Part shown: positions 1 to 64,000 of the stretch, piece by piece | How positions within the stretch are numbered: position 1 is the stretch's first letter | How the letters are laid out: every line of letters starts with the position of its first letter | Assembly: GCA_020341815.1 (NCBI GenBank) | Contig: CP070837.1 | Location: 216,209-280,208 of the forward strand | Source: Candidatus Omnitrophota bacterium | Lineage (GTDB): Bacteria; Omnitrophota; Gorgyraeia; JAFGHF01 | DNA length: 64,000 nucleotides | Direction of reading: 5' to 3' | Notes under the pieces: generated by a model | What the model saw: only the letters and a program-made list of their open reading frames with translations | What the model was told of the DNA's origin: nothing | The model's database searches: none | Made by a program: the position numbers and the translations under genes

Positions 1-507
1 AGTGTTGCTGAGGGCACTAATGACGGTATCGTGGCCCCTCTAATTTATCTGATTTTGGGAGGGCCTGTTTTGGCAATAGCTTATAAGAGCATAAATACGC
101 TTGACTCCATGTTGGGCTATAGGAATGAGAAGTATCTTCAATTCGGCTGGTTTGCGGCAAAATTGGATGATATCGCCAACTTTATTCCCGCGCGGATTTG
201 CGGATTTTTGATTTCGGTTTCTTCCCTCATTCGCGGAAAGCCGAAGGAATCTTATAATGTTATGCTGCGCGACGGGAAAAAGCACCCTTCACCTAATAGC
301 GGCATTTCCATTGCCGCTATGGCCGGGGCTTTAGGAGTGAGGCTGGGCGGGGCCTGTTCGTATCAGGGCGAAGTTTGTAATAAGGAATATATGGGTGAAG
401 AAAAAAGGGCTATTCAGCCTTATTTTATAAATGAGGCTTTGAATATAAGTTTGGTTGTTTCTTTAATGACGATTTCACTGGGGATATTGTTGAAATGGGC
501 TATTTAG
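1..507 (+). CDS. cbiB: Adenosylcobinamide-phosphate synthase CbiB/CobD family, 5'-truncated (frame open from nt 1)
   Basis: Frame 1 is open from the window edge and translates SVAEGTNDGIVAPLIYL..FAAKLDDIANFIPARI, the conserved CbiB core, then continues as the 31..507 ORF. Next to cobD. Confidence 0.8.
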   Translation, partial: SVAEGTNDGIVAPLIYLILGGPVLAIAYKSINTLDSMLGYRNEKYLQFGWFAAKLDDIANFIPARICGFLISVSSLIRGKPKESYNVMLRDGKKHPSPNSGISIAAMAGALGVRLGGACSYQGEVCNKEYMGEEKRAIQPYFINEALNISLVVSLMTISLGILLKWAI

Positions 508-1544
508 ATTTCGCACACGGCGGAAACATTTATGAAGTGAGGAGAAAATACAAGAAAGAAATAATCGACTTCAGCGCCAATATCAACCCCTTAGGCTTAC
601 CCGAAAGAATAAAAGAAAATATCATTAATAATTTTAATAGAATTCTGCATTATCCCGATCTCCAAGCAGAGAAACTCACTGAAAAGCTCGGCAGCTATTG
701 GAAAATAGATAAGGAAAATATTCTGCTTGGTAACGGCTCTATCGAGCTTATTTATCTTATCTTTTCCGCCTTTAAGCCGAAGTCCACTTTTATACCCGTG
801 CCTACATTTTCCGAATATGAACGGGCCGCCAGAAGCGCAAATAGTAAAGTGCAATTCTTACGGCTTAAGGAGAAAGATAATTTCAATCTGCCGGAGAGAA
901 TCGATGCCGGCGGGGCGGATATCTTTTTTCTCTGTAATCCCAATAATCCCACGGGCAATCTCATCCTGCAAAAGCAAAGAGCGGATAATTTGGCTAAATT
1001 GACCGTTATCGATGAGACCTTTATGGATTTCCTGCCTGATCAGGCCGCTCACAGCTTAATCGGTGAAGCGCCGAAAAATAAAAAGATTATTGTCTTGAGG
1101 AGTTTTACCAAGTTCTTTGCCCTTCCCGGCTTAAGAATCGGCTATCTCATAGCGCATAAAGATACTGTCATGAGATTACGGAAATATCAGCTTCCCTGGA
1201 GCGTCAATACCTTTGCTCAAATGGCCGCAGAACTCGCCTTAGATAATGAGGCATATGCGCAAAAGACCAATTGCCTTATAAAAAGAGAAAGAAGCTTTCT
1301 TTTTAGAGAAATTGCAAAAATCAACAGGTTATCCCCGTATCCCTCGCGAGCCAATTTTATCTTGATTAAGATAAATGATAAAGAAATCAACTCTTCTCTA
1401 TTAAAAGAGAGATTGATTGAAAAGGGAATACTCGTAAGGGATTGCGCGAACTTTCGGGGGTTAAGCGGTAAATTTATTCGTATAGCGGTGCGCGCCCGCG
1501 GAGAAAACCAGAGGCTTATTCAGGCCTTGGGGAGGGTAATATGA
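495..1544 (+). CDS. cobD: L-threonine-O-3-phosphate decarboxylase (class I/II aminotransferase fold)
   Basis: 349 aa. N-terminal HGGNIYE motif and PLP-aminotransferase architecture typical of CobD/CobC-type Thr-P decarboxylase. 13-nt overlap with cbiB. Confidence 0.75.
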   Translation: MGYLDFAHGGNIYEVRRKYKKEIIDFSANINPLGLPERIKENIINNFNRILHYPDLQAEKLTEKLGSYWKIDKENILLGNGSIELIYLIFSAFKPKSTFIPVPTFSEYERAARSANSKVQFLRLKEKDNFNLPERIDAGGADIFFLCNPNNPTGNLILQKQRADNLAKLTVIDETFMDFLPDQAAHSLIGEAPKNKKIIVLRSFTKFFALPGLRIGYLIAHKDTVMRLRKYQLPWSVNTFAQMAAELALDNEAYAQKTNCLIKRERSFLFREIAKINRLSPYPSRANFILIKINDKEINSSLLKERLIEKGILVRDCANFRGLSGKFIRIAVRARGENQRLIQALGRVI

Positions 1545-2464
1545 GCAAAATTATTAAAGATTTGAAGAGATTGCTTTGTCAGGCAGTAGAAAGAAATCCC
1601 TATAAAAATTTACTTTTTTCGGGCGGGCTGGATACTTCGATTCTGGCAAGCTTACAGCCCAAATTGACCGGGATTACGATAAGCTTTGGAGATAAGGCCG
1701 AGGACATTCATTATTCAAGCAGCTTATCGCGCCTCTTCAAGATAGAACATTTTCACCGCAAAGTAGATATCGATGAGGCGCAAGAGGCAATTCCCGAAGT
1801 GATAAAAATTCTTAAATCTTTTGATCCGGCCATCCCCAATGATCTGGCGGTCTATTTCGGTCTTCTCAAGGCCGAAGAGCTCAAAATCCGCGAAATAGCC
1901 ACGGGTGATGCCAGTGATGAGTTATTCGGCGGATATTCATTTATGAGAGAAATAGATGATTTGGAAAGTTACATTCGAAGGATTTCTCAAAATTTAAAGT
2001 TCAATTCCAACGACCTCGGCGACTATTTCGGCATTAAAATAATCCAGCCTTTTGTCGATAAGGATGTTTTAGATTTCGCTTTAAAGATACCCAGAGAATT
2101 AAAAATAAGGCAGGGCAGGGGAAAATGGATATTGCGCAAGGCCTTTGAGGGCGTCCTGCCGTATGAGGTCGCCTGGCAGGACAAAAGGCCCCTGGAATAC
2201 GGCTCGGGATTTAATAGAATACGCGAAATTATTTCTAATAAGATATCCGATGAAGAGTTTGCCCAGAGGCCCCCTTTTATGAAGTTTATCAGTAAAGAAC
2301 ACTTCTATTATTACAAAATATATCGGCAAGTAGTGGGAGAAATCCCGAAAGTAAAGGAAGGCCAGGCGAGTTGTCCCGGCTGCGGCGCAGGAATGAAAAA
2401 GGAGAGTTTTCATTGTCAGATTTGCGGCTATGTTATAAATAACACTGAGCGCACTGAACAATAG
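1541..2464 (+). CDS. Asparagine-synthetase-like PP-loop ATP pyrophosphatase (AsnB C-terminal domain only) with C-terminal Cys4 zinc ribbon
   Basis: 307 aa. SGGLDTS PP-loop motif, no glutaminase domain. C-terminus CPGCG..CQICGY. The last 8 codons lie inside the CACTGAR repeat element. Confidence 0.6.
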   Translation: MSKIIKDLKRLLCQAVERNPYKNLLFSGGLDTSILASLQPKLTGITISFGDKAEDIHYSSSLSRLFKIEHFHRKVDIDEAQEAIPEVIKILKSFDPAIPNDLAVYFGLLKAEELKIREIATGDASDELFGGYSFMREIDDLESYIRRISQNLKFNSNDLGDYFGIKIIQPFVDKDVLDFALKIPRELKIRQGRGKWILRKAFEGVLPYEVAWQDKRPLEYGSGFNRIREIISNKISDEEFAQRPPFMKFISKEHFYYYKIYRQVVGEIPKVKEGQASCPGCGAGMKKESFHCQICGYVINNTERTEQ

Positions 2465-2530
2465 CACTGAAACCACTGAAGTTTTTATTCAGTGTTTTCA
2501 GTGTAACAATCTCAGTGACTTCAGTGATAC
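2441..2530 (+). promoter_or_regulatory. CACTGAR heptad-repeat / hairpin element, copy 1
   Basis: Four direct CACTGAR heptads with 2-6-2 nt spacers at 2443, 2452, 2465, 2474. Then three to four inverted TCAGTG copies ending CTTCAGTGATAC, directly upstream of RBS AAGGAGG. Same architecture as 7494..7549. Confidence 0.55.
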
Positions 2531-2546
2531 AAGGAGGTGATAAGAG

Positions 2547-2654
2547 ATGAAAAAAACAAAGGTCAGGAAGAAAAAAGGTATTGTCGCTTTTCGTAAAAAA
2601 TGCAAAGCCAGCGGAACAGGCCTTTCGCATTACATTCTTTTAGATAAAAAATAA
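2547..2654 (+). CDS. Small lysine-rich peptide, 35 aa (MKKTKVRKKKGIVAFRKKCKASGTGLSHYILLDKK); candidate precursor/leader peptide
   Basis: Not in the ORF track because it is shorter than 60 aa. Strong RBS AAGGAGGTGA 8 nt upstream of ATG. Sits between the AsnB-like gene and the radical SAM/SPASM gene. Confidence 0.35.
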   Translation: MKKTKVRKKKGIVAFRKKCKASGTGLSHYILLDKK

Positions 2655-2669
2655 TCGGGAAAATAGGTT

Positions 2670-4064
2670 ATGGAAAATTACGCATCATCGCGAGGGATTT
2701 ATTTCAATACAGGAGGAGGCATTCCGCTTCAACCCGTAGATATCAGACATAAAGATTATATTGGATTGGTATCGGCGGATTCTGCCTTCTGGGCATTAGT
2801 TAAGAAGCATCAGCTTGCTAAGCTCTTGGCAAATCCGTCTTTTTTGCGGAAATACCGCAATAAAGAGAGGGCTTTCCTCAAGGAAATAAATACCTTAAGA
2901 TTTGGCCTGAAGCCTTCGGCAGTTTATTTTAATCCTACCGACCGCTGTAACCTGAACTGTTCTTATTGTTATATTCCGGAACAGTTGCGTCGAGGCGGCA
3001 GGGATATGCCCTCTAAGAAATTATTTGAGGCACTTGAAATTTTAAAGGTTTATTTTGGGGCAACTTTACCTAAAGGCCAAAAGGCGCAGATTATTTTTCA
3101 TGGCGCCGAACCAATGCTTAATAAAGAAGCGATTTTTTCGGCTGTGAATACATTCGCAGGAGATTTTCACTTTGGCATTCAGACAAACGGCACGCTCATG
3201 AGCGATGAAGCAATAGAGTTTCTGACTTCAAGAAAAATAAGCATCGGGCTATCGCTCGACGGCCATATTGCAAGGGTGGCCGATCGCCTGCGCAAGAACT
3301 GGAGCGGCGAGGGCGTTTTTCAGAAAGTAGTAAAGATAATAAAGGCCCTGAGAGGATATGAAAATTTTTCGGTAATTTGCACAGTAACAGGGGAAAATAT
3401 GCTCTCGCTCGTTAAAATAGTCGAGTTCTTGCACAGGATGGAAGTGCCCGTCTGTATGCTGAATCCTGTGCGTTGCACTTTAGCGGCCGCCCGTAAAACT
3501 AAGCCTCAAGACCATCGTTTGGCAAAGAATTATCTAAAGGCACTGGATCGCACCTACGAACTTTACAAGAAAACCGGTCGACGGCTTATAGTAGCGAATT
3601 TTGCCAATGTCCTGATGGGTATTATTGCCCCCGCCGGCCGCAGGCTGATGTGCGACATCTCGCCCTGCGGCGGCGGAAGATGCTTTTTTGCGATTTCAAG
3701 CAATGGAAATTTATTCCCTTGCAGCGAATTCATTGGTCTAAGAAGATTTAAAGGCGGTAATATTTTTAGTGATGATATTAGTAGAGTTTTGCAAACGGAG
3801 CCCTTTAGGCTTGTTACAGAGAGAGATATCGAGAACATTAGGCCTTGCTCTGATTGTGCCATAAGACATTTTTGCGGTTCGCCCTGTCCCGCAGAAGCAT
3901 ATGAGATGAATGGCTCTATGCAGACACCGGGTGCCTTCTGCGAGCTTTACGAGGAACAGGTTCGTTATGCCCTGCGCTTGATTGCCGATGGCAAAGAAGA
4001 CGCATATCTCTGGAATGGATGGAATAAAGGAATCGTTACTACTTTGAAAATAACCGATATTTAG
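2670..4064 (+). CDS. Radical SAM enzyme with C-terminal SPASM domain (anSME/PqqE-like maturase family) and about 95-aa N-terminal extension
   Basis: 464 aa. CNLNCSYCY (CxxxCxxC) at residue 93. C-terminal Cys-rich SPASM region CSDC..C..C. Confidence 0.8.
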   Translation: MENYASSRGIYFNTGGGIPLQPVDIRHKDYIGLVSADSAFWALVKKHQLAKLLANPSFLRKYRNKERAFLKEINTLRFGLKPSAVYFNPTDRCNLNCSYCYIPEQLRRGGRDMPSKKLFEALEILKVYFGATLPKGQKAQIIFHGAEPMLNKEAIFSAVNTFAGDFHFGIQTNGTLMSDEAIEFLTSRKISIGLSLDGHIARVADRLRKNWSGEGVFQKVVKIIKALRGYENFSVICTVTGENMLSLVKIVEFLHRMEVPVCMLNPVRCTLAAARKTKPQDHRLAKNYLKALDRTYELYKKTGRRLIVANFANVLMGIIAPAGRRLMCDISPCGGGRCFFAISSNGNLFPCSEFIGLRRFKGGNIFSDDISRVLQTEPFRLVTERDIENIRPCSDCAIRHFCGSPCPAEAYEMNGSMQTPGAFCELYEEQVRYALRLIADGKEDAYLWNGWNKGIVTTLKITDI

Positions 4065-4076
4065 GAGTCTTGAGAA

Positions 4077-4190
4077 TGAACCCCGCTCTTCCCAACACCA
4101 CGCCTTGCATAAGAGATATGGGTGAAGGCAATAAAAGGAAGGGCTGGGGATATAACCTTGGCATTACGATGAAAGGAAGGGCGGGGTGAA
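4077..4190. repeat. MITE-like intergenic repeat, copy A (TIR GAACCCCGCYCTTCC ... GGAAGGGCGGGGTGAA)
   Basis: 114 bp, near-perfect 15-bp terminal inverted repeats. Internal TTGCATAAGAGATATGGG core shared with copies B and E. The 3' TIR supplies RBS AGGAAGG and the GTG start of the 4186 gene. Confidence 0.8.
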
Positions 4191-4854
4191 AGCATTTGTT
4201 TCCTGGAGCGGAGGAAAAGATGGTCTGCTCGCCTTCTATAAGGCAAAGCAAGATCGAGAGGTAGAGATAGTTTATCTTTTAAATATGATTTCTGAAGATG
4301 GCACCCATTCCCGCACTCACGGCATATCGGCAGCTCTTCTTCGGGCTCAGGCCGATGCTTTAGGTCTGCCTATTATCCAAAAGAAAACTGCCTGGGGAGA
4401 TTACGAGGAGGAGTTCAAAAAAACCGTCTCGGTTTTAAAAAAGGAAGGCATTCAGGCGGGAGTGTTTGGGGATATCGATCTTCAGGAGCATCGCGATTGG
4501 GTGGAGAGGGTTTGTAGTGAGACGGGTATTAAGCCCTTTTTTCCTTTATGGCAGATGGAAAGAGAAGATATTATGCGTGAGCTTATCGCTTCCGGGTTTG
4601 AGGCTACTGTTGTGGCAAGTAAGCGAGATGAGCTGGGCCCCGAGTGGCTGGGGCGAAAAATAGACGAAGCATTTATAAAAGACTTGAAGGGCTTAGGAGG
4701 AATTGACCTATGCGGAGAGGCCGGCGAATATCACAGCTTTGTAAGCGGCGGGCCCCTTTTCAATAAGAAGATAGAACTCTCAAAGACGAGAAAGGTCAAA
4801 AAAGATATAGGCTGGTTTTTGGATGTAATGGATTATGAGATTTGCGCTAAGTAG
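4186..4854 (+). CDS. Dph6/MJ0570-like PP-loop ATPase (DUF71, diphthine-ammonia-ligase-like adenine nucleotide alpha hydrolase)
   Basis: 222 aa. N-terminal SWSGGKDG PP-loop. C-terminal CGEAGEYHSF..PLFNKKI matches the CGEGGEYETF..PLFKKKI signature of the Dph6/ATPBD4 family. GTG start inside the repeat. Confidence 0.7.
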   Translation: MKAFVSWSGGKDGLLAFYKAKQDREVEIVYLLNMISEDGTHSRTHGISAALLRAQADALGLPIIQKKTAWGDYEEEFKKTVSVLKKEGIQAGVFGDIDLQEHRDWVERVCSETGIKPFFPLWQMEREDIMRELIASGFEATVVASKRDELGPEWLGRKIDEAFIKDLKGLGGIDLCGEAGEYHSFVSGGPLFNKKIELSKTRKVKKDIGWFLDVMDYEICAK

Positions 4855-5689
4855 AATTGTTATTTTATTATCTTTGTTGATACTGCCTGTTTCGGCTAAG
4901 GCGGAAACTCCCCGGAGGATAATTTCTCTGGCTCCCTCGATAACGGAAAGCTTATATTATCTGGGGGCAGAGAAAGAATTGATAGCGGTGAGCTCCTATT
5001 GCAATTATCCTGAAGGTGCCCGCCAGAAGGAAATAGTCGGTACTTTAACCAATCCCAATATCGAGAAGATATTTTCCCTTTCTCCGGACTTGGTTCTGGC
5101 GGTCGAGGGGTTAAATCGCACCCAGACCATAGAGAAATTGAAAAGTTTAGGAATAAAGATAGAGGTCTTTGATGCGGGTGACAGCTTCGATGATGTTGTA
5201 AAGAACTTTGTTCAATTGGGAAGATTGATAGGCAAGGAAGATAAGGCCGAGGAAATAGTCGAGCAGGTAAAGAAGCAGATAAAATCTATCAATAACAGGC
5301 TTAAAGGGAGATGGCGCCCGCAGGTCTTCTGGCAGGTGGGCGCCAGGCCTTTGGTCGGGGCCGGCGAGAAATCATTTGCCAATGAGTTTATCCGCTACGG
5401 GGGCGGTGAGAATATCTTTTCCGATACCGCCGCCAGATACCCCCGCCTAAGCCGCGAAGAAGTCTTAAGCAGAAATCCGGATGTAGTCATACTGGTTACA
5501 ATGGGGGACATCACAGAGAAAGAAAAGGAATACTGGCAGAAGTTCAAAGATTTATCGGCCGCTAAGGCCAGAAGGATTTACATAGTTGATGCCGATAAGG
5601 TCTGCCGGCCGACGCCGGTGAGTTTTTTAACAGGTTTAAAGCAGGTAGCGAGGGTTCTTCATCCCGAAGTTTTTGCACAGGAGCGTTAA
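4835..5689 (+). CDS. Periplasmic substrate-binding protein, class III (BtuF/FhuD-like) of a cobalamin/siderophore ABC importer
   Basis: 284 aa. Signal peptide, then ISLAPSITE..AVSSYC motif. Followed by FecCD permease and ATPase. Confidence 0.7.
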   Translation: MRFALSRIVILLSLLILPVSAKAETPRRIISLAPSITESLYYLGAEKELIAVSSYCNYPEGARQKEIVGTLTNPNIEKIFSLSPDLVLAVEGLNRTQTIEKLKSLGIKIEVFDAGDSFDDVVKNFVQLGRLIGKEDKAEEIVEQVKKQIKSINNRLKGRWRPQVFWQVGARPLVGAGEKSFANEFIRYGGGENIFSDTAARYPRLSREEVLSRNPDVVILVTMGDITEKEKEYWQKFKDLSAAKARRIYIVDADKVCRPTPVSFLTGLKQVARVLHPEVFAQER

Positions 5690-5691
5690 CT

Positions 5692-6651
5692 TTGGATAAA
5701 AAGCGTCTTCGGATATTTATTTTACTGTTTGTGATATTTGTTGTCAGTATTATTGTTTCTGCTTTTTCCGGAGCAAGCCAGCTTAAGCTTGACACGGTAG
5801 TAGGAAAAGATATCCTCTGGAAGATTCGTATTCCCCGGATTGTTCTGGGGTTGCTTGTGGGCGGGGCGCTGGCTTGTTGCGGGGCGGTGTTTCAGGGGCT
5901 CCTGCGCAATCCTTTGGCCGAGCCCTATACCCTGGGGATTTCCGGGGCAGCTGCTTTGGGAGTAACCTTAGGTGTTACTTCAGGTGCCAGCGGCATCTAT
6001 TTGCCTGTTTTTGCTTTTGCAGGGAGCGCCTTTAGTGTATTTCTGGTGTATAGCGTAGCGGCAAAAAAACGCTTTTCTAATCCCAGTTTGATACTGGGTG
6101 GGGTTATCCTGAGCTTTCTTTTTTCTTCCTTGGTCTTTTTAATCTTTTCTATTTCTAAGGCAGAGGATATCCACGGAGTAATGTTATGGCTGATGGGGGA
6201 CTTATCATCAGCTTCGGATTATTTAATAAGAATTATACCATTTTTTATTCTGCCGGGCTTGGGGTTGCTTTTCGTCTTCTCCAGTGAACTGAATATCCTT
6301 ACTCTGGGAGAGGAAAAGGCCCGACATTTGGGTGTCAATGCCGAACAGGTTAAAAAGATACTTTTTATTACTGCTTCCTTCATCACAGGGGCCTGCGTAG
6401 CTGCTTCCGGGATAATCGGTTTTGTAGGGTTGATAATTCCCCATTTTATGCGCAGGATAGTGGGCGTTGACCACCGCGCGCTTCTGCCTGTTTCTTGCAT
6501 AGCCGGGGCCGGCTTCCTTGTCCTTTGCGACAGTATAGCGCGCACCATTATCCGGCCGCTGGAGTTACCCGTAGGGGTGATAACAGGGATATTTGGGGGA
6601 GTTTTTTTCTTAAGCTTTTTGCTTAAAAGCAAACAATGGGAAATCTTTTAA
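5692..6651 (+). CDS. FecCD-family ABC permease (BtuC-like)
   Basis: 319 aa, TTG start, multi-TM. Family motifs PRI..LVG..L...GAV.Q.L.RNPLAEP. Confidence 0.8.
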   Translation: MDKKRLRIFILLFVIFVVSIIVSAFSGASQLKLDTVVGKDILWKIRIPRIVLGLLVGGALACCGAVFQGLLRNPLAEPYTLGISGAAALGVTLGVTSGASGIYLPVFAFAGSAFSVFLVYSVAAKKRFSNPSLILGGVILSFLFSSLVFLIFSISKAEDIHGVMLWLMGDLSSASDYLIRIIPFFILPGLGLLFVFSSELNILTLGEEKARHLGVNAEQVKKILFITASFITGACVAASGIIGFVGLIIPHFMRRIVGVDHRALLPVSCIAGAGFLVLCDSIARTIIRPLELPVGVITGIFGGVFFLSFLLKSKQWEIF

Positions 6652-7539
6652 ATGAATATACTGGAAGTTAAAGATTTAAGATGCGGGTATGATTGCGAGC
6701 GGGGAGCGGTGATAAAAGACATCTCTTTTTCTGTGAGGGAAGGAGAGTTCTTAGGTGTGATTGGCCCAAACGGGGCGGGAAAAACCACGCTCTTTCGGGC
6801 CGTAAGCGGGGCATTGAGGCCCTGGGAAGGAAATGTCTTTTATAAAGATAAAGAGATTTGCCGTATTGGTCCTCGTGATTTTGCCTCGCAGGTAGCGGTT
6901 ATGCCCCAGATGTTAGAGATAACTTTTTCCTTTTCGGTGGAGGAGTTTGTATTGATGGGACGCTTTCCGCACAGAACTAGATTTTCCGCTTTGCGAGAAA
7001 AAGACCTTGCGATATTGGAGGAGGTTTTAAGGCTAACCGATACCTTTTCTCTGCGCAGGCGCAAGATTCTTGAGCTCTCAGGGGGCGAGAGACAAAGAGT
7101 GCTTCTGGCCCAGGCTTTTGCCCAGGAACCGCAGCTTTTACTCCTGGATGAGCCCACCTTGCATCTGGATATTTCCCATCAGGTGCAAATTTTGGATTTG
7201 GTCAGGAGATTGAATCAAGAGAAAAGCCTGACCGTAATTATGGTCTTGCATGACTTGAATCTGGCCAGCAGTTATTGCGACCACCTGCTTTTACTTAAAG
7301 AGGGAAAGGTATTTAAGCAAGGCTCAGGGAGTGAGGTGCTTACTTATCAAAATATCGAAGAGGTCTATAAGACAGTGGTTGTGGTGAAGCAAAACCCCAT
7401 CAGCCATAAGCCGTATGTATTGTTAGTATCCGAGGAAGAACAAATGATGAGAAGGAAATTGAATAATACGGAGAGGAGGTGGGAAGAAAAAGAGACACTG
7501 AGAACACTGAGTAATAACACTGAAAGCACTGAAGAATAA
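6652..7539 (+). CDS. ABC transporter ATP-binding protein (BtuD/FecE-like) with repeat-encoded C-terminal tail
   Basis: Walker A GPNGAGKTT, signature LSGGERQR, Walker B LLLDEP. The last about 25 aa (NNTERRWEEKETLRTLSNNTESTEE) are encoded by CACTGAR copy 2. Confidence 0.8.
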   Translation: MNILEVKDLRCGYDCERGAVIKDISFSVREGEFLGVIGPNGAGKTTLFRAVSGALRPWEGNVFYKDKEICRIGPRDFASQVAVMPQMLEITFSFSVEEFVLMGRFPHRTRFSALREKDLAILEEVLRLTDTFSLRRRKILELSGGERQRVLLAQAFAQEPQLLLLDEPTLHLDISHQVQILDLVRRLNQEKSLTVIMVLHDLNLASSYCDHLLLLKEGKVFKQGSGSEVLTYQNIEEVYKTVVVVKQNPISHKPYVLLVSEEEQMMRRKLNNTERRWEEKETLRTLSNNTESTEE

Positions 7540-7549
7540 CTTCAGTGAT
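7494..7549 (+). promoter_or_regulatory. CACTGAR heptad-repeat / hairpin element, copy 2
   Basis: Four CACTGAR heptads at 7496, 7505, 7518, 7527 with the same 2-6-2 spacing as copy 1. Perfect hairpin CACTGAAG-AATAA-CTTCAGTG (7527..7547) encloses the TAA stop. RBS AAAGGAGA follows. Confidence 0.55.
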
Positions 7550-7566
7550 AAGAAAGGAGAATTCTA

Positions 7567-7983
7567 ATGCGCAGAATAGCCGGAATTATTATAGCGGTTG
7601 CCTTATGTCTTTCATCGATAGTTGCCTGGGCCGATAATGAAAACAGCAAAGGTATTATTGTAGAAATTGACTATGGAAGGCTGCGCCCATCTAGAACAAT
7701 AGAGGCCCCTTTGGCAAAAGACAGGACAATTCTTGAAGTGTTACAGAGCGTTGCTACGGTAGAAACACATCCTGTGGGCAAATATGTTATGGTTACTTCC
7801 ATTGACGGCGTCAAGGGTAAGCGCGGAGAGATGGCCTGGTATTATACGATAGATGGAAAATCAGCAGACAAAATAGCCTATTCAAAAGTCGCAGATAGCG
7901 CCAAACATATAAAATGGGTATATAAGAAGGATGTCTGCTCGCCAAAGGTGGATTGCTTAAATACAGCGAAAAAAGAAGATTGA
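7567..7983 (+). CDS. Small secreted protein (signal peptide, 138 aa), function unknown; possible corrinoid-binding accessory protein given context
   Basis: N-terminal signal peptide IIIAVALCLSSIVAWA. Lies between the btuD-like gene and the B12 riboswitch/btuB. The functional assignment is contextual inference only. Confidence 0.4.
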   Translation: MRRIAGIIIAVALCLSSIVAWADNENSKGIIVEIDYGRLRPSRTIEAPLAKDRTILEVLQSVATVETHPVGKYVMVTSIDGVKGKRGEMAWYYTIDGKSADKIAYSKVADSAKHIKWVYKKDVCSPKVDCLNTAKKED

Positions 7984-7992
7984 GTAAGTATC

Positions 7993-8117
7993 TAGCCGGA
8001 TAGCCAAGGGAAGTCTTCGTGAGATTCGAAGCGCTGCCCCGCAACGGTAATCCCTGAGCTTAGTCTTGAGGGGAGTCCGGACCATTGGTTATTTTGGGAA
8101 GCCCGCCGAAGGCGGGT
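7993..8117 (+). promoter_or_regulatory. Cobalamin (AdoCbl) riboswitch
   Basis: Matches to the consensus: AAGGGAA, GTGAGATTC, GCGCTGCCCCGCAACGGTAA (for GCnGnCCCGCAACTGTAA), and B12-box-like GACCATTGG...GGGAAGCC. Followed by hairpin CCCGCC-GAAG-GCGGG, then RBS GAGGGAGAAG and the TonB-dependent receptor. Confidence 0.8.
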
Positions 8118-8140
8118 AAATATTCTCGAGGGAGAAGAAG

Positions 8141-10027
8141 ATGAAAAGAAAGATTACAATTCTAATAGGTATGTTGGTTTTATTAAAGGCTAATTGCATT
8201 TGGGCCGAGGAAAAAACCTCTTCCTCTGCCGAGTATAATCTGGGAGAGGTGCTTGTTTCTGCCACGAAAGTAAAAAGCCATCAGGCCGAAGTGGGAAGCT
8301 CCTCCTCCGTAATTACCGCTCAGGACTTAGAGAAATCAGGTAAAAAAAGTGTTGGGGAAGTCCTGCGAAATGTTCCCGGAGTATCGGTTATGCAGAGCGG
8401 AGCATTTGGGGGAACGAGCTCCATTTATGTCCGCGGCTCAAAGCCGGGGCATACTTTGGTGATGATTGACGGCGTAGAGGTAAACGACCCCATCTCAGCC
8501 AGAGGCTATTTTGATTTCGCCCATTTGACGACCAATAATATTGAGCGCATTGAGATTGTGCGTGGTGCTCAATCCACTCTCTATGGCTCAAAAGCTATAG
8601 GAGGGGTAGTTAATATCATCACCAAAAAAGGCAAAGGCCGTCCCGGGTGGCAGTTTGCTTTTGAGGGCGGTTCTTACAATACTTTTCAGGAGACATTGAG
8701 CTTGAGCGGTTCGCAAAATAAACTAGATTATTCTCTCTCTGTATTGCGCCTGGATAGCGAGGGCATCTCAAAGACTTGTGACACTTCAGAAGATGACGAA
8801 TATGAGAATATCACATTCTCAAACCGCTTAGGGTATGAAGTTTCCGAAAGCAGCAAGCTTGATTTTGTCTTTCGCTTAACGGATGCCAAATATGATTATG
8901 ACGGCGGCGCATATCAGGATGATTCCGATAAAGTGGCATGGTGGAGAAATATAATAGGAAAGGCCGCCTTTAGTCAGGTCCTGACTTCAATCTGGGACCA
9001 TGAGCTTTCGTTTTCTTATGCGCAGACCAGAAGAAAATACAGAGATGACCCTGACTTTGACGATGCACCGGGCACAGGCCGCACGCACAATTGGTATAAG
9101 AGCAGAATAGGAAAGACCGAATGGCAGCATAACATCTCTGCCCTTGATTGGTACACATTGACTTGCGGATTGGAGTACGAAGAGGAAAGGGGCTTTGCCG
9201 ATGGGCGGGTTTCTTCGAACAGGCTTGATAGAAGAGCCGTGGATAGTAAAGGCTGCTATCTGCAAAATCAGTTTAAGTGGCGGGAGAGTTTATTTATTAT
9301 CCCGGGCCTGAGAATAGACGACCATGAACTCTTCGGCACCGAGACCACCTATAAAGTATCTACTTCTTATATTATTCCCAGGATAAAGACCCGCCTTAAG
9401 GGCAATTGGGCTACGGGTTTTAAGGCGCCTTCTCTGTATCAGCTCTTTCATCCCCGATATGGCAACGAAGCTCTCAGGCCCGATGAGAGCAGAAGTTATG
9501 ACTTTGGATTTGAGCAGGGCTTACTTGATGATAAACTGACTTTTGGATTGACCTACTTTCATAATGATTTTAAGAATATGGTTGAGTGGGATACGAATGC
9601 TCTAATATATAACAATATCGACAATGCCCAGACAAAGGGTTTTGAGCTGGAAGGCTCCTTTAGGCCGATAGAGGACTTAACGCTAGGAGCTAATTACACA
9701 TATACTAAAACTAAGGACAAAGACACGGGCAGAAAGTTAACCGAAAGGCCGGAAAATCAGGTAGGCCTTGATTTGAACTGGGCCTTTCTTGAAAAAGGAA
9801 ATGTTAATTTAATGGCAGCCTATGTCGGGCACCGTTGGGATAATAGCGCAAATACGCGCAAAGTAAAGCCATATACTAAAGTTGACTTGTCCGCCTCTTA
9901 CGATTTGACGGAAACTTTTCAGATTTTCGGCAGGATAGACAATCTTTTTGATAGAAACTACCAGCAAATTCGCGGATACGCCACTCCCGGAAGATCTTTT
10001 TATGCCGGCAGCAAAGCGAGTTTTTAG
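8141..10027 (+). CDS. btuB: TonB-dependent outer-membrane receptor, cobalamin-type (riboswitch-controlled)
   Basis: 628 aa. Signal peptide, TonB box EVLVSAT, plug domain motifs, C-terminal ..YAGSKASF terminal Phe. Immediately downstream of the B12 riboswitch. Confidence 0.7.
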   Translation: MKRKITILIGMLVLLKANCIWAEEKTSSSAEYNLGEVLVSATKVKSHQAEVGSSSSVITAQDLEKSGKKSVGEVLRNVPGVSVMQSGAFGGTSSIYVRGSKPGHTLVMIDGVEVNDPISARGYFDFAHLTTNNIERIEIVRGAQSTLYGSKAIGGVVNIITKKGKGRPGWQFAFEGGSYNTFQETLSLSGSQNKLDYSLSVLRLDSEGISKTCDTSEDDEYENITFSNRLGYEVSESSKLDFVFRLTDAKYDYDGGAYQDDSDKVAWWRNIIGKAAFSQVLTSIWDHELSFSYAQTRRKYRDDPDFDDAPGTGRTHNWYKSRIGKTEWQHNISALDWYTLTCGLEYEEERGFADGRVSSNRLDRRAVDSKGCYLQNQFKWRESLFIIPGLRIDDHELFGTETTYKVSTSYIIPRIKTRLKGNWATGFKAPSLYQLFHPRYGNEALRPDESRSYDFGFEQGLLDDKLTFGLTYFHNDFKNMVEWDTNALIYNNIDNAQTKGFELEGSFRPIEDLTLGANYTYTKTKDKDTGRKLTERPENQVGLDLNWAFLEKGNVNLMAAYVGHRWDNSANTRKVKPYTKVDLSASYDLTETFQIFGRIDNLFDRNYQQIRGYATPGRSFYAGSKASF

Positions 10028-10039
10028 ATAGGCGGATGA

Positions 10040-10654
10040 ATGGGCAGTATGTTTAAAAATAGAGAGATGAGGATTGCCTTATTTTTATCTTTGGCAGGGC
10101 ATCTTTTATTTTTGGGGATGCCCGGAGGCGCGAGGCAGGACCTTAAGATAGAGAGGGACGATAAGGAACTGGAAATAGCCTATGTAAAAATAAAAGAGCC
10201 CACGCTTTTACCCAGAATAGATAATATGGGGGAGGAAAAAAAGCTAAAAGAGATTAAGGAGAAGCCAAAATCTCCTGCCGAGCCAGAGCCCGTCCCTGAA
10301 ACTGTAGCCATGGAGAAAGAACCGAGCTCAAGAGAAAAAATTGATGCGTTGGATTTAGCTCAGGAGGCAATGCTTCGCTATCAGGATATGGTAAAACAGA
10401 GGATAGAAGAGGCAAGGAGATATCCTTCCTGGGCAAAAAGACAAGGGCAGGAAGGAATTGTCTATTTAGACTTTATAGTTTTAGCCAATGGTCTGAGCCG
10501 GGATATCGAAATTATTTCCTCCTCCGGCTCAGGTATCCTTGATAAAGAGGCCGTTGCTACTATCCAAAGAGCCGGCCCTTTCCCGCCCATTCCTCAAGGA
10601 ATAAAGCGGAACTCTACCAGAATGCAGGTGGCTATTGTTTTCGCCTTGGATTGA
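10040..10654 (+). CDS. TonB family energy transducer (C-terminal TonB domain)
   Basis: 204 aa. N-terminal TM, Pro/Glu/Lys-rich linker, C-terminal domain YP..A...G.EG.V.L.F.V..G. Confidence 0.7.
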   Translation: MGSMFKNREMRIALFLSLAGHLLFLGMPGGARQDLKIERDDKELEIAYVKIKEPTLLPRIDNMGEEKKLKEIKEKPKSPAEPEPVPETVAMEKEPSSREKIDALDLAQEAMLRYQDMVKQRIEEARRYPSWAKRQGQEGIVYLDFIVLANGLSRDIEIISSSGSGILDKEAVATIQRAGPFPPIPQGIKRNSTRMQVAIVFALD

Positions 10655-10683
10655 GGAAAAGCTCACTTTCCAATTTTTCATTT
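10655..10683 (+). terminator. Putative intrinsic terminator after tonB
   Basis: Hairpin GGAAA-AGCTCAC-TTTCC followed by AATTTTTCATTT. Confidence 0.4.
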
Positions 10684-10739
10684 GAAAATAAAGCGAAATT
10701 AAACTAAAATAGTCTTAAAGAGATATTAGGCAGATAATA

Positions 10740-11519
10740 ATGGCAGTAAAAAAGTTTAAATATATCTACGGGCCGGTGCCTTCCTGGAGACTGGGTGAGT
10801 CCTTAGGGATAGATTTGCTCTCCGGAAAAAATAAGCCCTGCTCCTTTGACTGTATCTATTGTCAGTTGGGTAAAACTTATCCCCGGACACTAAAGAGAAA
10901 GCTCTATGTCCCTACCGAGAAAATTATTGAGGAGATAAAAGCCTTACCCGATATTCATATAGATTATATTACCTTCTCCGGAAGAGGAGAGGCCACACTG
11001 GCCAGCAATCTGGGTGAGGCCATAAAGGCCCTGAGGCGCTTGCGCAGAGAGCCGATAGCGGTCTTGACCAATGCCTGTTTGCTCAACGATAAGAAGGTAA
11101 GAGAAGAGCTTGCCCTGGCAGATTTGGTAGCGCTAAAATTGGACGCCCCTTCGCAGGGATTGTTGAACTCGATAAATCAGCCGGCAAGAAGAGTAAAGTT
11201 TGCCGCTATTTTGGAAGGCATCAAAGAGTTCAGGAAAGAATACAGAGGTAAGCTTGCCTTACAGATTATGTTTGTCAGGGGAAATGCCTCTTTTGCTGAA
11301 GATATCGCAAAGCTTGCCCGAGACATCCGGCCCGATGAGGTCCAGATTAATACACCCAGAAGACGCTCGCCTGTTAAGCCGCTTTCACGCAGTGCTATTC
11401 TCAAGATAAAGAAGGCTTTTTCAGGGATGAACGTGATTTCGGTTTACGATGCCAAACACAAAAAGACCCGTCCCTTAAGCGCAAAAGATACTAGACGCCG
11501 CCGAGGTAAGACTTTGTAA
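10740..11519 (+). CDS. Radical SAM domain protein, uncharacterised subfamily
   Basis: 259 aa. CSFDCIYCQ (CxxxCxxC) at residue 34 preceded by YGPVPSWRLGESLGIDL. No SPASM domain. Confidence 0.65.
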   Translation: MAVKKFKYIYGPVPSWRLGESLGIDLLSGKNKPCSFDCIYCQLGKTYPRTLKRKLYVPTEKIIEEIKALPDIHIDYITFSGRGEATLASNLGEAIKALRRLRREPIAVLTNACLLNDKKVREELALADLVALKLDAPSQGLLNSINQPARRVKFAAILEGIKEFRKEYRGKLALQIMFVRGNASFAEDIAKLARDIRPDEVQINTPRRRSPVKPLSRSAILKIKKAFSGMNVISVYDAKHKKTRPLSAKDTRRRRGKTL

Positions 11520-12379
11520 TGAAGACACGCTCAGAATGCATCCCCTGTTTTTTCAAGCAAGCCCTCTCTGCCGCTCGCCTGGCCGGTGCAAGCCTCACCC
11601 TGCAGAAAAAAATACTGAGTGAGCTCGTCCAGGAAATCCTTAAGTTCAATTTGGACTTGTGTCCCTCCCAGATGGGTAGAACCCTCTATCGCCTGGTAAG
11701 AAAAAGGACCGGCAAGCACGACCCCTTTAAGCAGCTTAAGGAAAAAAGCAACAAGATTGCCTTGAGCCTTTATCCCCGCCTTAAAGAAAGAATAGCCCAC
11801 TCAAAAAACAGGCTTTTGACTGCTACTAGCCTGGCCATCGCCGGAAATGTGATTGATTACGGTGTGGGGACCTCTTTAGATGTTGCCAGAGAGATAGAGA
11901 GGATACTTGCCGAGGAAAACAGGCTTGTTCGCAGAGAGACTAAAAAGATATTTAATTATTCCGGTTTTGAGAAGGCCGTAAAGAAAACAAAGAAGATTCT
12001 ATATTTAGGCGATAATGCGGGTGAGGCGGTATTTGACCGTGTTTTAATCGAAGAGCTGAAAGACAAAGAAATTACTTATGTGGTAAGAGGCGGCCCGATA
12101 ATCAACGATGTTTTAAGAGAAGATGCCGTATCTTGCGGAATAGACAGATGCGCCCGGATTATCTCTTCGGGTTGTGATGCCCCGGGCGTAATATTAAAAT
12201 TTTGCTCAAGCAGGTTTAGAAAAATCTATCACCAGGCGGAATTGATAATTAGTAAGGGCCAGGGTAACTTTGAGGCCTTATCGGGAAGAGGTGAACCCAT
12301 CTTTTTCCTTTTTAAGGCCAAATGCCCTGTAGTGGCTGAGCATTTAGGGTGTAAACTGGGAGATGTCATCTTAAAATAA
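11519..12379 (+). CDS. DUF89/ARMT1-like damage-control phosphatase family protein
   Basis: 286 aa. N-terminal C.PCF motif and overall DUF89 pattern. Start overlaps the radical SAM stop (ATGA). Confidence 0.6.
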   Translation: MKTRSECIPCFFKQALSAARLAGASLTLQKKILSELVQEILKFNLDLCPSQMGRTLYRLVRKRTGKHDPFKQLKEKSNKIALSLYPRLKERIAHSKNRLLTATSLAIAGNVIDYGVGTSLDVAREIERILAEENRLVRRETKKIFNYSGFEKAVKKTKKILYLGDNAGEAVFDRVLIEELKDKEITYVVRGGPIINDVLREDAVSCGIDRCARIISSGCDAPGVILKFCSSRFRKIYHQAELIISKGQGNFEALSGRGEPIFFLFKAKCPVVAEHLGCKLGDVILK

Positions 12380-12605
12380 GTGAGGCCACGACTTAGTGAA
12401 TGATAATGAAACTAAGTTGTCTGGCCGAACTTACCCCGAACCAAAATACTACATAGTGTTGTATTTTGGCAAGACTCGTGCCATATGGCATTAGATTGCT
12501 CTTAAAAATTAACTGTTGTTAGTATTTTGGTACGGGGTTTAATTCGCACAGCGACTTATGTTCACTGTGTTCCATAAGTCACGTGCTCATTAAAGGAGGT
12601 TTATT

Positions 12606-12803
12606 ATGGCGGAATGTAATATAAAGCAAAACAAGCACAGCTGCAACTGTTCTTACGAGCCTTGCTCAAGAAAAGGTATCTGCTGCGAGTGTATCCAGTA
12701 TCACCGCGCTCAAAAACAGCTGCCTGCCTGCTTTTTCCCTGCCGATGCAGAAAAGACCTACGACCGCAGCATTGAAAACTTCATCCAGAGCTGCGGACGC
12801 TAG
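12606..12803 (+). CDS. Cysteine-rich small protein (65 aa, 9 Cys), probable metal-binding
   Basis: [33 protein letters not shown].. Strong RBS AAAGGAGGT. Preceded by a 225-nt structured leader. Confidence 0.5.
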
Positions 12804-12865
12804 GAGTGAGGCCTTGACGAATTAAGCCAGTTGTAGTAAACTCGCCTTACCGAAAGGAATTTGAG

Positions 12866-13825
12866 ATGTCCTATATTATTGGTATAGATATAGGGGGCAC
12901 AAAGACCTCCGTGTCCATAGGAACTGCCAGGGGTAAAATCCTTAGCCGCCGGGTTTTTCCTACAGAAAAAGTAGAGCCTACCCTTGCCGAGGTAAAGGGA
13001 TGTATTCGGTCATATCTTAAGAAATACGCTAAGGGCCTGAAGAAGGTTAAGGGTATCGGTATTTCCTGCGCCGGTCCTATGGATCCGGAAAGGGGCATCT
13101 TGATTAATCCTCCCAATATGCCCACCTGGCGCAACGTTCCTTTAAAGAGGATTTTTGTCCGCAGCTTTAGGTTTCCTGTGGCTATGGACAATGATGCAAA
13201 TTGCGCGGCTTTAGCCGAGAAGACCTTCGGAGCCGGCAGGGATGTGCAGGACCTTTTTTATTATACGGTGAGCACGGGTATCGGCGGCGGGTTGGTTATT
13301 GAGGGAAAGGTTCATCGCGGCGCAAGCTTTGACGCCGGAGAAATCGGCCATTCCGTAATTTTACCCGAAGGCCCCAGATGCAACTGCGGAAAACGCGGAT
13401 GTCTGGAGGCCTTAGCCAGCGGCACAGCTATAGCCAGGGTCGCCAGAGAAAAAGTAAAGGAAAGTTCCCTGATTTTGAAATTGGCCGGCGGGAAAAAGAA
13501 GGATATCAACGCAGTCTTTGTTGCCCAGGCGGCTGCCAAAGGAGATAAGCTGGCCCGGGCAATATATGCGCAGGCCGCTTTTTATCTGGGCTTAAGCGTT
13601 ACCAATGTTATTCAGATAGTCAATCCTGAGATGATTGTTATCGGGGGAGGAGTCTCTTTTGCCGGCCCGATACTTTTTCAGCCGCTGATAAAGACCGTGC
13701 GCGCTCACGCCTGGCCCAGGCCTTATCACAGCTGTAAAATTGCCCCGGCTAAGCTGAAAGAGAAAGCGGGGGATCTGGGAGCAATCAGCCTGTTTCTTAA
13801 GGAACTGGACCTTGGCCGAGTTTAG
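12866..13825 (+). CDS. ROK family sugar kinase (glucokinase-like)
   Basis: IGIDIGGTKT N-terminus. ROK zinc motif CNCGKRGCLE. Confidence 0.8.
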   Translation: MSYIIGIDIGGTKTSVSIGTARGKILSRRVFPTEKVEPTLAEVKGCIRSYLKKYAKGLKKVKGIGISCAGPMDPERGILINPPNMPTWRNVPLKRIFVRSFRFPVAMDNDANCAALAEKTFGAGRDVQDLFYYTVSTGIGGGLVIEGKVHRGASFDAGEIGHSVILPEGPRCNCGKRGCLEALASGTAIARVAREKVKESSLILKLAGGKKKDINAVFVAQAAAKGDKLARAIYAQAAFYLGLSVTNVIQIVNPEMIVIGGGVSFAGPILFQPLIKTVRAHAWPRPYHSCKIAPAKLKEKAGDLGAISLFLKELDLGRV

Positions 13826-15071
13826 AGAGATCTTGAAAAATAAGAATTTTCTTTTCCTCTGGTTAGGGCAGATTACTTCTCAATTTGGCGACCGCTTAAA
13901 TCAGATGGCCCTGATTGCCTTAATTTATGCCCGCGCCCCCGGCTCGGCCTTACAGTTAGCCAAACTGCTTTCCTTCACGATTATTCCCGTATTTGTCGTG
14001 GGACCTGTTGCCGCTGCCTATGTGGATAGATGGGACCGCCGCCGGATAATGATAGTTTGCGATGCGTTGAGGGCGGTTCTGGTAGCTTTGGTGGCCTTCT
14101 TCTTCCTGGGGGCAAAAAACCTCTGGCCGATATACACAGCCCTTTTTTTGATATTTTCCGTGAGCCGTTTTTTCATCCCCGCAAAAATGGCCATTATTCC
14201 GGAGCTGGTTTCCAAAGAGAAACTGCTTTTGGCTAATTCTCTTTCCTCTACCAGCGGGATGATTGCTGTGGTGGCCGGACTCGGGGCTGGCGGGTTGATT
14301 GTCGAGGCCGTAGGTGCGCGCGGAGGACTTGTTATTGATATGCTCACTTATCTTTTTTCCGGATTTATGGTCTTTATGATTACTTCGCGCGCACACACTT
14401 ATCTTAGAAAGGAACGCCCGATAGAGGCACTCAGGGATGCCGAGAGGCTGTTTAAGAAAACGCTTTTTTCCGAGATTAAAGAAGGCTGGCATTATCTTAT
14501 CGGAGACAGCGACGTACGTTTTATCGCCCAGAGCTTTTTTCTCCTGGGCTCAGCCGCAGGAGCGGTGTTTGTAGTAGCGATTATCTTTGTGCAGAGGGCC
14601 TTTGGTTCTGTTACACAGGACTTAGGAATCCTGGCGGTGTTTTTGGGGCTGGGACTCTTTGTTAATTCTCTTATATACGGCAGATTGGGCGCAAAACTCT
14701 CCAGAATAAAGGCGATATTTATTTTCCTGGGGGCAAGCGGAGTTGTTTTAAGCGTATTTACAATTTCTTTGAAGTTTTTTCCTTCGATGTTTTTGGCCGT
14801 AATTTTGATTTTTCTTCTTGGCATGGCTCTTGCTCCCATTATCATATCGTCATACACCCTGATTCATGAAATAACCAAGCAGAAGATGTACGGAAGGATT
14901 TTCGGGTCGCTTGAGGTGGTAGCGCATTTAGGTTTTCTTTTATTTATGTTTCTCACCTCTTTTTTAGCGGAAAGAATCGGACGCTTTCAGATTTTGCTCT
15001 TCGTGGGAATAGCGCTTGCCGTTATAGGATGGGGAGCATTGGCCTTGAAGCTGGACAAAAGAAGGATTTAG
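13812..15071 (+). CDS. MFS transporter
   Basis: 419 aa, about 12 predicted TM helices. MFS-like D-R-x-G-R-R motif (DRWDRRR). Confidence 0.7.
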   Translation: MAEFREILKNKNFLFLWLGQITSQFGDRLNQMALIALIYARAPGSALQLAKLLSFTIIPVFVVGPVAAAYVDRWDRRRIMIVCDALRAVLVALVAFFFLGAKNLWPIYTALFLIFSVSRFFIPAKMAIIPELVSKEKLLLANSLSSTSGMIAVVAGLGAGGLIVEAVGARGGLVIDMLTYLFSGFMVFMITSRAHTYLRKERPIEALRDAERLFKKTLFSEIKEGWHYLIGDSDVRFIAQSFFLLGSAAGAVFVVAIIFVQRAFGSVTQDLGILAVFLGLGLFVNSLIYGRLGAKLSRIKAIFIFLGASGVVLSVFTISLKFFPSMFLAVILIFLLGMALAPIIISSYTLIHEITKQKMYGRIFGSLEVVAHLGFLLFMFLTSFLAERIGRFQILLFVGIALAVIGWGALALKLDKRRI

Positions 15072-15074
15072 ACT

Positions 15075-16037
15075 ATGGCCGAATATGACCTCATCATTGT
15101 TGGCGCAGGGCCTGCGGGCTTGAGCGCCGGGCTTTATGCTGTCCGGGCAGGAATGAAGACAATAGCCTTGGAGCAGGCCTCTTGCGGCGGGCAGATGCTT
15201 TTAACGGAAATTGTGGAGAACTATCCCGGCTTCCCTCAGGGGATAAAAGGACAGCTTCTCGCCGAGCAATTTAAGGCCCAGGCAGCGGGGGCGGGACTAC
15301 GCATTATTAACCAGGGCGTAAAGGAAATAATTCCTCTGGACTTAACTACAGGTTGTACCGTAAAGACAGATGAGGCCTCCTACGGGGCCAAGTCCCTGAT
15401 CCTGGCCTGCGGGGCCAATCCCAAAAGATTAGCCATTCCGGGCGAGGAGCGTCTTATAGGGCGTGGGGTTTCCTATTGTGCGACCTGTGACGGCCCTTTA
15501 TTTCGCGGACGCCAGATAATCGTGGTAGGCGCAGGCAATGCCGCTTGCGAAGAGGCCCTTTTCTTAAGCAAGTTTGCGCGCAGGGTTACCCTCATCCATC
15601 GCCGCTCGAGGCTGAGGGCGGATAAGGTATTTCAGGAGAGGCTAAAGGCCGAGCCAAAAATAGATTTTATCTGGAACTCGCGGGTTATTGAGATAGTGGG
15701 AGAGGCAAAGGTGAGCGCGGTGACGCTTGAAGATGTAAAGACGGCCAGGAAAAAAAGTGTTTCCTGCGACGGGGTATTTATCTTTGTTGGCCTTAAGCCC
15801 AATACGGATTTTATTAAAGGTTTGGTAGATATGGATTCGCAAGGTTTTATTCTTACGGATGAGAATCTCCAGAGTTCCCGCAAAGGCATATTTGCCTGCG
15901 GAGATTGCCGTCTGAGGCCCTTGCGCCAGGTAGTTACTGCCTGCGGCGAAGGGGCAGAGGCGGCTGTAGCTTCCTATAATTATGTGGAAGAATTAAAAGG
16001 GACTGCTTATGGGAAAGACCAGACTTTCGCCTCCTGA
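15075..16037 (+). CDS. trxB: Thioredoxin-disulfide reductase
   Basis: 320 aa. GAGPAG FAD motif, CATCDG redox-active site, GAGNAA NADPH motif. Confidence 0.85.
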   Translation: MAEYDLIIVGAGPAGLSAGLYAVRAGMKTIALEQASCGGQMLLTEIVENYPGFPQGIKGQLLAEQFKAQAAGAGLRIINQGVKEIIPLDLTTGCTVKTDEASYGAKSLILACGANPKRLAIPGEERLIGRGVSYCATCDGPLFRGRQIIVVGAGNAACEEALFLSKFARRVTLIHRRSRLRADKVFQERLKAEPKIDFIWNSRVIEIVGEAKVSAVTLEDVKTARKKSVSCDGVFIFVGLKPNTDFIKGLVDMDSQGFILTDENLQSSRKGIFACGDCRLRPLRQVVTACGEGAEAAVASYNYVEELKGTAYGKDQTFAS

Positions 16038-17313
16038 CTTTAAAGAGAGAACGCGCGCCTTGCCTATAAAAGCAATGGGTGCTGTGCCTGAAGTGGTGCT
16101 TCCGCTATTACAGCATACAGGAGCCCCATGCGGCCCTGAGGTTGCAGCAGGAGACAATGTTAAAGCTGGCACATTGATTGCCCGGTCAAAAGAATATGTC
16201 TCTGCGCCGATTCACTCATCCGTCTCCGGAAGCGTAAAGGCCATTGAAGAGAAACCTCATCCTATCCTGGGCCGCTACAAGGCCATAGTAATTGCCTCCG
16301 ACGGCCGGGATGAGCAGGATAGCTCTATTCAGGATAGAAAGGACACCGCTTCTCTTTCTGCGGATGAGATAAGGAAAATTATTCGTGACTGCGGGATTGT
16401 CGGGCTGGGGGGAGCGGCATTTCCTACCCATATAAAGTTGAAGCCTCCGAAAGAAAAGCCCATTGACACCTTTATCTTAAATGCCGCAGAGTGCGAGCCT
16501 TTTTTAACCGCCGACCACAGGCTGATGCTGGAGAAGCCCGAAAGAATTATTGAAGGTATGCTGATAGCGATGAAGGTCCTGGGAGTGAAAAGGGCCATAA
16601 TAGCAATCGAGGAAAATAAACCCGATGCCATAGAAGTGATGAAAAAAATAGTCGATAATGATTCTATTAAAGTCGTTTCTTTAAAATCGTTTTACCCTCA
16701 GGGTGCAGAGAAGCAGCTTATTAAGACTATTCTCAGGCGGGAGGTTCCTCCGGGCGGACTCCCCTTTGATGTAGGATGCGTAGTAAACAATGTGGCCACC
16801 TGTTTTGCTATTTATGAGGCAGTTTATAAAAATAAACCCTTATATGAAAGGGTAATTACCGTAAGCGGAAAGATTGTTAAAAATCCCGGAAATATTTTAG
16901 TGAGAGTGGGGACTAAGGTAGGCGATATAATTGAGTTCTGCGGGGGCTTAAGTGAAGAGGCGGCCAAAGTTATTGTCGGCGGGCCGATGATGGGTATTGC
17001 CCAATATACGCTTGAGGTGCCCGTGATTAAAGGCACTTCAGGCATAATTGTTTTTGGCAAAAGCCAGGTAAAGGCGCCTCTTTCTCAGGCCTGCATTCGC
17101 TGCGGGAGGTGTATCGAGGTCTGCCCCATGGGGCTAAACCCTTCGGCCATTGCCCAGGCAATAGAAAAGGGCAGGTTCGATTTGGCGGAAGAATACAATG
17201 TCTTGGATTGCGTTGAGTGCGGCATCTGCAGCTATGTCTGTCCGGGGAATCGCGATATCGTGGGCCTGGTCAAATTAGCCAAACAAAAGCTAAAGAATAA
17301 AGAGCGAAAATAA
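16009..17313 (+). CDS. rnfC: Rnf electron transport complex subunit C
   Basis: 434 aa. Two ferredoxin-type clusters CIRCGRCIEVCP and CVECGICSYVCP. N-terminal region conserved with RnfC/NqrA. Confidence 0.85.
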   Translation: MGKTRLSPPDFKERTRALPIKAMGAVPEVVLPLLQHTGAPCGPEVAAGDNVKAGTLIARSKEYVSAPIHSSVSGSVKAIEEKPHPILGRYKAIVIASDGRDEQDSSIQDRKDTASLSADEIRKIIRDCGIVGLGGAAFPTHIKLKPPKEKPIDTFILNAAECEPFLTADHRLMLEKPERIIEGMLIAMKVLGVKRAIIAIEENKPDAIEVMKKIVDNDSIKVVSLKSFYPQGAEKQLIKTILRREVPPGGLPFDVGCVVNNVATCFAIYEAVYKNKPLYERVITVSGKIVKNPGNILVRVGTKVGDIIEFCGGLSEEAAKVIVGGPMMGIAQYTLEVPVIKGTSGIIVFGKSQVKAPLSQACIRCGRCIEVCPMGLNPSAIAQAIEKGRFDLAEEYNVLDCVECGICSYVCPGNRDIVGLVKLAKQKLKNKERK

Positions 17314-17317
17314 GGAC

Positions 17318-17989
17318 GTGAAGGAAAACCTGAGATATATTTTAACCCTGACTTTGATCTGTTTCGTTACCGCCTCTTTGCTTACGGGCGTTTATCTTTT
17401 GACTCAGCCCAGAATCCTCGAGCAAAAAGAGAAAGAGAAAACAGAGGCCTTAAAAGAGGTAATGCCGGAGGCAGGATATTTTGATGCGGTTAGCGAGGAG
17501 GGTAAGGTTATTTATTATCGGGCTTATCCTTCGTCCAACAAACAGAGACTATTAGGCTTTGCTTTTACGGCCCGGGCTCAAGGGTATTCCGGAGTGATTG
17601 AAACTATGGCCGGCATAGATAGAGAGGGCAAAATTACGGGGGTAAAGATATTGCAGCAGACTGAGACCCCGGGCCTGGGGGCCAGGATTAGCGAAGTCCT
17701 TAAGCAAAAGACTCTTTATGAGGCAACCAAAGATCTTTTTTCCAGAGAAAAGAAAATTGATGAGATACCCGATAAGCCCTGGTTTTGCGCGCAATTTAAG
17801 GGCAAAAGAATTAGTGATTTAATAGTGGTAAAAACTCCCACCGAAAAAAATATTCAGGCCATAACCGGGGCGACGATTTCTTCGGAGGCCCTGACTGATT
17901 CTGTGCGCGAGAAGGCAAAAGAGATTTTAAGATATGAACCCCGCCCTTCCAAACACCACGGCTTGCACAATAGATATGGGCAAAAGTAA
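17318..17989 (+). CDS. rnfG: Rnf complex subunit G (FMN-binding) with repeat-encoded C-terminal extension
   Basis: ITGATISSEALTDSV FMN-binding motif. The last about 18 codons (..EPRPSKHHGLHNRYGQK) lie inside MITE-like copy B. Confidence 0.75.
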   Translation: MKENLRYILTLTLICFVTASLLTGVYLLTQPRILEQKEKEKTEALKEVMPEAGYFDAVSEEGKVIYYRAYPSSNKQRLLGFAFTARAQGYSGVIETMAGIDREGKITGVKILQQTETPGLGARISEVLKQKTLYEATKDLFSREKKIDEIPDKPWFCAQFKGKRISDLIVVKTPTEKNIQAITGATISSEALTDSVREKAKEILRYEPRPSKHHGLHNRYGQK

Positions 17990-18050
17990 TAAAAGAAAAG
18001 GTAGGTATAAAGAGTTGGCATTAGGAAGAGAGAAAGGAAGGGCGGGGTGA
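17935..18050. repeat. MITE-like intergenic repeat, copy B
   Basis: TGAACCCCGCCCTTCC ... GGAAGGGCGGGGTGAA, 116 bp. Internal TTGCACAATAGATATGGGCAAAAGTAATAAAAG core. The 3' TIR gives the GTG start of rnfD at 18047. Confidence 0.85.
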
Positions 18051-18976
18051 ACAATAAACTGATTGTTTCGACCTCGCCTCACATTTATACGCGGGAGAGC
18101 TCTGCTAAGATAATGTGGATGGTAACACTATCTCTCGTTCCCGCAGGCATTGCCGGGGTGTATATCTTTGGGTTGAGCTCCTTATGGGTAATTTTAACCG
18201 GCATTATTTCTGCAGTATTAACAGAGGCAGCAATTCAGAAGTTACGTGGGGCAGCAGTTACTCTTTATGACGGCAGTGCCCTGCTCACGGGCCTGCTTTT
18301 AGCCTATTGCCTGCCGCCGGCAGTTCCTTTGTGGGTGGTGGCTTGCGGCTCCGTGTTTGCCATTGCCATTGGCAAGCAGGCCTTTGGCGGACTGGGACAG
18401 AATATCTTTAATCCTGCGCTTGCCGGACGGGCCTTTTTGCTGGCGGCCTGGCCGACATATATGACTACCTGGACAAATCCCCGAGGCGCGCTTGATGCAA
18501 TAACCTCGGCCACCCCTTTAGATAACGCCTTTGTTGGAGTCACTTACTGGGATTTGTTTATCGGCAGGCGCTCTGGCTGTATCGGCGAGGTCTGTATTAT
18601 TGCACTTTTAGCCGGGGCATTATTTTTGTTGATGTCGGGATATATCAGCTGGCATATCCCTTTTTCCTTTATTGCTACGGCGGGCATATTTACCTGGGCG
18701 TTCGGCGCAGATACTTTATTTAGCGGCCAATGGCTGTTTCATATCTTGTCCGGCGGGCTTATCCTCGGTGCCTTCTTTATGGCCACCGATTATGTCACTT
18801 CTCCCCTGACCAATAAAGGTAAATTAATCTTTGGCTTTGGCTGCGGTCTGTTTACAGGCATAATCCGGCTCTGGGGAGGGTATCCTGAAGGTGTCTGTTA
18901 TGCAATCCTGCTGATGAATGCGGCTTGCCCCTTGATCGACAGATACACAAGACCGAGAAGGTTTGGAACAAAATGA
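18047..18976 (+). CDS. rnfD: Rnf complex subunit D
   Basis: 309 aa polytopic. SPH motif. Both termini lie in repeat copies (GTG start in copy B, TGA stop in copy C). Confidence 0.85.
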   Translation: MNNKLIVSTSPHIYTRESSAKIMWMVTLSLVPAGIAGVYIFGLSSLWVILTGIISAVLTEAAIQKLRGAAVTLYDGSALLTGLLLAYCLPPAVPLWVVACGSVFAIAIGKQAFGGLGQNIFNPALAGRAFLLAAWPTYMTTWTNPRGALDAITSATPLDNAFVGVTYWDLFIGRRSGCIGEVCIIALLAGALFLLMSGYISWHIPFSFIATAGIFTWAFGADTLFSGQWLFHILSGGLILGAFFMATDYVTSPLTNKGKLIFGFGCGLFTGIIRLWGGYPEGVCYAILLMNAACPLIDRYTRPRRFGTK

Positions 18977-19050
18977 ACCCCGCCCTTCCTAAACATCGGA
19001 AGGATGGGGATAGATAAGTGGCATTGGGATGAAAGGAAGAGCGGGGTGAA
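18974..19050. repeat. MITE-like intergenic repeat, copy C (short form)
   Basis: 77 bp: TGAACCCCGCCCTTCC .. GGAAGAGCGGGGTGAA. Supplies the TGA stop of rnfD and RBS + GTG (19046) of rnfE. Confidence 0.85.
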
Positions 19051-19636
19051 AAAATTATTTCAGGAGTTTACGAAAGGTATTCACAGGGAAAATCCTATTT
19101 TCGCTTTGGCCCTGGGGCTCTGCCCGACATTGGCAATTTCTACTTCAGTAAAAACTGGCTTAGGCATGGGTCTGGCGGCGACATTTGTCCTGATAGGCTC
19201 AAATGTGATTATCTCCGCTATCCGCAACGGCATCCCTCACAAAATCAGGATTCCCTGTTTTATCGTGATTATCGCTACTTTTGTAACTATTGTTGAGCTG
19301 GTTATGCAGGCATACTTTCCGCCCCTGAGCAAGCAACTGGGTATCTTTGTGCCTTTGATTGTGGTTAACTGTATTATTATGTGCCGGGCCGAGGGCTTTG
19401 CGGCAAAAAATCCTCCCACCAGGTCCTTATTTGATGCCCTGGGCATGGGCGCAGGCTTTACCCTGGGGCTGGTTTTGATTTCGGCAATCCGTGAAGCTAT
19501 TGGTTCAGGAAGATTATTCGGTTATATATTATTTAAGGGCTATCAGCCGGCATTGACGCTGGCCTTAGCACCGGGAGCGCTTTTGGTCCTGGGGCTTCTT
19601 TTGGGATTATCCAATTTAATTTTTAAAAGGAAATAA
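19046..19636 (+). CDS. rnfE: Rnf complex subunit E (start revised to the repeat-supplied GTG)
   Basis: NPIFALALGLCPTLA motif. GTG 19046 with RBS AGGAAGA 5 nt upstream matches the start position in other repeat copies. ATG 19004 from the ORF track lies inside the repeat. Confidence 0.75.
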   Translation: MKKLFQEFTKGIHRENPIFALALGLCPTLAISTSVKTGLGMGLAATFVLIGSNVIISAIRNGIPHKIRIPCFIVIIATFVTIVELVMQAYFPPLSKQLGIFVPLIVVNCIIMCRAEGFAAKNPPTRSLFDALGMGAGFTLGLVLISAIREAIGSGRLFGYILFKGYQPALTLALAPGALLVLGLLLGLSNLIFKRK

Positions 19637-19638
19637 AA

Positions 19639-20247
19639 ATGGATTTAGGGTTGCTTCTTTCAATCGTTATCGGCAATATCTTTATCAGCAATTTTATTCT
19701 TTTTAAATTTTTAGGATTGTGTCCGTTTATCGGCGTCTCAAGAAAAACGGGCCCTGCCTTGAGCATGGGCGCAGCGGTTATCTTTGTGATGACGCTTTCC
19801 TCCATTATTACCTGGTGTATCTATAATTTTTTACTTTTACCCTTTAATATGGAGTTTTTAAGGACGATTTCTTTTATTTTGGTGATTGCCAGTTTTGTCC
19901 AGCTGGCGGAGATGATTATTTTAAAGACCAATCCCACACTTTACCGTGTATTGGGAGTTTATCTTCCCTTAATTACCACTAACTGTGCTATCCTGGGCGT
20001 AACGGTATTGAATATAGATATGTTTTTTAAAGAGGGCAAAGCTTTAAGTTTTAGCTTTTTCTATGCGGTTCTCCAGGGTTTCTGCGCAGGATTAGGGTTT
20101 CTCCTGGCTATGCTTTTGATGTCCGGCATTCGCGAAAGGCTGGATATCTTAGATGTGCCCGATTCCTTAAAGGGTATTCCTTTGGCCTTTATCGTTGCCT
20201 CTTTGATGTCTTTAGCCTTTATGGGTTTTTCCGGATTTAAATTTTAG
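19639..20247 (+). CDS. rnfA: Rnf complex subunit A
   Basis: 202 aa. FILFKFLGLCPFIGVS motif. Confidence 0.85.
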   Translation: MDLGLLLSIVIGNIFISNFILFKFLGLCPFIGVSRKTGPALSMGAAVIFVMTLSSIITWCIYNFLLLPFNMEFLRTISFILVIASFVQLAEMIILKTNPTLYRVLGVYLPLITTNCAILGVTVLNIDMFFKEGKALSFSFFYAVLQGFCAGLGFLLAMLLMSGIRERLDILDVPDSLKGIPLAFIVASLMSLAFMGFSGFKF

Positions 20248-20255
20248 GAGAGATA

Positions 20256-21089
20256 ATGCAATTCTTAGCACCAATACTTACATTAACGGCCTTAGGCCTT
20301 CTTTTTTCTCTGGCGCTTTTCTGGGCCTCCAAGAAATTCGCCGTGGTGCAGGATGCCAGAATAAAAGAGATTATGGAGAAGCTTCCCGGGGCTAACTGTG
20401 GCGCCTGCGGTATGGCCGGATGCAGCCGTTTTGCCGAGGCCCTGGTGCGCAAAGAAGTGGCTATCGAAAATTGTAAGGCCTGTTCCGAGGAGACTGCTTC
20501 CGAGATTGCCGGCATTTTAGGCGTGGACTTTCTGGTAAAAGAGAAAATGCTGGCCACACTGCGTTGCCACGGCGGCAAAAAGGCCAGGGATAAGTTTATC
20601 TATCAGGGGATAAAGGATTGTCAGGCGGCGGTTGAGCTTTTAGGGGGACATAAGCTATGCAATTTTGCCTGTGTCGGCTTTGGAAACTGCCAGCGGGCCT
20701 GCCCCTTTGGTGCTATCCGGATGAGTGACGAGGGGCTGCCCATAATTGATAGCGAGCTTTGCACCGGCTGCGGAAAGTGCGTTACGGTCTGCCCGAGAAA
20801 TTTATTAGTCTTAATCCCGCGCAAGGGCAAGGCATGCCCCGTTCGAAAAGATGATATTTCATCCGCTTTTTCGAATGGGGTGTATGTCGGCTGCAGCTCG
20901 CACGATGGTGCAAAGATTGTGGCCTCTGTCTGTGGCGTGGGATGCATTGCCTGCAAGAAGTGCGAAAAGGTCTGTCCCGTGGATGCGATAAAAGTAGTTG
21001 AAAATCTGGCGGTAATCGATTATGATAAATGCACCTCTTGCGGAGAGTGTGTTAAGGTCTGCCCGAGAAAGATTATAAAGGAGCTATAA
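20256..21089 (+). CDS. rnfB: Rnf complex subunit B (polyferredoxin)
   Basis: 277 aa. N-terminal TM, then multiple CxxCxxCxxxCP 4Fe-4S motifs. Confidence 0.85.
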   Translation: MQFLAPILTLTALGLLFSLALFWASKKFAVVQDARIKEIMEKLPGANCGACGMAGCSRFAEALVRKEVAIENCKACSEETASEIAGILGVDFLVKEKMLATLRCHGGKKARDKFIYQGIKDCQAAVELLGGHKLCNFACVGFGNCQRACPFGAIRMSDEGLPIIDSELCTGCGKCVTVCPRNLLVLIPRKGKACPVRKDDISSAFSNGVYVGCSSHDGAKIVASVCGVGCIACKKCEKVCPVDAIKVVENLAVIDYDKCTSCGECVKVCPRKIIKEL

Positions 21090-21688
21090 TGAATATCGCC
21101 GTTCTTTGTTCCGGAAACGGCAGTAATTTTCAGGCAATTGCCGATAGCCTGAAGAGTGGCAAGATTAAGGGCAAGGTTGCTCTGATGGTCTGTGACAACC
21201 CAAAGGCCTTTGCCCTTACCCGGGCAAAGAAAGCGGGAATAAAGACCGCTCTTATTGAGAGAAAGAACTTTAAGACCACCAGAGACTTTGAGGCCGAAAT
21301 TATCAAGAGCCTGGAAAAAGAAAAAATAGAGCTTATTTGCCTGGCCGGTTTTATGCGTATTATGGGTGCGGAGTTCGTGCGGAGGTTCCGCAATAAAATC
21401 TTAAACATACATCCGGCACTCCTTCCTTCTTTTAAGGGTGCCCATGGAATAAAGGATGCCTTGGATTACGGAGTAAAGGTCACCGGGGTTACCGTGCATT
21501 TCGTTGACGATAAAATGGACCATGGCCCGATAATCCTGCAGGAGGCGCTGGAAGTCAAAAATGATGATACGCAAGACTCTTTGGGCCAGCGTATTCACAA
21601 GATAGAGCATAAATTGTATCCTGAGGCAATAAAGCTTTTTGTAGAAAAAAGATTAAAAATAGAAGGACGCAGAGTAAAGATAAAATAA
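21089..21688 (+). CDS. purN: Phosphoribosylglycinamide formyltransferase
   Basis: 199 aa. SGNGSN N-terminus, formyltransferase core (LAGFMRI, HPALLPSF..G). Confidence 0.85.
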   Translation: MNIAVLCSGNGSNFQAIADSLKSGKIKGKVALMVCDNPKAFALTRAKKAGIKTALIERKNFKTTRDFEAEIIKSLEKEKIELICLAGFMRIMGAEFVRRFRNKILNIHPALLPSFKGAHGIKDALDYGVKVTGVTVHFVDDKMDHGPIILQEALEVKNDDTQDSLGQRIHKIEHKLYPEAIKLFVEKRLKIEGRRVKIK

Positions 21689-21689
21689 G

Positions 21690-23084
21690 ATGTCTATTAA
21701 GTTCGGCACCTCCGGCTGGCGCGCAATTATAGCCGATGAGTTTACCTTTTCCAACGTACGTATAGTTTCACAGGCAATAGCCAAATACCTTAAGAGCCAC
21801 CATTTGCAGGATAAAGGCATAATCGTCGGGTATGATACCAGATTTCTCTCAAAAGAGTTTGCTCAAAGCTGTGCAGAAACTATTGCCGGGAGTAATATCG
21901 ATGTATATCTGACAGAGCGTGAGGCACCCACTCCCGTAATCGCTTACCAGATATTGAAGAGAAAAACCGGCGGGGCGATTAATATAACCGCCAGCCATAA
22001 TCCTGCGCAGTATAACGGCATTAAGTTTTCTTCTGCCTCAGGCGCCCCGGCGCCTCCTGAGGTAACTAGTGAGATAGAGAAGAATATCGGAAGTGCCGCC
22101 GGCAGCTCTTCAGGCAAAAAAGGTCAAATCGAAATATTTGACCCCCGTCCGGAATATTTAGAACAGATTAAAAAATTGGTTAATTTCGGGGCTATTGGTC
22201 AGGCTAAGCTTAAAATAGGAGTCGACCTTTTATATGGGACAGGGCGGGGATATCTGGATGAGCTACTTCGGGAGGCCGGATGTGAGGTTATATCTTTACA
22301 CGATAGGCTTGACCCATCATTTGGCGGTTTGCCTCCTGAGCCGGCCAGCCTTCAGCTTGCCGAATTGACTAAGTTGATTGAAAGCAAAGGCCTGGACCTG
22401 GGTCTGGCTGTCGATGGTGATGCCGACCGCTTTGGGGTTGTGGATAGAGACGGCACATATATTAGCGCTAATCAGGTAATCAGTCTTTTGAGCGCCCATC
22501 TGATAGCTACGCGGCCAGGATACAAAAGAATAGCCCGGACCATAGCCACCACGCATATGGTCGATGCCTTAGCCCGAAAAGAAGGCTTAAGAGTTACAGA
22601 GACCCCTGTGGGCTTTAAGTATATTGCAGAGGAATTGATGAAAGGGGATTGCCTTATCGGGGCAGAGGAATCCGGAGGGCTTTCCATCGCCGGCCATATC
22701 CCTGAGAAGGACGGCATTCTGGCCTGTTTCTTGATTGCCGAGATGGTAGCCGTAAGAAAGAAGCCGCCGGGCGAGATATTAAAAGAATTATATAAAGAAG
22801 TGGGAGATTTCTTTAGCGCGCGGGAGGATTTTCATCTTCAGGAAAAGGCTATGAAAAATTTTTCTAATCAAGCAAAATCTTTTTCCTCTTTATCCTCCTT
22901 GGGAGGGAGGAAAATAAGCAGTTTTTCCCAGCGCGACGGATATAAGTTCATTTTTAATGATGAGAGCTGGCTGATGTTTCGTTTAAGCGGCACCGAGCCT
23001 GTAGTAAGGTGCTATTGTGAGGCTAAGACCAAAGCCGGCCTGAAGGAGCTGCTAAAATTAGGGGAAGGAATGGTTAATGCTTAA
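21690..23084 (+). CDS. Phosphoglucomutase/phosphomannomutase family protein
   Basis: 464 aa. Active-site TASHNP, metal loop DGDADR. Confidence 0.8.
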
Positions 23085-23142
23085 AGACCTTGACAATAGA
23101 GAAGAGTTGGGGTATAGTAGCACCACCGAAAGTGACGACACT

Positions 23143-24423
23143 ATGAAAATCAAAGACGCAAAAGCAAGAGAAATAATTGACTCCCGGGGCAATCCCACCG
23201 TCGAGGTAGATGTAATCCTGAACGATGGGATTTTGGGTCGGGCTGCTGTGCCCAGTGGTGCCTCTACCGGAGAACACGAGGCCGTTGAGCTTCGCGACGG
23301 AGACAGGGCAAGATTCTTAGGCAAAGGGGTAACCCGGGCAATAGAAAATGTAGTCAATGTTATCAAACCGGCAATTCTGGATAAAGATGCTTCCAATCAG
23401 GAAGAGATTGATAAAATCCTTATTGACTTGGATGGCACAGAGAATAAAGGGCGCCTGGGGGCCAATGCTATTTTGGGGGTTTCTTTAGCCTCGGCTAAGG
23501 CCGCAAGCGCTGCGGCAAAACTACCGCTTTACCGCTATTTAGGCGGCGGCAGTGCGGTGACTCTGCCGGTACCGATGATGAATATCCTAAACGGAGGAAA
23601 GCACGCCGATAACAATGTGGATATTCAGGAATTTATGATTTTTCCTCTGGGCGTGAATAGCTTTTCTCAAGGTCTGCGCGCAGGATGTGAAGTTTTTCAG
23701 CATCTGAAAAAGATATTGCATAAAAACAAGCTCTCCACAGCCGTGGGCGATGAAGGGGGATTTGCCCCTGATTTGAAGTCAAACACCGAAGCTATCGAGG
23801 TGATTATTCAGGCAATCGAGCAGGCAGGATACAAACCGGGTAAAGACATCTATCTGGCTTTGGATGCCGCAGCCAGCTCCTTTTACGATGGGAAAAATTA
23901 TATCCTTGAGGCGGAAAAAAATCCAAAGAAGACGGCGGATGAGCTTATCGAGTTTTATCAGGAATTAGTCGAGAAATACCCCGTTGTTTCAATTGAGGAC
24001 GGCTTGGCCGAAGACGACTGGGACGGCTGGAGGAAGATGACCGAAAAATTGGGTCAGGATATTCAGATAGTAGGTGATGACCTTTTTGTAACCAATACAA
24101 AAAGATTGAAAAGGGGTATAGACGAGAAATGCGCCAATTCCATTTTGATTAAGGTCAACCAGATCGGCACCTTAAGTGAGACCTTGGCGGCTATCAAGAT
24201 GGCCAAAGAAAATGGCTTCAGCTCGGTGATCTCGCACCGCTCGGGTGAGACGGAAGATGCAACCATTGCCCATCTTGCCGTAGCCACATCCTGCGGCCAG
24301 ATTAAAACCGGCTCCACCTCACGTAGCGAGCGCCTGTCCAAATATAACGAGCTTTTGCGCATCGAAGAGGAACTGGGCAAAGAGGCAGTTTACGGAGGCG
24401 GGCTTTGGAGAAAAAGAAGATAA
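23143..24423 (+). CDS. eno: Enolase (phosphopyruvate hydratase)
   Basis: [32 protein letters not shown] motifs. Start placed at ATG 23143 (MKIKDAK..) rather than the 23077 ATG, which overlaps the upstream gene. Confidence 0.85.
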
Positions 24424-24686
24424 TTGCTCTTGGTGTTTTGGGTTTGATTTTATTGGGGGTTATTTTTATTCCCGGATATTTGAGAATTAAGAGATTGGCC
24501 GCCCAGAATAGAGACTTGGAAAAACAGATTAAGGAAATCAAAGAGGCCAACAGAAGATTGCAGGAAGAAAAGCAGTTAATCGAGACCGACCCTGTTTATT
24601 TTGAGAAGATGCTCCGTGAAGAATTAGGCCTGGCAAAAGAAGGAGAAATAGTTTATAAGGTTTTGCCACCGCAACAGAAGCAATAG
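24405..24686 (+). CDS. ftsB: Septum formation initiator FtsB/DivIC-like
   Basis: 93 aa. N-terminal TM plus coiled coil ([21 protein letters not shown]). Confidence 0.6.
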
Positions 24687-24697
24687 ATTATTCATCT

Positions 24698-25018
24698 ATG
24701 ATAGCAGAATTAAATGTAGGCGACATAGTAGAAGCAAAAGTTACTAAAATTACCGATTTCGGCGCTTTCGTTAAAATTAACGGACGAAACCGCGGCTTAA
24801 TCCATATTTCCCAGGTATCCAACGATTTTGTGAAGGATATCAATAAATATCTTAAAGTGGGGGATGAGGTAAAGGCGCGGATAATCAAGCTTGGGCCCGG
24901 CAATAAAATCGATTTGACCTTGAAAAAACCCAAAAGTGACCGGCCCCAAAAGAAAGATAAGTCGTCCGGATTTAAGTCCTCTGATTTTGAGGAGAAGCTA
25001 AGGAAGTTTTTAGAATAA
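24698..25018 (+). CDS. S1 RNA-binding domain protein (YabR/GSP13-like)
   Basis: 106 aa. S1 fold motifs GDIVEAKVTKITDFGAFV..GLIHIS. Confidence 0.7.
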   Translation: MIAELNVGDIVEAKVTKITDFGAFVKINGRNRGLIHISQVSNDFVKDINKYLKVGDEVKARIIKLGPGNKIDLTLKKPKSDRPQKKDKSSGFKSSDFEEKLRKFLE

Positions 25019-25019
25019 T

Positions 25020-25119
25020 CGCGGGGTGGAGCAGCCTGGTAGCTCGGCTCGTAAAAACACTTCGTGTTCACGAGCCGGCACGTGGGCCGATGAAATCGGC
25101 CTTTACGTGCCGCAAGGCT
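25020..25119 (+). pseudogene. Pseudo 5' half of tRNA-fMet (acceptor + D arm) with 66-nt double-hairpin insertion, then anticodon-stem 5' strand CAAGGCT
   Basis: CGCGGGGTGGAGCAGCCTGGTAGCTCG is identical (except 1 nt) to exon 1 at 25390. It is followed by two perfect hairpins (25047..25075 and 25076..25112), then CAAGGCT, then the GIY-YIG ORF. Confidence 0.6.
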
Positions 25120-25131
25120 CATTTGGATTAA

Positions 25132-25470
25132 ATGTATTACGTTTACCTTCTGATTAGCACAAAGGATAATAATCAATATATCGGATTCACTGAAGATATC
25201 GATAAAAGACTAAAAGAACATAATGCTGGTAAAGTAGTATCTACAAAGAATAGAAGACCATTAAAGTTAATTTATTTTGAGGCTTATCTAGATAAAAGAG
25301 ATGCTCAAGGTAGAGAGCAATTTCTTAAAAGTGGAGCAGGTAAGAGATTTTTACGAAAACAATTGAAACACCATTTGGAAACAAGTAATCGCGGGGTGGA
25401 GCAGCCCGGTAGCTCGCAAGGCTCAAAATGGACACAAAGCTCAAAGCCGACATTGCGGAGTCAGCTGTAG
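25132..25470 (+). CDS. GIY-YIG nuclease superfamily protein, YhbQ/UPF0213-like; C-terminal about 30 aa read through tRNA exon 1
   Basis: YYVYLLISTKDNNQYIGFTEDIDKRLKEHNAGK matches the YhbQ-type GIY-YIG signature. The ORF continues through the tRNA 5' exon (..NRGVEQPGSS..) to a stop at 25470. Confidence 0.65.
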   Translation: MYYVYLLISTKDNNQYIGFTEDIDKRLKEHNAGKVVSTKNRRPLKLIYFEAYLDKRDAQGREQFLKSGAGKRFLRKQLKHHLETSNRGVEQPGSSQGSKWTQSSKPTLRSQL

Positions 25471-26060
25471 TAACTAAACTTCTGGAAAGAGGTTTTAGAG
25501 TACTGCGGCCTGTGGGAGATCGACTTTCCTACGATTTAGGCGTCGATCTCGACGGAAAGTTCATTCGCATCCAGGTGAAGAGTGCTTGGTTCAACAAGAA
25601 AGGCAGTTGCTATACTGTTGATGTGCGTCGAACCAAGACAAATCGCCGACATATGTTGAGACAACGTTATGATGCAAATGACTTTGATTTCGCAATTATC
25701 TACATCGCTGATTTGAATGTGTTCTACGTAATGCCTGTATCTGCATTCTCTCGTTACGGAAGTAGCGTAACATTTGTAGAATCAGATAAAAGGCAGCGTA
25801 AACCAAAATCAGCGAATTATAGAGAGCAATGGGATTTGTTGTTCAATGGGTCCCTCAGGCGGCAACGTCTGATGGAAAACCTGTCAAATTCGGTGGAGCC
25901 CTCGACATTAGATCAAGGTAATACCGAGCCAAGTCTCCCGATGGCCATCGGGGGAAAGGTGTAGAGACTAGGTGGCAGGAATCCTGAGGAATCAGGATTA
26001 AGGTATAGTCCAGACTACAAATGCCGTAAGTTCGGCAGCAGTGAAAACTGTAGTAGTAAG
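25424..26060 (+). mobile_element. Group I intron (IC3/Azoarcus-like core) in the tRNA-fMet anticodon loop, between U33 and C34
   Basis: Core-like motifs: GUCAAAUUCGG (25882..25892); GGUGUAGAGACUAGGUGGCAG (P7/P3'); hairpin AAUCCUGAGGAAUCAGGAUU (P8-like); GGUAUAGUCC (P7 3' strand); P9-like hairpins. The last intron nucleotide is G and the last exon nucleotide is U. Confidence 0.6.
25428..25964 (+). CDS. Intron-encoded ORF, 178 aa, possible PD-(D/E)xK-like endonuclease
   Basis: Starts 5 nt after the 5' splice site and ends inside the intron core. Loose GVDLDGKF..IRIQVKS D..(E/Q)xK-like pattern. The nuclease assignment is weak. Confidence 0.4.
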   Translation: MDTKLKADIAESAVVTKLLERGFRVLRPVGDRLSYDLGVDLDGKFIRIQVKSAWFNKKGSCYTVDVRRTKTNRRHMLRQRYDANDFDFAIIYIADLNVFYVMPVSAFSRYGSSVTFVESDKRQRKPKSANYREQWDLLFNGSLRRQRLMENLSNSVEPSTLDQGNTEPSLPMAIGGKV

Positions 26061-26111
26061 CATAACCTTGAGGTCGGCCGTTCGAATCGGCCCCCCGCTA
26101 CCATTTAAGAG

Positions 26112-26139
26112 AGTCCCGGCTTACTGTCGGGACTTTTTA
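26112..26139 (+). terminator. Intrinsic terminator after tRNA-fMet
   Basis: AGTCCCGG-CTTACTGT-CGGGACT stem followed by TTTTTATTT. Confidence 0.65.
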
Positions 26140-26257
26140 TTTGACGTAACCCCTTATATTTGATATAATAATGGTTCTGAAAAGCCTCCGGCTCTACTCT
26201 CCGAGTCAACGACTCGTAGAGTCGGAGACGAACCGTAGGCTCGGAGAGGAGGTAAAA

Positions 26258-27550
26258 ATGATTAAGAGATATACGCTTCCCGAGATGGGCCGCATTTGGG
26301 AAGATGAGAATAAGTTTCATTGGATGTTACAGGTAGAACTCTTAGTCTGCGAAGCCTTAAGCCGAGAAGGTAAAATTCCCAAAGAGGCCCTGAATAATAT
26401 CAAACAAAGAGCCAAAATCGACCTTACCCGTATCCAGGAAATAGAAAATAAGACCCGCCATGATATTATCGCTTTTGTCGCCCAGGTTTGTGAAAATTTA
26501 AAGGAAGAATCCCGCTATTTCCACTTTGGCTTGACCTCGAGTGACCTTTTAGATACGGTTTTGGCAGTAAATTTAAGAGAAGCGGCAAAGATTTTAATTG
26601 CGGATACCAAAAAACTCCTGAACTCTTGCGCTAAACGGGCCCGGGAACATAAACGCACTGTCTGCGTAGGCAGAACGCATGGCATGCATGCTGAGCCGAT
26701 TACCTTTGGGCTAAAACTTGCCCTTTTCTACGACGAAATGAAGCGCAATCTGCAAAGCTTAGAAGAGGCGCTTGAGGCTATAAGTTATGGTAAGATTTCC
26801 GGAGCAGTAGGCACTTATGCCCATCTTTCCCCCGCCGTAGAGGCGTATGTTTGCAAAAAATTAAATCTTAAACCCGCAGGTATCGCCAGCCAGATAATCC
26901 CCCGCGACAGGCATGCGCGCTTTATCAGCTCGCTTGCCCTTGTGGGCAGCTCGTTAGAAAGGTTTGCCCAGGAAATCCGCCACTTACAGCGCAGTGAAGT
27001 GGCCGAGGTCTTGGAGCCTTTTACCAAGACGCAGAAAGGCTCAAGCGCCATGCCGCATAAGCGCAATCCTATTCTTTGCGAGAGAATCTGCGGCTTGGCT
27101 CGTATCTTAAGAGGCAATGCCCAGGTGGCCCTGGAAAATATTGCCCTCTGGCACGAGCGGGATATCAGCCATTCCTCGGCGGAAAGAATAATTATCCCTG
27201 ACTCGACAATCCTGCTTGACTATATGCTCCAGAAGTTTAACTGGGTTGTAGAAAATTTGGTAGTATATAAGGACAAGATGGAAGAAAATCTGGAAGAGAG
27301 CCGTGGGCTAATCTTTTCCCAGCGGTTGCTTTTACGCCTGATGGAAAAGGGCCTCTCCAGAATCGAAAGTTATGATTTGGTCCAGCAGGCCGCATCGCGT
27401 CTCTGGGAGACAAATTTGAACTTTAAAGACGTCCTGATGAATACCCCCGAGATTAAAAAATATCTTAAGGTTCAGGAGATTGAGGATTGCTTTAACGTAA
27501 ATTCATACTTGAAGTATGTAGATAATATATTTAAACAGGTAGGATTGTAA
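26258..27550 (+). CDS. purB: Adenylosuccinate lyase
   Basis: Fumarate-lyase signature GSSAMPHKRNP. Start at ATG 26258 after RBS GGAGAGGAGG; the track's 26171 start is upstream in a leader. Confidence 0.85.
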   Translation: MIKRYTLPEMGRIWEDENKFHWMLQVELLVCEALSREGKIPKEALNNIKQRAKIDLTRIQEIENKTRHDIIAFVAQVCENLKEESRYFHFGLTSSDLLDTVLAVNLREAAKILIADTKKLLNSCAKRAREHKRTVCVGRTHGMHAEPITFGLKLALFYDEMKRNLQSLEEALEAISYGKISGAVGTYAHLSPAVEAYVCKKLNLKPAGIASQIIPRDRHARFISSLALVGSSLERFAQEIRHLQRSEVAEVLEPFTKTQKGSSAMPHKRNPILCERICGLARILRGNAQVALENIALWHERDISHSSAERIIIPDSTILLDYMLQKFNWVVENLVVYKDKMEENLEESRGLIFSQRLLLRLMEKGLSRIESYDLVQQAASRLWETNLNFKDVLMNTPEIKKYLKVQEIEDCFNVNSYLKYVDNIFKQVGL

Positions 27551-27554
27551 GACC

Positions 27555-28259
27555 GTGAAGAAGGGCAAACTTATTTACGAAGGTAAAGCCAAGAGGGTGT
27601 ATGAAACCGATAACCCGGACCTTTTGATTCAGGAATTTAAAGACGATGCCACCGCCTTTGACGCCAAAAAGCGGGGCACAATAAAGAATAAGGGTGTCTG
27701 TAATAACGAAATCTCCGCCCGGCTTTTCGGGCTTTTGGACTGCCGGGGCGTGCCTACGCATTTTGTCAAGCTTTTAAGCGCACGGGAAATGCTGGTAAAA
27801 AGACTGGAGATTGTGCCGGTTGAGGTAACTATCCGCAATGTTGTGGCCGGTGGTATGGCCAGGATGTTCGGACTTGAAGAAGGCACAACCCTTTGCCCTC
27901 CGGTTTTGGAATATCATTATAAAAACGATGCCTTAGGCGACCCTCTGATGAATGAATACCACATCTTTGCCCTGAAATTGGCTGAAGAAAGAGAACTTAA
28001 AACAATTGCTAAATATTCATTTGAGATCAATCGCATACTATCGAAATTCTTCGATGAGCGCAATTTAAAGCTCATCGATTTCAAATTGGAATTCGGTCGG
28101 CACAGGGGCAAAATTTTATTAGGCGATGAAATTTCGCCTGATACCTGTCGTCTGTGGGATAAAGCTACGAATAAAAAGTTAGATAAGGACAGATTCCGCC
28201 GCGACCTGGGAAATATAGAAGAGGCCTATCAGGAAGTATTGCATAGGGTATTGGGATAA
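27555..28259 (+). CDS. purC: SAICAR synthetase
   Basis: 234 aa, GTG start. Starts IYEGKAKRVYE and carries the RLEIVPVEV motif. Confidence 0.85.
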   Translation: MKKGKLIYEGKAKRVYETDNPDLLIQEFKDDATAFDAKKRGTIKNKGVCNNEISARLFGLLDCRGVPTHFVKLLSAREMLVKRLEIVPVEVTIRNVVAGGMARMFGLEEGTTLCPPVLEYHYKNDALGDPLMNEYHIFALKLAEERELKTIAKYSFEINRILSKFFDERNLKLIDFKLEFGRHRGKILLGDEISPDTCRLWDKATNKKLDKDRFRRDLGNIEEAYQEVLHRVLG

Positions 28260-28267
28260 AAACAGAT

Positions 28268-29287
28268 ATGCCCAAAAGAAATATTACATATAAAAAGGCG
28301 GGAGTGGATATCGATAAGGCCGAGGCCTTTGTGCAGCAGATAAGGGAGTCGGTTCAATCCACGCGACGGCCGGGATGGTTAAGAGATATCGGCTCATTCG
28401 GCGGTTTTTTCGAGCTCCCTAAAAAATATAAAAATCCTATTCTGGTTTCATCGTCCGACGGAGTGGGCACAAAATTAAAGCTGGCATTCCTGGCCGATAT
28501 CCACGATACCGTGGGCATCGATCTGGTGGCGATGAATGTGAATGACTGTCTTTCGTCAGGGGCAGAGCCCTTGTTTTTCCTGGATTATATCGCTACAGGA
28601 AAACTGGAAAAGGAAAAATTAGTCGATGTCGTTAAAGGCATTGCCGCCGGTTGCCGCGAAGCTAACTGCGCTTTAATCGGAGGAGAGACCGCCGAGATGC
28701 CCGGCTTCTACCGCGAAGGAGAGTATGACTTGTCGGGCTTCTGCGTAGGAGTAGTGGAAAAAAGTAAAATAATCGACGGCTCCAAAATAAAGTTAAAAGA
28801 TAAGGTAATCGGCCTGGCCTCCTCGGGCCTGCATTCCAATGGTTTTTCTCTGGTAAGAAAGATATTTTCTGAAAAAGAATTGAAAAAACGCGCCAAAGAG
28901 TTCTTAACTCCGACGCGTATTTATGCTAAAGCAGTTTTATCTTTACTGCGAAATACGGAATACGCACGAGGCAATAAAATAAAAGGTATTGCCCATATAA
29001 CCGGCGGCGCTTTTATCGACAAGGTTCCCCGGATAATTCCTGAAGGATTAGCTATTCGGCTCTTTGAAGACTCCTGGCCCGTGCCGCCCCTCTTTGAGGA
29101 AATTAAGGTCCGCGCAGGCCTGAATAAATATGAGATGTTTCGCACCTTCAATATGGGAATAGGTATGGTCTTGGTAGTCTCTGTCGAGAGTTCCGAAAAG
29201 ATAATAAAACTATTAAAGCAAAAGTTTAATTTGAACTCCTGGATTATCGGCGAGATAACACGGGGCAAAAGAGAAGTAAAGATATGA
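28268..29287 (+). CDS. purM: AIR synthetase
   Basis: 339 aa. PurM-family motifs DGVGTKL and GIAHITGGG. Confidence 0.85.
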   Translation: MPKRNITYKKAGVDIDKAEAFVQQIRESVQSTRRPGWLRDIGSFGGFFELPKKYKNPILVSSSDGVGTKLKLAFLADIHDTVGIDLVAMNVNDCLSSGAEPLFFLDYIATGKLEKEKLVDVVKGIAAGCREANCALIGGETAEMPGFYREGEYDLSGFCVGVVEKSKIIDGSKIKLKDKVIGLASSGLHSNGFSLVRKIFSEKELKKRAKEFLTPTRIYAKAVLSLLRNTEYARGNKIKGIAHITGGAFIDKVPRIIPEGLAIRLFEDSWPVPPLFEEIKVRAGLNKYEMFRTFNMGIGMVLVVSVESSEKIIKLLKQKFNLNSWIIGEITRGKREVKI

Positions 29288-30555
29288 AGGTTTTAGTTGT
29301 CGGCTCGGGGGGACGCGAACACTGCCTGGTTTGGAAGATTGCCCAGTCGGACAGAATCAAAGAAATCTTTTGCGCCCCGGGAAATGGCGGGACGGAGAGC
29401 TTAGCTAGAAATATTAATATCCCCGCTTCAGACATTAAGACCTTAGCCGATTTTGCGAAATCAGAGGCGATTGACCTGAGCGTTGTTGGGCCGGAAGTGC
29501 CTTTGGTCGGGGGCATTGTTGATGAGTTTCTTCGACGTGGCCTGAAGATATTTGGCTCCCGAGAGGAAGTTGCCCGCCTGGAAGGCAGTAAGGTCTTTGC
29601 TAAAGAAGTAATGGCGAAGTTTTCTCTGCCCACGGCAGAGTTCCGCATCTTTGACGATAAAAGACAAGCCGCGGATTATATTCGCACGCGAAGCGCTCCC
29701 TTGGTCGTGAAGGCCGATGGCCTAGCCAGCGGAAAAGGCGTATTTGTCTGTGAAAGTACCGATGAGGCTTTGGCAGCCATAAAGATAATTATGGCAGAGA
29801 GAAAATTCGGAGATGCCGGAGGCCGCATAGTAGTTGAGGAGTGCCTCAGAGGTGAGGAGGCTTCAATCCTGGCATTTTCCGATGGAGAAAACATTCTGCC
29901 TCTGGCCTCCTCGCAGGACCACAAGAGGATTTACGATGGCGACCGGGGAGCAAATACAGGTGGCATGGGCGCATATTCACCGGCTCCCGTAATTACAGAG
30001 GCACTCAATCAGAAGATAAATAGCGAAATCCTGCAGCCTCTGATATCAGGTTTGAATAATGAGGGGAAAAAATATATCGGTATGCTTTACGTAGGTCTGA
30101 TGCTTACCGATAGTGGCCCCAAGATATTGGAGTTTAATGTGCGTTTCGGCGACCCGGAGACTCAGGCAATTCTGCCCAGATTAAAGAATGATTTGGTAGA
30201 GGTTATGCTGGCGACGATAGAAGGCAAACTGGATAAAGTAACTTTATCCTGGGAGAGGCGTCCCTGCATATGTGTGGTTATAGCCTCAGGAGGCTATCCA
30301 CAAGAGTATGAAAAGAATAAGGAAATCTTTGGCTTGAACCAGACAGAAAAGCTTCCCGATACATTTATTTTTCACGCCGGCACCAGAAGGGAAAAAGAGA
30401 AATGCTTTACAACGGGCGGGCGTGTATTGAATGTAGCGGCTTTGGGAGATACGCTTGATAAGGCTAAGGCGCGCGCCTATCAGGCAATCGAGAAAATAAA
30501 GTTTGAAAAAATGTATTTTCGCCGGGATATCGGCTGGAGGGCATTGCAAAGATGA
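29284..30555 (+). CDS. purD: Phosphoribosylamine-glycine ligase
   Basis: 423 aa. [14 protein letters not shown]-terminus, ATP-grasp. Confidence 0.85.
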
Positions 30556-31031
30556 AACCAGATGTCGCAATAATAATGGGAAGCAAATCCGATTTGCCTG
30601 TTATGTCCGAGGCAGAAAAAATGCTTGATTCTTTCGGGGTAAAGGCCGAGATAAAAGTCCTTTCGGCGCACCGCACGCCGCTGGCCACCATCAATTATGC
30701 GGTTTCAGCCAGGCAAAGAGGCATAAAGGTGATTATTGCCGGCGCCGGAGGTGCTGCGCATTTGGCGGGCGTAGTCGCTGCGCACACTACCTTACCGGTT
30801 ATCGGCGTGCCTATGCCCAGCAGGCATCTTAAGGGAATAGATTCCTTGTTTTCTACGGTGCAGATGCCCTCAGGCGTGCCGGTGGCAACCATGGCTATAG
30901 GGGCATCGGGTGCGAAGAACGCGGGTATTCTGGCGGTGCAGATTATAGCGCTGGAGAACGAAAAGTTAGAGAAAAGATTAGTCAATTTCAAAAAGAAGCT
31001 CGCCGCTTCGATTAAGCGAAAGAAGGGATAA
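30552..31031 (+). CDS. purE: N5-CAIR mutase
   Basis: 159 aa. PurE-family motifs IMGSKSD and AGGAAHL. Confidence 0.85.
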
Positions 31032-31033
31032 TA

Positions 31034-32086
31034 ATGATTCAGCAGATTATAGAGCAGAGCTTTTTGGGAAATCGTATTCTGGATTATCTGATTTCTGCTC
31101 TTTTGTTCTTGATAGGCTTCGGTGTTATTAAAATATTCCAGTGTTTTGTTCTCAAGCGCTTAAAGGCCTGGGCGCAGAAGACGGCTACCACCCTGGATGA
31201 TTTCCTTGTGAAGATTATCCAAAGCATCCTTCTTCCTTTGGCTTATTTCGGTGCTTTTTATTTAAGCGTAACCACTTTAAGCTTAAATCCTCTGGTAAAA
31301 AGAGGCATTGATATTATAGGCATGGCCATCCTGACTTTATTTGCCGCGCGCCTGGGCACAGTTATTGCAGGTTATGGATTTAAGGTTTACCGGGCGAAAA
31401 GAGCGGAAGATGCGACTTTAGAGCGCAGTCTAAGCGGGATTTTAAAAGTAATAAAAGTAATTATATGGGCACTGGCCATTATCTTCTTCCTGGATAATCT
31501 GGGGTTTAAGATATCGGCTATTATTGCCGGCTTGGGTATCGGCGGCGTAGCCGTAGCTTTAGCCGCACAGGCAATTTTAGGGGATTTATTCAGTTATTTC
31601 GCTATATTATTCGACCGGCCCTTCGAAGTCGGAGATTTCATTATATTAGAAGACTTTCTGGGGACTATCGAACATATTGGAATTAAGACCACGCGCTTGC
31701 GCAGTCTAAGCGGGGAACAGTTAGTCTTCGCCAACACCGATCTTACAAAATCCCGCCTGCGTAACTATAAACGGATGGGAAAAAGAAGGGTTGTCTTTAA
31801 GCTCGGCGTTACATATCAGACAAGCCTTGAAAAACTAAAAGCCATACCGGGGATGATAGAGAATATTATAAAAAGTGTTGAAAATACTGCTTTTGACCGG
31901 GCGCATTTTTTCTCCTACGGAGATTTCAGTCTTGTATTTGAAATTGTCTATTATGTTATGAGCAGGGACTACAATCAATATATGGATATCCAGCAGGAGA
32001 TTAATTTTGCCATAAAGAAAGAGTTTAAGGCGCGGGGTATCGAATTTGCTTATCCCACGCAGACATTGTATTTAAATAAGAGCTGA
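31034..32086 (+). CDS. Mechanosensitive ion channel, MscS family
   Basis: 350 aa. 3-4 TM helices followed by the MscS beta-domain (F..GD.I..E...G.I..IG...T.L). Confidence 0.75.
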   Translation: MIQQIIEQSFLGNRILDYLISALLFLIGFGVIKIFQCFVLKRLKAWAQKTATTLDDFLVKIIQSILLPLAYFGAFYLSVTTLSLNPLVKRGIDIIGMAILTLFAARLGTVIAGYGFKVYRAKRAEDATLERSLSGILKVIKVIIWALAIIFFLDNLGFKISAIIAGLGIGGVAVALAAQAILGDLFSYFAILFDRPFEVGDFIILEDFLGTIEHIGIKTTRLRSLSGEQLVFANTDLTKSRLRNYKRMGKRRVVFKLGVTYQTSLEKLKAIPGMIENIIKSVENTAFDRAHFFSYGDFSLVFEIVYYVMSRDYNQYMDIQQEINFAIKKEFKARGIEFAYPTQTLYLNKS

Positions 32087-32091
32087 ATAAA

Positions 32092-33576
32092 ATGCCTAGC
32101 AATAAAGAAAAACTGCAAAGAACCGTTCGCGAGAAGTTAAAAGACTACCAGGTGGTGGTAGCCTCCAACCGCGAGCCATATCTGCATTATTTAAAAGAAG
32201 GAAAGATTGCCTATCTTAAGCCGCCCGGGGGCGCTGCGCATACGCTGGATTCAATTCTTCAGGCCTGCGGGGGAACATGGGTTGCTTACGGCAGCGGGAA
32301 TGCCGATAAAAAGGTTGTGGATGCCCAGGGCCGGGTTCGCCTGCCTCCCGATGAGCCTTCCTATACCTTAAAAAGAGTGTGGCTAAGCAAAGAAGAGGTA
32401 GATGGATACTATTACGGCTTCTCAAATCAGGCGCTGTGGCCCTTATGTCATATTGTTTATACCCGCCCGATATTCAGACAATCCGATTGGAAATATTATC
32501 AACAGGTGAATAAGATGTTTGCCGAGGCCGTACTTAAGGAAATAGGCAGAAATCGCGCTTTTGTCTGGATTCAGGACTATCATCTGGCGCTTTTGGCTAA
32601 ATATATCAAGGAAAAAAGAAAAGATGTAATCTGTGCGCAATTCTGGCATATACCCTGGCCGAACCCTGAGGCCTTTAGAATCTGTCCGATGAAAAAGGAA
32701 ATTCTTCAGGGGCTTCTAGCCAATGATATGCTCGCCTTTCACGTGCGCTATTATGATGAAAATTTTATCAGCGCGGTGGAAAGGGAAATCGAGGCCCGCA
32801 CCGATAAAGAAAAGACTTCCCTGATTTGCCATGGCCACGAAACTATAATCAGGGCTTTTCCCATCAGTGTGGATTTTCAAAAGGTGAGCCATGAGGTTGA
32901 TTCTACAGCCGTCAAAGAGCGCACTATGCGCTTCAAAGAGGAATTTTCTCTGGGCGAAGATATGAAGGTTATCTTTGGCTTGGATAGAATCGATTATACC
33001 AAGGGAATCCCGGAGAGACTAAAGGCCATAGGCCGTCTTCTGGAGAAATACCCCCAATATAAAGAGCGTTTCGTCTTTATTCAAATGGGCGCTTTAAGCC
33101 GCGTGCATATTTCCCAATACCGGGATTTGAACGATGAAATAAATGATCTGGTGGAAGAGATTAACTGGAAATATTCGACCGAGAACTGGTCGCCGATTAT
33201 CTTTGTAAGAAGGACGTTGTCTTTCCTGGAGACCCTGGCGCTTTATCGCCTGGGGGATATCTGCGTAGTCAGCTCTCTCCACGACGGAATGAATATCGTA
33301 GCCAAAGAATATATTTGCGCTAAAAATAATTTAGACGCAGTGCTTCTTTTGAGCCAGTTTACCGGAGCAGCCCGCGAGCTTCCCGAGGCGCTGATGATTA
33401 ATCCCTATGATATCGAAGACTTCGCCGAAAAAATAAAAGATTCTATAGAGATGTCTAGGGAAGAAAAGGCCCAGAGAATGAAGAAGCTCCGTGAGACTAT
33501 AGCCGACAACGATATCTATAAATGGGCAGATAAATTTATTAATGAGCTGGCTAAGACCTTAAAAGTCTTGCGTTGA
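32092..33576 (+). CDS. otsA: Alpha,alpha-trehalose-phosphate synthase (GT20)
   Basis: 494 aa. GT20 motifs WIQDYHL, HIPWP, FGLDRIDYTKGI and LHDGMNIVAKEY. Confidence 0.8.
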   Translation: MPSNKEKLQRTVREKLKDYQVVVASNREPYLHYLKEGKIAYLKPPGGAAHTLDSILQACGGTWVAYGSGNADKKVVDAQGRVRLPPDEPSYTLKRVWLSKEEVDGYYYGFSNQALWPLCHIVYTRPIFRQSDWKYYQQVNKMFAEAVLKEIGRNRAFVWIQDYHLALLAKYIKEKRKDVICAQFWHIPWPNPEAFRICPMKKEILQGLLANDMLAFHVRYYDENFISAVEREIEARTDKEKTSLICHGHETIIRAFPISVDFQKVSHEVDSTAVKERTMRFKEEFSLGEDMKVIFGLDRIDYTKGIPERLKAIGRLLEKYPQYKERFVFIQMGALSRVHISQYRDLNDEINDLVEEINWKYSTENWSPIIFVRRTLSFLETLALYRLGDICVVSSLHDGMNIVAKEYICAKNNLDAVLLLSQFTGAARELPEALMINPYDIEDFAEKIKDSIEMSREEKAQRMKKLRETIADNDIYKWADKFINELAKTLKVLR

Positions 33577-34772
33577 CCCTAGAAAGAGAGAATAAGATGC
33601 GCATTGCTATGTTGCACTGGGGATTTCCCCCGATTATCGGGGGCGTAGAGACGCACCTGACTATGCTCTGCCCGGAACTGGTAAGGAAAGGCCATAAAGT
33701 ATTTTTACTTACTTCTTCCGTAGAGGGTTTAGGGAAGATAGAAGAAGATTTTGCCGGCAGCGCTATAAAAAGAACTCCCTTGATGGATTTGAATTGGCTT
33801 TATAAGAGAGGCCTGGAAGGTCTGGATGACAGAGTTGAGGAGGCTTTTTCGGATTTTATAGAGCGGGCCCATCCCGATATTATTCATGCGCACAATATGC
33901 ACTATTTCAGTCATGTCCACGCCAAGACCTTAGAGTCGTTGGCAAAAAAGAAAGGCGTTCCTCTGGTCTTGACGGCCCATAATGTCTGGGATGATATTGT
34001 TTTTTTAGATTTAACCCTGGGTATCGGCTGGGATGCAATAATAGCGGTAAGTGAATTTATTGCCCGGGAGTTAGTTAGTGTGGGCCTATCCAAGAAAAGA
34101 GTAACCGTTGTCCATCACGGCATCGATATAGATAAGTTTATCCCCGGCAAAGCAGGCAGGGTCTTTAAAAAATATCCCATGCTTAAAAATAGAAGAATAA
34201 TTTTTCATCCTGCGCGCACGGGATTGGCTAAAGGAAGCGATATCAGCGTAAAGGCCTTAAGGATTATCAAGAAAACCATACCCGACGCTCTATTAATCCT
34301 GGCAGGTACCAGAAGAATAATCGATTGGGGCTCTACGCAGCATAAAGATCTCGCCTATATTACCCAGCTGGTGAAAAGATTTGGCCTGGAGAAGGATACG
34401 TTTGTAGATGTATTTACCAGAAAAGAAATGCCGGAATTATATCAGGCCTCCGAAATCGTCATTTATCCTTCATCGGTAAGTGAGCCCTTTGGCCTGACTA
34501 TGCTGGAGGCAATGGCCTGCAGCCGGCCGATGATAGTGACCAATTCCGGAGGAATGCCGGAGATTATCAAAGACGGCGTGAATGGTTTTGTGATTAAGGT
34601 CAGGGACTATAAGGCCCTGGCGGATAGATGCATCAGCCTTTTTCAAAACGAAGACTTAAAGGCTTCTCTGGGGCAAACAGGCAGGGAAATAGCCGAGGAG
34701 AAGTTCACTCAAGGCATAATGACGGAAAACACTCTCAGCGTCTACCGAAAACTCGTAGGCAAGAAAAAGTAA
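33573..34772 (+). CDS. Glycosyltransferase family 4 (GT-B, group 1)
   Basis: 399 aa. E..(9)..PSSVSEPFGLTMLEAMACSRP retaining GT-B EX7E region. Confidence 0.7.
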   Translation: MTLERENKMRIAMLHWGFPPIIGGVETHLTMLCPELVRKGHKVFLLTSSVEGLGKIEEDFAGSAIKRTPLMDLNWLYKRGLEGLDDRVEEAFSDFIERAHPDIIHAHNMHYFSHVHAKTLESLAKKKGVPLVLTAHNVWDDIVFLDLTLGIGWDAIIAVSEFIARELVSVGLSKKRVTVVHHGIDIDKFIPGKAGRVFKKYPMLKNRRIIFHPARTGLAKGSDISVKALRIIKKTIPDALLILAGTRRIIDWGSTQHKDLAYITQLVKRFGLEKDTFVDVFTRKEMPELYQASEIVIYPSSVSEPFGLTMLEAMACSRPMIVTNSGGMPEIIKDGVNGFVIKVRDYKALADRCISLFQNEDLKASLGQTGREIAEEKFTQGIMTENTLSVYRKLVGKKK

Positions 34773-34773
34773 T

Positions 34774-35559
34774 ATGCAATACATCTTCGATTATTGGCCC
34801 GGCCTAAAGCCGAGATTGCAAGCAGCCAAGCGCATTCTTTTATGTTTAGACTTTGACGGCACCCTTACTCCCATTAAGCCGACTCCGCATGAACCTAAGC
34901 TTGAGAGAGATATTAAGTTGCTTTTGCGCAGGATATCTCAAGATAAATCTTTTGTTGTGGGAATTGTCAGCGGCCGTACATTAAAAGATATCAAGAATAG
35001 AGTCGATATTAAAAGCTTATTCTTCGCCGGCAATCACGGACTGGAAATCTTTTATAAGAATAAAAAGTTTATTTATCCTGCGGCAAAAAAATATGTTCCG
35101 ATATTCAAGCGAATTTCCCTGAGCTTAAAAAAACATTTAAAGCTTTTCCCGGGAGCTATTTTAGAGGATAAGGGTTTTAGCCTGAGCTTGCATTACCGCC
35201 TGGTTAAAAAAGAAGAAGTCCACGCGCTTAAGAAAATATTTTTAAAGATTATCGAACCTTATTTAGCCAGGCAGAAGATAAAATTAACTTACGGTAAAAA
35301 GGTCTGGGAGCTCAAGCCCCCTGTAGAGTGGGATAAAGGAAAGGCCGTCGTAAAGTTGGCAGAAAAGTTCAAAGCAAAGGATTTGTTTACTCTATATATA
35401 GGGGATGATGTGACCGATGAAGATGCCTTCCGGGCGGTAAATAGAATTAAGGGAATGAGTATCCGCGTAGGGCAAAAAAGGGCTTCGGCTGCGCAATATT
35501 ACCTGAAGAGTGCTCAAGAGACCAAGAGGCTTTTAGAGAAGATAGACGAGCTTAAATGA
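34774..35559 (+). CDS. otsB: Trehalose-6-phosphate phosphatase (HAD-IIB)
   Basis: LLCLDFDGTLTPI HAD motif I. GDDVTDEDAF motif. Confidence 0.75.
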   Translation: MQYIFDYWPGLKPRLQAAKRILLCLDFDGTLTPIKPTPHEPKLERDIKLLLRRISQDKSFVVGIVSGRTLKDIKNRVDIKSLFFAGNHGLEIFYKNKKFIYPAAKKYVPIFKRISLSLKKHLKLFPGAILEDKGFSLSLHYRLVKKEEVHALKKIFLKIIEPYLARQKIKLTYGKKVWELKPPVEWDKGKAVVKLAEKFKAKDLFTLYIGDDVTDEDAFRAVNRIKGMSIRVGQKRASAAQYYLKSAQETKRLLEKIDELK

Positions 35560-36233
35560 AGAAATTAAAAAAGGCAAAACAGGCCTTTACTTTTTACACG
35601 CGTTTGCATCTGCAGGAGTTAACCGGGTATAAAGCACGCGACCTTAAAGGGCTTCTTAAGGGCATTAAAGAGCTTTCCGGTTCCGTCATCTATCACCATA
35701 CCCACCGCTTTCTCCAGCAGCATCAGTTTCTTTCGCCGGAACCCCCCAATGATTTTGCCTATTGGGTAGCGGAGGTCTTGGGGGAGCACAAATTAGGGGA
35801 AGAACTGGCCAGCGTCGATGTAATTCAATTCTCCAGTATCCGCGCCTTAAGAGAAAAGCTTATCCAGACTATCGAAAATCATATCCGCTATATGGAAAAT
35901 ACAGGCCGGGGGCAATTCCGCGTCTCAGGCATGGAGGAGCAATTTCATTTTATTAAGACTATAAGTTTTGTCTTTCCCACTTCTTATGTAGTGCATAACC
36001 TTTTAGAATTTGTAGAATCCTTGAAGAAAGTCACGATTAATTCCATATATTTTCATGTTTTCGAAGCAAAGTTGCGCCTGGAAAAAAGCATAAATGATTT
36101 TTCTTACTGGATTGATACCAACTGCGGGGAAAATGAGCTTTCCAAGGAACTGGCCCGGCTCGACCCTTATACATATACCCTGGAAGGATTAAGGACAAAA
36201 ATTATTAATCTGATCGAGAAAAGGATAAAATAA
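35556..36233 (+). CDS. Hypothetical protein, 225 aa, embedded in the trehalose cluster
   Basis: Tight coupling (ATGA overlaps with neighbours). No family motif recognised. Confidence 0.5.
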   Translation: MKKLKKAKQAFTFYTRLHLQELTGYKARDLKGLLKGIKELSGSVIYHHTHRFLQQHQFLSPEPPNDFAYWVAEVLGEHKLGEELASVDVIQFSSIRALREKLIQTIENHIRYMENTGRGQFRVSGMEEQFHFIKTISFVFPTSYVVHNLLEFVESLKKVTINSIYFHVFEAKLRLEKSINDFSYWIDTNCGENELSKELARLDPYTYTLEGLRTKIINLIEKRIK

Positions 36234-36237
36234 CTTA

Positions 36238-37458
36238 ATGAAGCTTTCCGATTACGAAGCGGTAGTGGGCAAAAATATTATCGAAGAACTGAGAGTTTTA
36301 GGCAAGCGTCTTACGGGAAAGGTGGTGCGTAACGTCAATTCCACCGCCGTCGGCGGAGGCGTAGCGGAGATTTTAAACCGCATGAATCCTCTTTTAAATG
36401 AAGTGGGGCTTCGCGCCCATTGGAGCGTAATCAAGGGAGGGGAGGAGTTCTTCTCCGTTACCAAAAAGTTTCATAATATGCTGCACGGAAAGGATGAGGC
36501 GCTTTCCGATAAGGAAATGGAACTATTTTTGCAGACAAGCGAAGAAAACCTGAAGAATATGGACCTTTCCGCCGACATCATATTTGTTCACGACCCCCAG
36601 CCTATTGTTTTGATTAAAAATAAATCCCGTTTTAAAAAAAGCAAGTGGATTTGGCGCTGCCATATCGATGTCTCCCAGCCCAATGCACAGGTATGGAATT
36701 TTTTAAAAGATTATGTCGAGCAATATGATGCCTCGGTCTTTTCTTCGCCCAGTTTCGCCCAGATTTTAAAAATCAGGCAGTTTTTGATTTCCCCCTCAAT
36801 CGACCCCTTGAGCGACAAAAATAAAGAATTGAGTAAAGAAAAAATAGAAGAAGTGCTTAAACACTTCGGCATTGCTCAGGGTAAGCCGATTATTGCCCAG
36901 ATTTCCCGCTTCGATTATCTCAAAGATCCCGTGGGCGTAATTGATGTTTATCGGCTGGTAAAAAAATATATAGATTGCCAGTTGGTTTTAGCCGGAGGCA
37001 CCGCCACCGATGACCCGGAATCAAGTAAGGTTTTGGCCGAAGTAATGGAGCGGGCAAAGGGAGATAATGATATTCACGTCCTGGCCATTCCCGCAGCAAG
37101 CGATATAGAAATAAATGCCCTGCAGAGAGCCGCCGATGTAGTATTACAGAAGTCTATCCGCGAAGGCTTTGCCCTTACGGTTACCGAGGCCCTCTGGAAG
37201 GCCAAGCCCGTAGTGGCTTCGGCGGTGGGAGGCATTCCTTTACAGATAAAACATAAATACAGCGGGCTTCTTTCGCGGACAATAGAAGGCACCGCCTACT
37301 GGGTAAAACAGCTCCTGAACAGCCCTGCCTACGCCAAAAGATTAGGCCAGAGCGGGCGGGCCTACATTAAACAGAACTTCCTGCTTACCCGCCACTTGAG
37401 AGATTATCTTCTTTTATTCCTGGCGCTATATCATACAGAAGATATTATAAATATATAA
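36238..37458 (+). CDS. GT4-family glycosyltransferase, TreT-like (trehalose glycosyltransferring synthase) candidate
   Basis: 406 aa. NSTAVGGGVAEIL N-terminal motif reminiscent of TreT. GT-B C-terminal domain. Confidence 0.5.
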   Translation: MKLSDYEAVVGKNIIEELRVLGKRLTGKVVRNVNSTAVGGGVAEILNRMNPLLNEVGLRAHWSVIKGGEEFFSVTKKFHNMLHGKDEALSDKEMELFLQTSEENLKNMDLSADIIFVHDPQPIVLIKNKSRFKKSKWIWRCHIDVSQPNAQVWNFLKDYVEQYDASVFSSPSFAQILKIRQFLISPSIDPLSDKNKELSKEKIEEVLKHFGIAQGKPIIAQISRFDYLKDPVGVIDVYRLVKKYIDCQLVLAGGTATDDPESSKVLAEVMERAKGDNDIHVLAIPAASDIEINALQRAADVVLQKSIREGFALTVTEALWKAKPVVASAVGGIPLQIKHKYSGLLSRTIEGTAYWVKQLLNSPAYAKRLGQSGRAYIKQNFLLTRHLRDYLLLFLALYHTEDIINI

Positions 37459-37463
37459 CAGTT

Positions 37464-38087
37464 GTGAAGACCAAAATTATAAAGATAGACCCGGAGAATA
37501 TAGAATTAGCCAAGATTAAAAAGGCGGCAGAAGTTATTAAAAAAGGCGGGATTGTTGCCTTTCCCACAGAGACTGTTTACGGATTGGCAGCGGATTTCTT
37601 TAATAAAGAGGCAGTGGAAAGAATTTATAAGATAAAAAAGCGCCCTAAGGATAAACCTTTAAGTGTTCAGATAGAAGATATTTCTTATTTAGAAAAATTG
37701 GCCTGCGGTATTCCTACCTCCGCTTATCAACTAATGAGCAAGTTCTGGCCCGGGCCTTTAACTTTAGTTTTACCTGCCCGCCCTGAATATGACAAAACAG
37801 GAGGGACAATCGGCGTGCGCATTCCCGATAGCAAAATTGCCCAAAGTCTATTGAAAGAATGCTCTACTCCCCTGGTGGCCCCCAGCGCCAATGTCTCAGG
37901 CGAGCCTGCTGCTACCACGGCGCCTGAAGTATCACGTTATTTTGACGGCCTCATAGAGATGATTATCGATGGCGGTAAAGCAAAATTAGGCGTAGCCTCC
38001 ACAGTCCTGGATTTGACCGCCTCTCCTTATAAAATATTGAGAGAAGGGGCAATTACTCAAAAGGATATCCAGAGTGTCTGCAATTAA
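37464..38087 (+). CDS. tsaC: L-threonylcarbamoyladenylate synthase (YrdC/TsaC)
   Basis: 207 aa, GTG start. FPTETVYGLAAD and SANVSG motifs. Confidence 0.8.
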   Translation: MKTKIIKIDPENIELAKIKKAAEVIKKGGIVAFPTETVYGLAADFFNKEAVERIYKIKKRPKDKPLSVQIEDISYLEKLACGIPTSAYQLMSKFWPGPLTLVLPARPEYDKTGGTIGVRIPDSKIAQSLLKECSTPLVAPSANVSGEPAATTAPEVSRYFDGLIEMIIDGGKAKLGVASTVLDLTASPYKILREGAITQKDIQSVCN

Positions 38088-38556
38088 GACAATTCTTTTG
38101 GTCTGCACAGGCAACAGCTGCCGCAGCGTAATGGCTGCGGGCCTCCTGAAGAAGATGTTAAAAGACAAAGGCGATTACAGGATAATGACTGCGGGAACAA
38201 TGGCAATAAGAGGAATACGCCCCAGCCCCGGGGCAGTTGAGGTTATGGCAGAGGAAGGTATTGATATAAGCGGGCATTATGGGCAGCCATTGAGTGATGA
38301 AATGTTGCGTCAGGCCGATTTAATTTTGGTGATGGAGGAGAGGCAAAAGGAAAATATCTTAATGCATTACGGTGATGTTGAGCACAAAGTACATTTATTA
38401 AGTGAATTTGGCAGGATTGCCAACGAAAATAAATTGGTTGACCCGAATATTCCCGACCCCATCGGCAAGTCTTTGGATTTCTACCGCAAGGTTTATAGTA
38501 TTATTAAAGAAGGCATTACGCGCACAGTAAAGAAATTAGAAGAGGAGGAAAAGTGA
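38074..38556 (+). CDS. Low-molecular-weight protein-tyrosine phosphatase
   Basis: VCTGNSCRS P-loop (CX5R). DP motif near the C-terminus. TGA stop lies in repeat copy D. Confidence 0.8.
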   Translation: MSAIKTILLVCTGNSCRSVMAAGLLKKMLKDKGDYRIMTAGTMAIRGIRPSPGAVEVMAEEGIDISGHYGQPLSDEMLRQADLILVMEERQKENILMHYGDVEHKVHLLSEFGRIANENKLVDPNIPDPIGKSLDFYRKVYSIIKEGITRTVKKLEEEEK

Positions 38557-38630
38557 ACCCCGCCCTTACAAAACATCAGAAGGACGGGGCTAACGCTTTG
38601 ACATTACGAAGAAAGGAAGGGCGGGGTGAA
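38554..38630. repeat. MITE-like intergenic repeat, copy D (short form)
   Basis: 77 bp: TGAACCCCGCCCTTAC ... GGAAGGGCGGGGTGAA. Its internal CTAACGCTTTGACATTACGAAGAAA segment is shared with copy E. Supplies the stop of the PTP gene and RBS/GTG of rpiB. Confidence 0.85.
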
Positions 38631-39111
38631 GATTGCTATCGGCGCTGACCACGGCGGATATAAAATGAAAAATGGACTGGTAAAATTCCTCAAAACAAAA
38701 GGCTTTGCCCTTGCCGATATGGGAACGCATAACGCCGAGTCTTGCGATTATCCCGCTATCGGCTACAAGGTCGCCGCCAGCGTATCAAGCGGGCAATTTC
38801 CGCGGGGAATATTGATTTGCAAAACAGGGGTCGGTTTTTCCATAGTAGCGAATAAGCTTCCCGGGGTGCGCGCGGCGCTTTGCCTCAAAGCATCTCAAGC
38901 CCGCTTAAGCCGCGAGCATAATAACTCCAATATCCTTATCCTGGCAGCCAATTACCTGAACATAAAGGAAGCTTCACGGATTGTCGATGCCTGGTTGAAG
39001 GCTGAGTTTTCCCCGCGGTCTCGCCATGGCCGCAGGGTGAGGCAAATTGCTAATATAGAGAGAAAGTTGAAGAAGTTAAAATTATCAGGAGTCAAAAGAT
39101 GCATTGCTTAA
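38626..39111 (+). CDS. rpiB: Ribose-5-phosphate isomerase B
   Basis: [11 protein letters not shown]. RpiB/LacAB fold. Confidence 0.8.
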
Positions 39112-40346
39112 AGACGATGGACCCGCAGGTATATAAGGCAATTGCCGCTGAAGTTAAAAGGGAGCGCAATACTATAGACCTGATTGCCAGCGAAAACTTT
39201 ACTCACCCGGCAATTCTGGAAGCCCAGGGCTCGGTGATGACAAATAAATATGCCGAGGGGTATCCTTCGGCGCGCTGGTATGACGGCTGCGAATATGTGG
39301 ATGTAGCGGAGAATTTGGCCAGGGACAGGGCAAAGAAGATATTTGGCGCCGAGCATATAAACGTCCAGCCCCATTCCGGCACCCAGGCCAATATGGCCGT
39401 ATATTTTGCTATGCTTAAGCCGGGTGATACGGTTTTAGCAATGGATTTAGCTTGCGGGGGACACCTATCTCACGGCCATCGCCAGAACTTCTCCGGGAAA
39501 TATTTTAATATTGTCTCTTACGGCGTAAATAAAGAAGACGAGAGAATAGATTATAATGAGGTGGAAAGTCTCGCCCTGAAGCATAAACCCAAGATGATTC
39601 TGGCGGGGGCCTCGGCCTATTCCAGGGTTATCGATTTTGCCCAGTTTCGTAGAATTGCCGATAAGGTTGGGGCTTTTATTTTAGCCGATATCGCCCATAT
39701 TGCCGGCCTCATAGCCTGTAAGCTTCATCCTTCGCCCGTTCCGCATGCCGAGTTTGTCACTACCACTACCCATAAGACCTTGCGCGGACCCCGGGGCGGA
39801 ATGATAATGTGCCGGAAAGAATTTGCCAAAAAAATAGACAGCGAGGTTTTTCCGGGTATTCAAGGGGGGCCCCTGATGCATGCTATCGCGGCAAAGGCCG
39901 TAGCCTTTAAGCTTGCGCTTGAGCCTGAGTTTAAGGATTATCAAAAAAGCATAATTGCCAATGCCAAAAGATTGGCTAGTGAATTACAAAAGAGGGGTTT
40001 GCGTATTGTCTCCGGCGGAACAGACAATCACCTGCTCCTTGTGGACTTAAGAGCTAAAAAGATAAACGGAAAAGAGGCCGCTTCCAGTCTTCACAAGGCC
40101 AATATCGTGGTAAATAAGAACTTGATTCCTTTTGACCCTCTGGGGGCAAGGCTGACCAGCGGCTTAAGATTAGGCACCCCTTCTGTCAGCGCCAGAGGAA
40201 TGAAGGAGGATGAGATGACCCAGATAGCCTGTCTAATGGACGGGGTTTTGTCCTCTTGCGAGGACAAAAAGACAATAGAGATGACCAAACAGGAAGTAGT
40301 TAAACTTACCAAAAAGTTCCCTTTATATAAGGAGCTCACAGCGTGA
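39099..40346 (+). CDS. glyA: Serine hydroxymethyltransferase
   Basis: [24 protein letters not shown]-lysine motif. Confidence 0.9.
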
Positions 40347-40813
40347 AAACCGAAAGCAAAATGAAAAAAGATGCCCGCCCCAGCTGGGATGAATATTTTT
40401 TGGAGATTGCCGGGATTGTCTGCAAACGCTCTACCTGCTTGCGCAGAAAAGTGGGTGCTTTAATTGTAAAGGGAAGGCGCATCCTGGCTACCGGTTATAA
40501 CGGCACACCCAGCGGAATAAAGCATTGTGCTGAAGTAGGCTGCCTGCGCACAAGGCTTAATATTCCTTCAGGCCAGAGGCATGAGCTCTGTAACGGCTTG
40601 CATGCCGAGCAGAATGTCCTTTTGCAGGCGGCACTTTACGGGATTAGTTTAAGAGAGAGCAGTCTTTATGTTACCCATCAGCCCTGTATCATTTGTGCCA
40701 AAATGATTATCAATGCCGGGATAACGGAAGTAGTTATTGCCGGTGAATATCCCGATGAGATGGCCCGCAGATTTCTGGATGAGGCGGGAATAAAGGTGCG
40801 TAGGGTGGGATGA
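40343..40813 (+). CDS. dCMP deaminase / ComEB-family cytidine-deoxycytidylate deaminase
   Basis: HAEQNVL ... PCIICAK zinc-binding motifs. Confidence 0.8.
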
Positions 40814-40899
40814 GTCCGAAAAATCGCATTTTTTGACAGAAATAAAGCTAAAAACACAAAGAGAGAAAGTTAGCTATTAATTATTAAGCATAAAATATT

Positions 40900-41661
40900 A
40901 TGGAAAAAATAAAAACAACTCTTAGAAAGTTAATAGAAGAAGCTGGAGTTTTGCTAAAAACTTCTAGTAAACAGGAATTAGCTTTTCAAAAAGCCCATCG
41001 TTGGGTTGAGCGAAGTGAAATATTATTGAAGAAATATTTTTCTGCCGAGGAAGCCAATAAATTCAAAAATACAAGAGGTGGTATTCGAATGGGTGATCCA
41101 TGGGGGAACCTTCATAGAATGATAAAACCAAAAATATCTTTCCTTGAAGTTTTACAAGAAGAACTTGAAATCCATCCTGATTTTTGGAAAGAAGAATTAA
41201 ATAGTGATTTAAATGAAAGTAATAAAAATGACTATCGCGAAGGTTTCTTTATAAACGGACAATATTATGAAGCACAAAAAATTATCCGTAAAATGGTTTT
41301 ATCTGCAAAAAAGTCGATTTATCTTATTGACAATTATATAGACGAAAATGTTTTAGATTTATTGACAGACAAAGAATCATCGGTGATTGTCAATATATTA
41401 ACTAGATCCATCAAGCCCTCTCTTAAGGCTGCTGCACAAGCATTTAATAAACAATATGGCGGAATGCAAGTAAGAACATCAAATAATTTTCACGATAGAT
41501 TTATAATAATAGATGATTTAACTTTATATCATTTAGGAGCGTCGATTAAAGATTTAGGAAATTTATCTTTTATGTTTTCCTTAATTGAAGAAAAAGCAAT
41601 AATAAATATGTTGACAAAAAAATGGAATAAAGAATGGAAGCAAGCAACAACTATTGTATAA
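40900..41661 (+). CDS. PLD-like (HKD-superfamily) domain protein with unknown N-terminal domain; AT-rich island gene 1
   Basis: 253 aa. C-terminal half shows the PLD pattern AKKSIYLIDNYI..VLDLL...VIVNILT then HDRFIIIDD...GAS (HxRxxxxD in place of HxKxxxxD). Local GC about 30% against about 47% genome. Confidence 0.5.
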   Translation: MEKIKTTLRKLIEEAGVLLKTSSKQELAFQKAHRWVERSEILLKKYFSAEEANKFKNTRGGIRMGDPWGNLHRMIKPKISFLEVLQEELEIHPDFWKEELNSDLNESNKNDYREGFFINGQYYEAQKIIRKMVLSAKKSIYLIDNYIDENVLDLLTDKESSVIVNILTRSIKPSLKAAAQAFNKQYGGMQVRTSNNFHDRFIIIDDLTLYHLGASIKDLGNLSFMFSLIEEKAIINMLTKKWNKEWKQATTIV

Positions 41662-41685
41662 ATAACAATTTAGCAACTCGTTGTA

Positions 41686-42147
41686 GTGAATCTAACAAGG
41701 CAGCATTTTAGGTCGCTGATTTCAAATATTGTAGGAAAAGAAATGCCCAATCCATTTAATCCATTAGACTGGTTAACTGCTGCTCAAAATTGGTTTGCCA
41801 GAACAGAAAAATCTAGTGGTTTCCGACCATATCTCATACTTTTAATATTAGTTTTCGGTCTCGCTATGATACTTCTAACTTTCTTTAATAAAGAAGGAGA
41901 ATTTACAAGCTTTATTATTTTACTTATTTCGATACCGCTTGGCATTTTTATCTTACTCTATATTATAAAGTGTTTTCAAGATCCAAACTTTTGTAGATCA
42001 GAAAAACATATAGAAACTGTTCGCCGTATTGAACTTATGCAACAAAAAGGAGAATCTAGACCAACTATAATAAAAACAGAACATATAGAATTAATTTCAA
42101 AACCAAAACATCCATCTTTACCTCCATCCAAAGGAGGTGCTAAATGA
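41686..42147 (+). CDS. Small membrane protein (2 predicted TM helices); island gene 2
   Basis: 153 aa. Hydrophobic segments YLILLILVFGLAMILLTFF and FIILLISIPLGIFILLYII. AT-rich. Confidence 0.5.
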   Translation: MNLTRQHFRSLISNIVGKEMPNPFNPLDWLTAAQNWFARTEKSSGFRPYLILLILVFGLAMILLTFFNKEGEFTSFIILLISIPLGIFILLYIIKCFQDPNFCRSEKHIETVRRIELMQQKGESRPTIIKTEHIELISKPKHPSLPPSKGGAK

Positions 42148-42428
42148 AAAAAGCATATCTCCTTACATTTAGCAATAGCTTAGGAACGCAAGAGGAAGTG
42201 AAAGAATGTTTAGATACAATTTCTGCAGTAGAAATTTGGCGTTATGATATGCTAAATGCTTTCTATATTATTTCTGAAGATAATGCAGAAAGAATATTTA
42301 ATCAAATTAAAAGACATTTTAATAATAATGGAAGATTTATAATCGCCGAAATTACTGATAATAGTCAAGGCTGGCTAACCAATAAATCATGGTATCTAAT
42401 TGAAAACAAAGAGATTAAAGAAGGTTAA
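42144..42428 (+). CDS. Hypothetical 94-aa protein; island gene 3
   Basis: ATGA overlap with gene 2. AT-rich. No family motif recognised. Confidence 0.45.
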   Translation: MKKAYLLTFSNSLGTQEEVKECLDTISAVEIWRYDMLNAFYIISEDNAERIFNQIKRHFNNNGRFIIAEITDNSQGWLTNKSWYLIENKEIKEG

Positions 42429-42458
42429 AAATGCTTCTTATAAGGAGAATCAGAGGTA

Positions 42459-42914
42459 ATGAAATGTCCTTATTGCGCAAATCTGGAGGATAAAGTGGTG
42501 GATTCGCGCCTGGCGACAGAAGGCAGCTCCATCCGCCGCAGGCGGGAGTGCCTTAAGTGCCAGAGGCGCTTTACCACTTATGAATATATTGAAGGGACTC
42601 CTTTAATGGTGGTGAAGAAGGATTCGCGACGCGAGCCCTTTGAGCGCAAAAAGATTTTGGCAGGATTAGTCAAGGCCTGTGAAAAAAGGCCGATAAGCAT
42701 GCAGCAGCTGGAAGAGCTCGTAGATAAAATAGAGTTCACCCTGCAGAAGAATTATGATAAGGAAGTAAAGTCAAAAGATATCGGGGAGCTCCTGATGAAG
42801 ATGCTTAAGGAGCTCGATGAGATAGCTTATGTGCGCTTTGCTTCCGTATACCGCCAGTTTAAGGATATCAGCCAGTTTATGGAAATCTCCAGGAAATCCA
42901 GGCACGAAGCTTAA
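42459..42914 (+). CDS. nrdR: Transcriptional repressor NrdR
   Basis: MKCPYC...C.KC zinc ribbon plus ATP-cone. Confidence 0.85.
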
Positions 42915-42922
42915 GGACCCCA

Positions 42923-45829
42923 GTGGCCATAAACCTTGAAGAGCAAATATTGAGCGGCCTTAATGCCGCGCAGAAAGAAGCGGCCCGGCATGACAAGGGG
43001 CCTCTTTTGATTATTGCCGGAGCCGGCACCGGAAAGACCGCAGTGATTACCCGCCGCATCGCCCACCTTATTTCCACAAAGCGCGCCCGTCCTGAAGAGA
43101 TATTGGCTTTGACCTTCACCGATAAGGCCGCCTCCGAGATGGAGGAGAGGGTGGACATGCTTGTGCCTTATGGCTATACCGATATCTGGATTTCTACATT
43201 TCACGCCTTCGGCGATCGCATCCTGCGCGAGAATGCATTGGAGTTGGGTCTGGATCCGGAATTTCAGGTTTTAACCCGTCCCGAACAACTCATCTTTTTA
43301 AAAGAGCACCTCTATGATTTTAATCTGGATTACTATTCTCCCAAAAGCGACCCCACCCGTTTTCTGGAGGCGCTTTTGGCCCTGTTTAGCCGCTTAAGAG
43401 ACGAAGATGTTTCCTGGGAGGAGTATCTAAAATATGCAAAAGGGCTGCAGGAAAAAGCCGACGGTAAAGAAGCAGAAGAAAATGCCAAAATACAAATGGA
43501 GCTGGCCTCGGCCTATGAGGTATATCAGAGACTCCTGATGCAGGAAGGCAAGGTGGATTTTGCCAATCAGGTGTATCTCGCCTTACATCTTTTGCGCCGG
43601 CACCCCTTAATACTTAAGCGCTACCAGAGGCAGTTTAAATATATCCTGGTGGATGAGTTTCAGGATACCAATTACGCTCAATTTCAGCTGGTGAGATTGT
43701 TGGCCGAAGGGCATAAAAATATTGTTGTCGTCGGAGACGATAACCAGTCTATCTTCAAATTCCGCGGGGCGGCCATCAGCAATATCCTTAACTTTATGGA
43801 ATATTATCCTCAGGCAAAAAGGATCGTCCTTACCGAGAATTATCGCTCGACCCAGACAATCCTGGATCAGGCATATCAATTGATAAAATATAACGACCCC
43901 GATACCTTAGAGGTAAAATGCAATATCAGCAAAAAATTAGTGGCCCGGGAAAACGAGGGCCCTTCCATTAAACACCTGCATTTTGATACGGGCGCCTCGG
44001 AAGCCGATGAAGTGGCGCGCCTGATTGAGGAAAAGGTAAGGCAGGGAAATCTCTCTTTCGGCGATATAGCAATTCTGGTGCGCTCCAATAATGATGCCGA
44101 AAGCTTCCTGCGCGCCTTGAATATGCGCTCTATCCCCTGGCGCTTCTCCGGAAACCAAGGACTTTATTCTCAAGAAGAGATTCGTTTTTTAATTTCTTTT
44201 TTACGCACTATCGCCAATCCCGATGACAGCGCAAGCCTCTATCATCTGGTGAGCTTTCCGGAAGTATATAATCTGGATATGGCCGATTTGACTCGCTGCC
44301 TTAACTGCGCCCATTATAAAAACCGCTCTTTATTTACCGTCTTTAGCCGCCTGGATGAGTTTGGCGAGCTTCGCGAAGTTTCAGAAGAGAGCAAAGCCCG
44401 GATAAAAAAGATTGTCGAGGACATCAATTATTATTTAAAAGAGGCAAGAAATCTTTCCACCGGAAGACTGCTTTATCTATTTTTACAGCAAAGCACCTAT
44501 CTTGAGAAATTGGTAAAGGAAGAAAGCTTAGTTAATGAGCAGCGCATCAAAAATATCGCCCGTTTCTTCAGTATTCTCAGCAACTCCGAAAACCTCTCCC
44601 AGGAGAATCGTCTTGCGTCTTTCATCCGCTATTTAGATATGCTGATTTCCTCCGGAGACGACCCGGCGCTACCTGAGGCCGATTTGGATTTGGATGCGGT
44701 CAATGTCCTGACCATACATAAGGCCAAGGGCTTGGAGTTTGAGATAGTCTTCATGGTGAATCTGGTCCAGGGGCGTTTCCCCTGGCCCAGAAGGCGCGAG
44801 AGCCTGGAAGTGCCTCTTGAGCTTATCAAAGATATTCTCCCCGCGGGGGATTATCATATTCAGGAGGAAAGAAGGCTCTTTTATGTGGGGATGACCCGGG
44901 CCAAGAAGGAGTTATATCTTACCTGTGCCCTTGATTACGGAGGAAAGCGCCTGCGTAAGGTGAGCCAGTTTGTGTTTGAGGCCCTGGGAAAGAGCCCGCA
45001 GAAACCTGAGATAATCAAGACCCAGGCCAAAGAGGAAATCGAGCGTTTTGCCCCCCGTGCGCCCGCACCCTTTTTAAAAGAAAAGCCCATGGCAGAAAGT
45101 GAGCTTTTGCAATTGAGCTTCCGCCAGATCGACGATTATCTCACCTGCCCCCTGAAATACAAATATGTGCACATTCTGCACATTCCCATTATGCGCCATC
45201 ACAGCGTGGTTTACGGCAGCGCAATTCATAAGGCAATCGTAAATTTCTATCAGGCTAAATTCAATAAAAAGAGCTTTACGGAAAATGATTTAATCAAAAG
45301 TTTTTCCGCGGCCTGGAAAAATGAGGGCTTTTTATCGCGCGACCACGAAGAGCAGAGATTTGCCCAGGGGCAAAAGACGCTTAAGCGCTTTTATGCCTCG
45401 GAAAAAGAAAAGGCCGCGCCGGCTTCCGTAGAAGAAAGCTTCAATTTCGTCCTGGGTAAAGATAAGATTGCCGGCCGCTGGGACAGGATTGACGGGGCAG
45501 GGAGTGAGGCGGTAATTATTGATTTTAAGACTTCCGATACAGTCAAGAAGCAGGAGCAGGCAGATAAGAAAGTTAAGGAGTCCCTGCAGCTTTCAATTTA
45601 TGCTCTGGCTTATCGTATAATTAAGGGTGAGCTTCCTTCCAGGGTCGAGTTGCATTTTGTAGATACGGGCCTGGTGGGCAGCGCCCGGCGCACAGAAAAG
45701 GATTTCGAAAAACTCGGGGAGCTGATTAAAGAGGCATCAGGCGGCATCAGGACAAGAAAGTTTCCGGCAAAGCCCGGATATTTTGCCTGCAATTATTGCG
45801 CATATCGTGAGGTCTGTCCTCATACTTAA
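42923..45829 (+). CDS. UvrD/PcrA-family ATP-dependent helicase fused to a C-terminal RecB/AddB-like PD-(D/E)xK nuclease domain with Cys cluster
   Basis: 968 aa, GTG start. Helicase motifs GAGTGKT, LVDEFQDTN, VGDDNQSIF, VLTIHKAKGLEF. C-terminal ..CPLKY...IIDFKT...CNYCAYREVCP. Confidence 0.75.
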   Translation: MAINLEEQILSGLNAAQKEAARHDKGPLLIIAGAGTGKTAVITRRIAHLISTKRARPEEILALTFTDKAASEMEERVDMLVPYGYTDIWISTFHAFGDRILRENALELGLDPEFQVLTRPEQLIFLKEHLYDFNLDYYSPKSDPTRFLEALLALFSRLRDEDVSWEEYLKYAKGLQEKADGKEAEENAKIQMELASAYEVYQRLLMQEGKVDFANQVYLALHLLRRHPLILKRYQRQFKYILVDEFQDTNYAQFQLVRLLAEGHKNIVVVGDDNQSIFKFRGAAISNILNFMEYYPQAKRIVLTENYRSTQTILDQAYQLIKYNDPDTLEVKCNISKKLVARENEGPSIKHLHFDTGASEADEVARLIEEKVRQGNLSFGDIAILVRSNNDAESFLRALNMRSIPWRFSGNQGLYSQEEIRFLISFLRTIANPDDSASLYHLVSFPEVYNLDMADLTRCLNCAHYKNRSLFTVFSRLDEFGELREVSEESKARIKKIVEDINYYLKEARNLSTGRLLYLFLQQSTYLEKLVKEESLVNEQRIKNIARFFSILSNSENLSQENRLASFIRYLDMLISSGDDPALPEADLDLDAVNVLTIHKAKGLEFEIVFMVNLVQGRFPWPRRRESLEVPLELIKDILPAGDYHIQEERRLFYVGMTRAKKELYLTCALDYGGKRLRKVSQFVFEALGKSPQKPEIIKTQAKEEIERFAPRAPAPFLKEKPMAESELLQLSFRQIDDYLTCPLKYKYVHILHIPIMRHHSVVYGSAIHKAIVNFYQAKFNKKSFTENDLIKSFSAAWKNEGFLSRDHEEQRFAQGQKTLKRFYASEKEKAAPASVEESFNFVLGKDKIAGRWDRIDGAGSEAVIIDFKTSDTVKKQEQADKKVKESLQLSIYALAYRIIKGELPSRVELHFVDTGLVGSARRTEKDFEKLGELIKEASGGIRTRKFPAKPGYFACNYCAYREVCPHT

Positions 45830-45955
45830 TCAGTATCTAGTATTTAGTATCTCGTATCTAGTCGATAGTATTTAGTAAAATAAAAACACTTATAAATATT
45901 AAAAATTATATAAAAAAGTTTTTAACTAGATACTAGCGACGAGCGACTAATAACT

Positions 45956-46159
45956 GTGAGGAACGCAGTGACGAACAATTGTCCACATTGCCAGAAGCCT
46001 ATATATGATGATGACGCCTTATTATGCCTTTATTGCGGCGAAAGCTTAAGCCGTGATGTGGGCGTTCTGGGAAAGCTAAAGTATTATCGCCCCAGGATAA
46101 TCATTGCACTTATAGTGCTTTTGATTGTATCGGCTTTTGTTATATTAATTATTAGATAA
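45956..46159 (+). CDS. Small zinc-ribbon membrane protein (67 aa)
   Basis: CPHC..(12)..CLYCG followed by one TM helix. GTG start. Preceded by a repeat-rich AT-rich leader. Confidence 0.45.
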   Translation: MRNAVTNNCPHCQKPIYDDDALLCLYCGESLSRDVGVLGKLKYYRPRIIIALIVLLIVSAFVILIIR

Positions 46160-46177
46160 AGAAAAGGAGAGATAAGG

Positions 46178-46495
46178 ATGCTTAAATTCGAAGATTTCAA
46201 AAAGATGGATATTAGAATCGCCACTATTGTTGAGGCGGAAAAAGTATCCGGCGCGGATAAGCTTTTGAAATTGATTGTTGATTTGGGTGAAGAAAAAAGA
46301 CAGCTCATTGCCGGCATAGCCTTGCAATATGAAGCACAGGATGTAATAGGAAAGCAGGTTCCGGTGCTCTGCAATCTTGAGCCGGCAAAAATCAGAGGGG
46401 TGGAAAGTAACGGTATGGTCTTATGCGCGACGGCGCCTGATCCGGTTTTGCTTTCGCCGCTAAAAAAGGTGCCCGCCGGCAGTAAAATAAGGTGA
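46178..46495 (+). CDS. tRNA-binding domain protein (CsaA/Trbp111/MetRS C-terminal-like)
   Basis: 105 aa. FKKMDIRIATIVEAEKV..ADKLLKL.VDLGEE.RQ..AGI motif. Confidence 0.7.
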   Translation: MLKFEDFKKMDIRIATIVEAEKVSGADKLLKLIVDLGEEKRQLIAGIALQYEAQDVIGKQVPVLCNLEPAKIRGVESNGMVLCATAPDPVLLSPLKKVPAGSKIR

Positions 46496-46501
46496 GCATG
46501 A

Positions 46502-46616
46502 TGAACCCCGCCCTTCCAAACACTAAGCTTTGCATAAGAGATATGGGCGAGGGTAATAGGAAAGGAAGGACGGGGCTAACGCTTTGATATTACGAAGAAA
46601 GGAAGGGCGGGGTGAA
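46502..46616. repeat. MITE-like intergenic repeat, copy E (composite: A/B-type core plus D-type segment)
   Basis: TGAACCCCGCCCTTCC..TTGCATAAGAGATATGGGCGAGGG..GGAAGGACGGGGCTAACGCTTTGATATTACGAAGAAAGGAAGGGCGGGGTGAA. Supplies the GTG start of cutA. Confidence 0.85.
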
Positions 46617-46926
46617 ATTCAGTTTTGTTTATATCACGGCAAAAAATAAAGAAGAGGCGCGGAAAATCGGCAAGGAGCTGGTAGCCTCAAGGCTTGCAGC
46701 CTGCGTAAATATAATTGATAATATGAACTCTATCTACCGCTGGGAAGGCAAAATCCAGGACGATAACGAGGCCGTTCTTATTGCCAAGACTAAAGAGTCT
46801 TTAATGGATGAATTGATAGAAAAGGTAAAGTCCCTGCACAGCTACAGCTGCCCCTGCGTAATTTCTCTGCCTGTCTTAAATGGTAATAAGGATTATTTGG
46901 CCTGGCTTGCGAAGGAGACAAAATAG
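46612..46926 (+). CDS. cutA: Divalent-cation tolerance protein CutA
   Basis: 104 aa. CutA1 fold, consistent with the LAACVN motif. Confidence 0.75.
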   Translation: MKFSFVYITAKNKEEARKIGKELVASRLAACVNIIDNMNSIYRWEGKIQDDNEAVLIAKTKESLMDELIEKVKSLHSYSCPCVISLPVLNGNKDYLAWLAKETK

Positions 46927-46927
46927 A

Positions 46928-47160
46928 TGAACCCCGTATTATCATATTCACGGTATAATAATATTAAACAATTGAATTAATTCAACGTCAATTATCGGGC
47001 GGCCAGCCAGCCGCCCCTACAGGACATTTAAATAGCGACAGCGCCTATATATTGTACCCGTAGGGGCCGACGGCTGTCGGCCCGATAATAATACAAAATA
47101 AGGGAAACATATTTGGTGAATATAAAAATATCGTAGGGGCGGGGTGACCCCGCCCGAAAC
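46928..47160. repeat. Degenerate repeat-end / GC-palindrome cluster
   Basis: 5' TIR remnant TGAACCCCG (46928). Hairpins GGGCGGC-CAGCCAG-CCGCCC and GGGCCGAC-GGCT-GTCGGCCC enclosed by TTATCGGGC/GCCCGATAA. Abutting TIR pair GGGCGGGGTGACCCCGCCC at 47137..47155. Confidence 0.6.
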
Positions 47161-47193
47161 GTCTAAACAAAGATTGGAGGGATTTCTAACGGG

Positions 47194-48051
47194 GTGAAAA
47201 AAGAGTCGATGCATTGCGAGATACTGGAGGCGGGTAAGGTCAGGTGTCTTCTCTGTCCTCATGTTTGTCTGCTTAAGAAGGGCGAAGTGGGCCGCTGCGG
47301 CGTAAGGCAGAATGAGTATGGCCGGCTCTATTCTTTAATCTACGGCGAGGTCACGTCTTGTGCCTTAGACCCCATTGAGAAAAAGCCCCTTTATCATTTC
47401 CATCCGGGTGAACATATTCTTTCTTTAGGCACAAAGGGATGTAATCTCAAGTGTCCCTGGTGCCAGAACTGGGCGATTTCTCAAGAGTATGCAAGTTGTC
47501 CCACAGAAAAGTTAAGCCCTCAGGAGGCAGTTAGCCGGGCGAAGGAATTGAACTCCTTTGGCATCGCCTATACCTATAATGAACCGTTTATCTGGTATGA
47601 GTTTGTCTATGATACCGCACTTCTTGGGCACAAGGAAGGCCTGAAGAATGTCCTGGTGACCAACGGATATGTTAATCAGAAGCCCCTGGAGGAAATTATT
47701 TCACTTATCGATGCAATGAATATCGATGTTAAGTCAATGGACGATAATTTTTATAAGAAATACTGCGACGGAAGGCTCTCGCCCGTATTGCGCACGGCAG
47801 AGTTTTCGGCTGCGAGGTGCCACGTCGAAATTACCAATTTGATTATCCCCACACTTAATGACAGCCGGGAGAATTTCCAAAAATTGACGGACTGGGTGGC
47901 CGAGAAGTTAGGAAAGGACACCCCGCTTCACTTTTCCCGTTATTTTCCCGCCTATAAAATGGATATCCCGCCTACGCCGATAGAGACGCTGAAGGCGGCC
48001 GAAGAAATTGCCAGGAAGAAATTGCGTTATGTATATCTGGGTAATACTTAA
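47194..48051 (+). CDS. AmmeMemoRadiSam-system radical SAM enzyme (PflA-like activase family)
   Basis: 285 aa, GTG start within a GGGGTGAA motif. CNLKCPWCQN radical SAM motif. N-terminal C..C..C..C cluster typical of this family. Confidence 0.7.
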   Translation: MKKESMHCEILEAGKVRCLLCPHVCLLKKGEVGRCGVRQNEYGRLYSLIYGEVTSCALDPIEKKPLYHFHPGEHILSLGTKGCNLKCPWCQNWAISQEYASCPTEKLSPQEAVSRAKELNSFGIAYTYNEPFIWYEFVYDTALLGHKEGLKNVLVTNGYVNQKPLEEIISLIDAMNIDVKSMDDNFYKKYCDGRLSPVLRTAEFSAARCHVEITNLIIPTLNDSRENFQKLTDWVAEKLGKDTPLHFSRYFPAYKMDIPPTPIETLKAAEEIARKKLRYVYLGNT

Positions 48052-49670
48052 GGTAGGGATCGATTTTTAAGTTCCCCGAGATTGCTTAATAAGTTTGCTT
48101 GCCTTTTCAAATCTTCCAGCCAGTTGTTGAGAAAAACCATCTGTTTTCTTAAAAGGATTCTTTGACTGAATGTTTCCTTTTCCCGGGTAAATGTCTCTTC
48201 CTCAAAGGGAGCAATATCTATCAGGCTCAAAACGCAATACCCCTTGGAGATACTGAATAAACCGCTTATTTCACCGGGTTTAAGCCCGAAGGCAGCTTGC
48301 GCAAACTCGGCGCTGTCACCGATACCGGGAATATAATCTATTCTGGCAAATCTTTCGGTTTCCTCAACTGCCAGGGAGAGGTTTTCCGCTGCTTTTGAAA
48401 AACTCATCTTTTCTTCCTGCATCGATTTTTTGATTTGTTTAAAGTACTCTTCAGCTTTATCTTTAGCCAGCTGCCGGGATTTTTCTTTAATCACCGCCTG
48501 CTCAACTTCCTTTTCGGCTTCTTCTAAAGCGGGAATGTAGCTTTCCTTCTTTTCCTTTAGTTTGATGATGAAAAAGCCCTGGGGAGTCTCTATTACATCG
48601 CTTACCTCGCCTACCTTCATAGAAAAGGCGGCATTGAGCAGCTCGTAAGAAAGCCCTACCTCCGGAATAACGTCCTGCGGGCCGAAAAATCCGGTTTCTT
48701 TAATGCTAAGCTGATTCTTCTCTGCCGTTTCTTTGAAGAGCGCGGAGTTATTTGCGATTTCATCGGCTATCTGCCAGGCTTTATCTTCCTGAAGCGCGTA
48801 GGCCTTCTCTTGTCTCAAGACTCCTTTGATCTGCGCCTTTACTTCTTCTAAGGGCGTTGTAATTTCTTTATCTTTTTTATCTTTTCGGGTGAAATCTTCG
48901 ATGTGTTCCTGGTAATAACTGCCGATTTCCTCTTCGGTGGCCTCTATTCCAGAGAGGGCCTCTTCAAGATAAAAAGCCAGATATTGCAGATTGACCTGGT
49001 CGGGTTTTTTGAATTCGTCTTTGTGACTTTGATAATGTTCTTTTTTCTCTTCGTAGGAAGGATGGACTTCTTCTGTGAATTGCTGCGGTTCAATCAATAT
49101 ATAGAAGACCCTGGCCTTTTCGTTTTCCTTCCTGTATTCTTCTTTTATTTCCTCTTCACTAAGAGAGACTTCATTGATGACAGTCTCTCTTAGCTTATTA
49201 ATCTTGAGCGTTCCTCTTATCTGTTCTTCGAAATCGCGCGAGTTTGTGCGGAATACATAATCTAAGAGCAGATTATATCTGTCCCGGCTGAAGCGCCCGT
49301 CCTTTTGAAAAGAAGGCATCTTCCCGATAAAATCAATTACTTCGCGGTCTGAGACCTTTATCTTTTCCTTTTTCGCATGATAAAGCAGGATAAGCCTATC
49401 CCAGGCGGTCTCTTCCAGGTTAAGGGCTTTAGCCACCTGGTTAAAGTTGTCCCCGTGAATAAGTATGGCCTGGTTCCGGCAGGCCAGATACGAGGCCTCA
49501 TATTGGCTGAAGGAAACTTTCCTGCCGAAAATCTCACCCGCGTATTTAGGCAGGCCCTTTTGCCTTACGGAACTGCCGCTTCCCCATAAGACAAAGGCAG
49601 GGATAATCAATAGAGCCAAAACCCACATAATCTTTTTGACGTTTTCTCTTTTGCGCAAGAACTTGAGCAT
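48048..49670 (-). CDS. Periplasmic chaperone / peptidyl-prolyl isomerase, PpiD/SurA-like (parvulin domain)
   Basis: 540 aa. N-terminal TM anchor, chaperone domain, PpiC-type PPIase (..SDVIETPQGFFIIKL..). The only confident minus-strand gene. Confidence 0.75.
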   Translation of the reverse strand: MLKFLRKRENVKKIMWVLALLIIPAFVLWGSGSSVRQKGLPKYAGEIFGRKVSFSQYEASYLACRNQAILIHGDNFNQVAKALNLEETAWDRLILLYHAKKEKIKVSDREVIDFIGKMPSFQKDGRFSRDRYNLLLDYVFRTNSRDFEEQIRGTLKINKLRETVINEVSLSEEEIKEEYRKENEKARVFYILIEPQQFTEEVHPSYEEKKEHYQSHKDEFKKPDQVNLQYLAFYLEEALSGIEATEEEIGSYYQEHIEDFTRKDKKDKEITTPLEEVKAQIKGVLRQEKAYALQEDKAWQIADEIANNSALFKETAEKNQLSIKETGFFGPQDVIPEVGLSYELLNAAFSMKVGEVSDVIETPQGFFIIKLKEKKESYIPALEEAEKEVEQAVIKEKSRQLAKDKAEEYFKQIKKSMQEEKMSFSKAAENLSLAVEETERFARIDYIPGIGDSAEFAQAAFGLKPGEISGLFSISKGYCVLSLIDIAPFEEETFTREKETFSQRILLRKQMVFLNNWLEDLKRQANLLSNLGELKNRSLP

Positions 49671-49699
49671 TGTTTTTTACCTCGACTTTCTTTTGGGTT

Positions 49700-49728
49700 A
49701 TTATATCCCAATCGCCTTAAATTGACAA
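49700..49728 (-). promoter_or_regulatory. Sigma70-type promoter for the ppiD-like gene (minus strand)
   Basis: On the minus strand: TTGTCA, 17 nt spacer, TATAAT, about 23 nt upstream of RBS GAGGTAAAA and the ATG at 49670. Confidence 0.6.
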
Positions 49729-49802
49729 GCCCGATTTATACAATAATCTTTACAAATCTCTTCCGATATGTTAAAATTTAAGGACTAAAAGGGGTATTTA
49801 CC

Positions 49803-49831
49803 TTGACATTTTAGCTATAACAGGATACAAT
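49803..49831 (+). promoter_or_regulatory. Sigma70-type promoter upstream of hisG
   Basis: TTGACA (49803..49808), 17 nt spacer, TACAAT (49826..49831). Confidence 0.6.
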
Positions 49832-49959
49832 GTTAAAGCCAAAATCGCCGATAAAGATTAGAAAGCGCTGGAAGATTAACCCCAAGACTAAAATCAAGGA
49901 AAGCGCCAAACGTTATTCCAGAAAGAAAGATAAAAAACTTGTGCGCAAAGCCATCAAAA

Positions 49960-50844
49960 ATGCAGAAAAAGAAATTACTTAAATTAGGCCTGCCCAAGGG
50001 CAGCCTTCAGGAAGCGACCTTAAAGATGTTCCAGAATGCAGGCTTTAAGGTCAGCGTCTCGAAGCGGTCTTATTTCCCGGATATCGACGATCCCCAGATA
50101 GAGCCGATTTTGTTGCGTGCCCAGGAGATGTCCCGTTATGTAGAAGCGGGAGCGCTTGACTGCGGTATTACCGGAGAAGACTGGGTTTTGGAAAATTCCT
50201 CCCAGGTAATCAGGGCCGCAGAGCTTATTTATGCAAAGAGAAAGCTTGTGCCCATAAGGTGGGTGCTGGCGGTTCCCGCTAATTCCAGGATTAAGAGTGT
50301 TCGGGACTTAAAAGGAAAACGCATTGCCACGGAGCTGGTAAATGTAACGCGTAAGTATTTGGCCAGAAATAAGGTCAAGGCGGATGTTGAGTTCAGCTGG
50401 GGCGCCACAGAGGCAAAATTGGCCACCGGGCTTGTGAAGGCTATAGTAGAACTTACAGAGACCGGTGCTACGCTTTCCGCGCACAATTTGCGCATTGTGG
50501 ATACGGTATGCACTTCTGTAACGCAAGTAGTTGCCAACAAGAAAAGCTGGCAGGATTCCTGGAAAAGGAAAAAGATTGAGGAGCTGGCCCTTTTGCTCAA
50601 CGGGGCGGTGGAGGCCCAGGAGAAGGTGGGCCTGAAGATGAATGTGCGCGATGAAGATCTGAAAAAGGTCTTAAGCGTCTTACCGGCAATGCGCAAGCCC
50701 ACTGTTTCCGGATTAAGTCAGAAGGGATGGTCGGCCCTGGAGACCGTAATCGATGAGAAGGTGGCCAGAAATTTAATTCCCAGATTAAAAAAGGCCGGCG
50801 CAGAAGGAATTATTGAATATCCATTAAATAAAGTTATTCATTGA
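49960..50844 (+). CDS. hisG: ATP phosphoribosyltransferase, long form with C-terminal regulatory domain
   Basis: [18 protein letters not shown]..., periplasmic-binding-like fold plus C-terminal HisG_C. Start at ATG 49960 preferred over the 49939 ATG. Confidence 0.8.
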
Positions 50845-50868
50845 TCGGAAACACAGGAGAAACTCAGA

Positions 50869-50958
50869 ATGCCTTGCGGGAAAAAGCGAAAAAGAAAAAA
50901 GATGGCCAAGCACAAAAGAAAAAAGAGAATGAGACGAGACAGGCATAAGAAGAAATAG
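50869..50958 (+). CDS. Ribosomal protein bS22-like (AURKAIP1/mS38 family), 29 aa
   Basis: MPCGKKRKRKKMAKHKRKKRMRRDRHKKK matches the KRKRKM.K.KHRK..RR pattern of bS22/mS38. RBS ACAGGAGA. Absent from the ORF track (shorter than 60 aa). Confidence 0.6.
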   Translation: MPCGKKRKRKKMAKHKRKKRMRRDRHKKK

Positions 50959-50973
50959 ACTAATCCATTGTAA

Positions 50974-52506
50974 ATGCGCAAATTAGCGAGTGTAACGATA
51001 GCCTTAATTATATTTTTCTCCTGTGCCGGAATAAGGATGAGTTTTTCCGATCTTTCTCTGGAAGGCTTCAGCCCCCTGCCTCCGCAAACGCCAAAAACTC
51101 TCTCCCAGACTTTCGCCCACTATATCCGTGGTCTTCTATATGACAGCCAGGACAAGGTCGATGAGGCTATCGAAGAGTATCTTCAGGCCTCGGCATTAGA
51201 TTCGACGGCCTGGGCAATTCGTAAAAAGCTGGCCATAGATTATATAAGGAGCGGACAGTACGATAAGGCCGAGCAGGAACTGCTTGTAGTCAAAAAGCTA
51301 AAGCCCGATGATAAAAACGTGCGCCTGATTTTGGCCCACTTCTACACCGCACAGGAGAAGTTCGAGGAAGCTACCGCCGAATACGAGGAATTGCAAAAAA
51401 CTTATCCTTCCGACCTGGAAATCCTGGCTTCTTTAGCCGACCTTTATGTGGTTCAGGAAAAAATCGAAGAGGCAATTGCGGTATATCAGAAACTGCTCCA
51501 GGAAAAACCGCAATCGGCGCAGATACATTTTAACCTGGGTACAATCTATACGAAGGTCAACGAGCTCGATAAAGCCGAGGAGCACTTTAAAAAGGCCCTG
51601 GAGTGCGACCCTGAATATATGCAGGCGGAGCTGGCCCTGGGTCTTTTAAGCGAGGTCAATCAGGACTTGCCCGGGGCCATCGAGCACTATCAGAAGGCCC
51701 TCGAGGTGGATCCGCTTAATATAGGCGTGTATCGCCGTCTGGCACAGACGTATTACCGCGATAAAAGAATCGAAGAGGCTATCCGCCAATACAGATTTAT
51801 CCTGAAGCTCAAGCCTAACGATATAAATACCTACCTGGAGCTGGCCTATGTTTATTTGAATCAGGAGCGGCCTAAAGATTGTATCGAGCTGCTTAAAGAG
51901 GCCCAGGAGTATAAAGCAAGTTGGGGGGCAACGAAAGAGGAGGAGGCCCAGCTTTATCTTATGTTGGGCTTAGCCTATATTCGTAATTCGCAAGAAGCCG
52001 AAGCCATCAAGGCCTATAAGGACTCTATCGAGGCCCAGCCGGCAAGCGGGGTAAGTTACTTTTATCTCGGCGCCGCATACGAGCAGAGCGGCAGGCGCCG
52101 TGAGGCTTATGAGGCCCTGAAGAAGTCCGTGGAATTGGACGAGGCAAATGCCGATGCCTTAAATTACTTAGGTTATATGTATGCCGACGACGGCATAAAG
52201 CTTGATGAGGCCGAGAGACTGATTGATAAGGCCCTGGAAATGGATCCCGATAACGGCGCCTACATCGACAGCCTGGGCTGGGTTTATTTTAGAAAAGGAA
52301 AGATTGAGGAAGCCAAAGACTTGATAGAGAAGGCCGCAGGCCTCTTAGAAGATGCGGAAATCTTTGAGCACCTGGGGGATGTTTATCGCACCCAGGGGCG
52401 CATGGAAAGCGCAAAAGAGGCCTATGAGCGCGCCCTTAAGCTTGAACCGGAACGAGAATCAGTAAAAGAGAAATTAAGAAAATGTCTCATACTCCAGAGA
52501 AGATAA
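50974..52506 (+). CDS. TPR-repeat lipoprotein
   Basis: 510 aa. Signal peptide plus lipobox FFSCAG. About 12 TPR repeats. Confidence 0.7.
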   Translation: MRKLASVTIALIIFFSCAGIRMSFSDLSLEGFSPLPPQTPKTLSQTFAHYIRGLLYDSQDKVDEAIEEYLQASALDSTAWAIRKKLAIDYIRSGQYDKAEQELLVVKKLKPDDKNVRLILAHFYTAQEKFEEATAEYEELQKTYPSDLEILASLADLYVVQEKIEEAIAVYQKLLQEKPQSAQIHFNLGTIYTKVNELDKAEEHFKKALECDPEYMQAELALGLLSEVNQDLPGAIEHYQKALEVDPLNIGVYRRLAQTYYRDKRIEEAIRQYRFILKLKPNDINTYLELAYVYLNQERPKDCIELLKEAQEYKASWGATKEEEAQLYLMLGLAYIRNSQEAEAIKAYKDSIEAQPASGVSYFYLGAAYEQSGRRREAYEALKKSVELDEANADALNYLGYMYADDGIKLDEAERLIDKALEMDPDNGAYIDSLGWVYFRKGKIEEAKDLIEKAAGLLEDAEIFEHLGDVYRTQGRMESAKEAYERALKLEPERESVKEKLRKCLILQRR

Positions 52507-53303
52507 AGGAATTAGAGAAAAAGGCAAAAAAGATCAGGCGGCTGATTGTTAAAATGCTGGCCAAGGCTGGCTCCGGGCATCCGGGAGGCTCGCTTTCCTC
52601 GACGGATATAGTAACCTCTCTTTATTTTTCGGTTATGCGATATGACCCCAAAGACCTGCGTTGCCTGAAGAGTGACAGATTCCATATGTCCAAAGGGCAC
52701 TGTTGCCCTTTATTGTATGCGGTTCTGGCGGAGACGGGTTACTTTCCGGAGAAGGAACTCTGGACCCTGCGTAATTTAGGCAGTATTCTCCAGGGGCATC
52801 CGGACTGGAGGACCCCCGGGGTAAATGTAGCCAGCGGTTCTTTAGGCCAGGGGCTTTCCGTGGCCCTGGGGATGGCCTTAGCCGCAAGGCTTAATAACTC
52901 GCCTTCCAGGATATATTGCCTTTTGGGGGATGGGGAGATACAGGAGGGCCAGATCTGGGAAGCAGCAATGGCCTGCGCCCACTACGGCTGCGATAATCTC
53001 TGCGCTATTTTAGACCACAACGGTTACCAGATCGACGGCAAGGTCAAGGATATAATGAACATTGAGCCTTTGGCGGATAAATGGCAGGCCTTTGGCTGGC
53101 ACACCATAAATATTGACGGACATAACATCGCCCAGATACTCACCGCCTTTGATCGGGCTAAAAAAGTGAAGGGCAAGCCCACAATTATTATTGCCAAGAC
53201 AACCAAGGGCAAGGGGGTCTCTTTCATGGAAAATGTAGTTGATTTCCATGGCCGGGCCCCGACAGCCGAAGAAGCAGAGCAAGCCCTTAAGGAGTTAAGT
53301 TAA
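52482..53303 (+). CDS. Transketolase, N-terminal (TPP-binding) subunit
   Basis: 273 aa. GSGHPGGSLS TPP-binding motif and GDGE..EG..WEA motif. Confidence 0.85.
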   Translation: MSHTPEKIKELEKKAKKIRRLIVKMLAKAGSGHPGGSLSSTDIVTSLYFSVMRYDPKDLRCLKSDRFHMSKGHCCPLLYAVLAETGYFPEKELWTLRNLGSILQGHPDWRTPGVNVASGSLGQGLSVALGMALAARLNNSPSRIYCLLGDGEIQEGQIWEAAMACAHYGCDNLCAILDHNGYQIDGKVKDIMNIEPLADKWQAFGWHTINIDGHNIAQILTAFDRAKKVKGKPTIIIAKTTKGKGVSFMENVVDFHGRAPTAEEAEQALKELS

Positions 53304-53305
53304 AT

Positions 53306-54244
53306 ATGACGGAGATGCTTTATGCCAGGGACGCCTATGGCGAAGCCCTGGTAGAAATAGGCCAGAAGAATAAAGATATCGTGGTTTTGGATGCGGACCT
53401 GGCCGGCTCAACCAGGACGGCCAAGTTTGGCAAAAAGTTTCCCCGGAGATTCTTTGACTTTGGCGTAGCCGAACAAAATATGATGGGGGCCGCAGGCGGC
53501 CTGGCCAGCTGCGGGAAGATTCCCTTTGTAAGCACCTTTGCTATCTTCGGCTCAGGCCGTGCCTGGGACCAGGTGAGAAATACTATTTGCTACAATAAGC
53601 TAAACGTAAAGATTGTCGTAACTCATGCCGGTATTACCGTAGGCCCCGACGGCTCAAGTCACCAGGCTATCGAAGATATCGGCTTAATGAGAGCTATTCC
53701 CAATATGACTATTGTAGTTCCTTGTGATGCCCCGGAGACAAAAGAAGCAATTTATGCCGCGGCCGAATATCGCGGGCCGGTCTATGTGCGCCTGGGCAGG
53801 TCCAAGGTTACTACTGTGAGCAAAAAAGGTAACTTCAAAATTGGCCAGGCATGTATCTTGCGCGAAGGCAAAGACGTCAGTATTATTGCCTGCGGGATAA
53901 TGGTAAAACAGGCCCTGGATGCCGCAGAGATACTGGAGGCCGAAGGCGTAAGCGTGCGAGTGGTGAATATGCATACCATAAGGCCGCTGGATAAAAAAAC
54001 TATTATCGAATGCGCAAAATTGACCAAAGGAATTGTCAGTTGCGAGGAGCACCTGCTTAGTGGCGGTTTGGGTTCTGCGATAGCGACTGTCCTGGCTGAA
54101 AATATACCTACCCCTATGGCAATGATAGGTATCAGGGACAGATTCGGGCAGTCGGGTGCTCCGGATGAGTTAATTAAAGAATATCACTTGACCTCAGAGG
54201 ACATTGTTCAGGCCTGCAGAAAATTATTAACTTATGCTCGCTAA
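53306..54244 (+). CDS. Transketolase, C-terminal (pyrimidine-binding) subunit
   Basis: 312 aa. Carries the FDFGVAEQNMMG motif. Confidence 0.85.
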   Translation: MTEMLYARDAYGEALVEIGQKNKDIVVLDADLAGSTRTAKFGKKFPRRFFDFGVAEQNMMGAAGGLASCGKIPFVSTFAIFGSGRAWDQVRNTICYNKLNVKIVVTHAGITVGPDGSSHQAIEDIGLMRAIPNMTIVVPCDAPETKEAIYAAAEYRGPVYVRLGRSKVTTVSKKGNFKIGQACILREGKDVSIIACGIMVKQALDAAEILEAEGVSVRVVNMHTIRPLDKKTIIECAKLTKGIVSCEEHLLSGGLGSAIATVLAENIPTPMAMIGIRDRFGQSGAPDELIKEYHLTSEDIVQACRKLLTYAR

Positions 54245-54256
54245 CTACTTTTTAAC

Positions 54257-55126
54257 ATGCAGATAATTAATCTTAAGGCGCCGGCTAAAATAAATCTTCA
54301 CCTGGATGTATTGGCAAAGCGACGTGATGGGTTTCACGATATTGAGACCATCTTTGAAAAAATAGGCCTCTGCGATGAAATCAGCTTAAGCAGGCAAAGG
54401 CAGGGCATTACGGTTTTCTGCCGGCACAAAGATGTGCCCAAAGACGCAAGTAACCTCGGGTTCAGGGCAGCGCGGCTACTGCTGGCAAAGACCGGTTGCG
54501 CAGGCGGAGTGCGGATAAAGATAGTTAAAAGGATTCCCGTAGCTTGCGGTTTAGGGGGAGGAAGTTCAGACGCCGCCTCCGTGCTTTTAGGTCTGAACGA
54601 ACTACTGGGGTTAAAGCAGACCCGGCCCCAGTTGCTTAAGATAGCGAAAGAGCTGGGAGCGGATGTTCCGTTTTTTATTCTGGGCCAGACAGGGGCAATT
54701 GGCCGGGGAAAAGGCGATATCCTGACCCCTTTAAGGGTAGAGAGAAAAAGCTGGTATATTTTAGTGATTCCCGAATTTAGGGTTTTTACCCCCATGATGT
54801 ATAAAGCCTTGAGAATAGCCTTGACAAAAGTCCCCCGCAGTGTTAAAATTGTGCTCCACGCCCTCAAAACCGGCAACCTAACTGCCTTTGACAAATACAG
54901 TTATAACAGTTTTGAGCCGGTTCTTATAAAAAAATATAGAGAAATTTCAAAGATCAAAAAGGCCCTCAAATCTTGTGGAGTCAACGCAGCTAAGGTATCT
55001 GGAAGTGGGCCTTGTGTTTTTGGGATTGCTCGGACTCGAAAGGAGGCGATGGATATAAGTAAAAAGTTGCGAGCAACAGGAGAAGCCTGGCGGGTAATAG
55101 TTACCAAGACATATCAGAATCATTAA
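54257..55126 (+). CDS. ispE: 4-diphosphocytidyl-2-C-methyl-D-erythritol kinase
   Basis: APAKINL..L motif. GHMP kinase motif P.ACGLGGGSSDAA. Confidence 0.85.
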   Translation: MQIINLKAPAKINLHLDVLAKRRDGFHDIETIFEKIGLCDEISLSRQRQGITVFCRHKDVPKDASNLGFRAARLLLAKTGCAGGVRIKIVKRIPVACGLGGGSSDAASVLLGLNELLGLKQTRPQLLKIAKELGADVPFFILGQTGAIGRGKGDILTPLRVERKSWYILVIPEFRVFTPMMYKALRIALTKVPRSVKIVLHALKTGNLTAFDKYSYNSFEPVLIKKYREISKIKKALKSCGVNAAKVSGSGPCVFGIARTRKEAMDISKKLRATGEAWRVIVTKTYQNH

Positions 55127-55148
55127 GGTGAGGAGGGCTTAAGGAAAT

Positions 55149-55574
55149 ATGGAAATAACAGAGGTGAGAATTTTTTTACGAGATAATCCAGCGACGAAAC
55201 TCAGGGCTTACGCCACAATTACCTTTGATAACGCTTTTGTAGTCAGAAATATAAAGGTCATTGAGGGCAATAAAGGTTTATTTGTCGCAATGCCTTCCCG
55301 GAGAATTGAAGACCCCTGTCCCAAGTGCGGGGCCAAAAATTCCCTAAGAAGCAAGTATTGCAATCAATGTGCAAGTCTTCTTCCGCAAAAAGAAAGCCCG
55401 ATATCGTCGGAAAATGAAAGAATTTTTGCTGGCGAAGATAAAACTGATCGCCGCTCCGAACACAGAGATATCGCTCATCCTATTAATATGGAGACCAGGG
55501 AATACATTCAGAATAAAATTTTAGAGACTTATGATTTGGAGAAGGCCCAGAGGTTGCAACACAAAGAAGTATAA
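55149..55574 (+). CDS. spoVG: SpoVG family protein with about 45-aa zinc-ribbon insertion
   Basis: MEITEVRIFLRDNP..AYATITFDNAFVVRNIKVIEGNKGLFVAMPSRR then insertion EDPCPKCGAKNSLRSKYCNQCASLL.., then the conserved HRDIAHPIN. Confidence 0.8.
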   Translation: MEITEVRIFLRDNPATKLRAYATITFDNAFVVRNIKVIEGNKGLFVAMPSRRIEDPCPKCGAKNSLRSKYCNQCASLLPQKESPISSENERIFAGEDKTDRRSEHRDIAHPINMETREYIQNKILETYDLEKAQRLQHKEV

Positions 55575-55580
55575 TAACGT

Positions 55581-55653
55581 TGCCCGGTGGTGAAATGGGT
55601 ATTCACACCGGCCTTTGGAGCCGAGGTTCCTGGTTCGAATCCAGGCCGGGCAA
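55581..55653 (+). tRNA. tRNA-Gln(TTG)
   Basis: Acceptor TGCCCGG/CCGGGCA with U1-A72. Anticodon loop CTTTGGA (anticodon TTG). T arm CCTGG-TTCGAAT-CCAGG. No encoded CCA. Confidence 0.8.
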
Positions 55654-55671
55654 CTCTTGTTTTATTTAATC

Positions 55672-55700
55672 TTTACAATTTAAAACTTAATAGCATAATA
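55672..55700 (+). promoter_or_regulatory. Putative promoter giving a leaderless or near-leaderless glmU mRNA
   Basis: TTTACA, 17 nt spacer, ATAATA, ending 4 nt before the glmU ATG (55705). No Shine-Dalgarno between. Confidence 0.35.
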
Positions 55701-55704
55701 TAAA

Positions 55705-56991
55705 ATGAAAGATGTTACTGCAGTAGTATTGGCGGCGGGAGAAGGCACAAGGATGAAATCCGCCAAACCCAAAGTGTTGCACAAGGTTGGCGGCGAGCCT
55801 ATGCTCAAATGTATGCTTGGGCTTCTTAAGCGGATAGGGATTGACGACTACATTGTGGTTGTAGGGCATAAGGCAGAGGAAGTGGAGCGGGTTCTCAAAA
55901 ACGCCGACGGTAAAGTCAGAACCGTTAGACAGCTGAGGCTTTTAGGCTCGGCGGATGCGGTCTGGCAGGCGAAGAGCCTTTTCTCCAATTTTAAAGGAGA
56001 TGTGCTTATCGTATACGGAGATACGCCGCTTATAACCCATTCCAGCCTTAAAAAATTAATCCATTCTCATAGGACAAAAGAGGCCGATTGCACAATCCTG
56101 ACCGCTGTTACCAAAAACCCCAGCGGTTTCGGCAGAATTATCAGAGGGGAAAATGAGCGTATTGTAAAGATAGTCGAGGAACAGGAAGCCGACAAATACG
56201 AAAAAGCAATCGGAGAAGTCAATGTCGGTGCTTATTCTTTTAAGGCAAAAGAGCTTTTCTCTGCCCTGGAGGAGATTAAACCCGACAACGCAAAAAAAGA
56301 ATATTATTTGACCGGCGCTATAGAGACCTTATTCAAAAAGAAAGCGAAAATAGAAAGTGTTTGCGCGGATGATGAAGAAGAGGCCCTGGGCGTTAATTCC
56401 CGTTCCGACCTTTCTCGCGCCAACGCTATAATAAATAAAAGAAATATGAAAAAATTGGCCCAAAAAGGTGTGACCATAATAGACCCGGCCACAACTTTTA
56501 TATATGGAAATGTAGAAATCGCAGGCGACACGGTCATTTATCCGCATTGCGTTATCGAAGGCACGATAAAGATTGGAAAAGCCTGCTCTATTGGTCCTTT
56601 TGCCCGTCTTCGTCCGGGCACTATATTGGAAGATGATGTCCAGGTAGGCAATTTTGTGGAAGTAGTCCGCTCAAAAATTGCATCAGGCTGCAAGATAAAG
56701 CATCACAGCTATATCGGAGATACCGTTATGGGTAAAGGGGTGAATGTTGGTTGCGGCACTATTACCGCAAATTACGACGGAAAAAATAAAAATCGCACTA
56801 TTATCGGCGAAGGAGCCTTTATCGGCGTAGGCACTATCCTGATTGCCCCGGTTAAAATCGGCAAAGGGGCAATTATCGGAGCAGGAAGCGTAGTCACCAA
56901 AAACAAAGATGTTCCTGCCGGAGTAACCGTAGCGGGTGTACCCGCCGCAGTTCTTAAAAAAAGACACAAGGCGCAGGGCGTTAATTCATAA
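55705..56991 (+). CDS. glmU: Bifunctional UDP-GlcNAc pyrophosphorylase / GlcN-1-P acetyltransferase
   Basis: LAAGEGTRMKS N-terminal motif. C-terminal left-handed beta-helix hexapeptide repeats. Confidence 0.85.
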   Translation: MKDVTAVVLAAGEGTRMKSAKPKVLHKVGGEPMLKCMLGLLKRIGIDDYIVVVGHKAEEVERVLKNADGKVRTVRQLRLLGSADAVWQAKSLFSNFKGDVLIVYGDTPLITHSSLKKLIHSHRTKEADCTILTAVTKNPSGFGRIIRGENERIVKIVEEQEADKYEKAIGEVNVGAYSFKAKELFSALEEIKPDNAKKEYYLTGAIETLFKKKAKIESVCADDEEEALGVNSRSDLSRANAIINKRNMKKLAQKGVTIIDPATTFIYGNVEIAGDTVIYPHCVIEGTIKIGKACSIGPFARLRPGTILEDDVQVGNFVEVVRSKIASGCKIKHHSYIGDTVMGKGVNVGCGTITANYDGKNKNRTIIGEGAFIGVGTILIAPVKIGKGAIIGAGSVVTKNKDVPAGVTVAGVPAAVLKKRHKAQGVNS

Positions 56992-57015
56992 GAAGATCCA
57001 AAGAGGGGTGATGAA

Positions 57016-57954
57016 ATGTTTGATAAATTGGCAGTATTTTGCGGTAACGCCAATCCTAAATTAGCTAAAGATATTTGTAAGTATTTGAGGCTTAAATTGG
57101 GCCAGGCCGAAGTTACCAGATTCAGCGAAGGAGAAATCCGGGTTAAGATTAATGAAAATGTGCGCGGGAAGGATGTTTTTCTTATCCAGCCGACCTGTTC
57201 TCCTCCGAATGAAAATATGATGGAGCTTTTAATTATGATTGATGCCCTTAAGAGGGCATCGGCTTCCCGGATTACAGCGGTGCTGCCCTATTACGGATAT
57301 GCGCGGCAAGACAGGAAGGACCAGCCCCGCGTGCCCATTACGGCCAAGCTGGTGGCAGACTTGATAACCGTGGCCGGGGCCTCAAGGCTTTTGACTATAG
57401 ACCTGCATGCCGGCCAGATTCAGGGTTTCTTTGACATACCCGTGGATCACCTCTATGCCATAAATACCTTTGTGGAATATTTTCAAAAATTACGGCTGCA
57501 AAACCTGGTAGTGGTATCTCCCGATGTGGGAGGAATAAAGATGGCCCGGGCATATGCCAAGCGCTTTAATACAAACTTGGCAATAATCGATAAGCGCAGA
57601 ATCAATACCACCCAGACCGAGGTAATGAACATAATGGGTGAGGTCAAGGGTAAAAACGCAATTATTATCGATGACCTGGTAGCCACTGCCGGCTCACTGG
57701 TAGAGGCAACCCAGGCCTTAAAAAATCAGGGCGCAGAGGATATTTATGCGGCTATTACCCATCCCGTTCTTTCGGGGCCGGCCCTGGAAAGAATTGAAAA
57801 ATCTGCCTTGAAACACATCGCTGTCTGTGATACTATACCTGTTGAGGATGGTAAGATCCATCCTAAGATTAAGGTGCTAACGGTGGCTCCTTTGCTTGGG
57901 GAAGCAATTAAGAGGATTCACAATGAAGAATCGGTGAGCTGCCTCTTTGATTAA
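57016..57954 (+). CDS. prs: Ribose-phosphate pyrophosphokinase
   Basis: 312 aa. Motifs DLHAGQIQGFF and VSPDVGG; PRPP-binding loop IIDDLVATAGS. Confidence 0.9.
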   Translation: MFDKLAVFCGNANPKLAKDICKYLRLKLGQAEVTRFSEGEIRVKINENVRGKDVFLIQPTCSPPNENMMELLIMIDALKRASASRITAVLPYYGYARQDRKDQPRVPITAKLVADLITVAGASRLLTIDLHAGQIQGFFDIPVDHLYAINTFVEYFQKLRLQNLVVVSPDVGGIKMARAYAKRFNTNLAIIDKRRINTTQTEVMNIMGEVKGKNAIIIDDLVATAGSLVEATQALKNQGAEDIYAAITHPVLSGPALERIEKSALKHIAVCDTIPVEDGKIHPKIKVLTVAPLLGEAIKRIHNEESVSCLFD

Positions 57955-57966
57955 GGAAAGACAACA

Positions 57967-58677
57967 ATGGAGAAAATAAATTTAAAAGCTAAAATGAGAG
58001 AAGAGCTGGGAAAAGAGGCGGTAAAGAAACTCCGCAAAGAGGGGCTTGTGCCTGCGGTAGTCTACAAAGAAAGCAAGTCCCTTAATCTGAAAGTATCCGC
58101 CAGGGACTTATTCGAAGCAACCCATACCAAGGCGGGAGAAAATGTGATCATCAATTTGCAGATAGAATCCAAGAAGCCCGTACGTACCACTATTATTAAA
58201 GAGATTCAATACCACCCTGTAACGGCGGATATCCTGCACGTGGACTTCAACGAGATATCCTTGAATGAAGTCTTGACCGTGAAAGTACCCGTTGCCGTTA
58301 AGGGCGAGGCCGAAGGCATTAAAGAGGGCGGGGTAGTGGAGCATATCCTCTGGGAGATAGAAATAGAGTGTTTGCCTACCCAGATTCCGGAAGATATCCC
58401 CGTGGACGTCTCTGCCATGAAGATTGGGGACGCTGTATTGGTAAAAGATTTACATCTGCCCAAAGAGATAAAGGTCCTTACGGACCCCGAGGCTACAGTG
58501 GTAACCGTAGCTGTGCCCCACGTAGAAGAAGCAGAAGAGGCAAAGCCGGAAGAGGAGCAGGTAGAGCCCGAAGTAATTATGGAAAAGAAGCCTAAAGAGG
58601 AAGAGGCGCCTGAGGAAGAAGGGGCGGCTCCTGAAAAGGCAAAAGAGCCTGCAAAAGAAAAGAAACAAAAAGAATAA
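57967..58677 (+). CDS. rplY: Ribosomal protein bL25 / general stress protein Ctc with Glu/Lys-rich C-terminal tail
   Basis: 236 aa. bL25 beta-barrel N-terminal domain, Ctc-type C-domain, acidic/basic low-complexity tail. Confidence 0.8.
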   Translation: MEKINLKAKMREELGKEAVKKLRKEGLVPAVVYKESKSLNLKVSARDLFEATHTKAGENVIINLQIESKKPVRTTIIKEIQYHPVTADILHVDFNEISLNEVLTVKVPVAVKGEAEGIKEGGVVEHILWEIEIECLPTQIPEDIPVDVSAMKIGDAVLVKDLHLPKEIKVLTDPEATVVTVAVPHVEEAEEAKPEEEQVEPEVIMEKKPKEEEAPEEEGAAPEKAKEPAKEKKQKE

Positions 58678-58683
58678 GGGCTA

Positions 58684-59211
58684 GTGAAGGCAATATTAGG
58701 GTTAGGTAATCCCGGCTTAAGATATAGGCTTAACCGCCACAACGCAGGTTTTTTAGTAATCGAAAAATTGATGAAGCAGCGCACCTTGAATAGACAGCAG
58801 GTGCTTCTGGTTAAACCTTTGACCTTTGTTAATTTAAGCGGACACTGCGCCCGCTCGATAGTAAGGCGCAATAAAATACAGTTAGAGGATTTGCTGGTTG
58901 TTTGCGATGATGTGAATTTACCCCTGGGTAAAATCCGCATCAGGCCCAGTGGCAGTGATGGCGGGCACAAAGGTTTGCGTTCGATTATAGAGGCCTTGCA
59001 AAGCGAAAGATTTCCTCGTTTAAGGATTGGCGTAGGTGCGCCAATCAGGGCAAAAGAAGATACGCTCAAAGAGCACGTCTTGGGAAACTTTGATAAAAAA
59101 GAGATTAAGGTTATAGAAGGGGCAATAGAAACAGCTGCCGCCTGCTGCTGTGTCTGGGCAGAGGAAGGGATTGCGGCGGCAATGAATAGATTTAATCGGA
59201 AAGGAGATTGA
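58684..59211 (+). CDS. pth: Peptidyl-tRNA hydrolase
   Basis: 175 aa, GTG start. LGLGNPG..Y..(T/N)RHNAGF. Confidence 0.85.
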   Translation: MKAILGLGNPGLRYRLNRHNAGFLVIEKLMKQRTLNRQQVLLVKPLTFVNLSGHCARSIVRRNKIQLEDLLVVCDDVNLPLGKIRIRPSGSDGGHKGLRSIIEALQSERFPRLRIGVGAPIRAKEDTLKEHVLGNFDKKEIKVIEGAIETAAACCCVWAEEGIAAAMNRFNRKGD

Positions 59212-59213
59212 TT

Positions 59214-59513
59214 TTGTCAGCGTATGAGGCAATGTTTATATTTCAACCCGGCTTGGGCGAACAAGAACAGAAGACGCAGGTGGCAGGAATCGAAAATATT
59301 TTGAAGGAAAATCAGGCCAAGCTCCTCAACTCACAGGTATTCGGCAGACGTCAACTTGCCTATGTGCTCAATAAGCATAAAGAGGGTCTTTACCATCTGA
59401 TGGACTTTTCTGCCTCAAGCGGTGCAGTTGTTACGAAATTAAAAAAGGCCTGTGGCATAAACGAGAACATCTTGAGGGTTTTGATTGTTAAAAAGGAGGC
59501 AAAAAGTGGCTAA
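59214..59513 (+). CDS. rpsF: Ribosomal protein bS6
   Basis: TTG start at 59214 (MSAYEAMFIFQP..), 7 nt after RBS AAGGAGA. The track's 59208 start lacks an RBS. Confidence 0.75.
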   Translation: MSAYEAMFIFQPGLGEQEQKTQVAGIENILKENQAKLLNSQVFGRRQLAYVLNKHKEGLYHLMDFSASSGAVVTKLKKACGINENILRVLIVKKEAKSG

Positions 59514-59931
59514 CTTCAATCGCGTATTCTTGATGGGCAATCTTACGCGCGATCCGGAATTAAGATACACTCCCGCGGGAGCTGCGGTAGTAAACTTAAG
59601 GATTGCCGTAAACAGAAGATATAAGACCCAGTCCGGTGAGACAAAAGAGGAAACCGCATTTATTACTGTGGTGGCCTGGGGTAAGCAGGCGGAGACCTGC
59701 AGTCAGTTTTTGAGCAAAGGAAGACCTATATTTGTGGAAGGAAGGATACAGATGCGTTCCTGGGAGGGTCAGGACGGACAGAAGCGCAATGTCTTGGAGG
59801 TAAGGGCTTCGCGCGTGCAATTCCTGGGCAAACCTCAAGGCGCCTCCGAAGCCTCTGAGGCGAAGGAAGAATCGCTGGAGGCCCTTCTGGATGAAGAGAG
59901 GAATCCCGATTCAAAAGAGACGCCTTTCTGA
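59506..59931 (+). CDS. ssb: Single-stranded DNA-binding protein
   Basis: GTG 59506 after RBS AAAAGGAGG gives MANFNRVFLMGNLTRDPELRYT. OB fold and acidic C-terminal tail. Confidence 0.8.
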   Translation: MANFNRVFLMGNLTRDPELRYTPAGAAVVNLRIAVNRRYKTQSGETKEETAFITVVAWGKQAETCSQFLSKGRPIFVEGRIQMRSWEGQDGQKRNVLEVRASRVQFLGKPQGASEASEAKEESLEALLDEERNPDSKETPF

Positions 59932-59954
59932 GCGAGATCTAAAAGGAAAAACTT

Positions 59955-60206
59955 ATGCCTAAATTTAAAAAGAAAAAAAGACAGATGAAGAGGCGCGTTT
60001 TCAGAAAGAAGGTTTGCGCCTTCTGCGTCGAAAAGGTTAAGGAAATAGATTACAAGGATATAAATAAATTAAGCAGATTTATTACCGAAAGAGGCAAGAT
60101 AAGTTCGCGTCGGGGCTCGGGAGTTTGCGCCAGGCACCAGAGAAAACTGGCCTCCGCCATCAAGCGGGCGCGCTACATAGCCCTTTTACCTTTTGTAAAA
60201 AAGTAG
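59955..60206 (+). CDS. rpsR: Ribosomal protein bS18
   Basis: 83 aa. Motifs [15 protein letters not shown] and [18 protein letters not shown]. Confidence 0.9.
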
Positions 60207-60215
60207 GCATGCTTT

Positions 60216-60659
60216 ATGCGGGTTATTCTTAAAAAAGACATCGAAAAATTGGGTAAGGCAGGCGAGGTTGTGACTGTCAAGCCCGGATACGGCAGAAACT
60301 TTTTGCTTCCCCAAGACGCTGCCCTGGCGGCAACGGAGGCTAATTTAAAGCTCATGGAGCAGGAAAAGGCAAGGGCGCACTTTCGTCAGGAAAAGGAAAA
60401 AAAGGAAGCCGAGGCCTTGGCAGCTAAAATCAGCTCTATCTCCTGCACAATTCCTGTAGCGGTAGGCCCGGATGGAAAGCTTTACGGCAGCGTAACGACC
60501 CAGGACATCGCCCAGGCCTATAAGCTGGAAGGAATTGATATTGACAAAAGGAAGATAGAGCTTCCCCAGGCGATTAAGGAAGTAGGAGTCTTTAAGATAA
60601 ATATAAAGGTGCATCCCGAACTTAACATAGAAGCCAAGGTGTGGGTAGTAAAGGAATAA
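60216..60659 (+). CDS. rplI: Ribosomal protein bL9
   Basis: 147 aa. N-terminal motifs MRVILKKDIEKLGKAGEVV and GYGRNFLLPQ. Confidence 0.9.
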   Translation: MRVILKKDIEKLGKAGEVVTVKPGYGRNFLLPQDAALAATEANLKLMEQEKARAHFRQEKEKKEAEALAAKISSISCTIPVAVGPDGKLYGSVTTQDIAQAYKLEGIDIDKRKIELPQAIKEVGVFKINIKVHPELNIEAKVWVVKE

Positions 60660-60660
60660 C

Positions 60661-62043
60661 ATGGCCGCAAGGGGCATTAAAGATATCACAAAAGATGTAC
60701 CCAATGTAAAAGATATAACCTTGGAGAAGGTCCCGCCTCAGAGCCTGGAGGCGGAAATTGCCGTCCTGGGTTCGATGTTGATCGAAGAAGATGCTATTTC
60801 TCAAGGAGTGGAAATAGTCAAGCCTTCTTTCTTTTACAGGGATGCCCATCAAAAGATATTTCAGGCTATAATCGATTTATATAGCCTGAACAAGCCGGTA
60901 GATTTGGTTACCCTGACCGAAGAGTTGAAGAAAAGAGGCAGCCTTGATGATATAGGGGGCGCTGCCTATTTAACCGAGTTGACCGCCGCTGTGCCTACAG
61001 CGGCTAATGTTATCCATTACGCCAGGATTGTCAAAGAAAAGGCGATCCTGCGCAATTTGATTAATACGGCAACGCACATTGTCAGCCAGAGCTACGGGGC
61101 TCAGCAGGATGCTGGTATCCTTTTGGATAAGGCGGAGAAGCTGATATTTGATATTTCCGGCTCCCACCTGCAAGGCGTCTCCGTATCCATAAAAGAGATT
61201 GTCAAAGACAGCATTGAGACTATCGAGGGATTTTATCGCAGGAAGGCCCATGTTACAGGGCTTCCCACCGGTTTTGACGATTTAGATATGATGACCTCCG
61301 GCCTGCATAAAGGAGATTTGATAATCGTCGCCGGACGTCCCTCTATGGGTAAGAGCGCCTTCGCGACCTGTGTTGCCGAATATATCGGTGTGCATGAAGA
61401 AAAGCCCGTAGCTATTTTTAGTATAGAGATGTCCAAAGAGCAGCTGGTGCAGAGGATGCTGTGTTCGCATGCCCGCATTGAGTTGCAAAAGGCCAGAAGC
61501 GGCTTTTTAACCCAGTCTGATTGGCCGAAACTCGTGACGGCCGCAGGCAGGCTTGCCGAGGCACCCATATATATAGATGATAGCGCCGGCCTCTCGGGCC
61601 TTGAGCTCAGGGCCAAGGCCAGAAGAATGAAGAGCCGCTATAATATTGAGCTGATTATCGTAGATTATCTGCAGTTGATGAGCGGCTCAAGCAGCACAGA
61701 AAGCCGCCAGCAGGAGATTTCGGAAATATCCCGTTCTTTAAAGGCATTGGCAAAGGAACTCAATGTGCCTTTGATTGCCGTCAGCCAGCTTTCCCGTGCG
61801 CCCGAGAAAAGAGAAAGTTACCGCCCCAGGCTTTCCGATTTGAGAGAGTCCGGTGCCATAGAGCAGGATGCGGATGTGGTAATGCTTTTGTTTCGCGAGG
61901 AATATTATAATCCCAAAGATACGAATAAAGGCATTGCCGAAGTAATCATGGCCAAACAAAGAAACGGCCCGGTAGGTTCGCAAAGTTTGATGTTTTTAAG
62001 CGAGTATACCAAATTTGAAAACTTATCCAGACGTGAAGAGTAA
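60661..62043 (+). CDS. dnaB: Replicative DNA helicase
   Basis: PPQSLEAE..VLGSML N-terminus. Walker A GRPSMGKSAF. RecA-like C-domain. Confidence 0.9.
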   Translation: MAARGIKDITKDVPNVKDITLEKVPPQSLEAEIAVLGSMLIEEDAISQGVEIVKPSFFYRDAHQKIFQAIIDLYSLNKPVDLVTLTEELKKRGSLDDIGGAAYLTELTAAVPTAANVIHYARIVKEKAILRNLINTATHIVSQSYGAQQDAGILLDKAEKLIFDISGSHLQGVSVSIKEIVKDSIETIEGFYRRKAHVTGLPTGFDDLDMMTSGLHKGDLIIVAGRPSMGKSAFATCVAEYIGVHEEKPVAIFSIEMSKEQLVQRMLCSHARIELQKARSGFLTQSDWPKLVTAAGRLAEAPIYIDDSAGLSGLELRAKARRMKSRYNIELIIVDYLQLMSGSSSTESRQQEISEISRSLKALAKELNVPLIAVSQLSRAPEKRESYRPRLSDLRESGAIEQDADVVMLLFREEYYNPKDTNKGIAEVIMAKQRNGPVGSQSLMFLSEYTKFENLSRREE

Positions 62044-64000
62044 ATTTATCATACTATCTTTGGTGGTGTCTTTAATCTCGTGCTTTCTGTTAGCCGAGGC
62101 CGATGAGCCGGAGGCCCCTGCCCAAAAAATAGTTACCGCCGTAGAGGTGGAAGGCAATAAGAACTTAAGCGAAGCCAGTATCCTCTCCAAGGTCAGGACA
62201 AAACAGGGCAAGGGCTTTTCTCAGCTTATTGCCAGCGATGACCTGAAGCGCCTCTATGCCCTCGGTTATTTCGACGACATTAAAATTGATCTTAAGGATG
62301 TCGAAGAAGGCGTAATCGTAATCTTTCGGGTCAGCGAGAAGCCCATTGTCTCAGAAATCACTTTATCGGGGAACAAATCCGCCCGTACGGAAAAGCTGCA
62401 GGAATTAGTTAAGTCAAAAACCGGAGAGTTCTTTAATGTCCAGCAGCTTAAGCAGGATATGCGCGATATCCAAAAGGACTATGAAGCGCGCGGCTTTCCT
62501 CTGGCGAACATCGACTATGATATGCAGCTTGATAAAGAAACAAATGAAGCAAAAATAATAATTAATATCCAGGAGAAGGTGCGCGTTAAGATCAAGCAGA
62601 TTTACGTTGAGGGGAATAATGCCTTTTCGGATAAAAAAATATTGAAGCTTATGCGCACGCGCCGCGACGCCTTTTTCACCTCCGGTTTATATAGAGAAGA
62701 TATTCTGGATATGGACCTTGAGCGCATTACATCATTTTATCATCAGAACGGTTTTCTGGATGTAAAGGTAACCTCAAGCAAATCTTTCGCTGAAGAAAAA
62801 AAGAAGATGTTTATCACCATTGAAATAGATGAGGGCAAGCAGTATCGGGTAGGCGAGATTGAAATTCGCGGCGCGGTTATTTTCCCGGAAAGCGAGGTAA
62901 GGGATGTGCTTACCATGAAGCCGGCCGAGGTCTTTAATAAAGATGTCTTAAAATATGACATTTCCAATGTGCAAAGTTTTTATTTCGCAAAAGGCTATAT
63001 TACCGCCGAGGTAGATGTGGATACAATTTTGGATGAGAGGACCGGACGCCTGGGTTTAGTCTATAGAATAAGAGAAAATGAGTTGGCCTACATCGATAAG
63101 ATTAAAATCAGGGGCAATACAAAGACACGCGATATCGTAATCAGGCGCGAGCTTCGTTCTTATCCCGGTGAGGCCTTTGACGGGGAAAAATTGCAACGCA
63201 GCAAAGAAAGGTTGTATAACTTGGGTTTTTTCCAGGAAGTCAGTTATGATACGGAAAAGACAAAAGACCCCAACAAAAGGGACCTGGTTGTCAATGTCAA
63301 AGAAGCAAAGACGGGTGAGTTTTCCTTTGGGGCGGGTTTTAGCTCTGTGGAGAGATTTGTCGGCTTCGTAGAGGTGGCCCAGAGGAATTTCGATATCAGT
63401 AACTGGCAGACCTTTACCGGAGCAGGCCAGAATCTGAAAGTCAAGGCAGAGTTCGGCTCCAGCCGCCGGGAGTATGACTTGAGTTTTACCGAGCCCTGGA
63501 TATTTGGCTATCCTTTATCTTTCGGCATAGACGGCTATAATAAAGTCCGCGAGCGTTCCGGCACAACCGGCTACAGCTATGACGAAGAAAGAAGCGGGGG
63601 AGATATCCGCCTGGGCAAAGAACTTACCGATTTTACGCGCGCGGATTTAATGTATAAATTGGAAAATGTGGAAATTGAAAATGTTCCGGATGACGCCTCT
63701 ACGGATTTAAGAAATGAGGTAGGGGAAAACACCATCAGCAGCCTGTTTTTAGGCCTGACACGCGATACCCGCGATAACATCTATAATCCCTCAAAGGGCC
63801 TGGTCTTAAGCAGTTCGGGCGAGGTAGCCGGAGGGTTTTTGGGACAGGATAAGGATTTCTTTAAAGTAATAGGCTCAGCCGACCTTTATAAGACTTTCAT
63901 GGAAAAGCTATTATTTCAATTGAAAGTGATTGCCGCAGGATGCGACACCTACGATGATACCGATGCCATGCCTATATATGAGAGATTTTACGCCGGAGGC
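62034..64000 (+). CDS. bamA: Outer membrane protein assembly factor BamA, 3'-truncated at window edge
   Basis: GTG start overlapping the dnaB stop. Signal peptide. POTRA repeats (..DDLKRLYALGYFDD..) then beta-barrel region. Open to nt 64000, so absent from the ORF track. Confidence 0.85.

What the first reader, a model, noticed from the sequence alone, without database searches (positions are those of the whole stretch)
1541..4854. Peptide + radical-SAM/SPASM + two PP-loop ATPases embedded inside a cobamide salvage/uptake operon
Between cobD and the btuF-like gene lie four tightly coupled ORFs:
- An AsnB-C-terminal-like ATP pyrophosphatase (SGGLDTS) with a zinc ribbon.
- A 35-aa lysine-rich ORF (MKKTKVRKKKGIVAFRKKCKASGTGLSHYILLDKK) behind a strong SD.
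- A 464-aa radical SAM enzyme with a SPASM domain and a 95-aa N-terminal extension (possible RRE).
- A Dph6/DUF71-like PP-loop ATPase.

Small peptide plus rSAM/SPASM is the hallmark of RiPP maturation (ranthipeptide, streptide, triceptide, mycofactocin-type). The peptide has a single Cys and a C-terminal HYILL aromatic patch, compatible with a cyclophane or C-terminal modification rather than multiple thioethers.

Alternatively, the two amidating ATPases and the rSAM may act on corrinoid intermediates, given the location between cbiB/cobD and btuFCD. Either reading is uncharacterised.
Basis: inference. Interest (0 to 1): 0.75.

Follow-up and report, generated by a model that had tools for sequence, protein, structure and literature searches.

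The report
Catalogued B12-operon peptide plus radical-SAM pair
The four genes are real, but they are two separate vitamin-B12-linked modules: a widespread, already catalogued but functionally unknown peptide plus radical-SAM pair (CbpA/CbpB), sitting between two ATP-dependent enzymes typical of B12-salvage operons.

Summary
All four ORFs exist exactly as described, between cobD and btuFCD.

**Peptide and radical SAM enzyme.** They match curated NCBIfam models above cutoff: TIGR04164 "modified peptide precursor CbpA" and TIGR04163 "peptide-modifying radical SAM enzyme CbpB". An identical protein is already named CbpB in NCBI.

- cbpA lies directly upstream of cbpB in 76 of 80 loci from many phyla. 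The other 4 are cut off.
- The 24-residue block VIAxRKxCxAxGxGLSHY[IV]L is nearly invariant and shows a clear coding signature.
- A cobalamin riboswitch precedes cbpA in 43 loci. Nearly all other loci sit inside cob/btu operons.

**The two PP-loop ATPases are not part of that unit.**

- The Dph6-like gene belongs to the "DUF71-B12" subgroup described in 2012.
- The short AsnB-like gene is its usual partner in salvage operons: 36 of 59 informative loci have DUF71 immediately downstream, and only 1 of 80 has cbpAB.
- One relative carries a deletion scar where cbpAB was lost.

**Reading.** CbpB most likely modifies CbpA into a cytoplasmic accessory factor for cobamide metabolism, made when B12 is low. 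The chemistry and the role are unknown. No paper on it was found.

**Verdict.** The system is already catalogued and its function is open.

The parts
31..507 (+). 3' part of cbiB (adenosylcobinamide-phosphate synthase); the window starts inside the gene
   Evidence: 48% identity to a full CbiB that matches TIGR00380
495..1544 (+). cobD, threonine-phosphate decarboxylase
   Evidence: TIGR01140, 317.4 bits, cutoff 290.55
1541..2464 (+). Short AsnB-like PP-loop ligase: synthetase domain only, no glutaminase domain, C-terminal zinc ribbon. Module 2, the usual partner of DUF71-B12.
   Evidence: PF00733. Below every NCBIfam cutoff. Nearest structures are the AsnB/ASNS C-domain and beta-lactam synthetase. 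DUF71 lies immediately downstream in 36 of 59 informative metagenome loci.
2464..2548 (+). 82-nt spacer with two stable hairpins. The second pairs with the cbpA Shine-Dalgarno sequence.
   Evidence: MFE -32.7 kcal/mol, z = -5.0, 0 of 200 shuffles fold as well. The spacer is shorter in related loci (coordinates). Hairpin conservation was not examined.
2547..2654 (+). cbpA, 35-aa precursor peptide: Lys-rich variable N-terminus plus the conserved block IVAFRKKCKASGTGLSHYILLDKK. Module 1.
   Evidence: TIGR04164, 48.3 bits, cutoff 35. Strong Shine-Dalgarno sequence. Orthologues in 76 of 80 loci. Coding signature.
2670..4064 (+). cbpB, radical SAM/SPASM peptide maturase. CxxxCxxC at C93/C97/C100, eight SPASM cysteines, conserved N-terminal domain (residues ~20-78). 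Module 1.
4186..4854 (+). DUF71-B12 subgroup PP-loop ATPase (Dph6-like). Module 2.
   Evidence: PF01902. Below the Dph6 cutoff, 126.7 vs 197.3. Motif GEAGEYH with His where PF0828 has Glu188, as defined in PMC3541065. Overlaps the btuF start.
4835..7539 (+). btuF, btuC, btuD: corrinoid ABC importer
   Evidence: PF01497, best NCBIfam hit BtuF. ORFs. Orthologues recur in related loci.
7567..10654 (+). DUF4430 protein, TonB-dependent receptor and TonB-like protein: the outer-membrane side of corrinoid uptake
   Evidence: PF14478. ORFs. Homologues of the 628-aa ORF called as a TonB-dependent receptor recur next to btuFCD in related loci; the L082/L083 copies carry Plug and TonB-dependent-receptor Pfam domains. 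The window's receptor and TonB ORFs were not themselves scanned.

Best explanation
The region is a composite of two separable cobalamin-linked modules inside a corrinoid salvage/uptake operon.

**Module 1, cbpA-cbpB.** This is a self-sufficient two-gene unit.
- CbpA is a ribosomal peptide whose whole 24-residue block VIAxRKxCxAxGxGLSHY[IV]L is the functional unit.
- Inferred steps:
  - CbpB binds CbpA, probably through its N-terminal strand-rich domain.
  - CbpB cleaves SAM at the CxxxCxxC cluster and abstracts a hydrogen atom.
  - CbpB then installs one modification inside that block. My preferred guess is a single intramolecular cross-link involving the invariant Cys or the His-Tyr pair.
- No protease, exporter or immunity gene travels with the pair, and the sequence is almost frozen across phyla. 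The product therefore most likely stays in the cell, as a cofactor-like or corrinoid-handling accessory factor.
- Shown: the pair is made when cobalamin is low, because it sits behind cobalamin riboswitches or inside cob/btu operons.
- It also occurs in loci that carry only salvage and late-step genes. So its role probably lies in steps shared by producers and salvagers: nucleotide-loop assembly, adenosylation or corrinoid trafficking. It is less likely to concern ring synthesis or cobalt insertion.

**Module 2, short AsnB-like ligase plus DUF71-B12.**
- These are two PP-loop ATP pyrophosphatases without a glutaminase domain.
- They normally sit side by side in salvage-type operons.
- Inferred: they adenylate carboxylates on salvaged corrinoids, for example to re-amidate or remodel them. 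They do not act on the peptide.

In the window's lineage, cbpAB lies between the two ATPases.
For: **Family assignment**
- CbpA and CbpB score above the curated cutoffs.
- An identical protein is named CbpB by NCBI.
- 2568 CbpA-like peptides were found, many already named CbpA.

**The pair is the conserved unit**
- cbpA lies upstream of cbpB in 76 of 80 loci. The other 4 have less than 200 nt upstream.
- CbpB is at least 59% identical across more than 10 phyla.

**The peptide is translated and constrained**
- Codon-position entropy is 0.56, 0.35 and 1.53 bits.
- The shortest CbpA is 29 aa, with only 2 residues before VIAYRK.
- Tandem double peptides repeat the entire block (L037).

**B12 link**
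- The Rfam cobalamin riboswitch lies directly upstream of cbpA in 12 of 19 loci.
- An nhmmer profile finds it in 42 of 80 loci, with 6 more truncated. L030 is added by Rfam.
- The commonest neighbours are CobQ, CbiB, CobT, CobS, CobA, CbiA, CobU, CbiC, CbiM, CobC, CbiX, CbiD and BtuFCD.
- In L021 the pair sits next to RACo, a corrinoid reductive activator.
- No transporter or protease family appears among the recurrent neighbours.

**Enzyme class**
- Foldseek's top hit is CteB over 450-475 columns, including the N-terminal domain.

**The modules are separable**
- AsnB-like loci: 36 of 59 have DUF71 immediately downstream, 57 of 80 carry B12 genes, 1 of 80 has cbpB, and none has CobQ or CbiA.
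- Pfam-annotated examples are L081-L084.
- L082 carries a deletion scar that joins the first codons of cbpA to the last codons of cbpB.
- In L004 the order is cbpA-cbpB-AsnBl-DUF71.
- The DUF71-B12 signature and its btuFCD/cbiB adjacency are described in PMC3541065.
Against: - No modification has been observed. The chemistry and the cellular role are inference.
- The N-terminal domain of CbpB gives no Pfam hit, even at E<10.
- CbpB keeps all four Aux-I cysteines, like anSME. CteB lacks the first one. From my own recollection of the CteB work, that open site binds the substrate Cys. This weakens a CteB-style thioether mechanism.
- In 2 of the 9 loci where the AsnB-like gene directly precedes cbpA (L009, L011), the AsnB-like ORF reads in frame into cbpA. 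That could mean a functional link.
- The riboswitch association shows co-regulation, not participation in cobamide chemistry.
- The loci come from one species-representative collection, and most are MAG fragments. Whole-genome co-occurrence was not tested.
Confidence: 0.62

Rival explanations
1. This is the first reader's main reading: a single four-gene RiPP cassette. The AsnB-like and Dph6-like ATPases would tailor the CbpB-modified peptide, for example by lactam formation or amidation.
For: - The genes are adjacent in the window and in L002-L006, L009, L010 and L095.
- The AsnB-like ORF runs in frame into cbpA in L009 and L011. P0227 (349 aa) is named CbpA by NCBI.
- AsnB homologues do make lactams in lasso peptides and beta-lactams (established knowledge; weak HMM hits).
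Against: - About 66 of 80 cbpB loci have neither ATPase, and many are stand-alone riboswitch-cbpA-cbpB units.
- Only 1 of 80 AsnB-like loci has cbpB, while 36 of 59 have DUF71 directly downstream.
- L011 has the AsnB-like gene but no DUF71. L001 has neither.
- L082 lost cbpAB by deletion but kept both ATPases.
- In an AF2 model of the natural fusion, the CbpA tail is disordered (pLDDT below 35) and does not dock.
Confidence: 0.1
2. cbpAB encodes a secreted bioactive RiPP, such as an antimicrobial or a competitor-directed antivitamin, that happens to be induced under B12 scarcity.
For: - Peptide plus radical SAM/SPASM is the classic natural-product architecture.
- The best non-self HMM hits are ranthipeptide, dynobactin and SCIFF maturases.
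- Multi-core precursors exist.
Against: - No exporter, leader peptidase or immunity gene recurs near the pair.
- The peptide has no signal sequence or long leader. The shortest form is 29 aa.
- The core is almost invariant across phyla, unlike diversifying antimicrobial cores.
- CbpB is at least 59% identical across phyla.
Confidence: 0.06
3. cbpAB belongs to the B12 regulon only as a B12-sparing or regulatory function. It would be like other riboswitch-controlled B12-independent substitutes and would not take part in cobamide synthesis or salvage.
For: - Many copies are stand-alone two-gene units behind their own riboswitch, flanked by unrelated genes.
- Cobalamin riboswitches are known to control B12-independent isozymes (established knowledge).
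Against: - In roughly half of the loci the pair is embedded inside cob/btu operons, at varied positions between biosynthetic genes.
- No B12-dependent process is known for which a 30-aa modified peptide could substitute.
Confidence: 0.12
4. CbpB acts directly on a corrinoid or other small molecule, and the small ORF is irrelevant.
For: The pair is located among cobamide genes. Some SPASM/twitch radical SAM enzymes act on small molecules (established knowledge).
Against: - cbpA is present in every informative locus, shows a coding signature and has a curated family model.
- CbpB's closest structures are peptide-modifying enzymes.
Confidence: 0.03

Closest known systems
CbpA/CbpB family (NCBIfam TIGR04164 'cobo_pep' and TIGR04163 'rSAM_cobopep')
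   Same: Both window proteins score above the curated cutoffs. The gene order, the peptide motif and the cobalamin-operon context are all the same. An identical protein is already annotated as CbpB.
   Different: Nothing differs at the family level. In this lineage only, the pair lies between an AsnB-like gene and a DUF71-B12 gene. The family itself has no experimentally known product or role. Five literature searches found nothing on it.
CteB (SCIFF thioether maturase, PDB 5wgg/5why) and anaerobic sulfatase maturase anSME (4k36-4k39)
   Different: - Identity is only about 20%.
- CbpB is far below the SCIFF cutoff (112.6 vs 425) and the anSME cutoff (122.9 vs 349).
- The substrate has one Cys, not six, and there is no sulfatase nearby.
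- CbpB keeps the first Aux-I cysteine, which CteB lacks.
Cofactor-type RiPP systems: PqqA/PqqE (PQQ) and MftA/MftC (mycofactocin)
   Same: - This is a resemblance in logic only.
- Both have a very short, highly conserved precursor and a radical SAM/SPASM enzyme.
- Neither has an exporter, and both are housekeeping-like in distribution.
   Different: - There are no PqqB/C/D or MftB/D/E/F partner genes.
- The conserved residues are not at the C-terminus, unlike MftA.
- CbpAB is a two-gene unit under a cobalamin riboswitch.
- Whether a small molecule is excised is unknown.
- The comparison rests on established knowledge of those pathways, not on a test here.
DUF71-B12 subgroup of the DUF71/COG2102 PP-loop ATPases (de Crecy-Lagard et al. 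2012, PMC3541065)
   Same: - PF01902 fold.
- His replaces the Dph6 catalytic Glu188 (window motif EAGEYH, subgroup motif ENGE[FY]H).
- Adjacent to btuF, in an operon with cbiB.
   Different: - The motif has Ala where the subgroup has Asn.
- The 2012 paper does not describe the short AsnB-like partner in B12 gene clusters. It mentions AsnB only as a domain fused to DUF71 in a few Archaea. In my loci that partner is usually directly upstream.
- In that 2012 paper the function is still a prediction (pseudo-B12 salvage, CbiZ-like). I found no later characterisation.
Asparagine synthetase B / beta-lactam synthetase / lasso-peptide cyclase superfamily
   Same: The same PP-loop synthetase domain, with SGGLDTS and the TGDxSDELFGGY and KRPLEYGSG motifs. 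Foldseek E = 3e-15 to AsnB.
   Different: - It lacks the N-terminal glutaminase domain.
- It has an added C-terminal zinc ribbon.
- It is far below every curated cutoff.
- Its genomic context is corrinoid salvage, not amino-acid or peptide biosynthesis.

Membership tests
CbpA/CbpB (TIGR04164/TIGR04163) | Radical SAM enzyme scores above the curated TIGR04163 cutoff | tested here: met
   700.6 bits vs cutoff 375, full-length match 1-428/428
CbpA/CbpB (TIGR04164/TIGR04163) | Small peptide scores above the curated TIGR04164 cutoff and lies immediately upstream of the enzyme | tested here: met
   48.3 bits vs cutoff 35. There are 15 nt between the cbpA stop and the cbpB start.
CbpA/CbpB (TIGR04164/TIGR04163) | Cobalamin operon or riboswitch context | tested here: met
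   The window copy lies between cobD and btuF. Family-wide, 43 of 80 loci have a riboswitch and most of the rest sit in cob/btu operons.
CbpA/CbpB (TIGR04164/TIGR04163) | CbpB actually modifies CbpA | not testable with these tools
   This needs co-expression and mass spectrometry.
Radical SAM / SPASM peptide maturases | CxxxCxxC SAM cluster motif plus a SPASM domain with cysteines for two auxiliary clusters | tested here: met
   C93/C97/C100 and C328, C333, C351, C393, C396, C402, C406, C424 are invariant in 56 sequences. PF04055 and PF13186 match.
RiPP recognition element (PqqD-like RRE) in the CbpB N-terminus | Three-stranded sheet plus helices that binds the precursor as an extra strand | tested here: inconclusive
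   - AF2 predicts strands 20-23, 30-35 and 40-45 and helices 46-54 and 56-78, at pLDDT 81-87.
- The CteB alignment covers about 40 more residues than the anSME alignment.
- No Pfam hit at E<10.
- No complex was modelled.
SCIFF/sactipeptide or ranthipeptide maturase | Above-cutoff match to ScfB or PapB, with a multi-Cys precursor | tested here: not met
   PapB 151.6 vs 340 and SCIFF 112.6 vs 425. CbpA has a single conserved Cys.
Anaerobic sulfatase maturase | Above-cutoff match, with a cognate sulfatase carrying C/S-x-P/A-x-R | tested here: not met
   122.9 vs 349.45. No sulfatase appears among the recurrent neighbours. CbpA has C-x-A-x-G, a loose resemblance only.
DUF71-B12 subgroup | PF01902 domain with ENGE[FY]H in place of the Dph6 motif EGG[ED]xE (His at the Glu188 position) | tested here: met
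   The window has GEAGEYH aligned to PF0828 GEGGEFE. The motif definition is in PMC3541065. Asn is Ala here.
DUF71-B12 subgroup | Clustering with btuCDF and/or cbiB | tested here: met
   The gene overlaps the btuF start, and cbiB is in the same operon. The same adjacency appears in L006, L007, L009, L024-L027 and L082-L084.
Diphthine-ammonia ligase Dph6 | Curated equivalog score; the organism makes diphthamide | tested here: not met
   126.7 vs cutoff 197.3. The catalytic Glu is replaced by His. Bacteria lack diphthamide (PMC3541065).
Asparagine synthetase B (glutamine-hydrolysing) | N-terminal class-II glutaminase domain plus the synthetase domain; curated score | tested here: not met
   The protein aligns only to AsnB residues ~209-506. 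It scores 123.3 vs cutoff 499.
Lasso-peptide cyclase / macrolactam cyclase | Curated score and a partner leader peptidase | tested here: not met
   44.1 vs 525 and 29.5 vs 300. No transglutaminase-like peptidase appears among the neighbours.

The most novel reading that the evidence does not exclude
The CbpB-modified CbpA peptide could be a so-far unrecognised component of cobamide metabolism. It might be a peptide-derived cofactor, or a corrinoid/cobalt-handling factor, that is needed when B12 is scarce. It would be shared by de novo producers and pure salvagers in hundreds of mostly anaerobic species. Separately, the short AsnB-like/DUF71-B12 pair could be an ammonia-dependent system that repairs or re-amidates carboxylates on scavenged corrinoids.
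Probability: 0.4. Interest if true: 0.8.

Novelty: already known. Interest (0 to 1): 0.45.

Why it matters
Cobamide biosynthesis and salvage are usually treated as almost fully mapped. Yet this two-gene unit appears in at least 579 species representatives, sits under direct cobalamin-riboswitch control, is more conserved than most cob enzymes, and has no known product.

If it takes part in cobamide handling, it would add a peptide-derived component to a textbook pathway. It would also matter for B12 cross-feeding in anaerobic communities such as Dehalococcoidia, Syntrophales and Omnitrophota.

The analysis also pairs the unexplained DUF71-B12 family with a constant AsnB-like partner in salvage-only operons. 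That narrows the hypotheses for both proteins.

The window itself adds no new kind of system. Its value is as a clean and testable example.

Tried and rejected
- **Literature.** Searches for CbpA/CbpB, TIGR04163/4, cobo_pep, the GLSHY motif, and RiPP + riboswitch + cobalamin gave nothing relevant. The Haft & Basu 2011 paper is not held.
- **Riboswitch in the window.** Rfam found no cobalamin riboswitch in the window, and neither did my nhmmer profile. The window starts inside cbiB, so the operon leader is outside it.
- **Modelling the complex.**
  - Reading through cbpA-cbpB failed because of two stop codons.
  - The natural AsnB-like-CbpA fusion P0227 was modelled, but its tail is disordered, so the result is uninformative.
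- **RRE detection.** Pfam on the CbpB N-terminus gave no hit.
- **CbpA against PDB sequences.** Only a chance-level match to antibody heavy-chain FR1/CDR1 (RLSCAASGFTFSHYIMM, E = 0.035) was found. I rejected it as coincidence.
- **Natural CbpA-CbpB fusions.** None among the 360 proteins retrieved.
- **Sulfatase-like motif.** CbpA has C-x-A-x-G against the sulfatase C-x-P/A-x-R. I noted it only as a lead; no sulfatase context exists.
- **Lower-ligand idea.** I considered that the Tyr or His could be a source of a lower ligand, such as p-cresol or an imidazole base. No evidence bears on it.
- **Small radical SAM at 10740-11519.** It is not homologous to the small radical SAM that recurs between DUF71 and btuF in related loci (no tblastn hit).

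Full report
**Observation**

- cobD runs from 495 to 1544. It scores 317 bits on TIGR01140, above the 290 cutoff.
- A 307-aa AsnB-like ORF follows at 1541-2464, overlapping the cobD stop. It has the SGGLDTS PP-loop and a CPGC...HCQICG zinc ribbon, and matches PF00733.
- After an 82-nt spacer comes the 35-aa ORF at 2547-2654, behind AGGAGGTG.
- Fifteen nucleotides later comes the 464-aa radical SAM/SPASM protein at 2670-4064 (PF04055 and PF13186).
- After 121 nt comes a 222-aa PF01902 protein at 4186-4854, which overlaps the start of btuF.
- Next come btuC, btuD, a DUF4430 protein, a TonB-dependent receptor and TonB.

**What the peptide and radical SAM enzyme are**

Both match curated NCBIfam equivalogs above cutoff.
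- The enzyme matches TIGR04163, "peptide-modifying radical SAM enzyme CbpB", at 700.6 bits against a cutoff of 375.
- The small ORF matches TIGR04164, "modified peptide precursor CbpA", at 48.3 bits against a cutoff of 35.
- A 100% identical protein, from a 1.55-Mb contig of a Candidatus Omnitrophota MAG, is already named CbpB by NCBI.
- A profile of CbpA peptides finds 2568 database proteins, many named CbpA by NCBI or JGI.

So the pair is a catalogued family. I found no paper on it in the held library.

**Comparative evidence for the pair**

- A scan of one genome per species returned at least 579 relatives of CbpB. I kept 80 loci. They come from the following groups, with CbpB 59-76% identical throughout:
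  - Omnitrophota
  - Elusimicrobia
  - Nitrospirae
  - Planctomycetota
  - Chloroflexota/Dehalococcoidia
  - Desulfuromonadales
  - Syntrophales
  - Desulfomonilales
  - Verrucomicrobiota
  - Acidobacteriota
  - Bacillota
- A cbpA ORF lies just upstream of cbpB in 76 of the 80. The other four have less than 200 nt of contig upstream.
- Across 73 distinct peptides the consensus is KK[DE]VIA[Y]RKxCxAxG[TA]GLSHY[IV]L[ML]DKK. R, C, both G, L and H are unvarying. Part of that invariance is imposed by my search pattern, but the tblastn-derived list shows the same.
- The block is translated. Nucleotide entropy at codon positions 1, 2 and 3 is 0.56, 0.35 and 1.53 bits, and invariant residues use all their synonymous codons.
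- The Lys-rich N-terminus varies in length. The shortest form is MKDVIAYRKNCSADGTGLSHYIMIVAKPK, 29 aa.
- Several Gammaproteobacteria, and locus L037, carry tandem peptides that repeat the whole block, including VIAxRK.

The 24-residue block is therefore the functional unit, rather than a long leader plus a short core.

**Link to cobalamin**

- Rfam places a cobalamin riboswitch (RF00174) directly upstream of cbpA in 12 of 19 loci tested.
- An nhmmer profile built from those hits finds one within 500 nt upstream of cbpA in 42 of 80 loci, with 6 more truncated. Rfam adds L030.
- Most of the remaining loci are inside cob or btu operons. Clustering the neighbours and annotating them gives:
  - CobQ
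  - CbiB
  - CobT
  - CobS
  - CobA
  - CbiA
  - CobU
  - CbiC
  - CbiM
  - CobC
  - CbiX
  - CbiD
  - tetrapyrrole methylases
  - BtuFCD
  - TonB-dependent receptors
- In L021 the pair sits next to RACo, the reductive activator of corrinoid proteins.
- Only L012 and the 2-kb L008 show no B12 link.
- The gene immediately next to the pair varies: CobT, CbiX, CbiM, CobC, BtuF or unrelated genes.
- No peptidase, exporter or immunity family recurs.
- About half of the copies are stand-alone riboswitch-cbpA-cbpB units.

**The enzyme**

- An AF2 model has mean pLDDT 80 and pTM 0.82. It shows the radical SAM barrel, the SPASM domain and a confident N-terminal domain: three strands at 20-45 and helices at 46-78.
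- Foldseek ranks CteB first, over 450-475 columns that include the N-terminal region.
- The N-terminal domain is compatible with a peptide-recognition element, but Pfam finds nothing in it. I score that as inconclusive.
- The cysteines C93/C97/C100 and eight SPASM cysteines are invariant in 56 sequences.
- Profile alignments show that CbpB keeps the first Aux-I cysteine (C328). anSME also has it, and CteB lacks it. From my own recollection of the CteB work, CteB's open site binds the substrate cysteine. CbpB would then be less likely to use that particular thioether mechanism. This is a lead, not a test.

**The two ATPases are a different module**

- The PF01902 protein scores below the Dph6 cutoff, 126.7 against 197.3.
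- Aligned to PF0828, it reads GEAGEYH where Dph6 has GEGGEFE. The His at the Glu188 position is the signature of the "DUF71-B12" subgroup.
- For that subgroup, de Crecy-Lagard et al. (PMC3541065) report that 75 of 102 members are adjacent to btuCDF-type transporter genes and 18 of 102 are adjacent to cbiB. They predict a role in pseudo-B12 salvage.
- The short AsnB-like protein belongs to an abundant family of about 308 aa. The family has no glutaminase domain and carries a zinc ribbon. Its nearest structures are the AsnB/ASNS synthetase domains and beta-lactam synthetase.
- Pfam-annotated contexts show cobD-AsnBl-DUF71-btuFCD-receptor without any cbpAB.
- In 80 AsnB-like-centred metagenome loci:
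  - 59 have room downstream, and 36 of those have DUF71 immediately downstream.
  - 44 have DUF71 somewhere in the locus.
  - 57 carry B12 genes.
  - None carries CobQ or CbiA.
  - Only one (L095) has cbpAB.
- Conversely, about 66 of the 80 cbpB loci have neither ATPase.
- The order differs in L004, which has cbpA-cbpB-AsnBl-DUF71. L011 lacks DUF71, and L001 lacks both.
- L082 has no cbpAB but carries a deletion scar. Its AsnB-like ORF ends ...KMKGK|DGWDRNTVTT..IK. The DNA matches the cbpA ribosome-binding site and first codons of L011, then jumps about 1.7 kb to the last codons of cbpB.

The two modules are therefore gained and lost independently.

**A caveat**

In L009 and L011 the AsnB-like ORF reads in frame into cbpA. 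P0227 is such a product and is named CbpA by NCBI. cbpA keeps its own start codon there. An AF2 model of P0227 leaves the CbpA tail disordered. I treat this as weak evidence for an interaction and give the four-gene-cassette reading about 0.1.

**Most likely mechanism**

Shown:
- cbpA and cbpB form an autonomous, strongly constrained pair that belongs to the cobalamin regulon.

Inferred:
- CbpB binds the conserved block of CbpA.
- CbpB makes one radical-mediated modification within C...GxGLSHY.
- The product remains in the cell. There is no exporter or protease, the sequence is frozen across phyla, and the logic resembles cofactor-type precursors such as PqqA and MftA.
- The product assists a step shared by producers and salvagers, because the pair also occurs in salvage-type loci such as this window and the Dehalococcoidia loci L022 and L035.
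- The AsnB-like/DUF71-B12 pair probably adenylates carboxylates on scavenged corrinoids. Both are PP-loop ligases without a glutaminase domain, and they sit in operons that lack CobQ and CbiA.

None of the chemistry is demonstrated.

**Novelty and score**

- The family is catalogued and named, and the very protein is annotated. So the finding is already known as an entity.
- It is not functionally understood. The strength of the riboswitch link and the AsnB-like/DUF71 pairing are useful, testable leads.
- Interest is 0.45. If the peptide proves to be a real component of cobamide metabolism, about 0.8.

Noticed in passing
window 25428-26036: A group I intron (RF00028, 80.7 bits, 25827-26036) is overlapped at its 5' end by a PD-(D/E)XK endonuclease ORF (25428-25964, PF11645). 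They lie between enolase and adenylosuccinate lyase. No tRNA is there, and the host gene of the intron was not identified.
   Followed up: partly
window 10740-12379: A small radical SAM protein (259 aa) is translationally coupled to an ARMT1/DUF89 damage-control phosphatase, directly after the TonB gene of the B12 uptake operon. Function unknown.
   Followed up: no
L002:5644-6372, also L003, L005, L010; L081:2189-2905: A different small radical SAM (about 240 aa, Fer4_12 plus Radical_SAM) recurs inside B12 salvage operons. It sits between DUF71 and btuF in L002-type loci. In L081 a similar-sized radical SAM with the same Pfam domains sits between btuF and btuC; its homology to the first group was not tested. 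The L002-type family has no tblastn match to the window's small radical SAM at 10740-11519.
   Followed up: partly
L081:7010-7651; L083:5325-6014: A Y1_Tnp (PF01797, IS200-like transposase fold) gene of 213-229 aa sits inside B12 salvage operons, next to the AsnB-like and DUF71 genes, in unrelated samples. It may be a domesticated gene.
   Followed up: no
L082:2080-2230: A deletion scar. The AsnB-like ORF ends with the first codons of cbpA fused to the last codons of cbpB, showing a clean loss of cbpAB in that lineage.
   Followed up: yes
L009:1708-2808; L011:6518-7711 (protein P0227): The AsnB-like ORF runs in frame into cbpA with no stop codon, giving an annotated 349-aa "CbpA". In an AF2 model the tail is disordered.
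   Followed up: partly
window 2464-2548: Two stable hairpins in the spacer before cbpA (z = -5.0). The second pairs with the cbpA Shine-Dalgarno sequence. The spacer contains repeated CACTGAA/TTCAGTG words. The spacer is shorter in related loci (coordinates). Hairpin conservation was not examined.
   Followed up: partly
L037:7777-7974; proteins P0241-P0254: Tandem double-core CbpA peptides (67-80 aa) in Sedimenticola and related Gammaproteobacteria. Each unit repeats the whole 24-residue block.
   Followed up: yes
window 7567-7983: A DUF4430 protein with a signal-like N-terminus lies directly after btuD. It may be a corrinoid-binding component of the uptake system.
   Followed up: no
L066:5159-5256: A TPP riboswitch lies immediately downstream of cbpB, and a second cobalamin riboswitch lies further on (11324-11492). 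This is a dense run of vitamin-controlled units.
   Followed up: no

What the first reader, a model, noticed from the sequence alone, without database searches (positions are those of the whole stretch)
2441..2530. Conserved CACTGAR heptad-repeat plus hairpin element present twice (2441..2530 and 7494..7549), overlapping stop codons and preceding SDs
Both copies have four direct CACTGA(A/G) heptads with identical 2-6-2 nt spacing. Then comes the perfect inverted copy CTTCAGTGATA. Copy 2 forms CACTGAAG-AATAA-CTTCAGTG with the stop codon in the loop. Copy 1 carries three extra inverted TCAGTG units. A purine-rich SD and a start codon follow 10-17 nt later (small peptide at 2547; secreted protein at 7567).

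Because the heptad phase is 9 nt, the element is translated in-frame as NNTE(R/S)TE-type tails on the AsnB-like protein and the ABC ATPase.

Any of the four upstream heptads can pair with the single 3' TTCAGTG. This gives a ladder of mutually exclusive helices next to the downstream RBS, as in translational-coupling or riboregulatory devices. It could equally be a multimeric protein-binding site. I do not recognise it as a known motif.
Basis: seen in the sequence. Interest (0 to 1): 0.6.

Follow-up and report, generated by a model that had tools for sequence, protein, structure and literature searches.

The report
Gene-less heptad-array palindromic repeat elements
Two short blocks of repeated CACTGA units sit between genes of a vitamin-B12 operon. 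They appear to be gene-less copies of an apparently undescribed repeat family that elsewhere brackets a small nuclease-like gene (GxxExxY), which would make them selfish or mobile DNA rather than a dedicated regulator of this operon.

Summary
Thirteen of the window's 15 CACTGAR heptads lie in two clusters: 2443-2526 (four direct plus four inverted) and 7496-7547 (four direct plus one inverted). Both use 9/13/9 spacing. All 24 hexamer bases match between copies, while 7 of 17 spacer bases differ.

It does not look like a B12- or cbpA-specific riboregulator. Four distinct orthologous loci lack it, including a relative 91% identical in the adjacent protein. The NNTE tails replace a conserved ...GYVLDWR end. 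Rfam finds nothing, and the SDs stay unpaired.

Pattern scans recover over 100 arrays of the same paired-heptad design in Omnitrophota and other uncultured bacteria. Intergenic palindromic ones lie only between co-directional genes. At the pgsA-der junction the element persists in three lineages, but heptad number changes and hairpin potential is lost.

The same arrays, in the same polarity, bracket small GxxExxY genes (PF13366/TIGR04256, PD-(D/E)XK fold) in at least 12 loci from several phyla. The heptads differ between lineages. Gene-containing and gene-less forms occupy the same site in close relatives.

I conclude the window holds two gene-less copies of this element, probably recognition arrays of that nuclease family. 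Binding and mobility are unproven.

The parts
2438..2530 (.). Copy 1, whole element: AATAA lead, two direct 22-nt units, 9-nt centre, two inverted units, ATAC tail
   Evidence: It folds as one interrupted hairpin (-38.1 kcal/mol, z = -5.1). It is absent from L001, L173, L175 and L176.
2443..2480 (+). Copy 1 direct arm: CACTGAG, CACTGAA, CACTGAA, CACTGAA at 2443, 2452, 2465, 2474
2488..2526 (-). Copy 1 inverted arm: four CACTGAR on the minus strand (2488-2494, 2497-2503, 2511-2517, 2520-2526), spacing 9/14/9
2462..2464 (+). TAG stop of the AsnB-like gene (1541-2464), supplied by the element. The tail INNTERTEQ replaces the ancestral LDWRxx.
2531..2549 (+). SD AAGGAGGTGA and the ATG of cbpA (2547-2654). 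Both lie outside the element and are unpaired in the fold. The same SD precedes cbpA in L175, which has no element.
7494..7549 (.). Copy 2, whole element: two direct 22-nt units plus one inverted heptad (CTTCAGTGATA)
   Evidence: It replaces 37 unrelated nt found in L001, while the flanks are about 90% identical.
7496..7533 (+). Copy 2 direct arm: CACTGAG, CACTGAG, CACTGAA, CACTGAA at 7496, 7505, 7518, 7527
7541..7547 (-). Copy 2 single inverted heptad. It pairs with 7527-7534 to give an 8-bp stem with a 5-nt loop.
7537..7539 (+). TAA stop of btuD (6652-7539) in the hairpin loop. BtuD is 295 aa here and 283 aa in L001.
7553..7569 (+). SD AAAGGAGA and the ATG of the DUF4430 gene (7567-7983). 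These are conserved with L001 and lie outside the element.

Best explanation
**What it is.** Both copies are gene-less members of a family of heptad-array inverted repeats.
- The building block is a hexamer or heptamer of the type C-R-C-N-G-A-N, here CACTGAR.
- Units come in pairs 9 bp apart, with pairs 12-16 bp apart.
- A block of direct units is followed by a block of inverted units. On either strand the units read 5'-CACNGA-3' towards the centre.
- In the full-length form, a roughly 125-aa GxxExxY gene sits exactly where the gene-less form has its short centre. This gene belongs to PF13366 PDDEXK_3 / TIGR04256 and keeps its D...ExK catalytic residues.

**How it most likely works.** The heptads are most likely the double-stranded DNA recognition sites of that nuclease-fold protein. 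The whole unit then behaves as a selfish intergenic element, and the short palindromes are its non-autonomous or gene-deleted derivatives. This parallels REP/REPIN with RAYT, MITEs with their transposase, or a homing-endonuclease gene with its split target.

**What happened in this genome.** Both copies arose after the split from the closest sampled relative. They occupy the space from the end of the upstream ORF to just before the next gene's SD.
- They overwrote the last codons and stop of the AsnB-like gene and of btuD.
- They supply new stop codons and short junk tails.
- They leave the downstream SDs intact.
- As a side effect they place a stable hairpin (copy 1) or a small hairpin (copy 2) in the polycistronic mRNA.

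**Shown.**
- The anatomy of both copies.
- Their absence from orthologous loci.
- The existence of the wider family.
- The restriction of its palindromic members to co-directional gene junctions.
- The association with GxxExxY genes.
- Gene-containing and gene-less states at one orthologous site.
- Lineage- and paralogue-specific heptads.

**Inferred.**
- That the protein binds the heptads.
- That the element is mobile, and by what mechanism.
- Any effect on the mRNA.
For: 1. **The family is real.**
   - CACTGAR-N2-CACTGAR-N5-7-CACTGA gives 55 loci in species genomes, with several hits per genome in some MAGs.
   - CACTGA-N3-CACTGA-N6-9-CACTGA-N3-CACTGA has 24 fixed bases, so about 0.03 chance hits per 10^12 bases by my calculation. 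It gives 113 metagenome stretches.
   - Many have the window's design of two direct pairs followed by inverted pairs: L057, L094, L148, L169, L109, L047.

2. **The 9-nt pair spacing is genuine.** It recurs in the inverted arms, which the searches did not constrain.

3. **Position relative to genes.**
   - Of the palindromic members with both flanks called, 7 are F/F and 5 are R/R. None is convergent or divergent.
   - The upstream ORF usually stops inside the first units, and the next start codon lies 5-40 nt after the last unit.

4. **Presence/absence in relatives.** L001 (AsnB-like protein 91% identical), L173/L174, L175 and L176 lack both copies.

5. **GxxExxY genes are flanked by the arrays, direct units upstream and inverted units downstream.**
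   - In loci fetched through the heptad scans: L002 8/3, L146 4/3, L067 4/2, L140 2/4 (CACTGA); L063, L076, L123 (CGCAGAT / ATCTGCG); L061.
   - In an independent plasmid sample from cultured bacteria: Bacteroides finegoldii (CACAGAG-type x3 / CTCTGTG x3), Bernardetia, Sphingomonas (CGCGAAG-type / CTTCGCG), and Gemmatirosa (CGCAGAG and CGCGGAT palindromes).

6. **Allelic states.** At the same junction upstream of lepA, L177 has arrays plus a PDDEXK_3 pseudogene. L179 (Der protein 96% identical) has the same arrays with only about 35 nt between them.

7. **Different heptads within one contig.** Different GxxExxY paralogues on one contig (L063) carry different heptads.

8. **The catalytic motif is kept.** G24, G26, E29, Y32, D68, E78 and K80 are invariant in 12 proteins.

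9. **Selection acts on the units, not the helix.**
   - Hexamers match 24/24 against spacers 10/17 between the two window copies.
   - At pgsA-der the element is 4D+2I in L177, 1 degenerate D+3I in L179, and 4-6 I in L181, always with perfect hexamers.
Against: - No GxxExxY gene lies in the 64-kb window, and I could not read the rest of the 1.55-Mb source contig.
- No target-site duplication is visible. Both window copies replace 20-37 nt rather than simply inserting, which fits no known transposition chemistry.
- Density is low, 1-2 per 12-64 kb, far below classical REPs.
- About 30% of arrays caught by the pattern are coding (X-T-E/D)n linkers, so the heptad alone is not diagnostic.
- Three of nine plasmid GxxExxY genes lack such arrays (L186, L189) or have them in direct orientation (L184).
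- Most metagenome examples were ascertained through CACTGA arrays, so the frequency of association is biased upward. Only the downstream arms and the non-CACTGA cases are independent evidence.
- Binding of the protein to the heptads is untested.
Confidence: 0.55

Rival explanations
1. Cis-acting RNA device in the operon mRNA. The heptads pair in alternative registers next to the downstream RBS. This would couple or tune translation of cbpA and the DUF4430 gene, or act as an RNase III or stabiliser hairpin between cistrons.
For: - Copy 1 is a very stable hairpin (-38.1 kcal/mol, z = -5.1), and copy 2 forms an 8-bp hairpin with the stop codon in its loop.
- Family members lie only between co-directional genes, from the stop codon to the next start.
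- In SD-less Omnitrophota the next ATG is 5-8 nt after the last unit.
- A GC-rich subfamily has a central stem with compensatory changes: CCCGCC/GGCGGG, CCACCC/GGGTGG, CCCCC/GGGGG.
Against: - The SDs are unpaired in the MFE and centroid folds.
- The element is absent from all sampled orthologous operons, which keep the same SDs.
- At pgsA-der the hairpin is lost in L179 and L181 while perfect units persist.
- The 3-nt spacers of opposite arms are mostly non-complementary.
- Some 3' arms carry TCTGTG variants that would put U.U mismatches in every helix.
- An RNA helix gives no reason for all units to share one sequence.
- Direct-only arrays show no orientation bias relative to flanking genes: 4 F/F against 4 R/R.
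- No Rfam match.
Confidence: 0.15
2. Operator array for a host transcription factor or nucleoid protein that controls the B12 uptake/salvage operon or the cbpAB peptide cassette, for example as a roadblock or an internal promoter.
For: - Units are phased so that all four direct sites face roughly one side of the helix: 0, 9, 22 and 31 bp (my geometry).
- Both copies lie in one operon and precede two functional sub-blocks, cbpA-cbpB... and DUF4430-btuB-tonB.
Against: - Orthologous B12 loci lack the arrays, including one that has cbpA-cbpB (L175).
- Identical designs sit at unrelated junctions such as pgsA-der, an FTCD_C-domain gene followed by a THF dehydrogenase/cyclohydrolase gene, and upstream of gpsA.
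- There is no room for a promoter between the element and the start codons, and no promoter call there.
- No regulator gene is nearby.
Confidence: 0.07
3. Functionless repeat DNA: slippage-generated spaced simple-sequence arrays, or decaying scars left after deletion of a GxxExxY cassette. Nothing reads the heptads today.
For: - Arrays differ by whole-unit indels between relatives whose Der proteins are 96% identical.
- Heptanucleotide tandem arrays are known to be common in bacteria (Mrazek 2007, as cited in PMC4679880).
- Long contiguous CACTGAN arrays exist in L015, L043 and L053.
- The GxxExxY gene in L177 is a pseudogene next to a gene-less allele.
Against: - Slippage copies spacers along with units, yet spacers differ while hexamers stay perfect. 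All 13 clustered units in the window are perfect, with 24/24 hexamer bases against 10/17 spacer bases conserved between copies.
- Perfect units persist at pgsA-der across lineages whose Der proteins are only 70% identical.
- The inverted arm cannot arise by slippage.
Confidence: 0.18

Closest known systems
TAACTGA heptamer direct repeats of Beggiatoaceae, Cyanobacteria and Bacteroidetes (MacGregor 2015, PMC4679880)
   Same: - A heptamer sharing the ACTGA core, in sets of 2-6.
- Mostly intergenic, ending a few nt upstream of start codons and sometimes overlapping the end of the upstream ORF.
- Patchy distribution across phyla.
- Function unknown.
   Different: - Those repeats are contiguous (7-nt period) and almost always direct, with one inverted case among 170 sets.
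- They are strongly oriented towards the downstream gene.
- Here the units are spaced 9 and 12-16 nt apart and arranged as direct plus inverted blocks.
- Here they are linked to GxxExxY genes. That paper does not mention nucleases or transposases.
REP / BIME / REPIN elements with their RAYT (Y1 transposase) genes (from established knowledge)
   Same: - Short intergenic palindromic repeats, often as inverted doublets forming long hairpins.
- No target-site duplication.
- Variable between strains, and found within or at the ends of operons.
- The cognate gene is itself flanked by the repeats in inverted orientation.
   Different: - The partner protein here has a PD-(D/E)XK fold, not an HUH/Y1 fold.
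- Each arm is an array of direct heptads rather than a single imperfect palindrome.
- Copy density appears 10-100 times lower.
- No GTAG-type guide tetranucleotide is present.
MITEs (non-autonomous derivatives of IS elements)
   Same: - 50-110 nt, with terminal inverted arms.
- Gene-less versions of a longer element.
- Presence/absence polymorphism between close relatives.
   Different: - No target-site duplication, and insertion comes with replacement of 20-37 nt.
- Copies within one genome share only the units, not the spacers.
- No DDE transposase is involved.
Free-standing or intron-borne homing endonuclease genes, including the PD-(D/E)XK enzyme I-Ssp6803I of the cyanobacterial tRNA-fMet intron (from established knowledge)
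   Same: - A small nuclease gene sits in the middle of a (pseudo)palindromic site, splitting it into two half-sites.
- Gene-containing and gene-less alleles occupy the same locus.
- A PD-(D/E)XK fold is a precedent for homing enzymes.
- The window itself carries an intron-borne PDDEXK_5 ORF.
   Different: - Homing does not create new target sites, yet gene-less arrays appear at sites that lack any array in relatives.
- The 'site' here is a multi-unit array of 50-90 bp, not a 14-40 bp unique sequence.
Heptad operator arrays of the omega repressor (WATCACW) on plasmid pSM19035 (from memory)
   Same: - 7-bp units in direct and inverted orientation.
- Cooperative binding of small dimers to arrays of at least 2 units.
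- Unit orientation matters less than unit number.
   Different: - Omega heptads are contiguous and lie in promoters of plasmid maintenance genes.
- The binding protein is a ribbon-helix-helix repressor, not a nuclease-fold protein.
- There is no sequence similarity.

Membership tests
   The window shows 9/13/9 spacing in the direct arms and 9/14/9 in the inverted arm. The same holds in L002, L146, L067, L185 and L183.
   Both window copies are D...I. All gene-flanking cases are D-gene-I.
   The plasmid cases lie in radA-X, ade-manC and fabD-fabG spacers.
   There is none in the 64-kb window. The 1.55-Mb source contig could not be read.
REP/BIME/REPIN | RAYT (IS200/IS605-like Y1 transposase) gene flanked by the repeats | tested here: inconclusive
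   All-against-all clustering of ORFs near the arrays gave PDDEXK_3 as the only recurrent small neighbour. No explicit RAYT search was run.
REP/BIME/REPIN | Hundreds of copies per genome | tested here: inconclusive
   There are 2 per 64 kb here and 1-2 per 12-21 kb in related Omnitrophota loci. No whole genome was available.
MITE | Terminal inverted repeats | tested here: met
MITE | Target-site duplication flanking a clean insertion | tested here: not met
   Comparison of filled and empty sites shows replacement of 20-37 nt and no duplicated flank. No common flank appears in 12 copies of one subfamily.
TAACTGA-type tandem heptamer repeats | Contiguous head-to-tail 7-nt units of TAACTGA | tested here: not met
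   The units here are CACTGAR separated by 2 and 6 nt. TRF-type tandem structure is absent. Only the ACTGA core is shared.
Intrinsic terminator | G+C-rich stem followed directly by a U-tract | tested here: not met
   Only the inner 7-bp stem 2474-2494 is flagged, with 3 GC pairs and the tail TTTTCAGTGT. Nothing is flagged at copy 2.
Any Rfam family (riboswitch, leader, sRNA) | Covariance-model match at the gathering score, or a plausible E-value | tested here: not met
   The gathering-score scan finds only a group I intron and a tRNA elsewhere. The best E-value hits at the element are eukaryotic miRNA or lncRNA models far below threshold.
Translational-coupling / RBS-masking hairpin | Downstream SD or start codon sequestered by the structure, and conserved in orthologous operons | tested here: not met
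   The SDs are unpaired. The element is absent from the four distinct orthologous loci, which keep the same SDs.

The most novel reading that the evidence does not exclude
CRCNGA-type heptad arrays together with GxxExxY (PF13366/TIGR04256) proteins may form a previously unrecognised class of selfish genetic element, spread across at least Omnitrophota, Bacteroidota, Gemmatimonadota, Pseudomonadota and Spirochaetota.
- A small PD-(D/E)XK nuclease would recognise multi-unit arrays on both sides of its own gene.
- It would populate stop-to-RBS spacers inside operons.
- It would leave or spread gene-less palindromic derivatives such as the two in this window.

This would give the first function to a large family of 'GxxExxY proteins'. 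It could also explain part of the long-noted excess of heptamer repeats in bacterial genomes, possibly including the TAACTGA arrays.
Probability: 0.4. Interest if true: 0.8.

Novelty: new variant of a known kind. Interest (0 to 1): 0.65.

Why it matters
**For this operon.**
- The element is probably not a designed regulator.
- It did rewrite the C-termini of two proteins. The AsnB-like enzyme lost a conserved ...LDWR end after its CxxC pair, and BtuD gained 12 residues.
- It placed a strong hairpin in the mRNA in front of the cbpA peptide gene.
- Annotators should therefore treat the NNTE-type tails as junk.

**More broadly.**
- The finding links an apparently uncharacterised protein family found in several bacterial phyla (GxxExxY, PDDEXK_3) to a specific, easily recognisable DNA architecture.
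- This gives a directly testable hypothesis: the protein binds or cuts its flanking heptad arrays.
- It is a candidate counterpart of the REP-RAYT relationship built on a different nuclease fold.
- It also offers an explanation for spaced heptamer arrays that sit exactly between genes in many uncultured lineages.

Tried and rejected
**Searches that gave nothing useful.**
- Rfam at gathering score and at E <= 10: nothing relevant.
- Sigma-70 promoter and terminator scan: nothing meaningful at either copy.
- Degenerate copies elsewhere in the window: none.
- Viral contigs with the 4-heptad pattern: 2 hits, at least one inside a coding region.
- GxxExxY searches in viral contigs and in phage genomes: no relatives.
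- PDB sequence search and the PADLOC defence library for GxxExxY: nothing.
- Attempts to read more of the source genome returned only short contigs.

**Ideas tested and dropped.**
- B12-specific or cbpA-specific control element. Rejected because orthologous loci lack it, including L175, which has cbpA-cbpB.
- Conserved NNTE tails. Rejected because orthologues end in ...CGYVLDWRxx.
- A classical MITE with target-site duplication. Rejected.
- A recombination site for the cbpAB cassette. Rejected because there are no heptads at the right junction and cbpAB occurs without heptads in L175 and L176.
- Orientation bias as evidence for RNA-level reading of CACUGA. Not found: 7 F/F against 5 R/R for palindromes and 4 against 4 for direct arrays.

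**Comparisons from memory only.** I compared the heptad with known operator consensus sequences: LytTR 9-mers, ARG boxes, Fur hexamers, Pho boxes, parS and NrdR boxes. None fits, and none was tested computationally.
Full report
**1. The observation**

The sequence is as described.
- CACTGAR occurs 15 times in the window, against 7.1 +/- 2.8 in shuffles. Thirteen of these lie in two clusters.
- Copy 1 has four direct units (2443, 2452, 2465, 2474) and four inverted units (2488, 2497, 2511, 2520).
- Copy 2 has four direct units (7496, 7505, 7518, 7527) and one inverted unit (7541).
- The real repeat unit is a 22-nt module holding two hexamers 9 nt apart. Copy 1 is two such modules followed by two inverted modules.
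- No degenerate copy exists elsewhere in the 64 kb.
- Between the two 41-nt direct arms, all 24 hexamer bases are identical and 7 of the other 17 differ (hand alignment; hypergeometric P about 9e-4). Constraint therefore falls on the hexamers, not on the element as a whole.
- As RNA, copy 1 folds into one interrupted hairpin (-38.1 kcal/mol, z = -5.1). Copy 2 folds into an 8-bp hairpin with the btuD stop codon in the loop. Both SDs remain unpaired.

**2. Context**

The window comes from a Candidatus Omnitrophota MAG. Its purB product is identical to an NCBI protein on a 1.55-Mb contig. Nearly all genes are on the + strand.

The elements lie in a corrinoid salvage and uptake operon:
- cobD
- an AsnB-like amidotransferase (1541-2464)
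- the cbpA precursor peptide (2547-2654, TIGR04164)
- the cbpB radical-SAM maturase
- a Dph6-like ATP pyrophosphatase
- btuF, btuC, btuD (6652-7539)
- a DUF4430 protein (7567-)
- btuB and tonB

Rfam finds nothing at either copy. Simple promoter and terminator scans give nothing meaningful.

**3. Orthologous loci**

- A relative whose AsnB-like protein is 91% identical (L001) lacks both elements and also lacks cbpA-cbpB.
- At site 2 the flanks are about 90% identical up to GGGAAGAAAAA and again from AAGAAAGGAGAA. The 37 nt between them in L001 are replaced by the 58-nt element.
- At site 1, L175 (69% identical) has the AsnB-like gene, cbpA and cbpB but no heptads. Its AsnB-like gene ends ...GYVLDWRNS*, and cbpA is preceded by the same SD as in the window.
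- L173/L174 and L176 also lack heptads.
- Twenty-four orthologues mostly end in ...CGYVLDWRxx, and none has an NNTE tail.

The tails are therefore by-products. The element overwrote the last codons and the stop of two genes and supplied new stops. It stops just short of the downstream SDs.

**4. A wider family**

*Scan results.*
- A three-heptad pattern found 55 loci in species-representative genomes. Several MAGs gave multiple hits: Anaerolineales, Chloroflexales, Ignavibacterium, Flavobacterium.
- A four-heptad pattern with 24 fixed bases found 113 metagenome stretches.
- About 30% of these are coding. The 9-nt unit read as X-T-E/D or as L-K builds acidic linkers when all spacings are multiples of three.

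*Intergenic members.* Many reproduce the window's architecture exactly, for example L057, L094, L148, L169, L109 and L047.
- L094 belongs to Candidatus Omnitrophica bacterium 4484_213.
- The 9-nt spacing recurs in the inverted arms, which the search did not constrain.
- Pair-to-pair spacing varies from 12 to 16 nt.
- One GC-rich subfamily is dispersed at 12 different sites. It has GAAC...GTTC ends and a central stem that covaries.

*Position relative to genes.*
- By a crude flank-ORF test, palindromic members with both flanks called lie only between co-directional genes: 7 F/F, 5 R/R, 0 mixed.
- Direct-only arrays show no orientation bias.
- The upstream ORF typically stops inside the first units, and the next start lies 5-40 nt beyond the last unit.

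**5. Persistence and turnover**

At the pgsA-der junction the element is present in three Omnitrophota lineages, but in different forms:
- four direct plus two inverted units in L177/L178;
- one degenerate direct plus three inverted units in L179/L180 (Der protein 96% identical);
- four to six inverted units in L181 (70% identical).

Perfect hexamers are kept, whole units come and go, and hairpin potential is lost. The 3-nt spacers in opposite arms are mostly not complementary. Together these points argue against a purely structural RNA role and for a reader of the units themselves.

**6. The link to GxxExxY genes**

*How it emerged.* Clustering all ORFs near the arrays gave one recurrent small family. 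It was confirmed as PF13366 PDDEXK_3 / TIGR04256 GxxExxY.

*Arrays bracket these genes.* Direct units lie upstream and inverted units downstream:
- L002: 8 CACTGAR upstream and 3 TCAGTG downstream
- L146: 4/3
- L067: 4/2
- L061 and L140
- L063, L076 and L123, with CGCAGAT / ATCTGCG

*Independent sample.* Plasmids and chromids of cultured bacteria show the same thing:
- Bacteroides finegoldii: CACAGAG, CGCAGAG and CACGGAG upstream, CTCTGTG x3 downstream, with 9-nt phasing, between radA and the next gene
- Bernardetia: between ade and manC
- Sphingomonas: CGCGAAG-type upstream and CTTCGCG downstream, between fabD and fabG
- Gemmatirosa: CGCAGAG and CGCGGAT palindromes next to the gene
- Treponema: a single inverted 9-mer
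- Fusobacteria: related units, but in direct orientation on both sides
- Persicobacter and Prevotella: no such arrays

*Allelic states.* At one orthologous site upstream of lepA, L177 carries arrays plus a PDDEXK_3 pseudogene. L179 carries the same arrays with about 35 nt between them. Gene-containing and gene-less forms are therefore allelic.

*Specificity and catalysis.*
- Different paralogues on one contig (L063) have different heptads.
- The D...ExK residues are invariant in 12 proteins.
- I found no paper describing this association. The family name or accessions occur in only four papers of the library, none describing the gene's flanks.
- The nearest literature is MacGregor 2015 on contiguous TAACTGA repeats.

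**7. Interpretation**

The window's two elements are best read as gene-less members of this heptad-array inverted-repeat family.
- The simplest mechanism is that the arrays are the dsDNA recognition sites of the GxxExxY nuclease-fold protein.
- The unit would then behave as a selfish element living in stop-to-RBS spacers.
- The short palindromes would be non-autonomous or gene-deleted derivatives.

Protein binding, the mobility mechanism (no target duplication; insertion with replacement) and the RNA consequences are all inferred, not shown.

The main weaknesses are:
- no GxxExxY gene in the 64 kb;
- no access to the rest of the genome;
- ascertainment of many examples through the heptad itself;
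- incomplete penetrance in the plasmid sample.

**8. Rivals**

It keeps some weight because of the strong hairpin, the strict co-directional context and the covarying central stem of one subfamily.
- A host regulator site for B12 genes is unlikely.
- Functionless slippage or scar DNA explains the unit turnover, but not the perfect hexamers beside diverged spacers.

**9. Verdict**

The protein-binding-array reading is favoured over the riboregulator reading.
- The element is ordinary in the sense of not being a dedicated operon regulator.
- It nevertheless appears to belong to an undescribed repeat-plus-nuclease system that is worth direct testing.

Noticed in passing
window 25390-26104: An initiator-type tRNA gene appears split in its anticodon loop by a group I intron of about 640 nt.
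- The 5' half is CGCGGGGTGGAGCAGCCCGGTAGCTCGCAAGGCTCA and the 3' half ends ...GGTCGGCCGTTCGAATCGGCCCCCCGCTACCA.
- The Rfam RF00028 hit is at 25827-26036.
- The intron carries a PDDEXK_5 endonuclease ORF (25428-25964).
- ARAGORN does not call the tRNA.
- It resembles the cyanobacterial tRNA-fMet intron that encodes I-Ssp6803I (from memory).
   Followed up: partly
window 2547-4064; L001, L173, L175, L176: The cbpA/cbpB peptide plus radical-SAM cassette is itself variable among orthologous B12 loci.
- It is absent in L001 and L173.
- It is at the same place in L175.
- In L176, a radical-SAM/SPASM gene presumed to be cbpB lies between cobS and cobD.
- In one Omnitrophota protein (P0107), the AsnB-like ORF reads through into cbpA.
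   Followed up: partly
L063, L076, L096, L108, L114, L123 (metagenome loci): The same CACTGA 9-nt unit also builds in-frame acidic linkers, (N/D/S)-T-E repeats, inside proteins. In L095 it builds an L-K-rich N-terminus. Coding and non-coding arrays share the unit and differ only in whether the spacings keep the reading frame.
   Followed up: partly
L069 vs L102; L062 vs L099: Contigs share one flank and one arm of the element. L069 and L102 then diverge inside the other arm and beyond. This could mean recombination between copies, or assembly-graph branching at the repeat.
   Followed up: no
L001 14251-14287 vs window 7494-7549: The 37-nt spacer of the element-free relative contains CTCTGATTTAATGAATTTTAA. 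This matches one 22-nt unit at 13 of 22 positions. It may be a decayed or primordial unit, or it may be chance in AT-rich sequence.
   Followed up: partly
L177 16205-17175 vs L179 16180-16461: The spacer after mnmE holds IS fragments (rve_3, HTH_32) in one Omnitrophota genome and a 93-aa GIY-YIG ORF in its relative with a 96%-identical Der protein. Intergenic junctions in these genomes seem to be frequent landing places for small selfish genes.
   Followed up: no
window 1-64000: Almost every gene is on the + strand. Cumulative GC skew rises monotonically across the whole window. One clear exception is the SurA-like gene at 48048-49670 (-).
   Followed up: no
window 55149-55574: A SpoVG homologue carries a zinc-ribbon insertion (Pfam SpoVG plus Zn_Ribbon_1 at residues 57-74). 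It lies immediately upstream of a tRNA gene (55581-55653).
   Followed up: no
window 25150-25390: By eye, the ORF ending just before the split tRNA reads like a small GIY-YIG-type protein (...YIGFTEDIDKRLKEHNAGK...). This was not checked against any library.
   Followed up: no

What the first reader, a model, noticed from the sequence alone, without database searches (positions are those of the whole stretch)
4077..4190. Family of MITE-like elements with GC-rich terminal inverted repeats that deliver both a stop codon and an RBS + GTG start to flanking genes
Five full copies in 64 kb: 4077..4190, 17935..18050, 18974..19050, 38554..38630, 46502..46616. Remnants at 46928 and 47137..47155. All share termini (A/G)TGAACCCCGCCCTTCC ... 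GGAAGGGCGGGGTGAA, 13-15 bp perfect inverted repeats.

A 4-bp TGAA repeat sits at both ends, consistent with a target-site duplication. Long forms (about 115 bp) carry a conserved core TTGCA(T/C)AA(G/T)AGATATGGG. Short forms (77 bp) carry a different interior. Copy E is a chimera of the two, which implies recombination between family members.

In four cases the upstream gene ends at the TGA of the 5' end (rnfD, LMW-PTP, the CsaA-like gene; RnfG reads 18 codons into the element). In every case the downstream gene starts at the GTG inside the 3' TIR, 5 nt after an AGGAAGG Shine-Dalgarno. This applies to the Dph6-like gene, rnfD, rnfE, rpiB and cutA.

In a transcript the two TIRs would form a 13-15 bp GC helix that juxtaposes the upstream stop and downstream start while sequestering the SD. 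The element could therefore couple or gate translation of the downstream gene, and it has visibly shaped protein termini.
Basis: seen in the sequence. Interest (0 to 1): 0.85.

Follow-up and report, generated by a model that had tools for sequence, protein, structure and literature searches.

The report
Start-codon-targeting mini transposon with built-in ribosome site
A small mobile DNA element, found across Omnitrophota-type bacteria, inserts exactly at gene start codons and rebuilds a ribosome-binding site and a GTG start, so the interrupted gene stays expressed; it is a new family of a known kind of bacterial repeat.

Summary
The repeats are real. There are five family-1 copies plus a sixth, degenerate family-2 copy at 46927-47198, all on the + strand.

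Relatives of the rnf operon show empty sites: a bare overlapping stop/start ATGAA or GTGAA where the window has TGAA-[element]-TGAA. Filled contigs are scattered on the RnfD tree, each next to an empty relative. This is an insertion with a 4-bp TGAA duplication, so it is MITE-like.

The same termini occur in at least 23 assemblies, 14 of them labelled Omnitrophota, with unrelated interiors. Every copy is sense to the downstream gene.

The stop TGA and the TG of the start come from the duplicated target. The element supplies only the Shine-Dalgarno sequence and the G of GTG. The left ATG behaves like the orphaned ancestral start codon.

New result: stop codons are depleted 2.5-fold in the frame of that ATG (28 seen, 70 expected). 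This implies a short relay ORF is read through the element.

The predicted arm1:arm3 helix buries the ribosome site. An inner arm2 offers an alternative pairing. Gating of translation is inferred, not shown.

No transposase partner was found. The closest known analogues are mycobacterial MIRUs and Neisseria REP2.

The parts
4076..4190 (+). Element A, long form, between a radical SAM/SPASM gene and a diphthamide-synthase-like gene
   Evidence: Layout: ATG 4076-4078; left TGAA 4077-4080; arm1 4080-4092 (one G.T pair against arm3); arm2 4137-4149; arm3 4175-4187; GTG start 4186-4188; right TGAA 4187-4190. The ATG frame is open for 37 codons and ends at TGA 4187-4189, overlapping the GTG. AGGAG lies 9 nt upstream of the ATG. 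The Pfam Diphthami_syn_2 match starts at residue 1.
17934..18051 (+). Element B, long form, at the rnfG/rnfD junction
   Evidence: Perfect 13-bp arms at 17938-17950 and 18036-18048; GTG 18047-18049. The mini-ORF is 38 codons and ends at the GTGA overlap. RnfG (17318-17989) reads 18 codons into the element. The RnfD start matches a public gene call and the N-termini of orthologues. The same junction is a bare ATGAA or GTGAA in most relatives.
18973..19050 (+). Element C, short form, at the rnfD/rnfE junction
   Evidence: The rnfD stop is the element's TGA at 18974-18976. Arm1 18977-18989; arm2 18998-19009; arm3 19035-19047 (one C.A mismatch); GTG 19046-19048. The Rnf-Nqr domain starts at residue 5. 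The site is empty (AAAATGAAG...) in L119-L122 and others, and filled in L125 and L127. The public contig L118 ends at this repeat.
38553..38630 (+). Element D, short form, at the LMW-PTP/rpiB junction
   Evidence: The left end is GTGAA. The LMW-PTP stop is the element's TGA at 38554-38556. Arm1 38557-38569; arm2 38578-38589; arm3 38615-38627; GTG 38626-38628. The RpiB domain starts at residue 3.
46501..46616 (+). Element E, long form, between a CsaA-like tRNA_bind gene and cutA
   Evidence: The upstream stop TGA 46493-46495 lies 9 nt before the element's TGA. Arms are perfect: arm1 46505-46517; arm2 46564-46575; arm3 46601-46613; GTG 46612-46614. The CutA1 domain starts at residue 5. The 3' half is nearly identical to D, and the 5' interior resembles A and B.
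46927..47198 (+). Element F, a degenerate or interrupted member of a variant family (family 2), between cutA and a radical SAM gene
   Evidence: It starts ATGAACCCCGT at 46927 and ends GGAGGGATTTCTAACGGGGTGAA at 47198. The GTG at 47194-47196 opens a 285-aa radical SAM ORF. The 3' end matches L125:7160-7216 and a copy in L090, where the arms ACCCCGTTAGAA and TTCTAACGGGGT are complementary. The interior holds other palindromes, including GTAGGGGCGGGGTGACCCCGCCC at 47133-47155.

Best explanation
This is a family of short (53-135 nt), non-autonomous, MITE-like mobile elements. It is widespread in Omnitrophota-type genomes.

Insertion
- The element inserts at the TGAA of a gene's start codon, NTG-AA. 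In these compact operons that start often overlaps the upstream stop as ATGA.
- Insertion duplicates the TGAA.

What each end carries afterwards
- The left copy keeps the upstream stop (TGA) and the orphaned ancestral ATG with its original ribosome-binding context.
- The right inverted repeat ends in ...AAAGGAAGGGCGGGG. It supplies a Shine-Dalgarno sequence and a final G. That G, with the duplicated TG, makes a new GTG start at the gene's native N-terminus.

Proposed expression route (inferred)
- Ribosomes that start, or restart, at the orphaned ATG read a short ORF through the element. Its stop codons have been purged.
- This melts the 13-bp GC helix between the two repeats, which would otherwise bury the new ribosome site.
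- The ribosomes arrive at the GTG, often through a GTGA stop/start overlap.
- The element is therefore a self-repairing insertion that keeps, and probably enforces, translational coupling.

Status of each step
- Shown: the insertion polymorphism, the TGAA duplication, the sense-only orientation, the start positions and the stop-codon depletion.
- Inferred: the relay and the helix gating.
- Unknown: the transposase.
For: 1. Empty versus filled sites. In relatives with 59-69% RnfD identity, the rnfG/rnfD and rnfD/rnfE junctions are a bare ATGAA or GTGAA. In the window, L123, L125 and L127 they read TGAA-[element]-TGAA. L125 and L121 align at 71-77% nt identity, with breaks exactly at three of the four L125 elements; the fourth lies inside an aligned block.

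2. Patchy occupancy. Filled contigs are scattered on the RnfD tree, each next to an empty relative. Only 3 of 80 rnfD contigs (789 kb) carry copies, and L125 has 4 in 12 kb.

3. Breadth and family structure. Full elements occur in 23 assemblies, 14 of them labelled Omnitrophota. The termini are near-identical, the interiors are unrelated between genomes, and they are similar within a genome.

4. Specificity of the flank. TGAA-arm...arm-TGAA pairs number 36, against 0-6 for control flanks.

5. Orientation. Every real copy is sense. The GTG opens a long ORF in about 35 of 38 copies. Pfam domains start at residue 1-7.

6. The left end looks like a start codon. It is ATG in 36 and GTG in 5 of 43 copies. 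An SD-like 4-mer lies upstream in 20 of 43, compared with 27 of 50 native starts and 15% of random ATGs.

7. Stop depletion in the ATG frame. There are 28 stops against 70.4 +/- 7.6 in interior shuffles (0 of 2000 shuffles as low). 24 of 43 copies are fully open, against 11.2 +/- 2.5 expected. The other two frames sit at their null. Frame 0 is the lowest frame in 14 of 24 genome groups and never the highest.

8. The helix. 97% of cells are paired, with compensatory variants in L127 and in family 2. The SD+GTG stretch has an unpaired probability of 0.11, against 0.57 at native starts.
Against: - No autonomous element with these termini, and no transposase, was found in the roughly 2.5 Mb held.
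- A single-strand transposon with a fixed TGAA target would leave the same footprint as a true duplication.
- Repeat complementarity and the arm1/arm2/arm3 co-variation would equally follow from three copies of one protein-binding site. The mismatch pattern does not favour RNA pairing: both U.G and C.A cells occur, and arm3 was fixed by the search.
- The preference for the frame that ends at the GTGA overlap (20:14:9) is not significant.
- 19 of 43 copies do have a stop in the ATG frame.
- There are no expression data, so neither the relay nor the gating has been observed.
- The window's taxon is inferred only from where the element occurs.
Confidence: 0.7

Rival explanations
1. It is a neutral selfish MITE with no effect on expression. 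The repeats exist only for a transposase. Copies are seen at start codons only because other insertions are lethal in a gene-dense genome. In the cell, the helix is kept harmless because arm1 is captured by the nearby arm2.
For: - It shows target duplication, patchy occupancy and within-genome families.
- In 36 of 43 copies arm1 can pair locally, mostly with arm2, before arm3 is transcribed. The median energy is -17.5 kcal/mol. That would leave the ribosome site free.
- Solo arm3 copies serve as ribosome sites without arm1.
Against: - Stop-codon depletion in the ATG frame shows selection on translation through the element.
- No copy was seen in non-start intergenic DNA or in antisense, even though the window has about 2.5 kb of such DNA, holding by my estimate about as many TGAA/TTCA sites as there are NTGAA starts.
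- The full-length fold still favours arm1:arm3, by a median of about 14 kcal/mol.
Confidence: 0.3
2. It is a host-evolved cis-regulatory RNA, a translational switch or coupler, inherited vertically rather than a mobile insertion.
For: - The three-arm layout, with two mutually exclusive pairings, is conserved in both sequence families.
- The ribosome site is strongly buried in the predicted fold.
- The termini are conserved across a phylum.
Against: - Close relatives have exact empty sites with a single TGAA.
- Occupancy does not follow the RnfD tree.
- The flanking genes are functionally unrelated: rnf, rpiB, cutA, uvrC-like, an Rrf2-type regulator and others.
- There is no Rfam match even at E<=1.
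Confidence: 0.1
3. It is a derivative of a single-strand, HUH-type transposon (REP/REPIN-RAYT or an IS200/IS605 PATE). Such an element would insert 3' of a fixed TGAA target and itself end in TGAA, so the 'duplication' would only be apparent.
For: - The flank is always the same tetranucleotide.
- A strong arm1:arm2 hairpin starts one base after the left TGAA.
- GTAG-headed palindromes, typical of REPs, lie inside element F.
Against: - There is no hairpin at the right end, and no GTAG at the ends of the element.
- Orientation follows the flanking gene in every copy, across many contigs.
- No Y1 transposase gene was seen, although this was not searched systematically.
Confidence: 0.12
4. The mini-ORF encodes a functional small protein, MNPALP...KGRAG.
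For: The ATG frame is kept open. A and B encode similar peptides of 37 and 38 aa.
Against: - Only the residues encoded by the arms are conserved.
- Interiors, lengths (9-42 codons) and reading frames at the 3' end all differ between genomes.
Confidence: 0.03

Closest known systems
Mycobacterial interspersed repetitive units (MIRUs; Supply et al. 1997, as reviewed in PMC3184786)
   Same: Both are 40-100 bp repeats found inside polycistronic operons. Both show empty versus filled sites with tetranucleotide direct repeats. Both have GC-rich internal inverted repeats and small ORFs whose ends overlap the flanking genes. That MIRUs share the orientation of their flanking genes is from my own memory.
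   Different: MIRUs have only imperfect terminal repeats and often occur as tandem arrays (VNTRs). They belong to a different phylum and share no sequence with this family. Here the 13-bp terminal repeat itself holds the SD and completes the start codon, and copies are single.
Neisseria REP2 repeats (PMC3184786)
   Same: [quoted passage not shown]
   Different: REP2 has no terminal inverted repeats and carries its own promoter and ATG. No target duplication or relay ORF has been described for it.
Classical bacterial MITEs (Correia/CREE, RUP, Nezha, ERIC; PMC3184786, PMC10969869)
   Same: They are small, have terminal inverted repeats and a target duplication, occur in many copies, fold into a long stem in RNA, and are co-transcribed with flanking genes.
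   Different: Those families occur in both orientations and mostly in intergenic DNA. The 2024 review's text has no hit for 'start codon', 'stop codon', 'ribosome binding' or 'Shine', so it describes no MITE that regenerates an SD and a start codon.
Structure-opened translational coupling and synthetic bicistronic designs (secM-secA; MS2 coat-replicase; Mutalik et al. 2013 BCD) - from my own knowledge
   Same: A short upstream ORF contains the SD of the next gene and ends in a stop/start overlap. Translating it unwinds the structure over the downstream ribosome site.
   Different: Those are single fixed loci or engineered parts, not a mobile, multi-copy cassette. The resemblance is to how they work, not to any family membership.

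Membership tests
MITE (non-autonomous inverted-repeat transposon) | Small size with no transposase gene | tested here: met
   The elements are 53-135 nt, and 272 nt for F. The only ORF is a non-conserved mini-ORF.
MITE (non-autonomous inverted-repeat transposon) | Terminal inverted repeats | tested here: met
   The arms ACCCCGCCCTTCC and GGAAGGGCGGGGT are 13 bp long. 97% of cells are paired over 48 CM matches, a few of which are antisense or half-truncated duplicates.
MITE (non-autonomous inverted-repeat transposon) | Target-site duplication, shown by empty versus filled sites | tested here: met
   Filled sites have TGAA on both sides and empty relatives have a single NTGAA. A fixed target plus an element-borne TGAA cannot be excluded.
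MITE (non-autonomous inverted-repeat transposon) | Multiple dispersed copies forming within-genome families | tested here: met
   There are 6 copies in the window and 4 in L125. The held loci of assemblies JAZDHS and JAUWBJ hold 5 and 5 copies with similar interiors.
MITE (non-autonomous inverted-repeat transposon) | A cognate autonomous IS or transposase sharing the termini | tested here: inconclusive
   No arm pair 300-5000 nt apart encloses a candidate in the held sequence. Whole genomes could not be scanned.
MIRU-type intercistronic repeat | Lies between cistrons of an operon, in the same sense as the genes, with a small ORF overlapping the flanking stop and start | tested here: met
   All copies are sense. 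The element's TGA is the upstream stop in 14 of 38. In the 38 copies the mini-ORF ends at the GTGA overlap in 11. The ATG frame is depleted of stops. Some copies sit at the first gene of a transcription unit instead.
MIRU-type intercistronic repeat | Sequence homology to MIRUs, or tandem VNTR arrays | tested here: not met
   Copies are single and never tandem. The sequence is unrelated and the phylum is different, so this is an analogue and not a member.
REP/REPIN-RAYT | REP hairpin headed by GTAG, present in both orientations, with an associated RAYT gene | tested here: not met
   The element ends are NTGAA, not GTAG, and orientation is strictly sense. The presence of a RAYT gene was not tested.
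Curated structured RNA family (Rfam) | A match to any Rfam 15 covariance model | tested here: not met
   There are no hits on the elements at gathering threshold over the whole window, and none at E<=1 over 17800-19200.
Integron attC site | R''/R' core sites (RYYYAAC...GTTRRRY) next to cassette genes and an integrase | tested here: not met
   The ends are TGAACCCC...GGGGTGAA. The hosts are core operon genes such as rnfG-D-E.

The most novel reading that the evidence does not exclude
The element is more than a tolerated parasite. It would be a phylum-wide, mobile 'bicistronic design' switch.

- Three co-varying arms would let the mRNA toggle between two states. In arm1:arm2 the ribosome site is free. 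In arm1:arm3 it is sequestered.
- Downstream genes would then be translated only when ribosomes arrive from the upstream cistron or the relay ORF. That would give the host strict control of stoichiometry within operons.
- Its exclusive presence at start codons would reflect either true start-codon-directed integration by an unknown recombinase or positive selection for the coupling it imposes.
Probability: 0.2. Interest if true: 0.8.

Novelty: new variant of a known kind. Interest (0 to 1): 0.6.

Why it matters
- It shows how a mobile element can colonise an almost gap-free genome. It lands on the start codon, carries the parts needed to rebuild translation initiation, and keeps a relay reading frame open.
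- It affects annotation of Omnitrophota genomes. GTG starts sit inside repeats, ORFs are extended (RnfG), spurious mini-genes may be called, and assemblies break at copies.
- It offers a natural counterpart to engineered bicistronic translation-initiation cassettes.
- If the helix really gates initiation, it would be a portable device for obligatory translational coupling.

Tried and rejected
- **Viral origin.** Exact 3' arm hits in IMG/VR were 15 chance matches without arm1. Family 2 gave two plausible copies on one viral-flagged contig, L219, and otherwise chance hits.
- **Autonomous copy.** Arm pairs 300-5000 nt apart were either neighbouring small elements or high-GC chance matches.
- **Rfam.** There were no matches.
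- **Literature.** No paper in the library holds the arm sequence in a bacterial-repeat context, and none links Omnitrophota with such repeats.
- **Taxonomic placement by tblastn.** Searching window proteins against the MAG loci gave only weak hits of 44% identity or less. The blastn search found nothing. The window's genome was not among the fetched loci.
- **RNA versus DNA constraint from mismatch types.** This was inconclusive, partly because arm3 was fixed by the search pattern.
- **Preference for the reading frame that ends at GTGA.** The 20:14:9 split is not significant.
- **Solo GGGCGGGG sites in the window** (345, 5859, 22242, 58326). They lie inside coding sequence and are chance.
- **L068:1533-1640.** This apparent copy is chance: GGAGF Rossmann motifs encode the arm-like sequence.
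- **Functional small peptide.** Rejected, because only the arm-encoded residues are conserved.

Full report
**1. Observation**

Reading the five sites and aligning them confirms a repeat with these termini: (A/G)TGAACCCCGCCCTTCC ... AAAGGAAGGGCGGGGTGAA.

- The 5' 15-mer with up to 3 mismatches hits 13 times against 2.2 expected, and 0 of 100 shuffles reach 13.
- Exact TGAACCCCG and exact CGGGGTGAA each occur six times, all on the + strand.
- The sixth pair bounds 46927-47198. This is a longer, degenerate copy of a variant family.
- Nearly every gene in the window is on the + strand and the genes are tightly packed.

- Downstream genes are Diphthami_syn_2, RnfD, Rnf-Nqr (RnfE), RpiB, CutA1 and a radical SAM protein.
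- Upstream genes include a radical SAM/SPASM protein, RnfG, LMW-PTP and a tRNA_bind (CsaA-like) protein.

Each downstream protein read from the GTG matches its Pfam profile from position 1-2 at residue 1-7. A public gene call uses exactly the GTG start for RnfD. Orthologous RnfD and RnfE begin at the aligned position. The GTG starts are therefore credible.

Four details in the finding are wrong.
- Only rnfD (copy C) and LMW-PTP (copy D) stop at the element's TGA. At A the stop lies 13 nt upstream of the element's ATG, and at E 9 nt before the element's TGA. RnfG reads into B.
- Only B and E have perfect 13-bp arms.
- The 'remnants' at 46928 and 47137-47155 belong to the sixth element.
- Copy B ends at 18051, not 18050.

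**2. Distribution**

- 34 of the loci also had the 5' arm within 220 nt.
- Those 34 come from 23 assemblies. Fourteen are labelled Omnitrophota or Omnitrophica. The rest are unclassified or carry doubtful automatic labels.
- The remaining loci are chance matches in high-GC genomes and lack arm1.
- Across genomes the termini ATGAACCCCGCCCTTCCTAA and AAAGGAAGGGCGGGGTGAA are almost invariant. The interiors are about 15-95 nt and unrelated.
- Within a genome the interiors are similar, for example L018/L044/L046/L107 and window copies A, B and E.

A generic search for TGAA-arm...complementary arm-TGAA found 36 pairs, against 0-6 for control flanks. Nearly all belong to this family. Variants have co-changed arms: CCCCGCACTTT with AAGGTGCGGGG, and CCCCGTTAGAA with TTCTAACGGGG.

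**3. It is an insertion**

A metagenome scan with RnfD returned 80 rnf loci.

- In most relatives with 59-69% RnfD identity, the rnfG/rnfD and rnfD/rnfE junctions are a bare overlapping stop/start ATGAA or GTGAA.
- In the window, L123, L125 and L127 the same junctions read TGAA-[element]-TGAA.
- L125 and its close relative L121 align at 71-77% nt identity. The alignment breaks exactly at three of the four L125 elements, and the fourth lies inside an aligned block.
- On an RnfD tree the filled contigs are scattered. Each sits next to an empty one: L125 with L121, L123 with L144, L127 with L134.
- A covariance model built from short forms found elements in only 3 of the 80 contigs (789 kb). L125 has four in 12 kb, one at every rnf junction.

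This combination of target duplication, patchy occupancy and within-genome families marks a mobile, MITE-like element.

No autonomous partner was found in the sequence held. A single-strand transposon with a fixed TGAA target would leave the same footprint.

**4. What the target is**

- The base before the left TGAA makes an ATG in 36 and a GTG in 5 of 43 copies.
- SD-like 4-mers lie 5-18 nt upstream of that codon in 20 of 43 copies. The figure is 27 of 50 for native starts in the window and 15% for random ATGs.
- At A, AGGAG sits 9 nt upstream of the left ATG.
- Some copies follow promoter-like sequences rather than an upstream gene.

So the target is a gene's own start codon, NTG-AA. The left copy is the orphaned ancestral start, and it also carries the upstream stop where the two overlapped.

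The element therefore does not deliver the stop and the start. It contributes the SD and the terminal G that turns the duplicated TG into GTG.

Most copies also carry TAA just after arm1. Upstream genes that read into the element in the GAA frame end there (two cases). The window's long forms lack that TAA, which is why RnfG runs on for 18 codons.

**5. Orientation**

Orientation was assigned from the flanks alone. Every real copy is then sense to a long ORF opening at the GTG.

Two apparent exceptions were resolved. One is another sense copy (L056:6696). The other is a chance match encoded by GGAGF motifs (L068:1533).

No copy was found in antisense or in non-start intergenic DNA. By my estimate from the gene map, the window's intergenic DNA holds about as many TGAA/TTCA sites as there are NTGAA starts. 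Four NTGAA overlap junctions in the window remain empty.

**6. A reading frame is kept open (new)**

Stops were counted from the left ATG to the GTG in 43 elements.

| Frame | Stops observed | Expected from interior shuffles |
|---|---|---|
| ATG frame | 28 | 70.4 +/- 7.6 (0 of 2000 shuffles as low) |
| Frame 1 | 66 | 68 |
| Frame 2 | 93 | 81 |

- 24 of 43 elements are fully open in the ATG frame, against 11.2 +/- 2.5 expected.
- Grouped by genome, the ATG frame has the fewest stops in 14 of 24 groups and never the most.
- Very AT-rich interiors show it best: L022, L040 and L056 have 0 stops in frame, against 7, 8 and 2 in frame 1 and 2, 4 and 6 in frame 2.

In the 38 copies examined, the open ORF ends in one of three ways:
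- At the TGA overlapping the GTG: 11 copies, including A and B, with peptides MNPALP...KGRAG.
- Fused in frame to the gene: 6 copies.
- 11-74 nt past the GTG: 6 copies.

The 20:14:9 split of reading frames is not significant. Only arm-encoded residues are conserved, so the selected property is translation itself and not a peptide.

**7. RNA structure**

- All five window copies fold with arm1 paired to arm3, with z-scores of -3.0 to -5.1.
- Over 48 CM matches (a few of them antisense or half-truncated duplicates) 97% of helix cells pair, and three pairs show double changes.
- The 15-nt SD+GTG stretch has a mean unpaired probability of 0.11, against 0.57 at 38 native starts.
- Most copies also carry an inner arm2, an imperfect copy of arm3. 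It co-varies with arm1 in both sequence families.
- In 36 of 43 copies arm1 can pair locally before arm3 exists, with a median energy of -17.5 kcal/mol. The full fold has a median of -32 kcal/mol.

Two exclusive conformations are therefore possible. However, three copies of one protein-binding site would give the same pattern. The mismatch types do not separate RNA from DNA constraint.

Solo arm3 copies without arm1 serve as ribosome sites in several MAGs.

**8. Mechanism proposed**

*Shown:*
- Insertion at NTGAA starts with TGAA repeated.
- Regeneration of SD plus GTG at the native N-terminus.
- Sense-only orientation.
- An ATG frame purged of stops.

*Inferred:*
- Ribosomes terminating upstream, or initiating at the old ribosome site, start at the left ATG and translate through arm1.
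- This opens the helix and brings them to the GTG, where they reinitiate or new subunits bind the freed SD.
- Arm2 may hold arm1 after passage.

This works like structure-opened coupling (secM-secA, MS2) and like synthetic bicistronic designs. Both comparisons are from my own knowledge.

**9. Comparison with known families**

It meets the structural definition of a MITE, except that no partner transposase is known.

In behaviour it most resembles MIRUs. Those are intercistronic, have tetranucleotide direct repeats and empty/filled sites, and carry small ORFs overlapping the flanking genes (PMC3184786). It is not homologous to MIRUs and is never in tandem arrays.

It also resembles Neisseria REP2, a repeat that carries an RBS and a start (same source).

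A 2024 review of prokaryotic MITEs describes none that regenerates an SD and a start. There is no Rfam match, and no paper in the library holds the sequence in this context.

**10. Verdict**

The feature is real and non-random. It is a new family, and a new variant of a known kind.

The 'delivery' of stop and start is reinterpreted as duplication of the target start codon. The gating idea remains plausible but untested.

Interest is moderate to high for mobile-element and translation specialists, but this is not a new category.

Noticed in passing
window 25022-26103 (+): An initiator-tRNA-like gene is split in its anticodon by a group I intron. The 5' exon is at 25391-25426. The intron core is at 25827-26036 (Rfam, 80.7 bits). 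The 3' exon ends near 26103. The intron carries a PD-(D/E)XK endonuclease ORF at 25428-25964. A partial extra copy of the 5' exon at 25022 is followed by a GIY-YIG ORF at 25132-25470. ARAGORN did not call this tRNA.
   Followed up: partly
window 46990-47160: Inside element F there are further GC-rich palindromes headed by GTAG, which is REP-like. ATTATCGGGCGGCCAGCCAGCCGCCCCTAC faces GTAGGGGCCGACGGCTGTCGGCCCGATAAT. GTAGGGGCGGGGTGACCCCGCCC also looks like an arm3-TGA-arm1 head-to-tail junction.
   Followed up: no
L126:4290-4420 and 5357-5440: A relative carries a different repeat at both rnfD junctions (...GGTAATCCTGAGYGAGCGAAGCGA...GAAGGGTGAGAAA). The stop/start junctions of this operon therefore seem to attract more than one element family.
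   Followed up: no
L219 (IMG/VR UViG_3300038429_000794), two sites about 700 nt apart: Two family-2-like hairpin elements (CCCCGTTAGAAA...TTTCTAACGGGGTGAA) lie on a contig flagged as viral. Their left flanks are not TGAA.
   Followed up: partly
L022:1990-2020 and L083 (upstream of its element): Two copies from different assemblies share a promoter-like stretch, TAATATTGGNCTATNNATGAAC, just upstream. The relay ORF's ATG would then lie close to the 5' end of the transcript.
   Followed up: no
L118 (Logan contig SRR14739666_209013): The only public contig encoding the identical RnfD ends at element C. These repeats therefore break short-read assemblies.
   Followed up: no
L144:6157-6197 and L129:927-982: Other CCCC(A/G)CC...GG(T/C)GGGG hairpins, some with a T-run like an intrinsic terminator, are common in related contigs. 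The arm sequence may have arisen from that pool.
   Followed up: no
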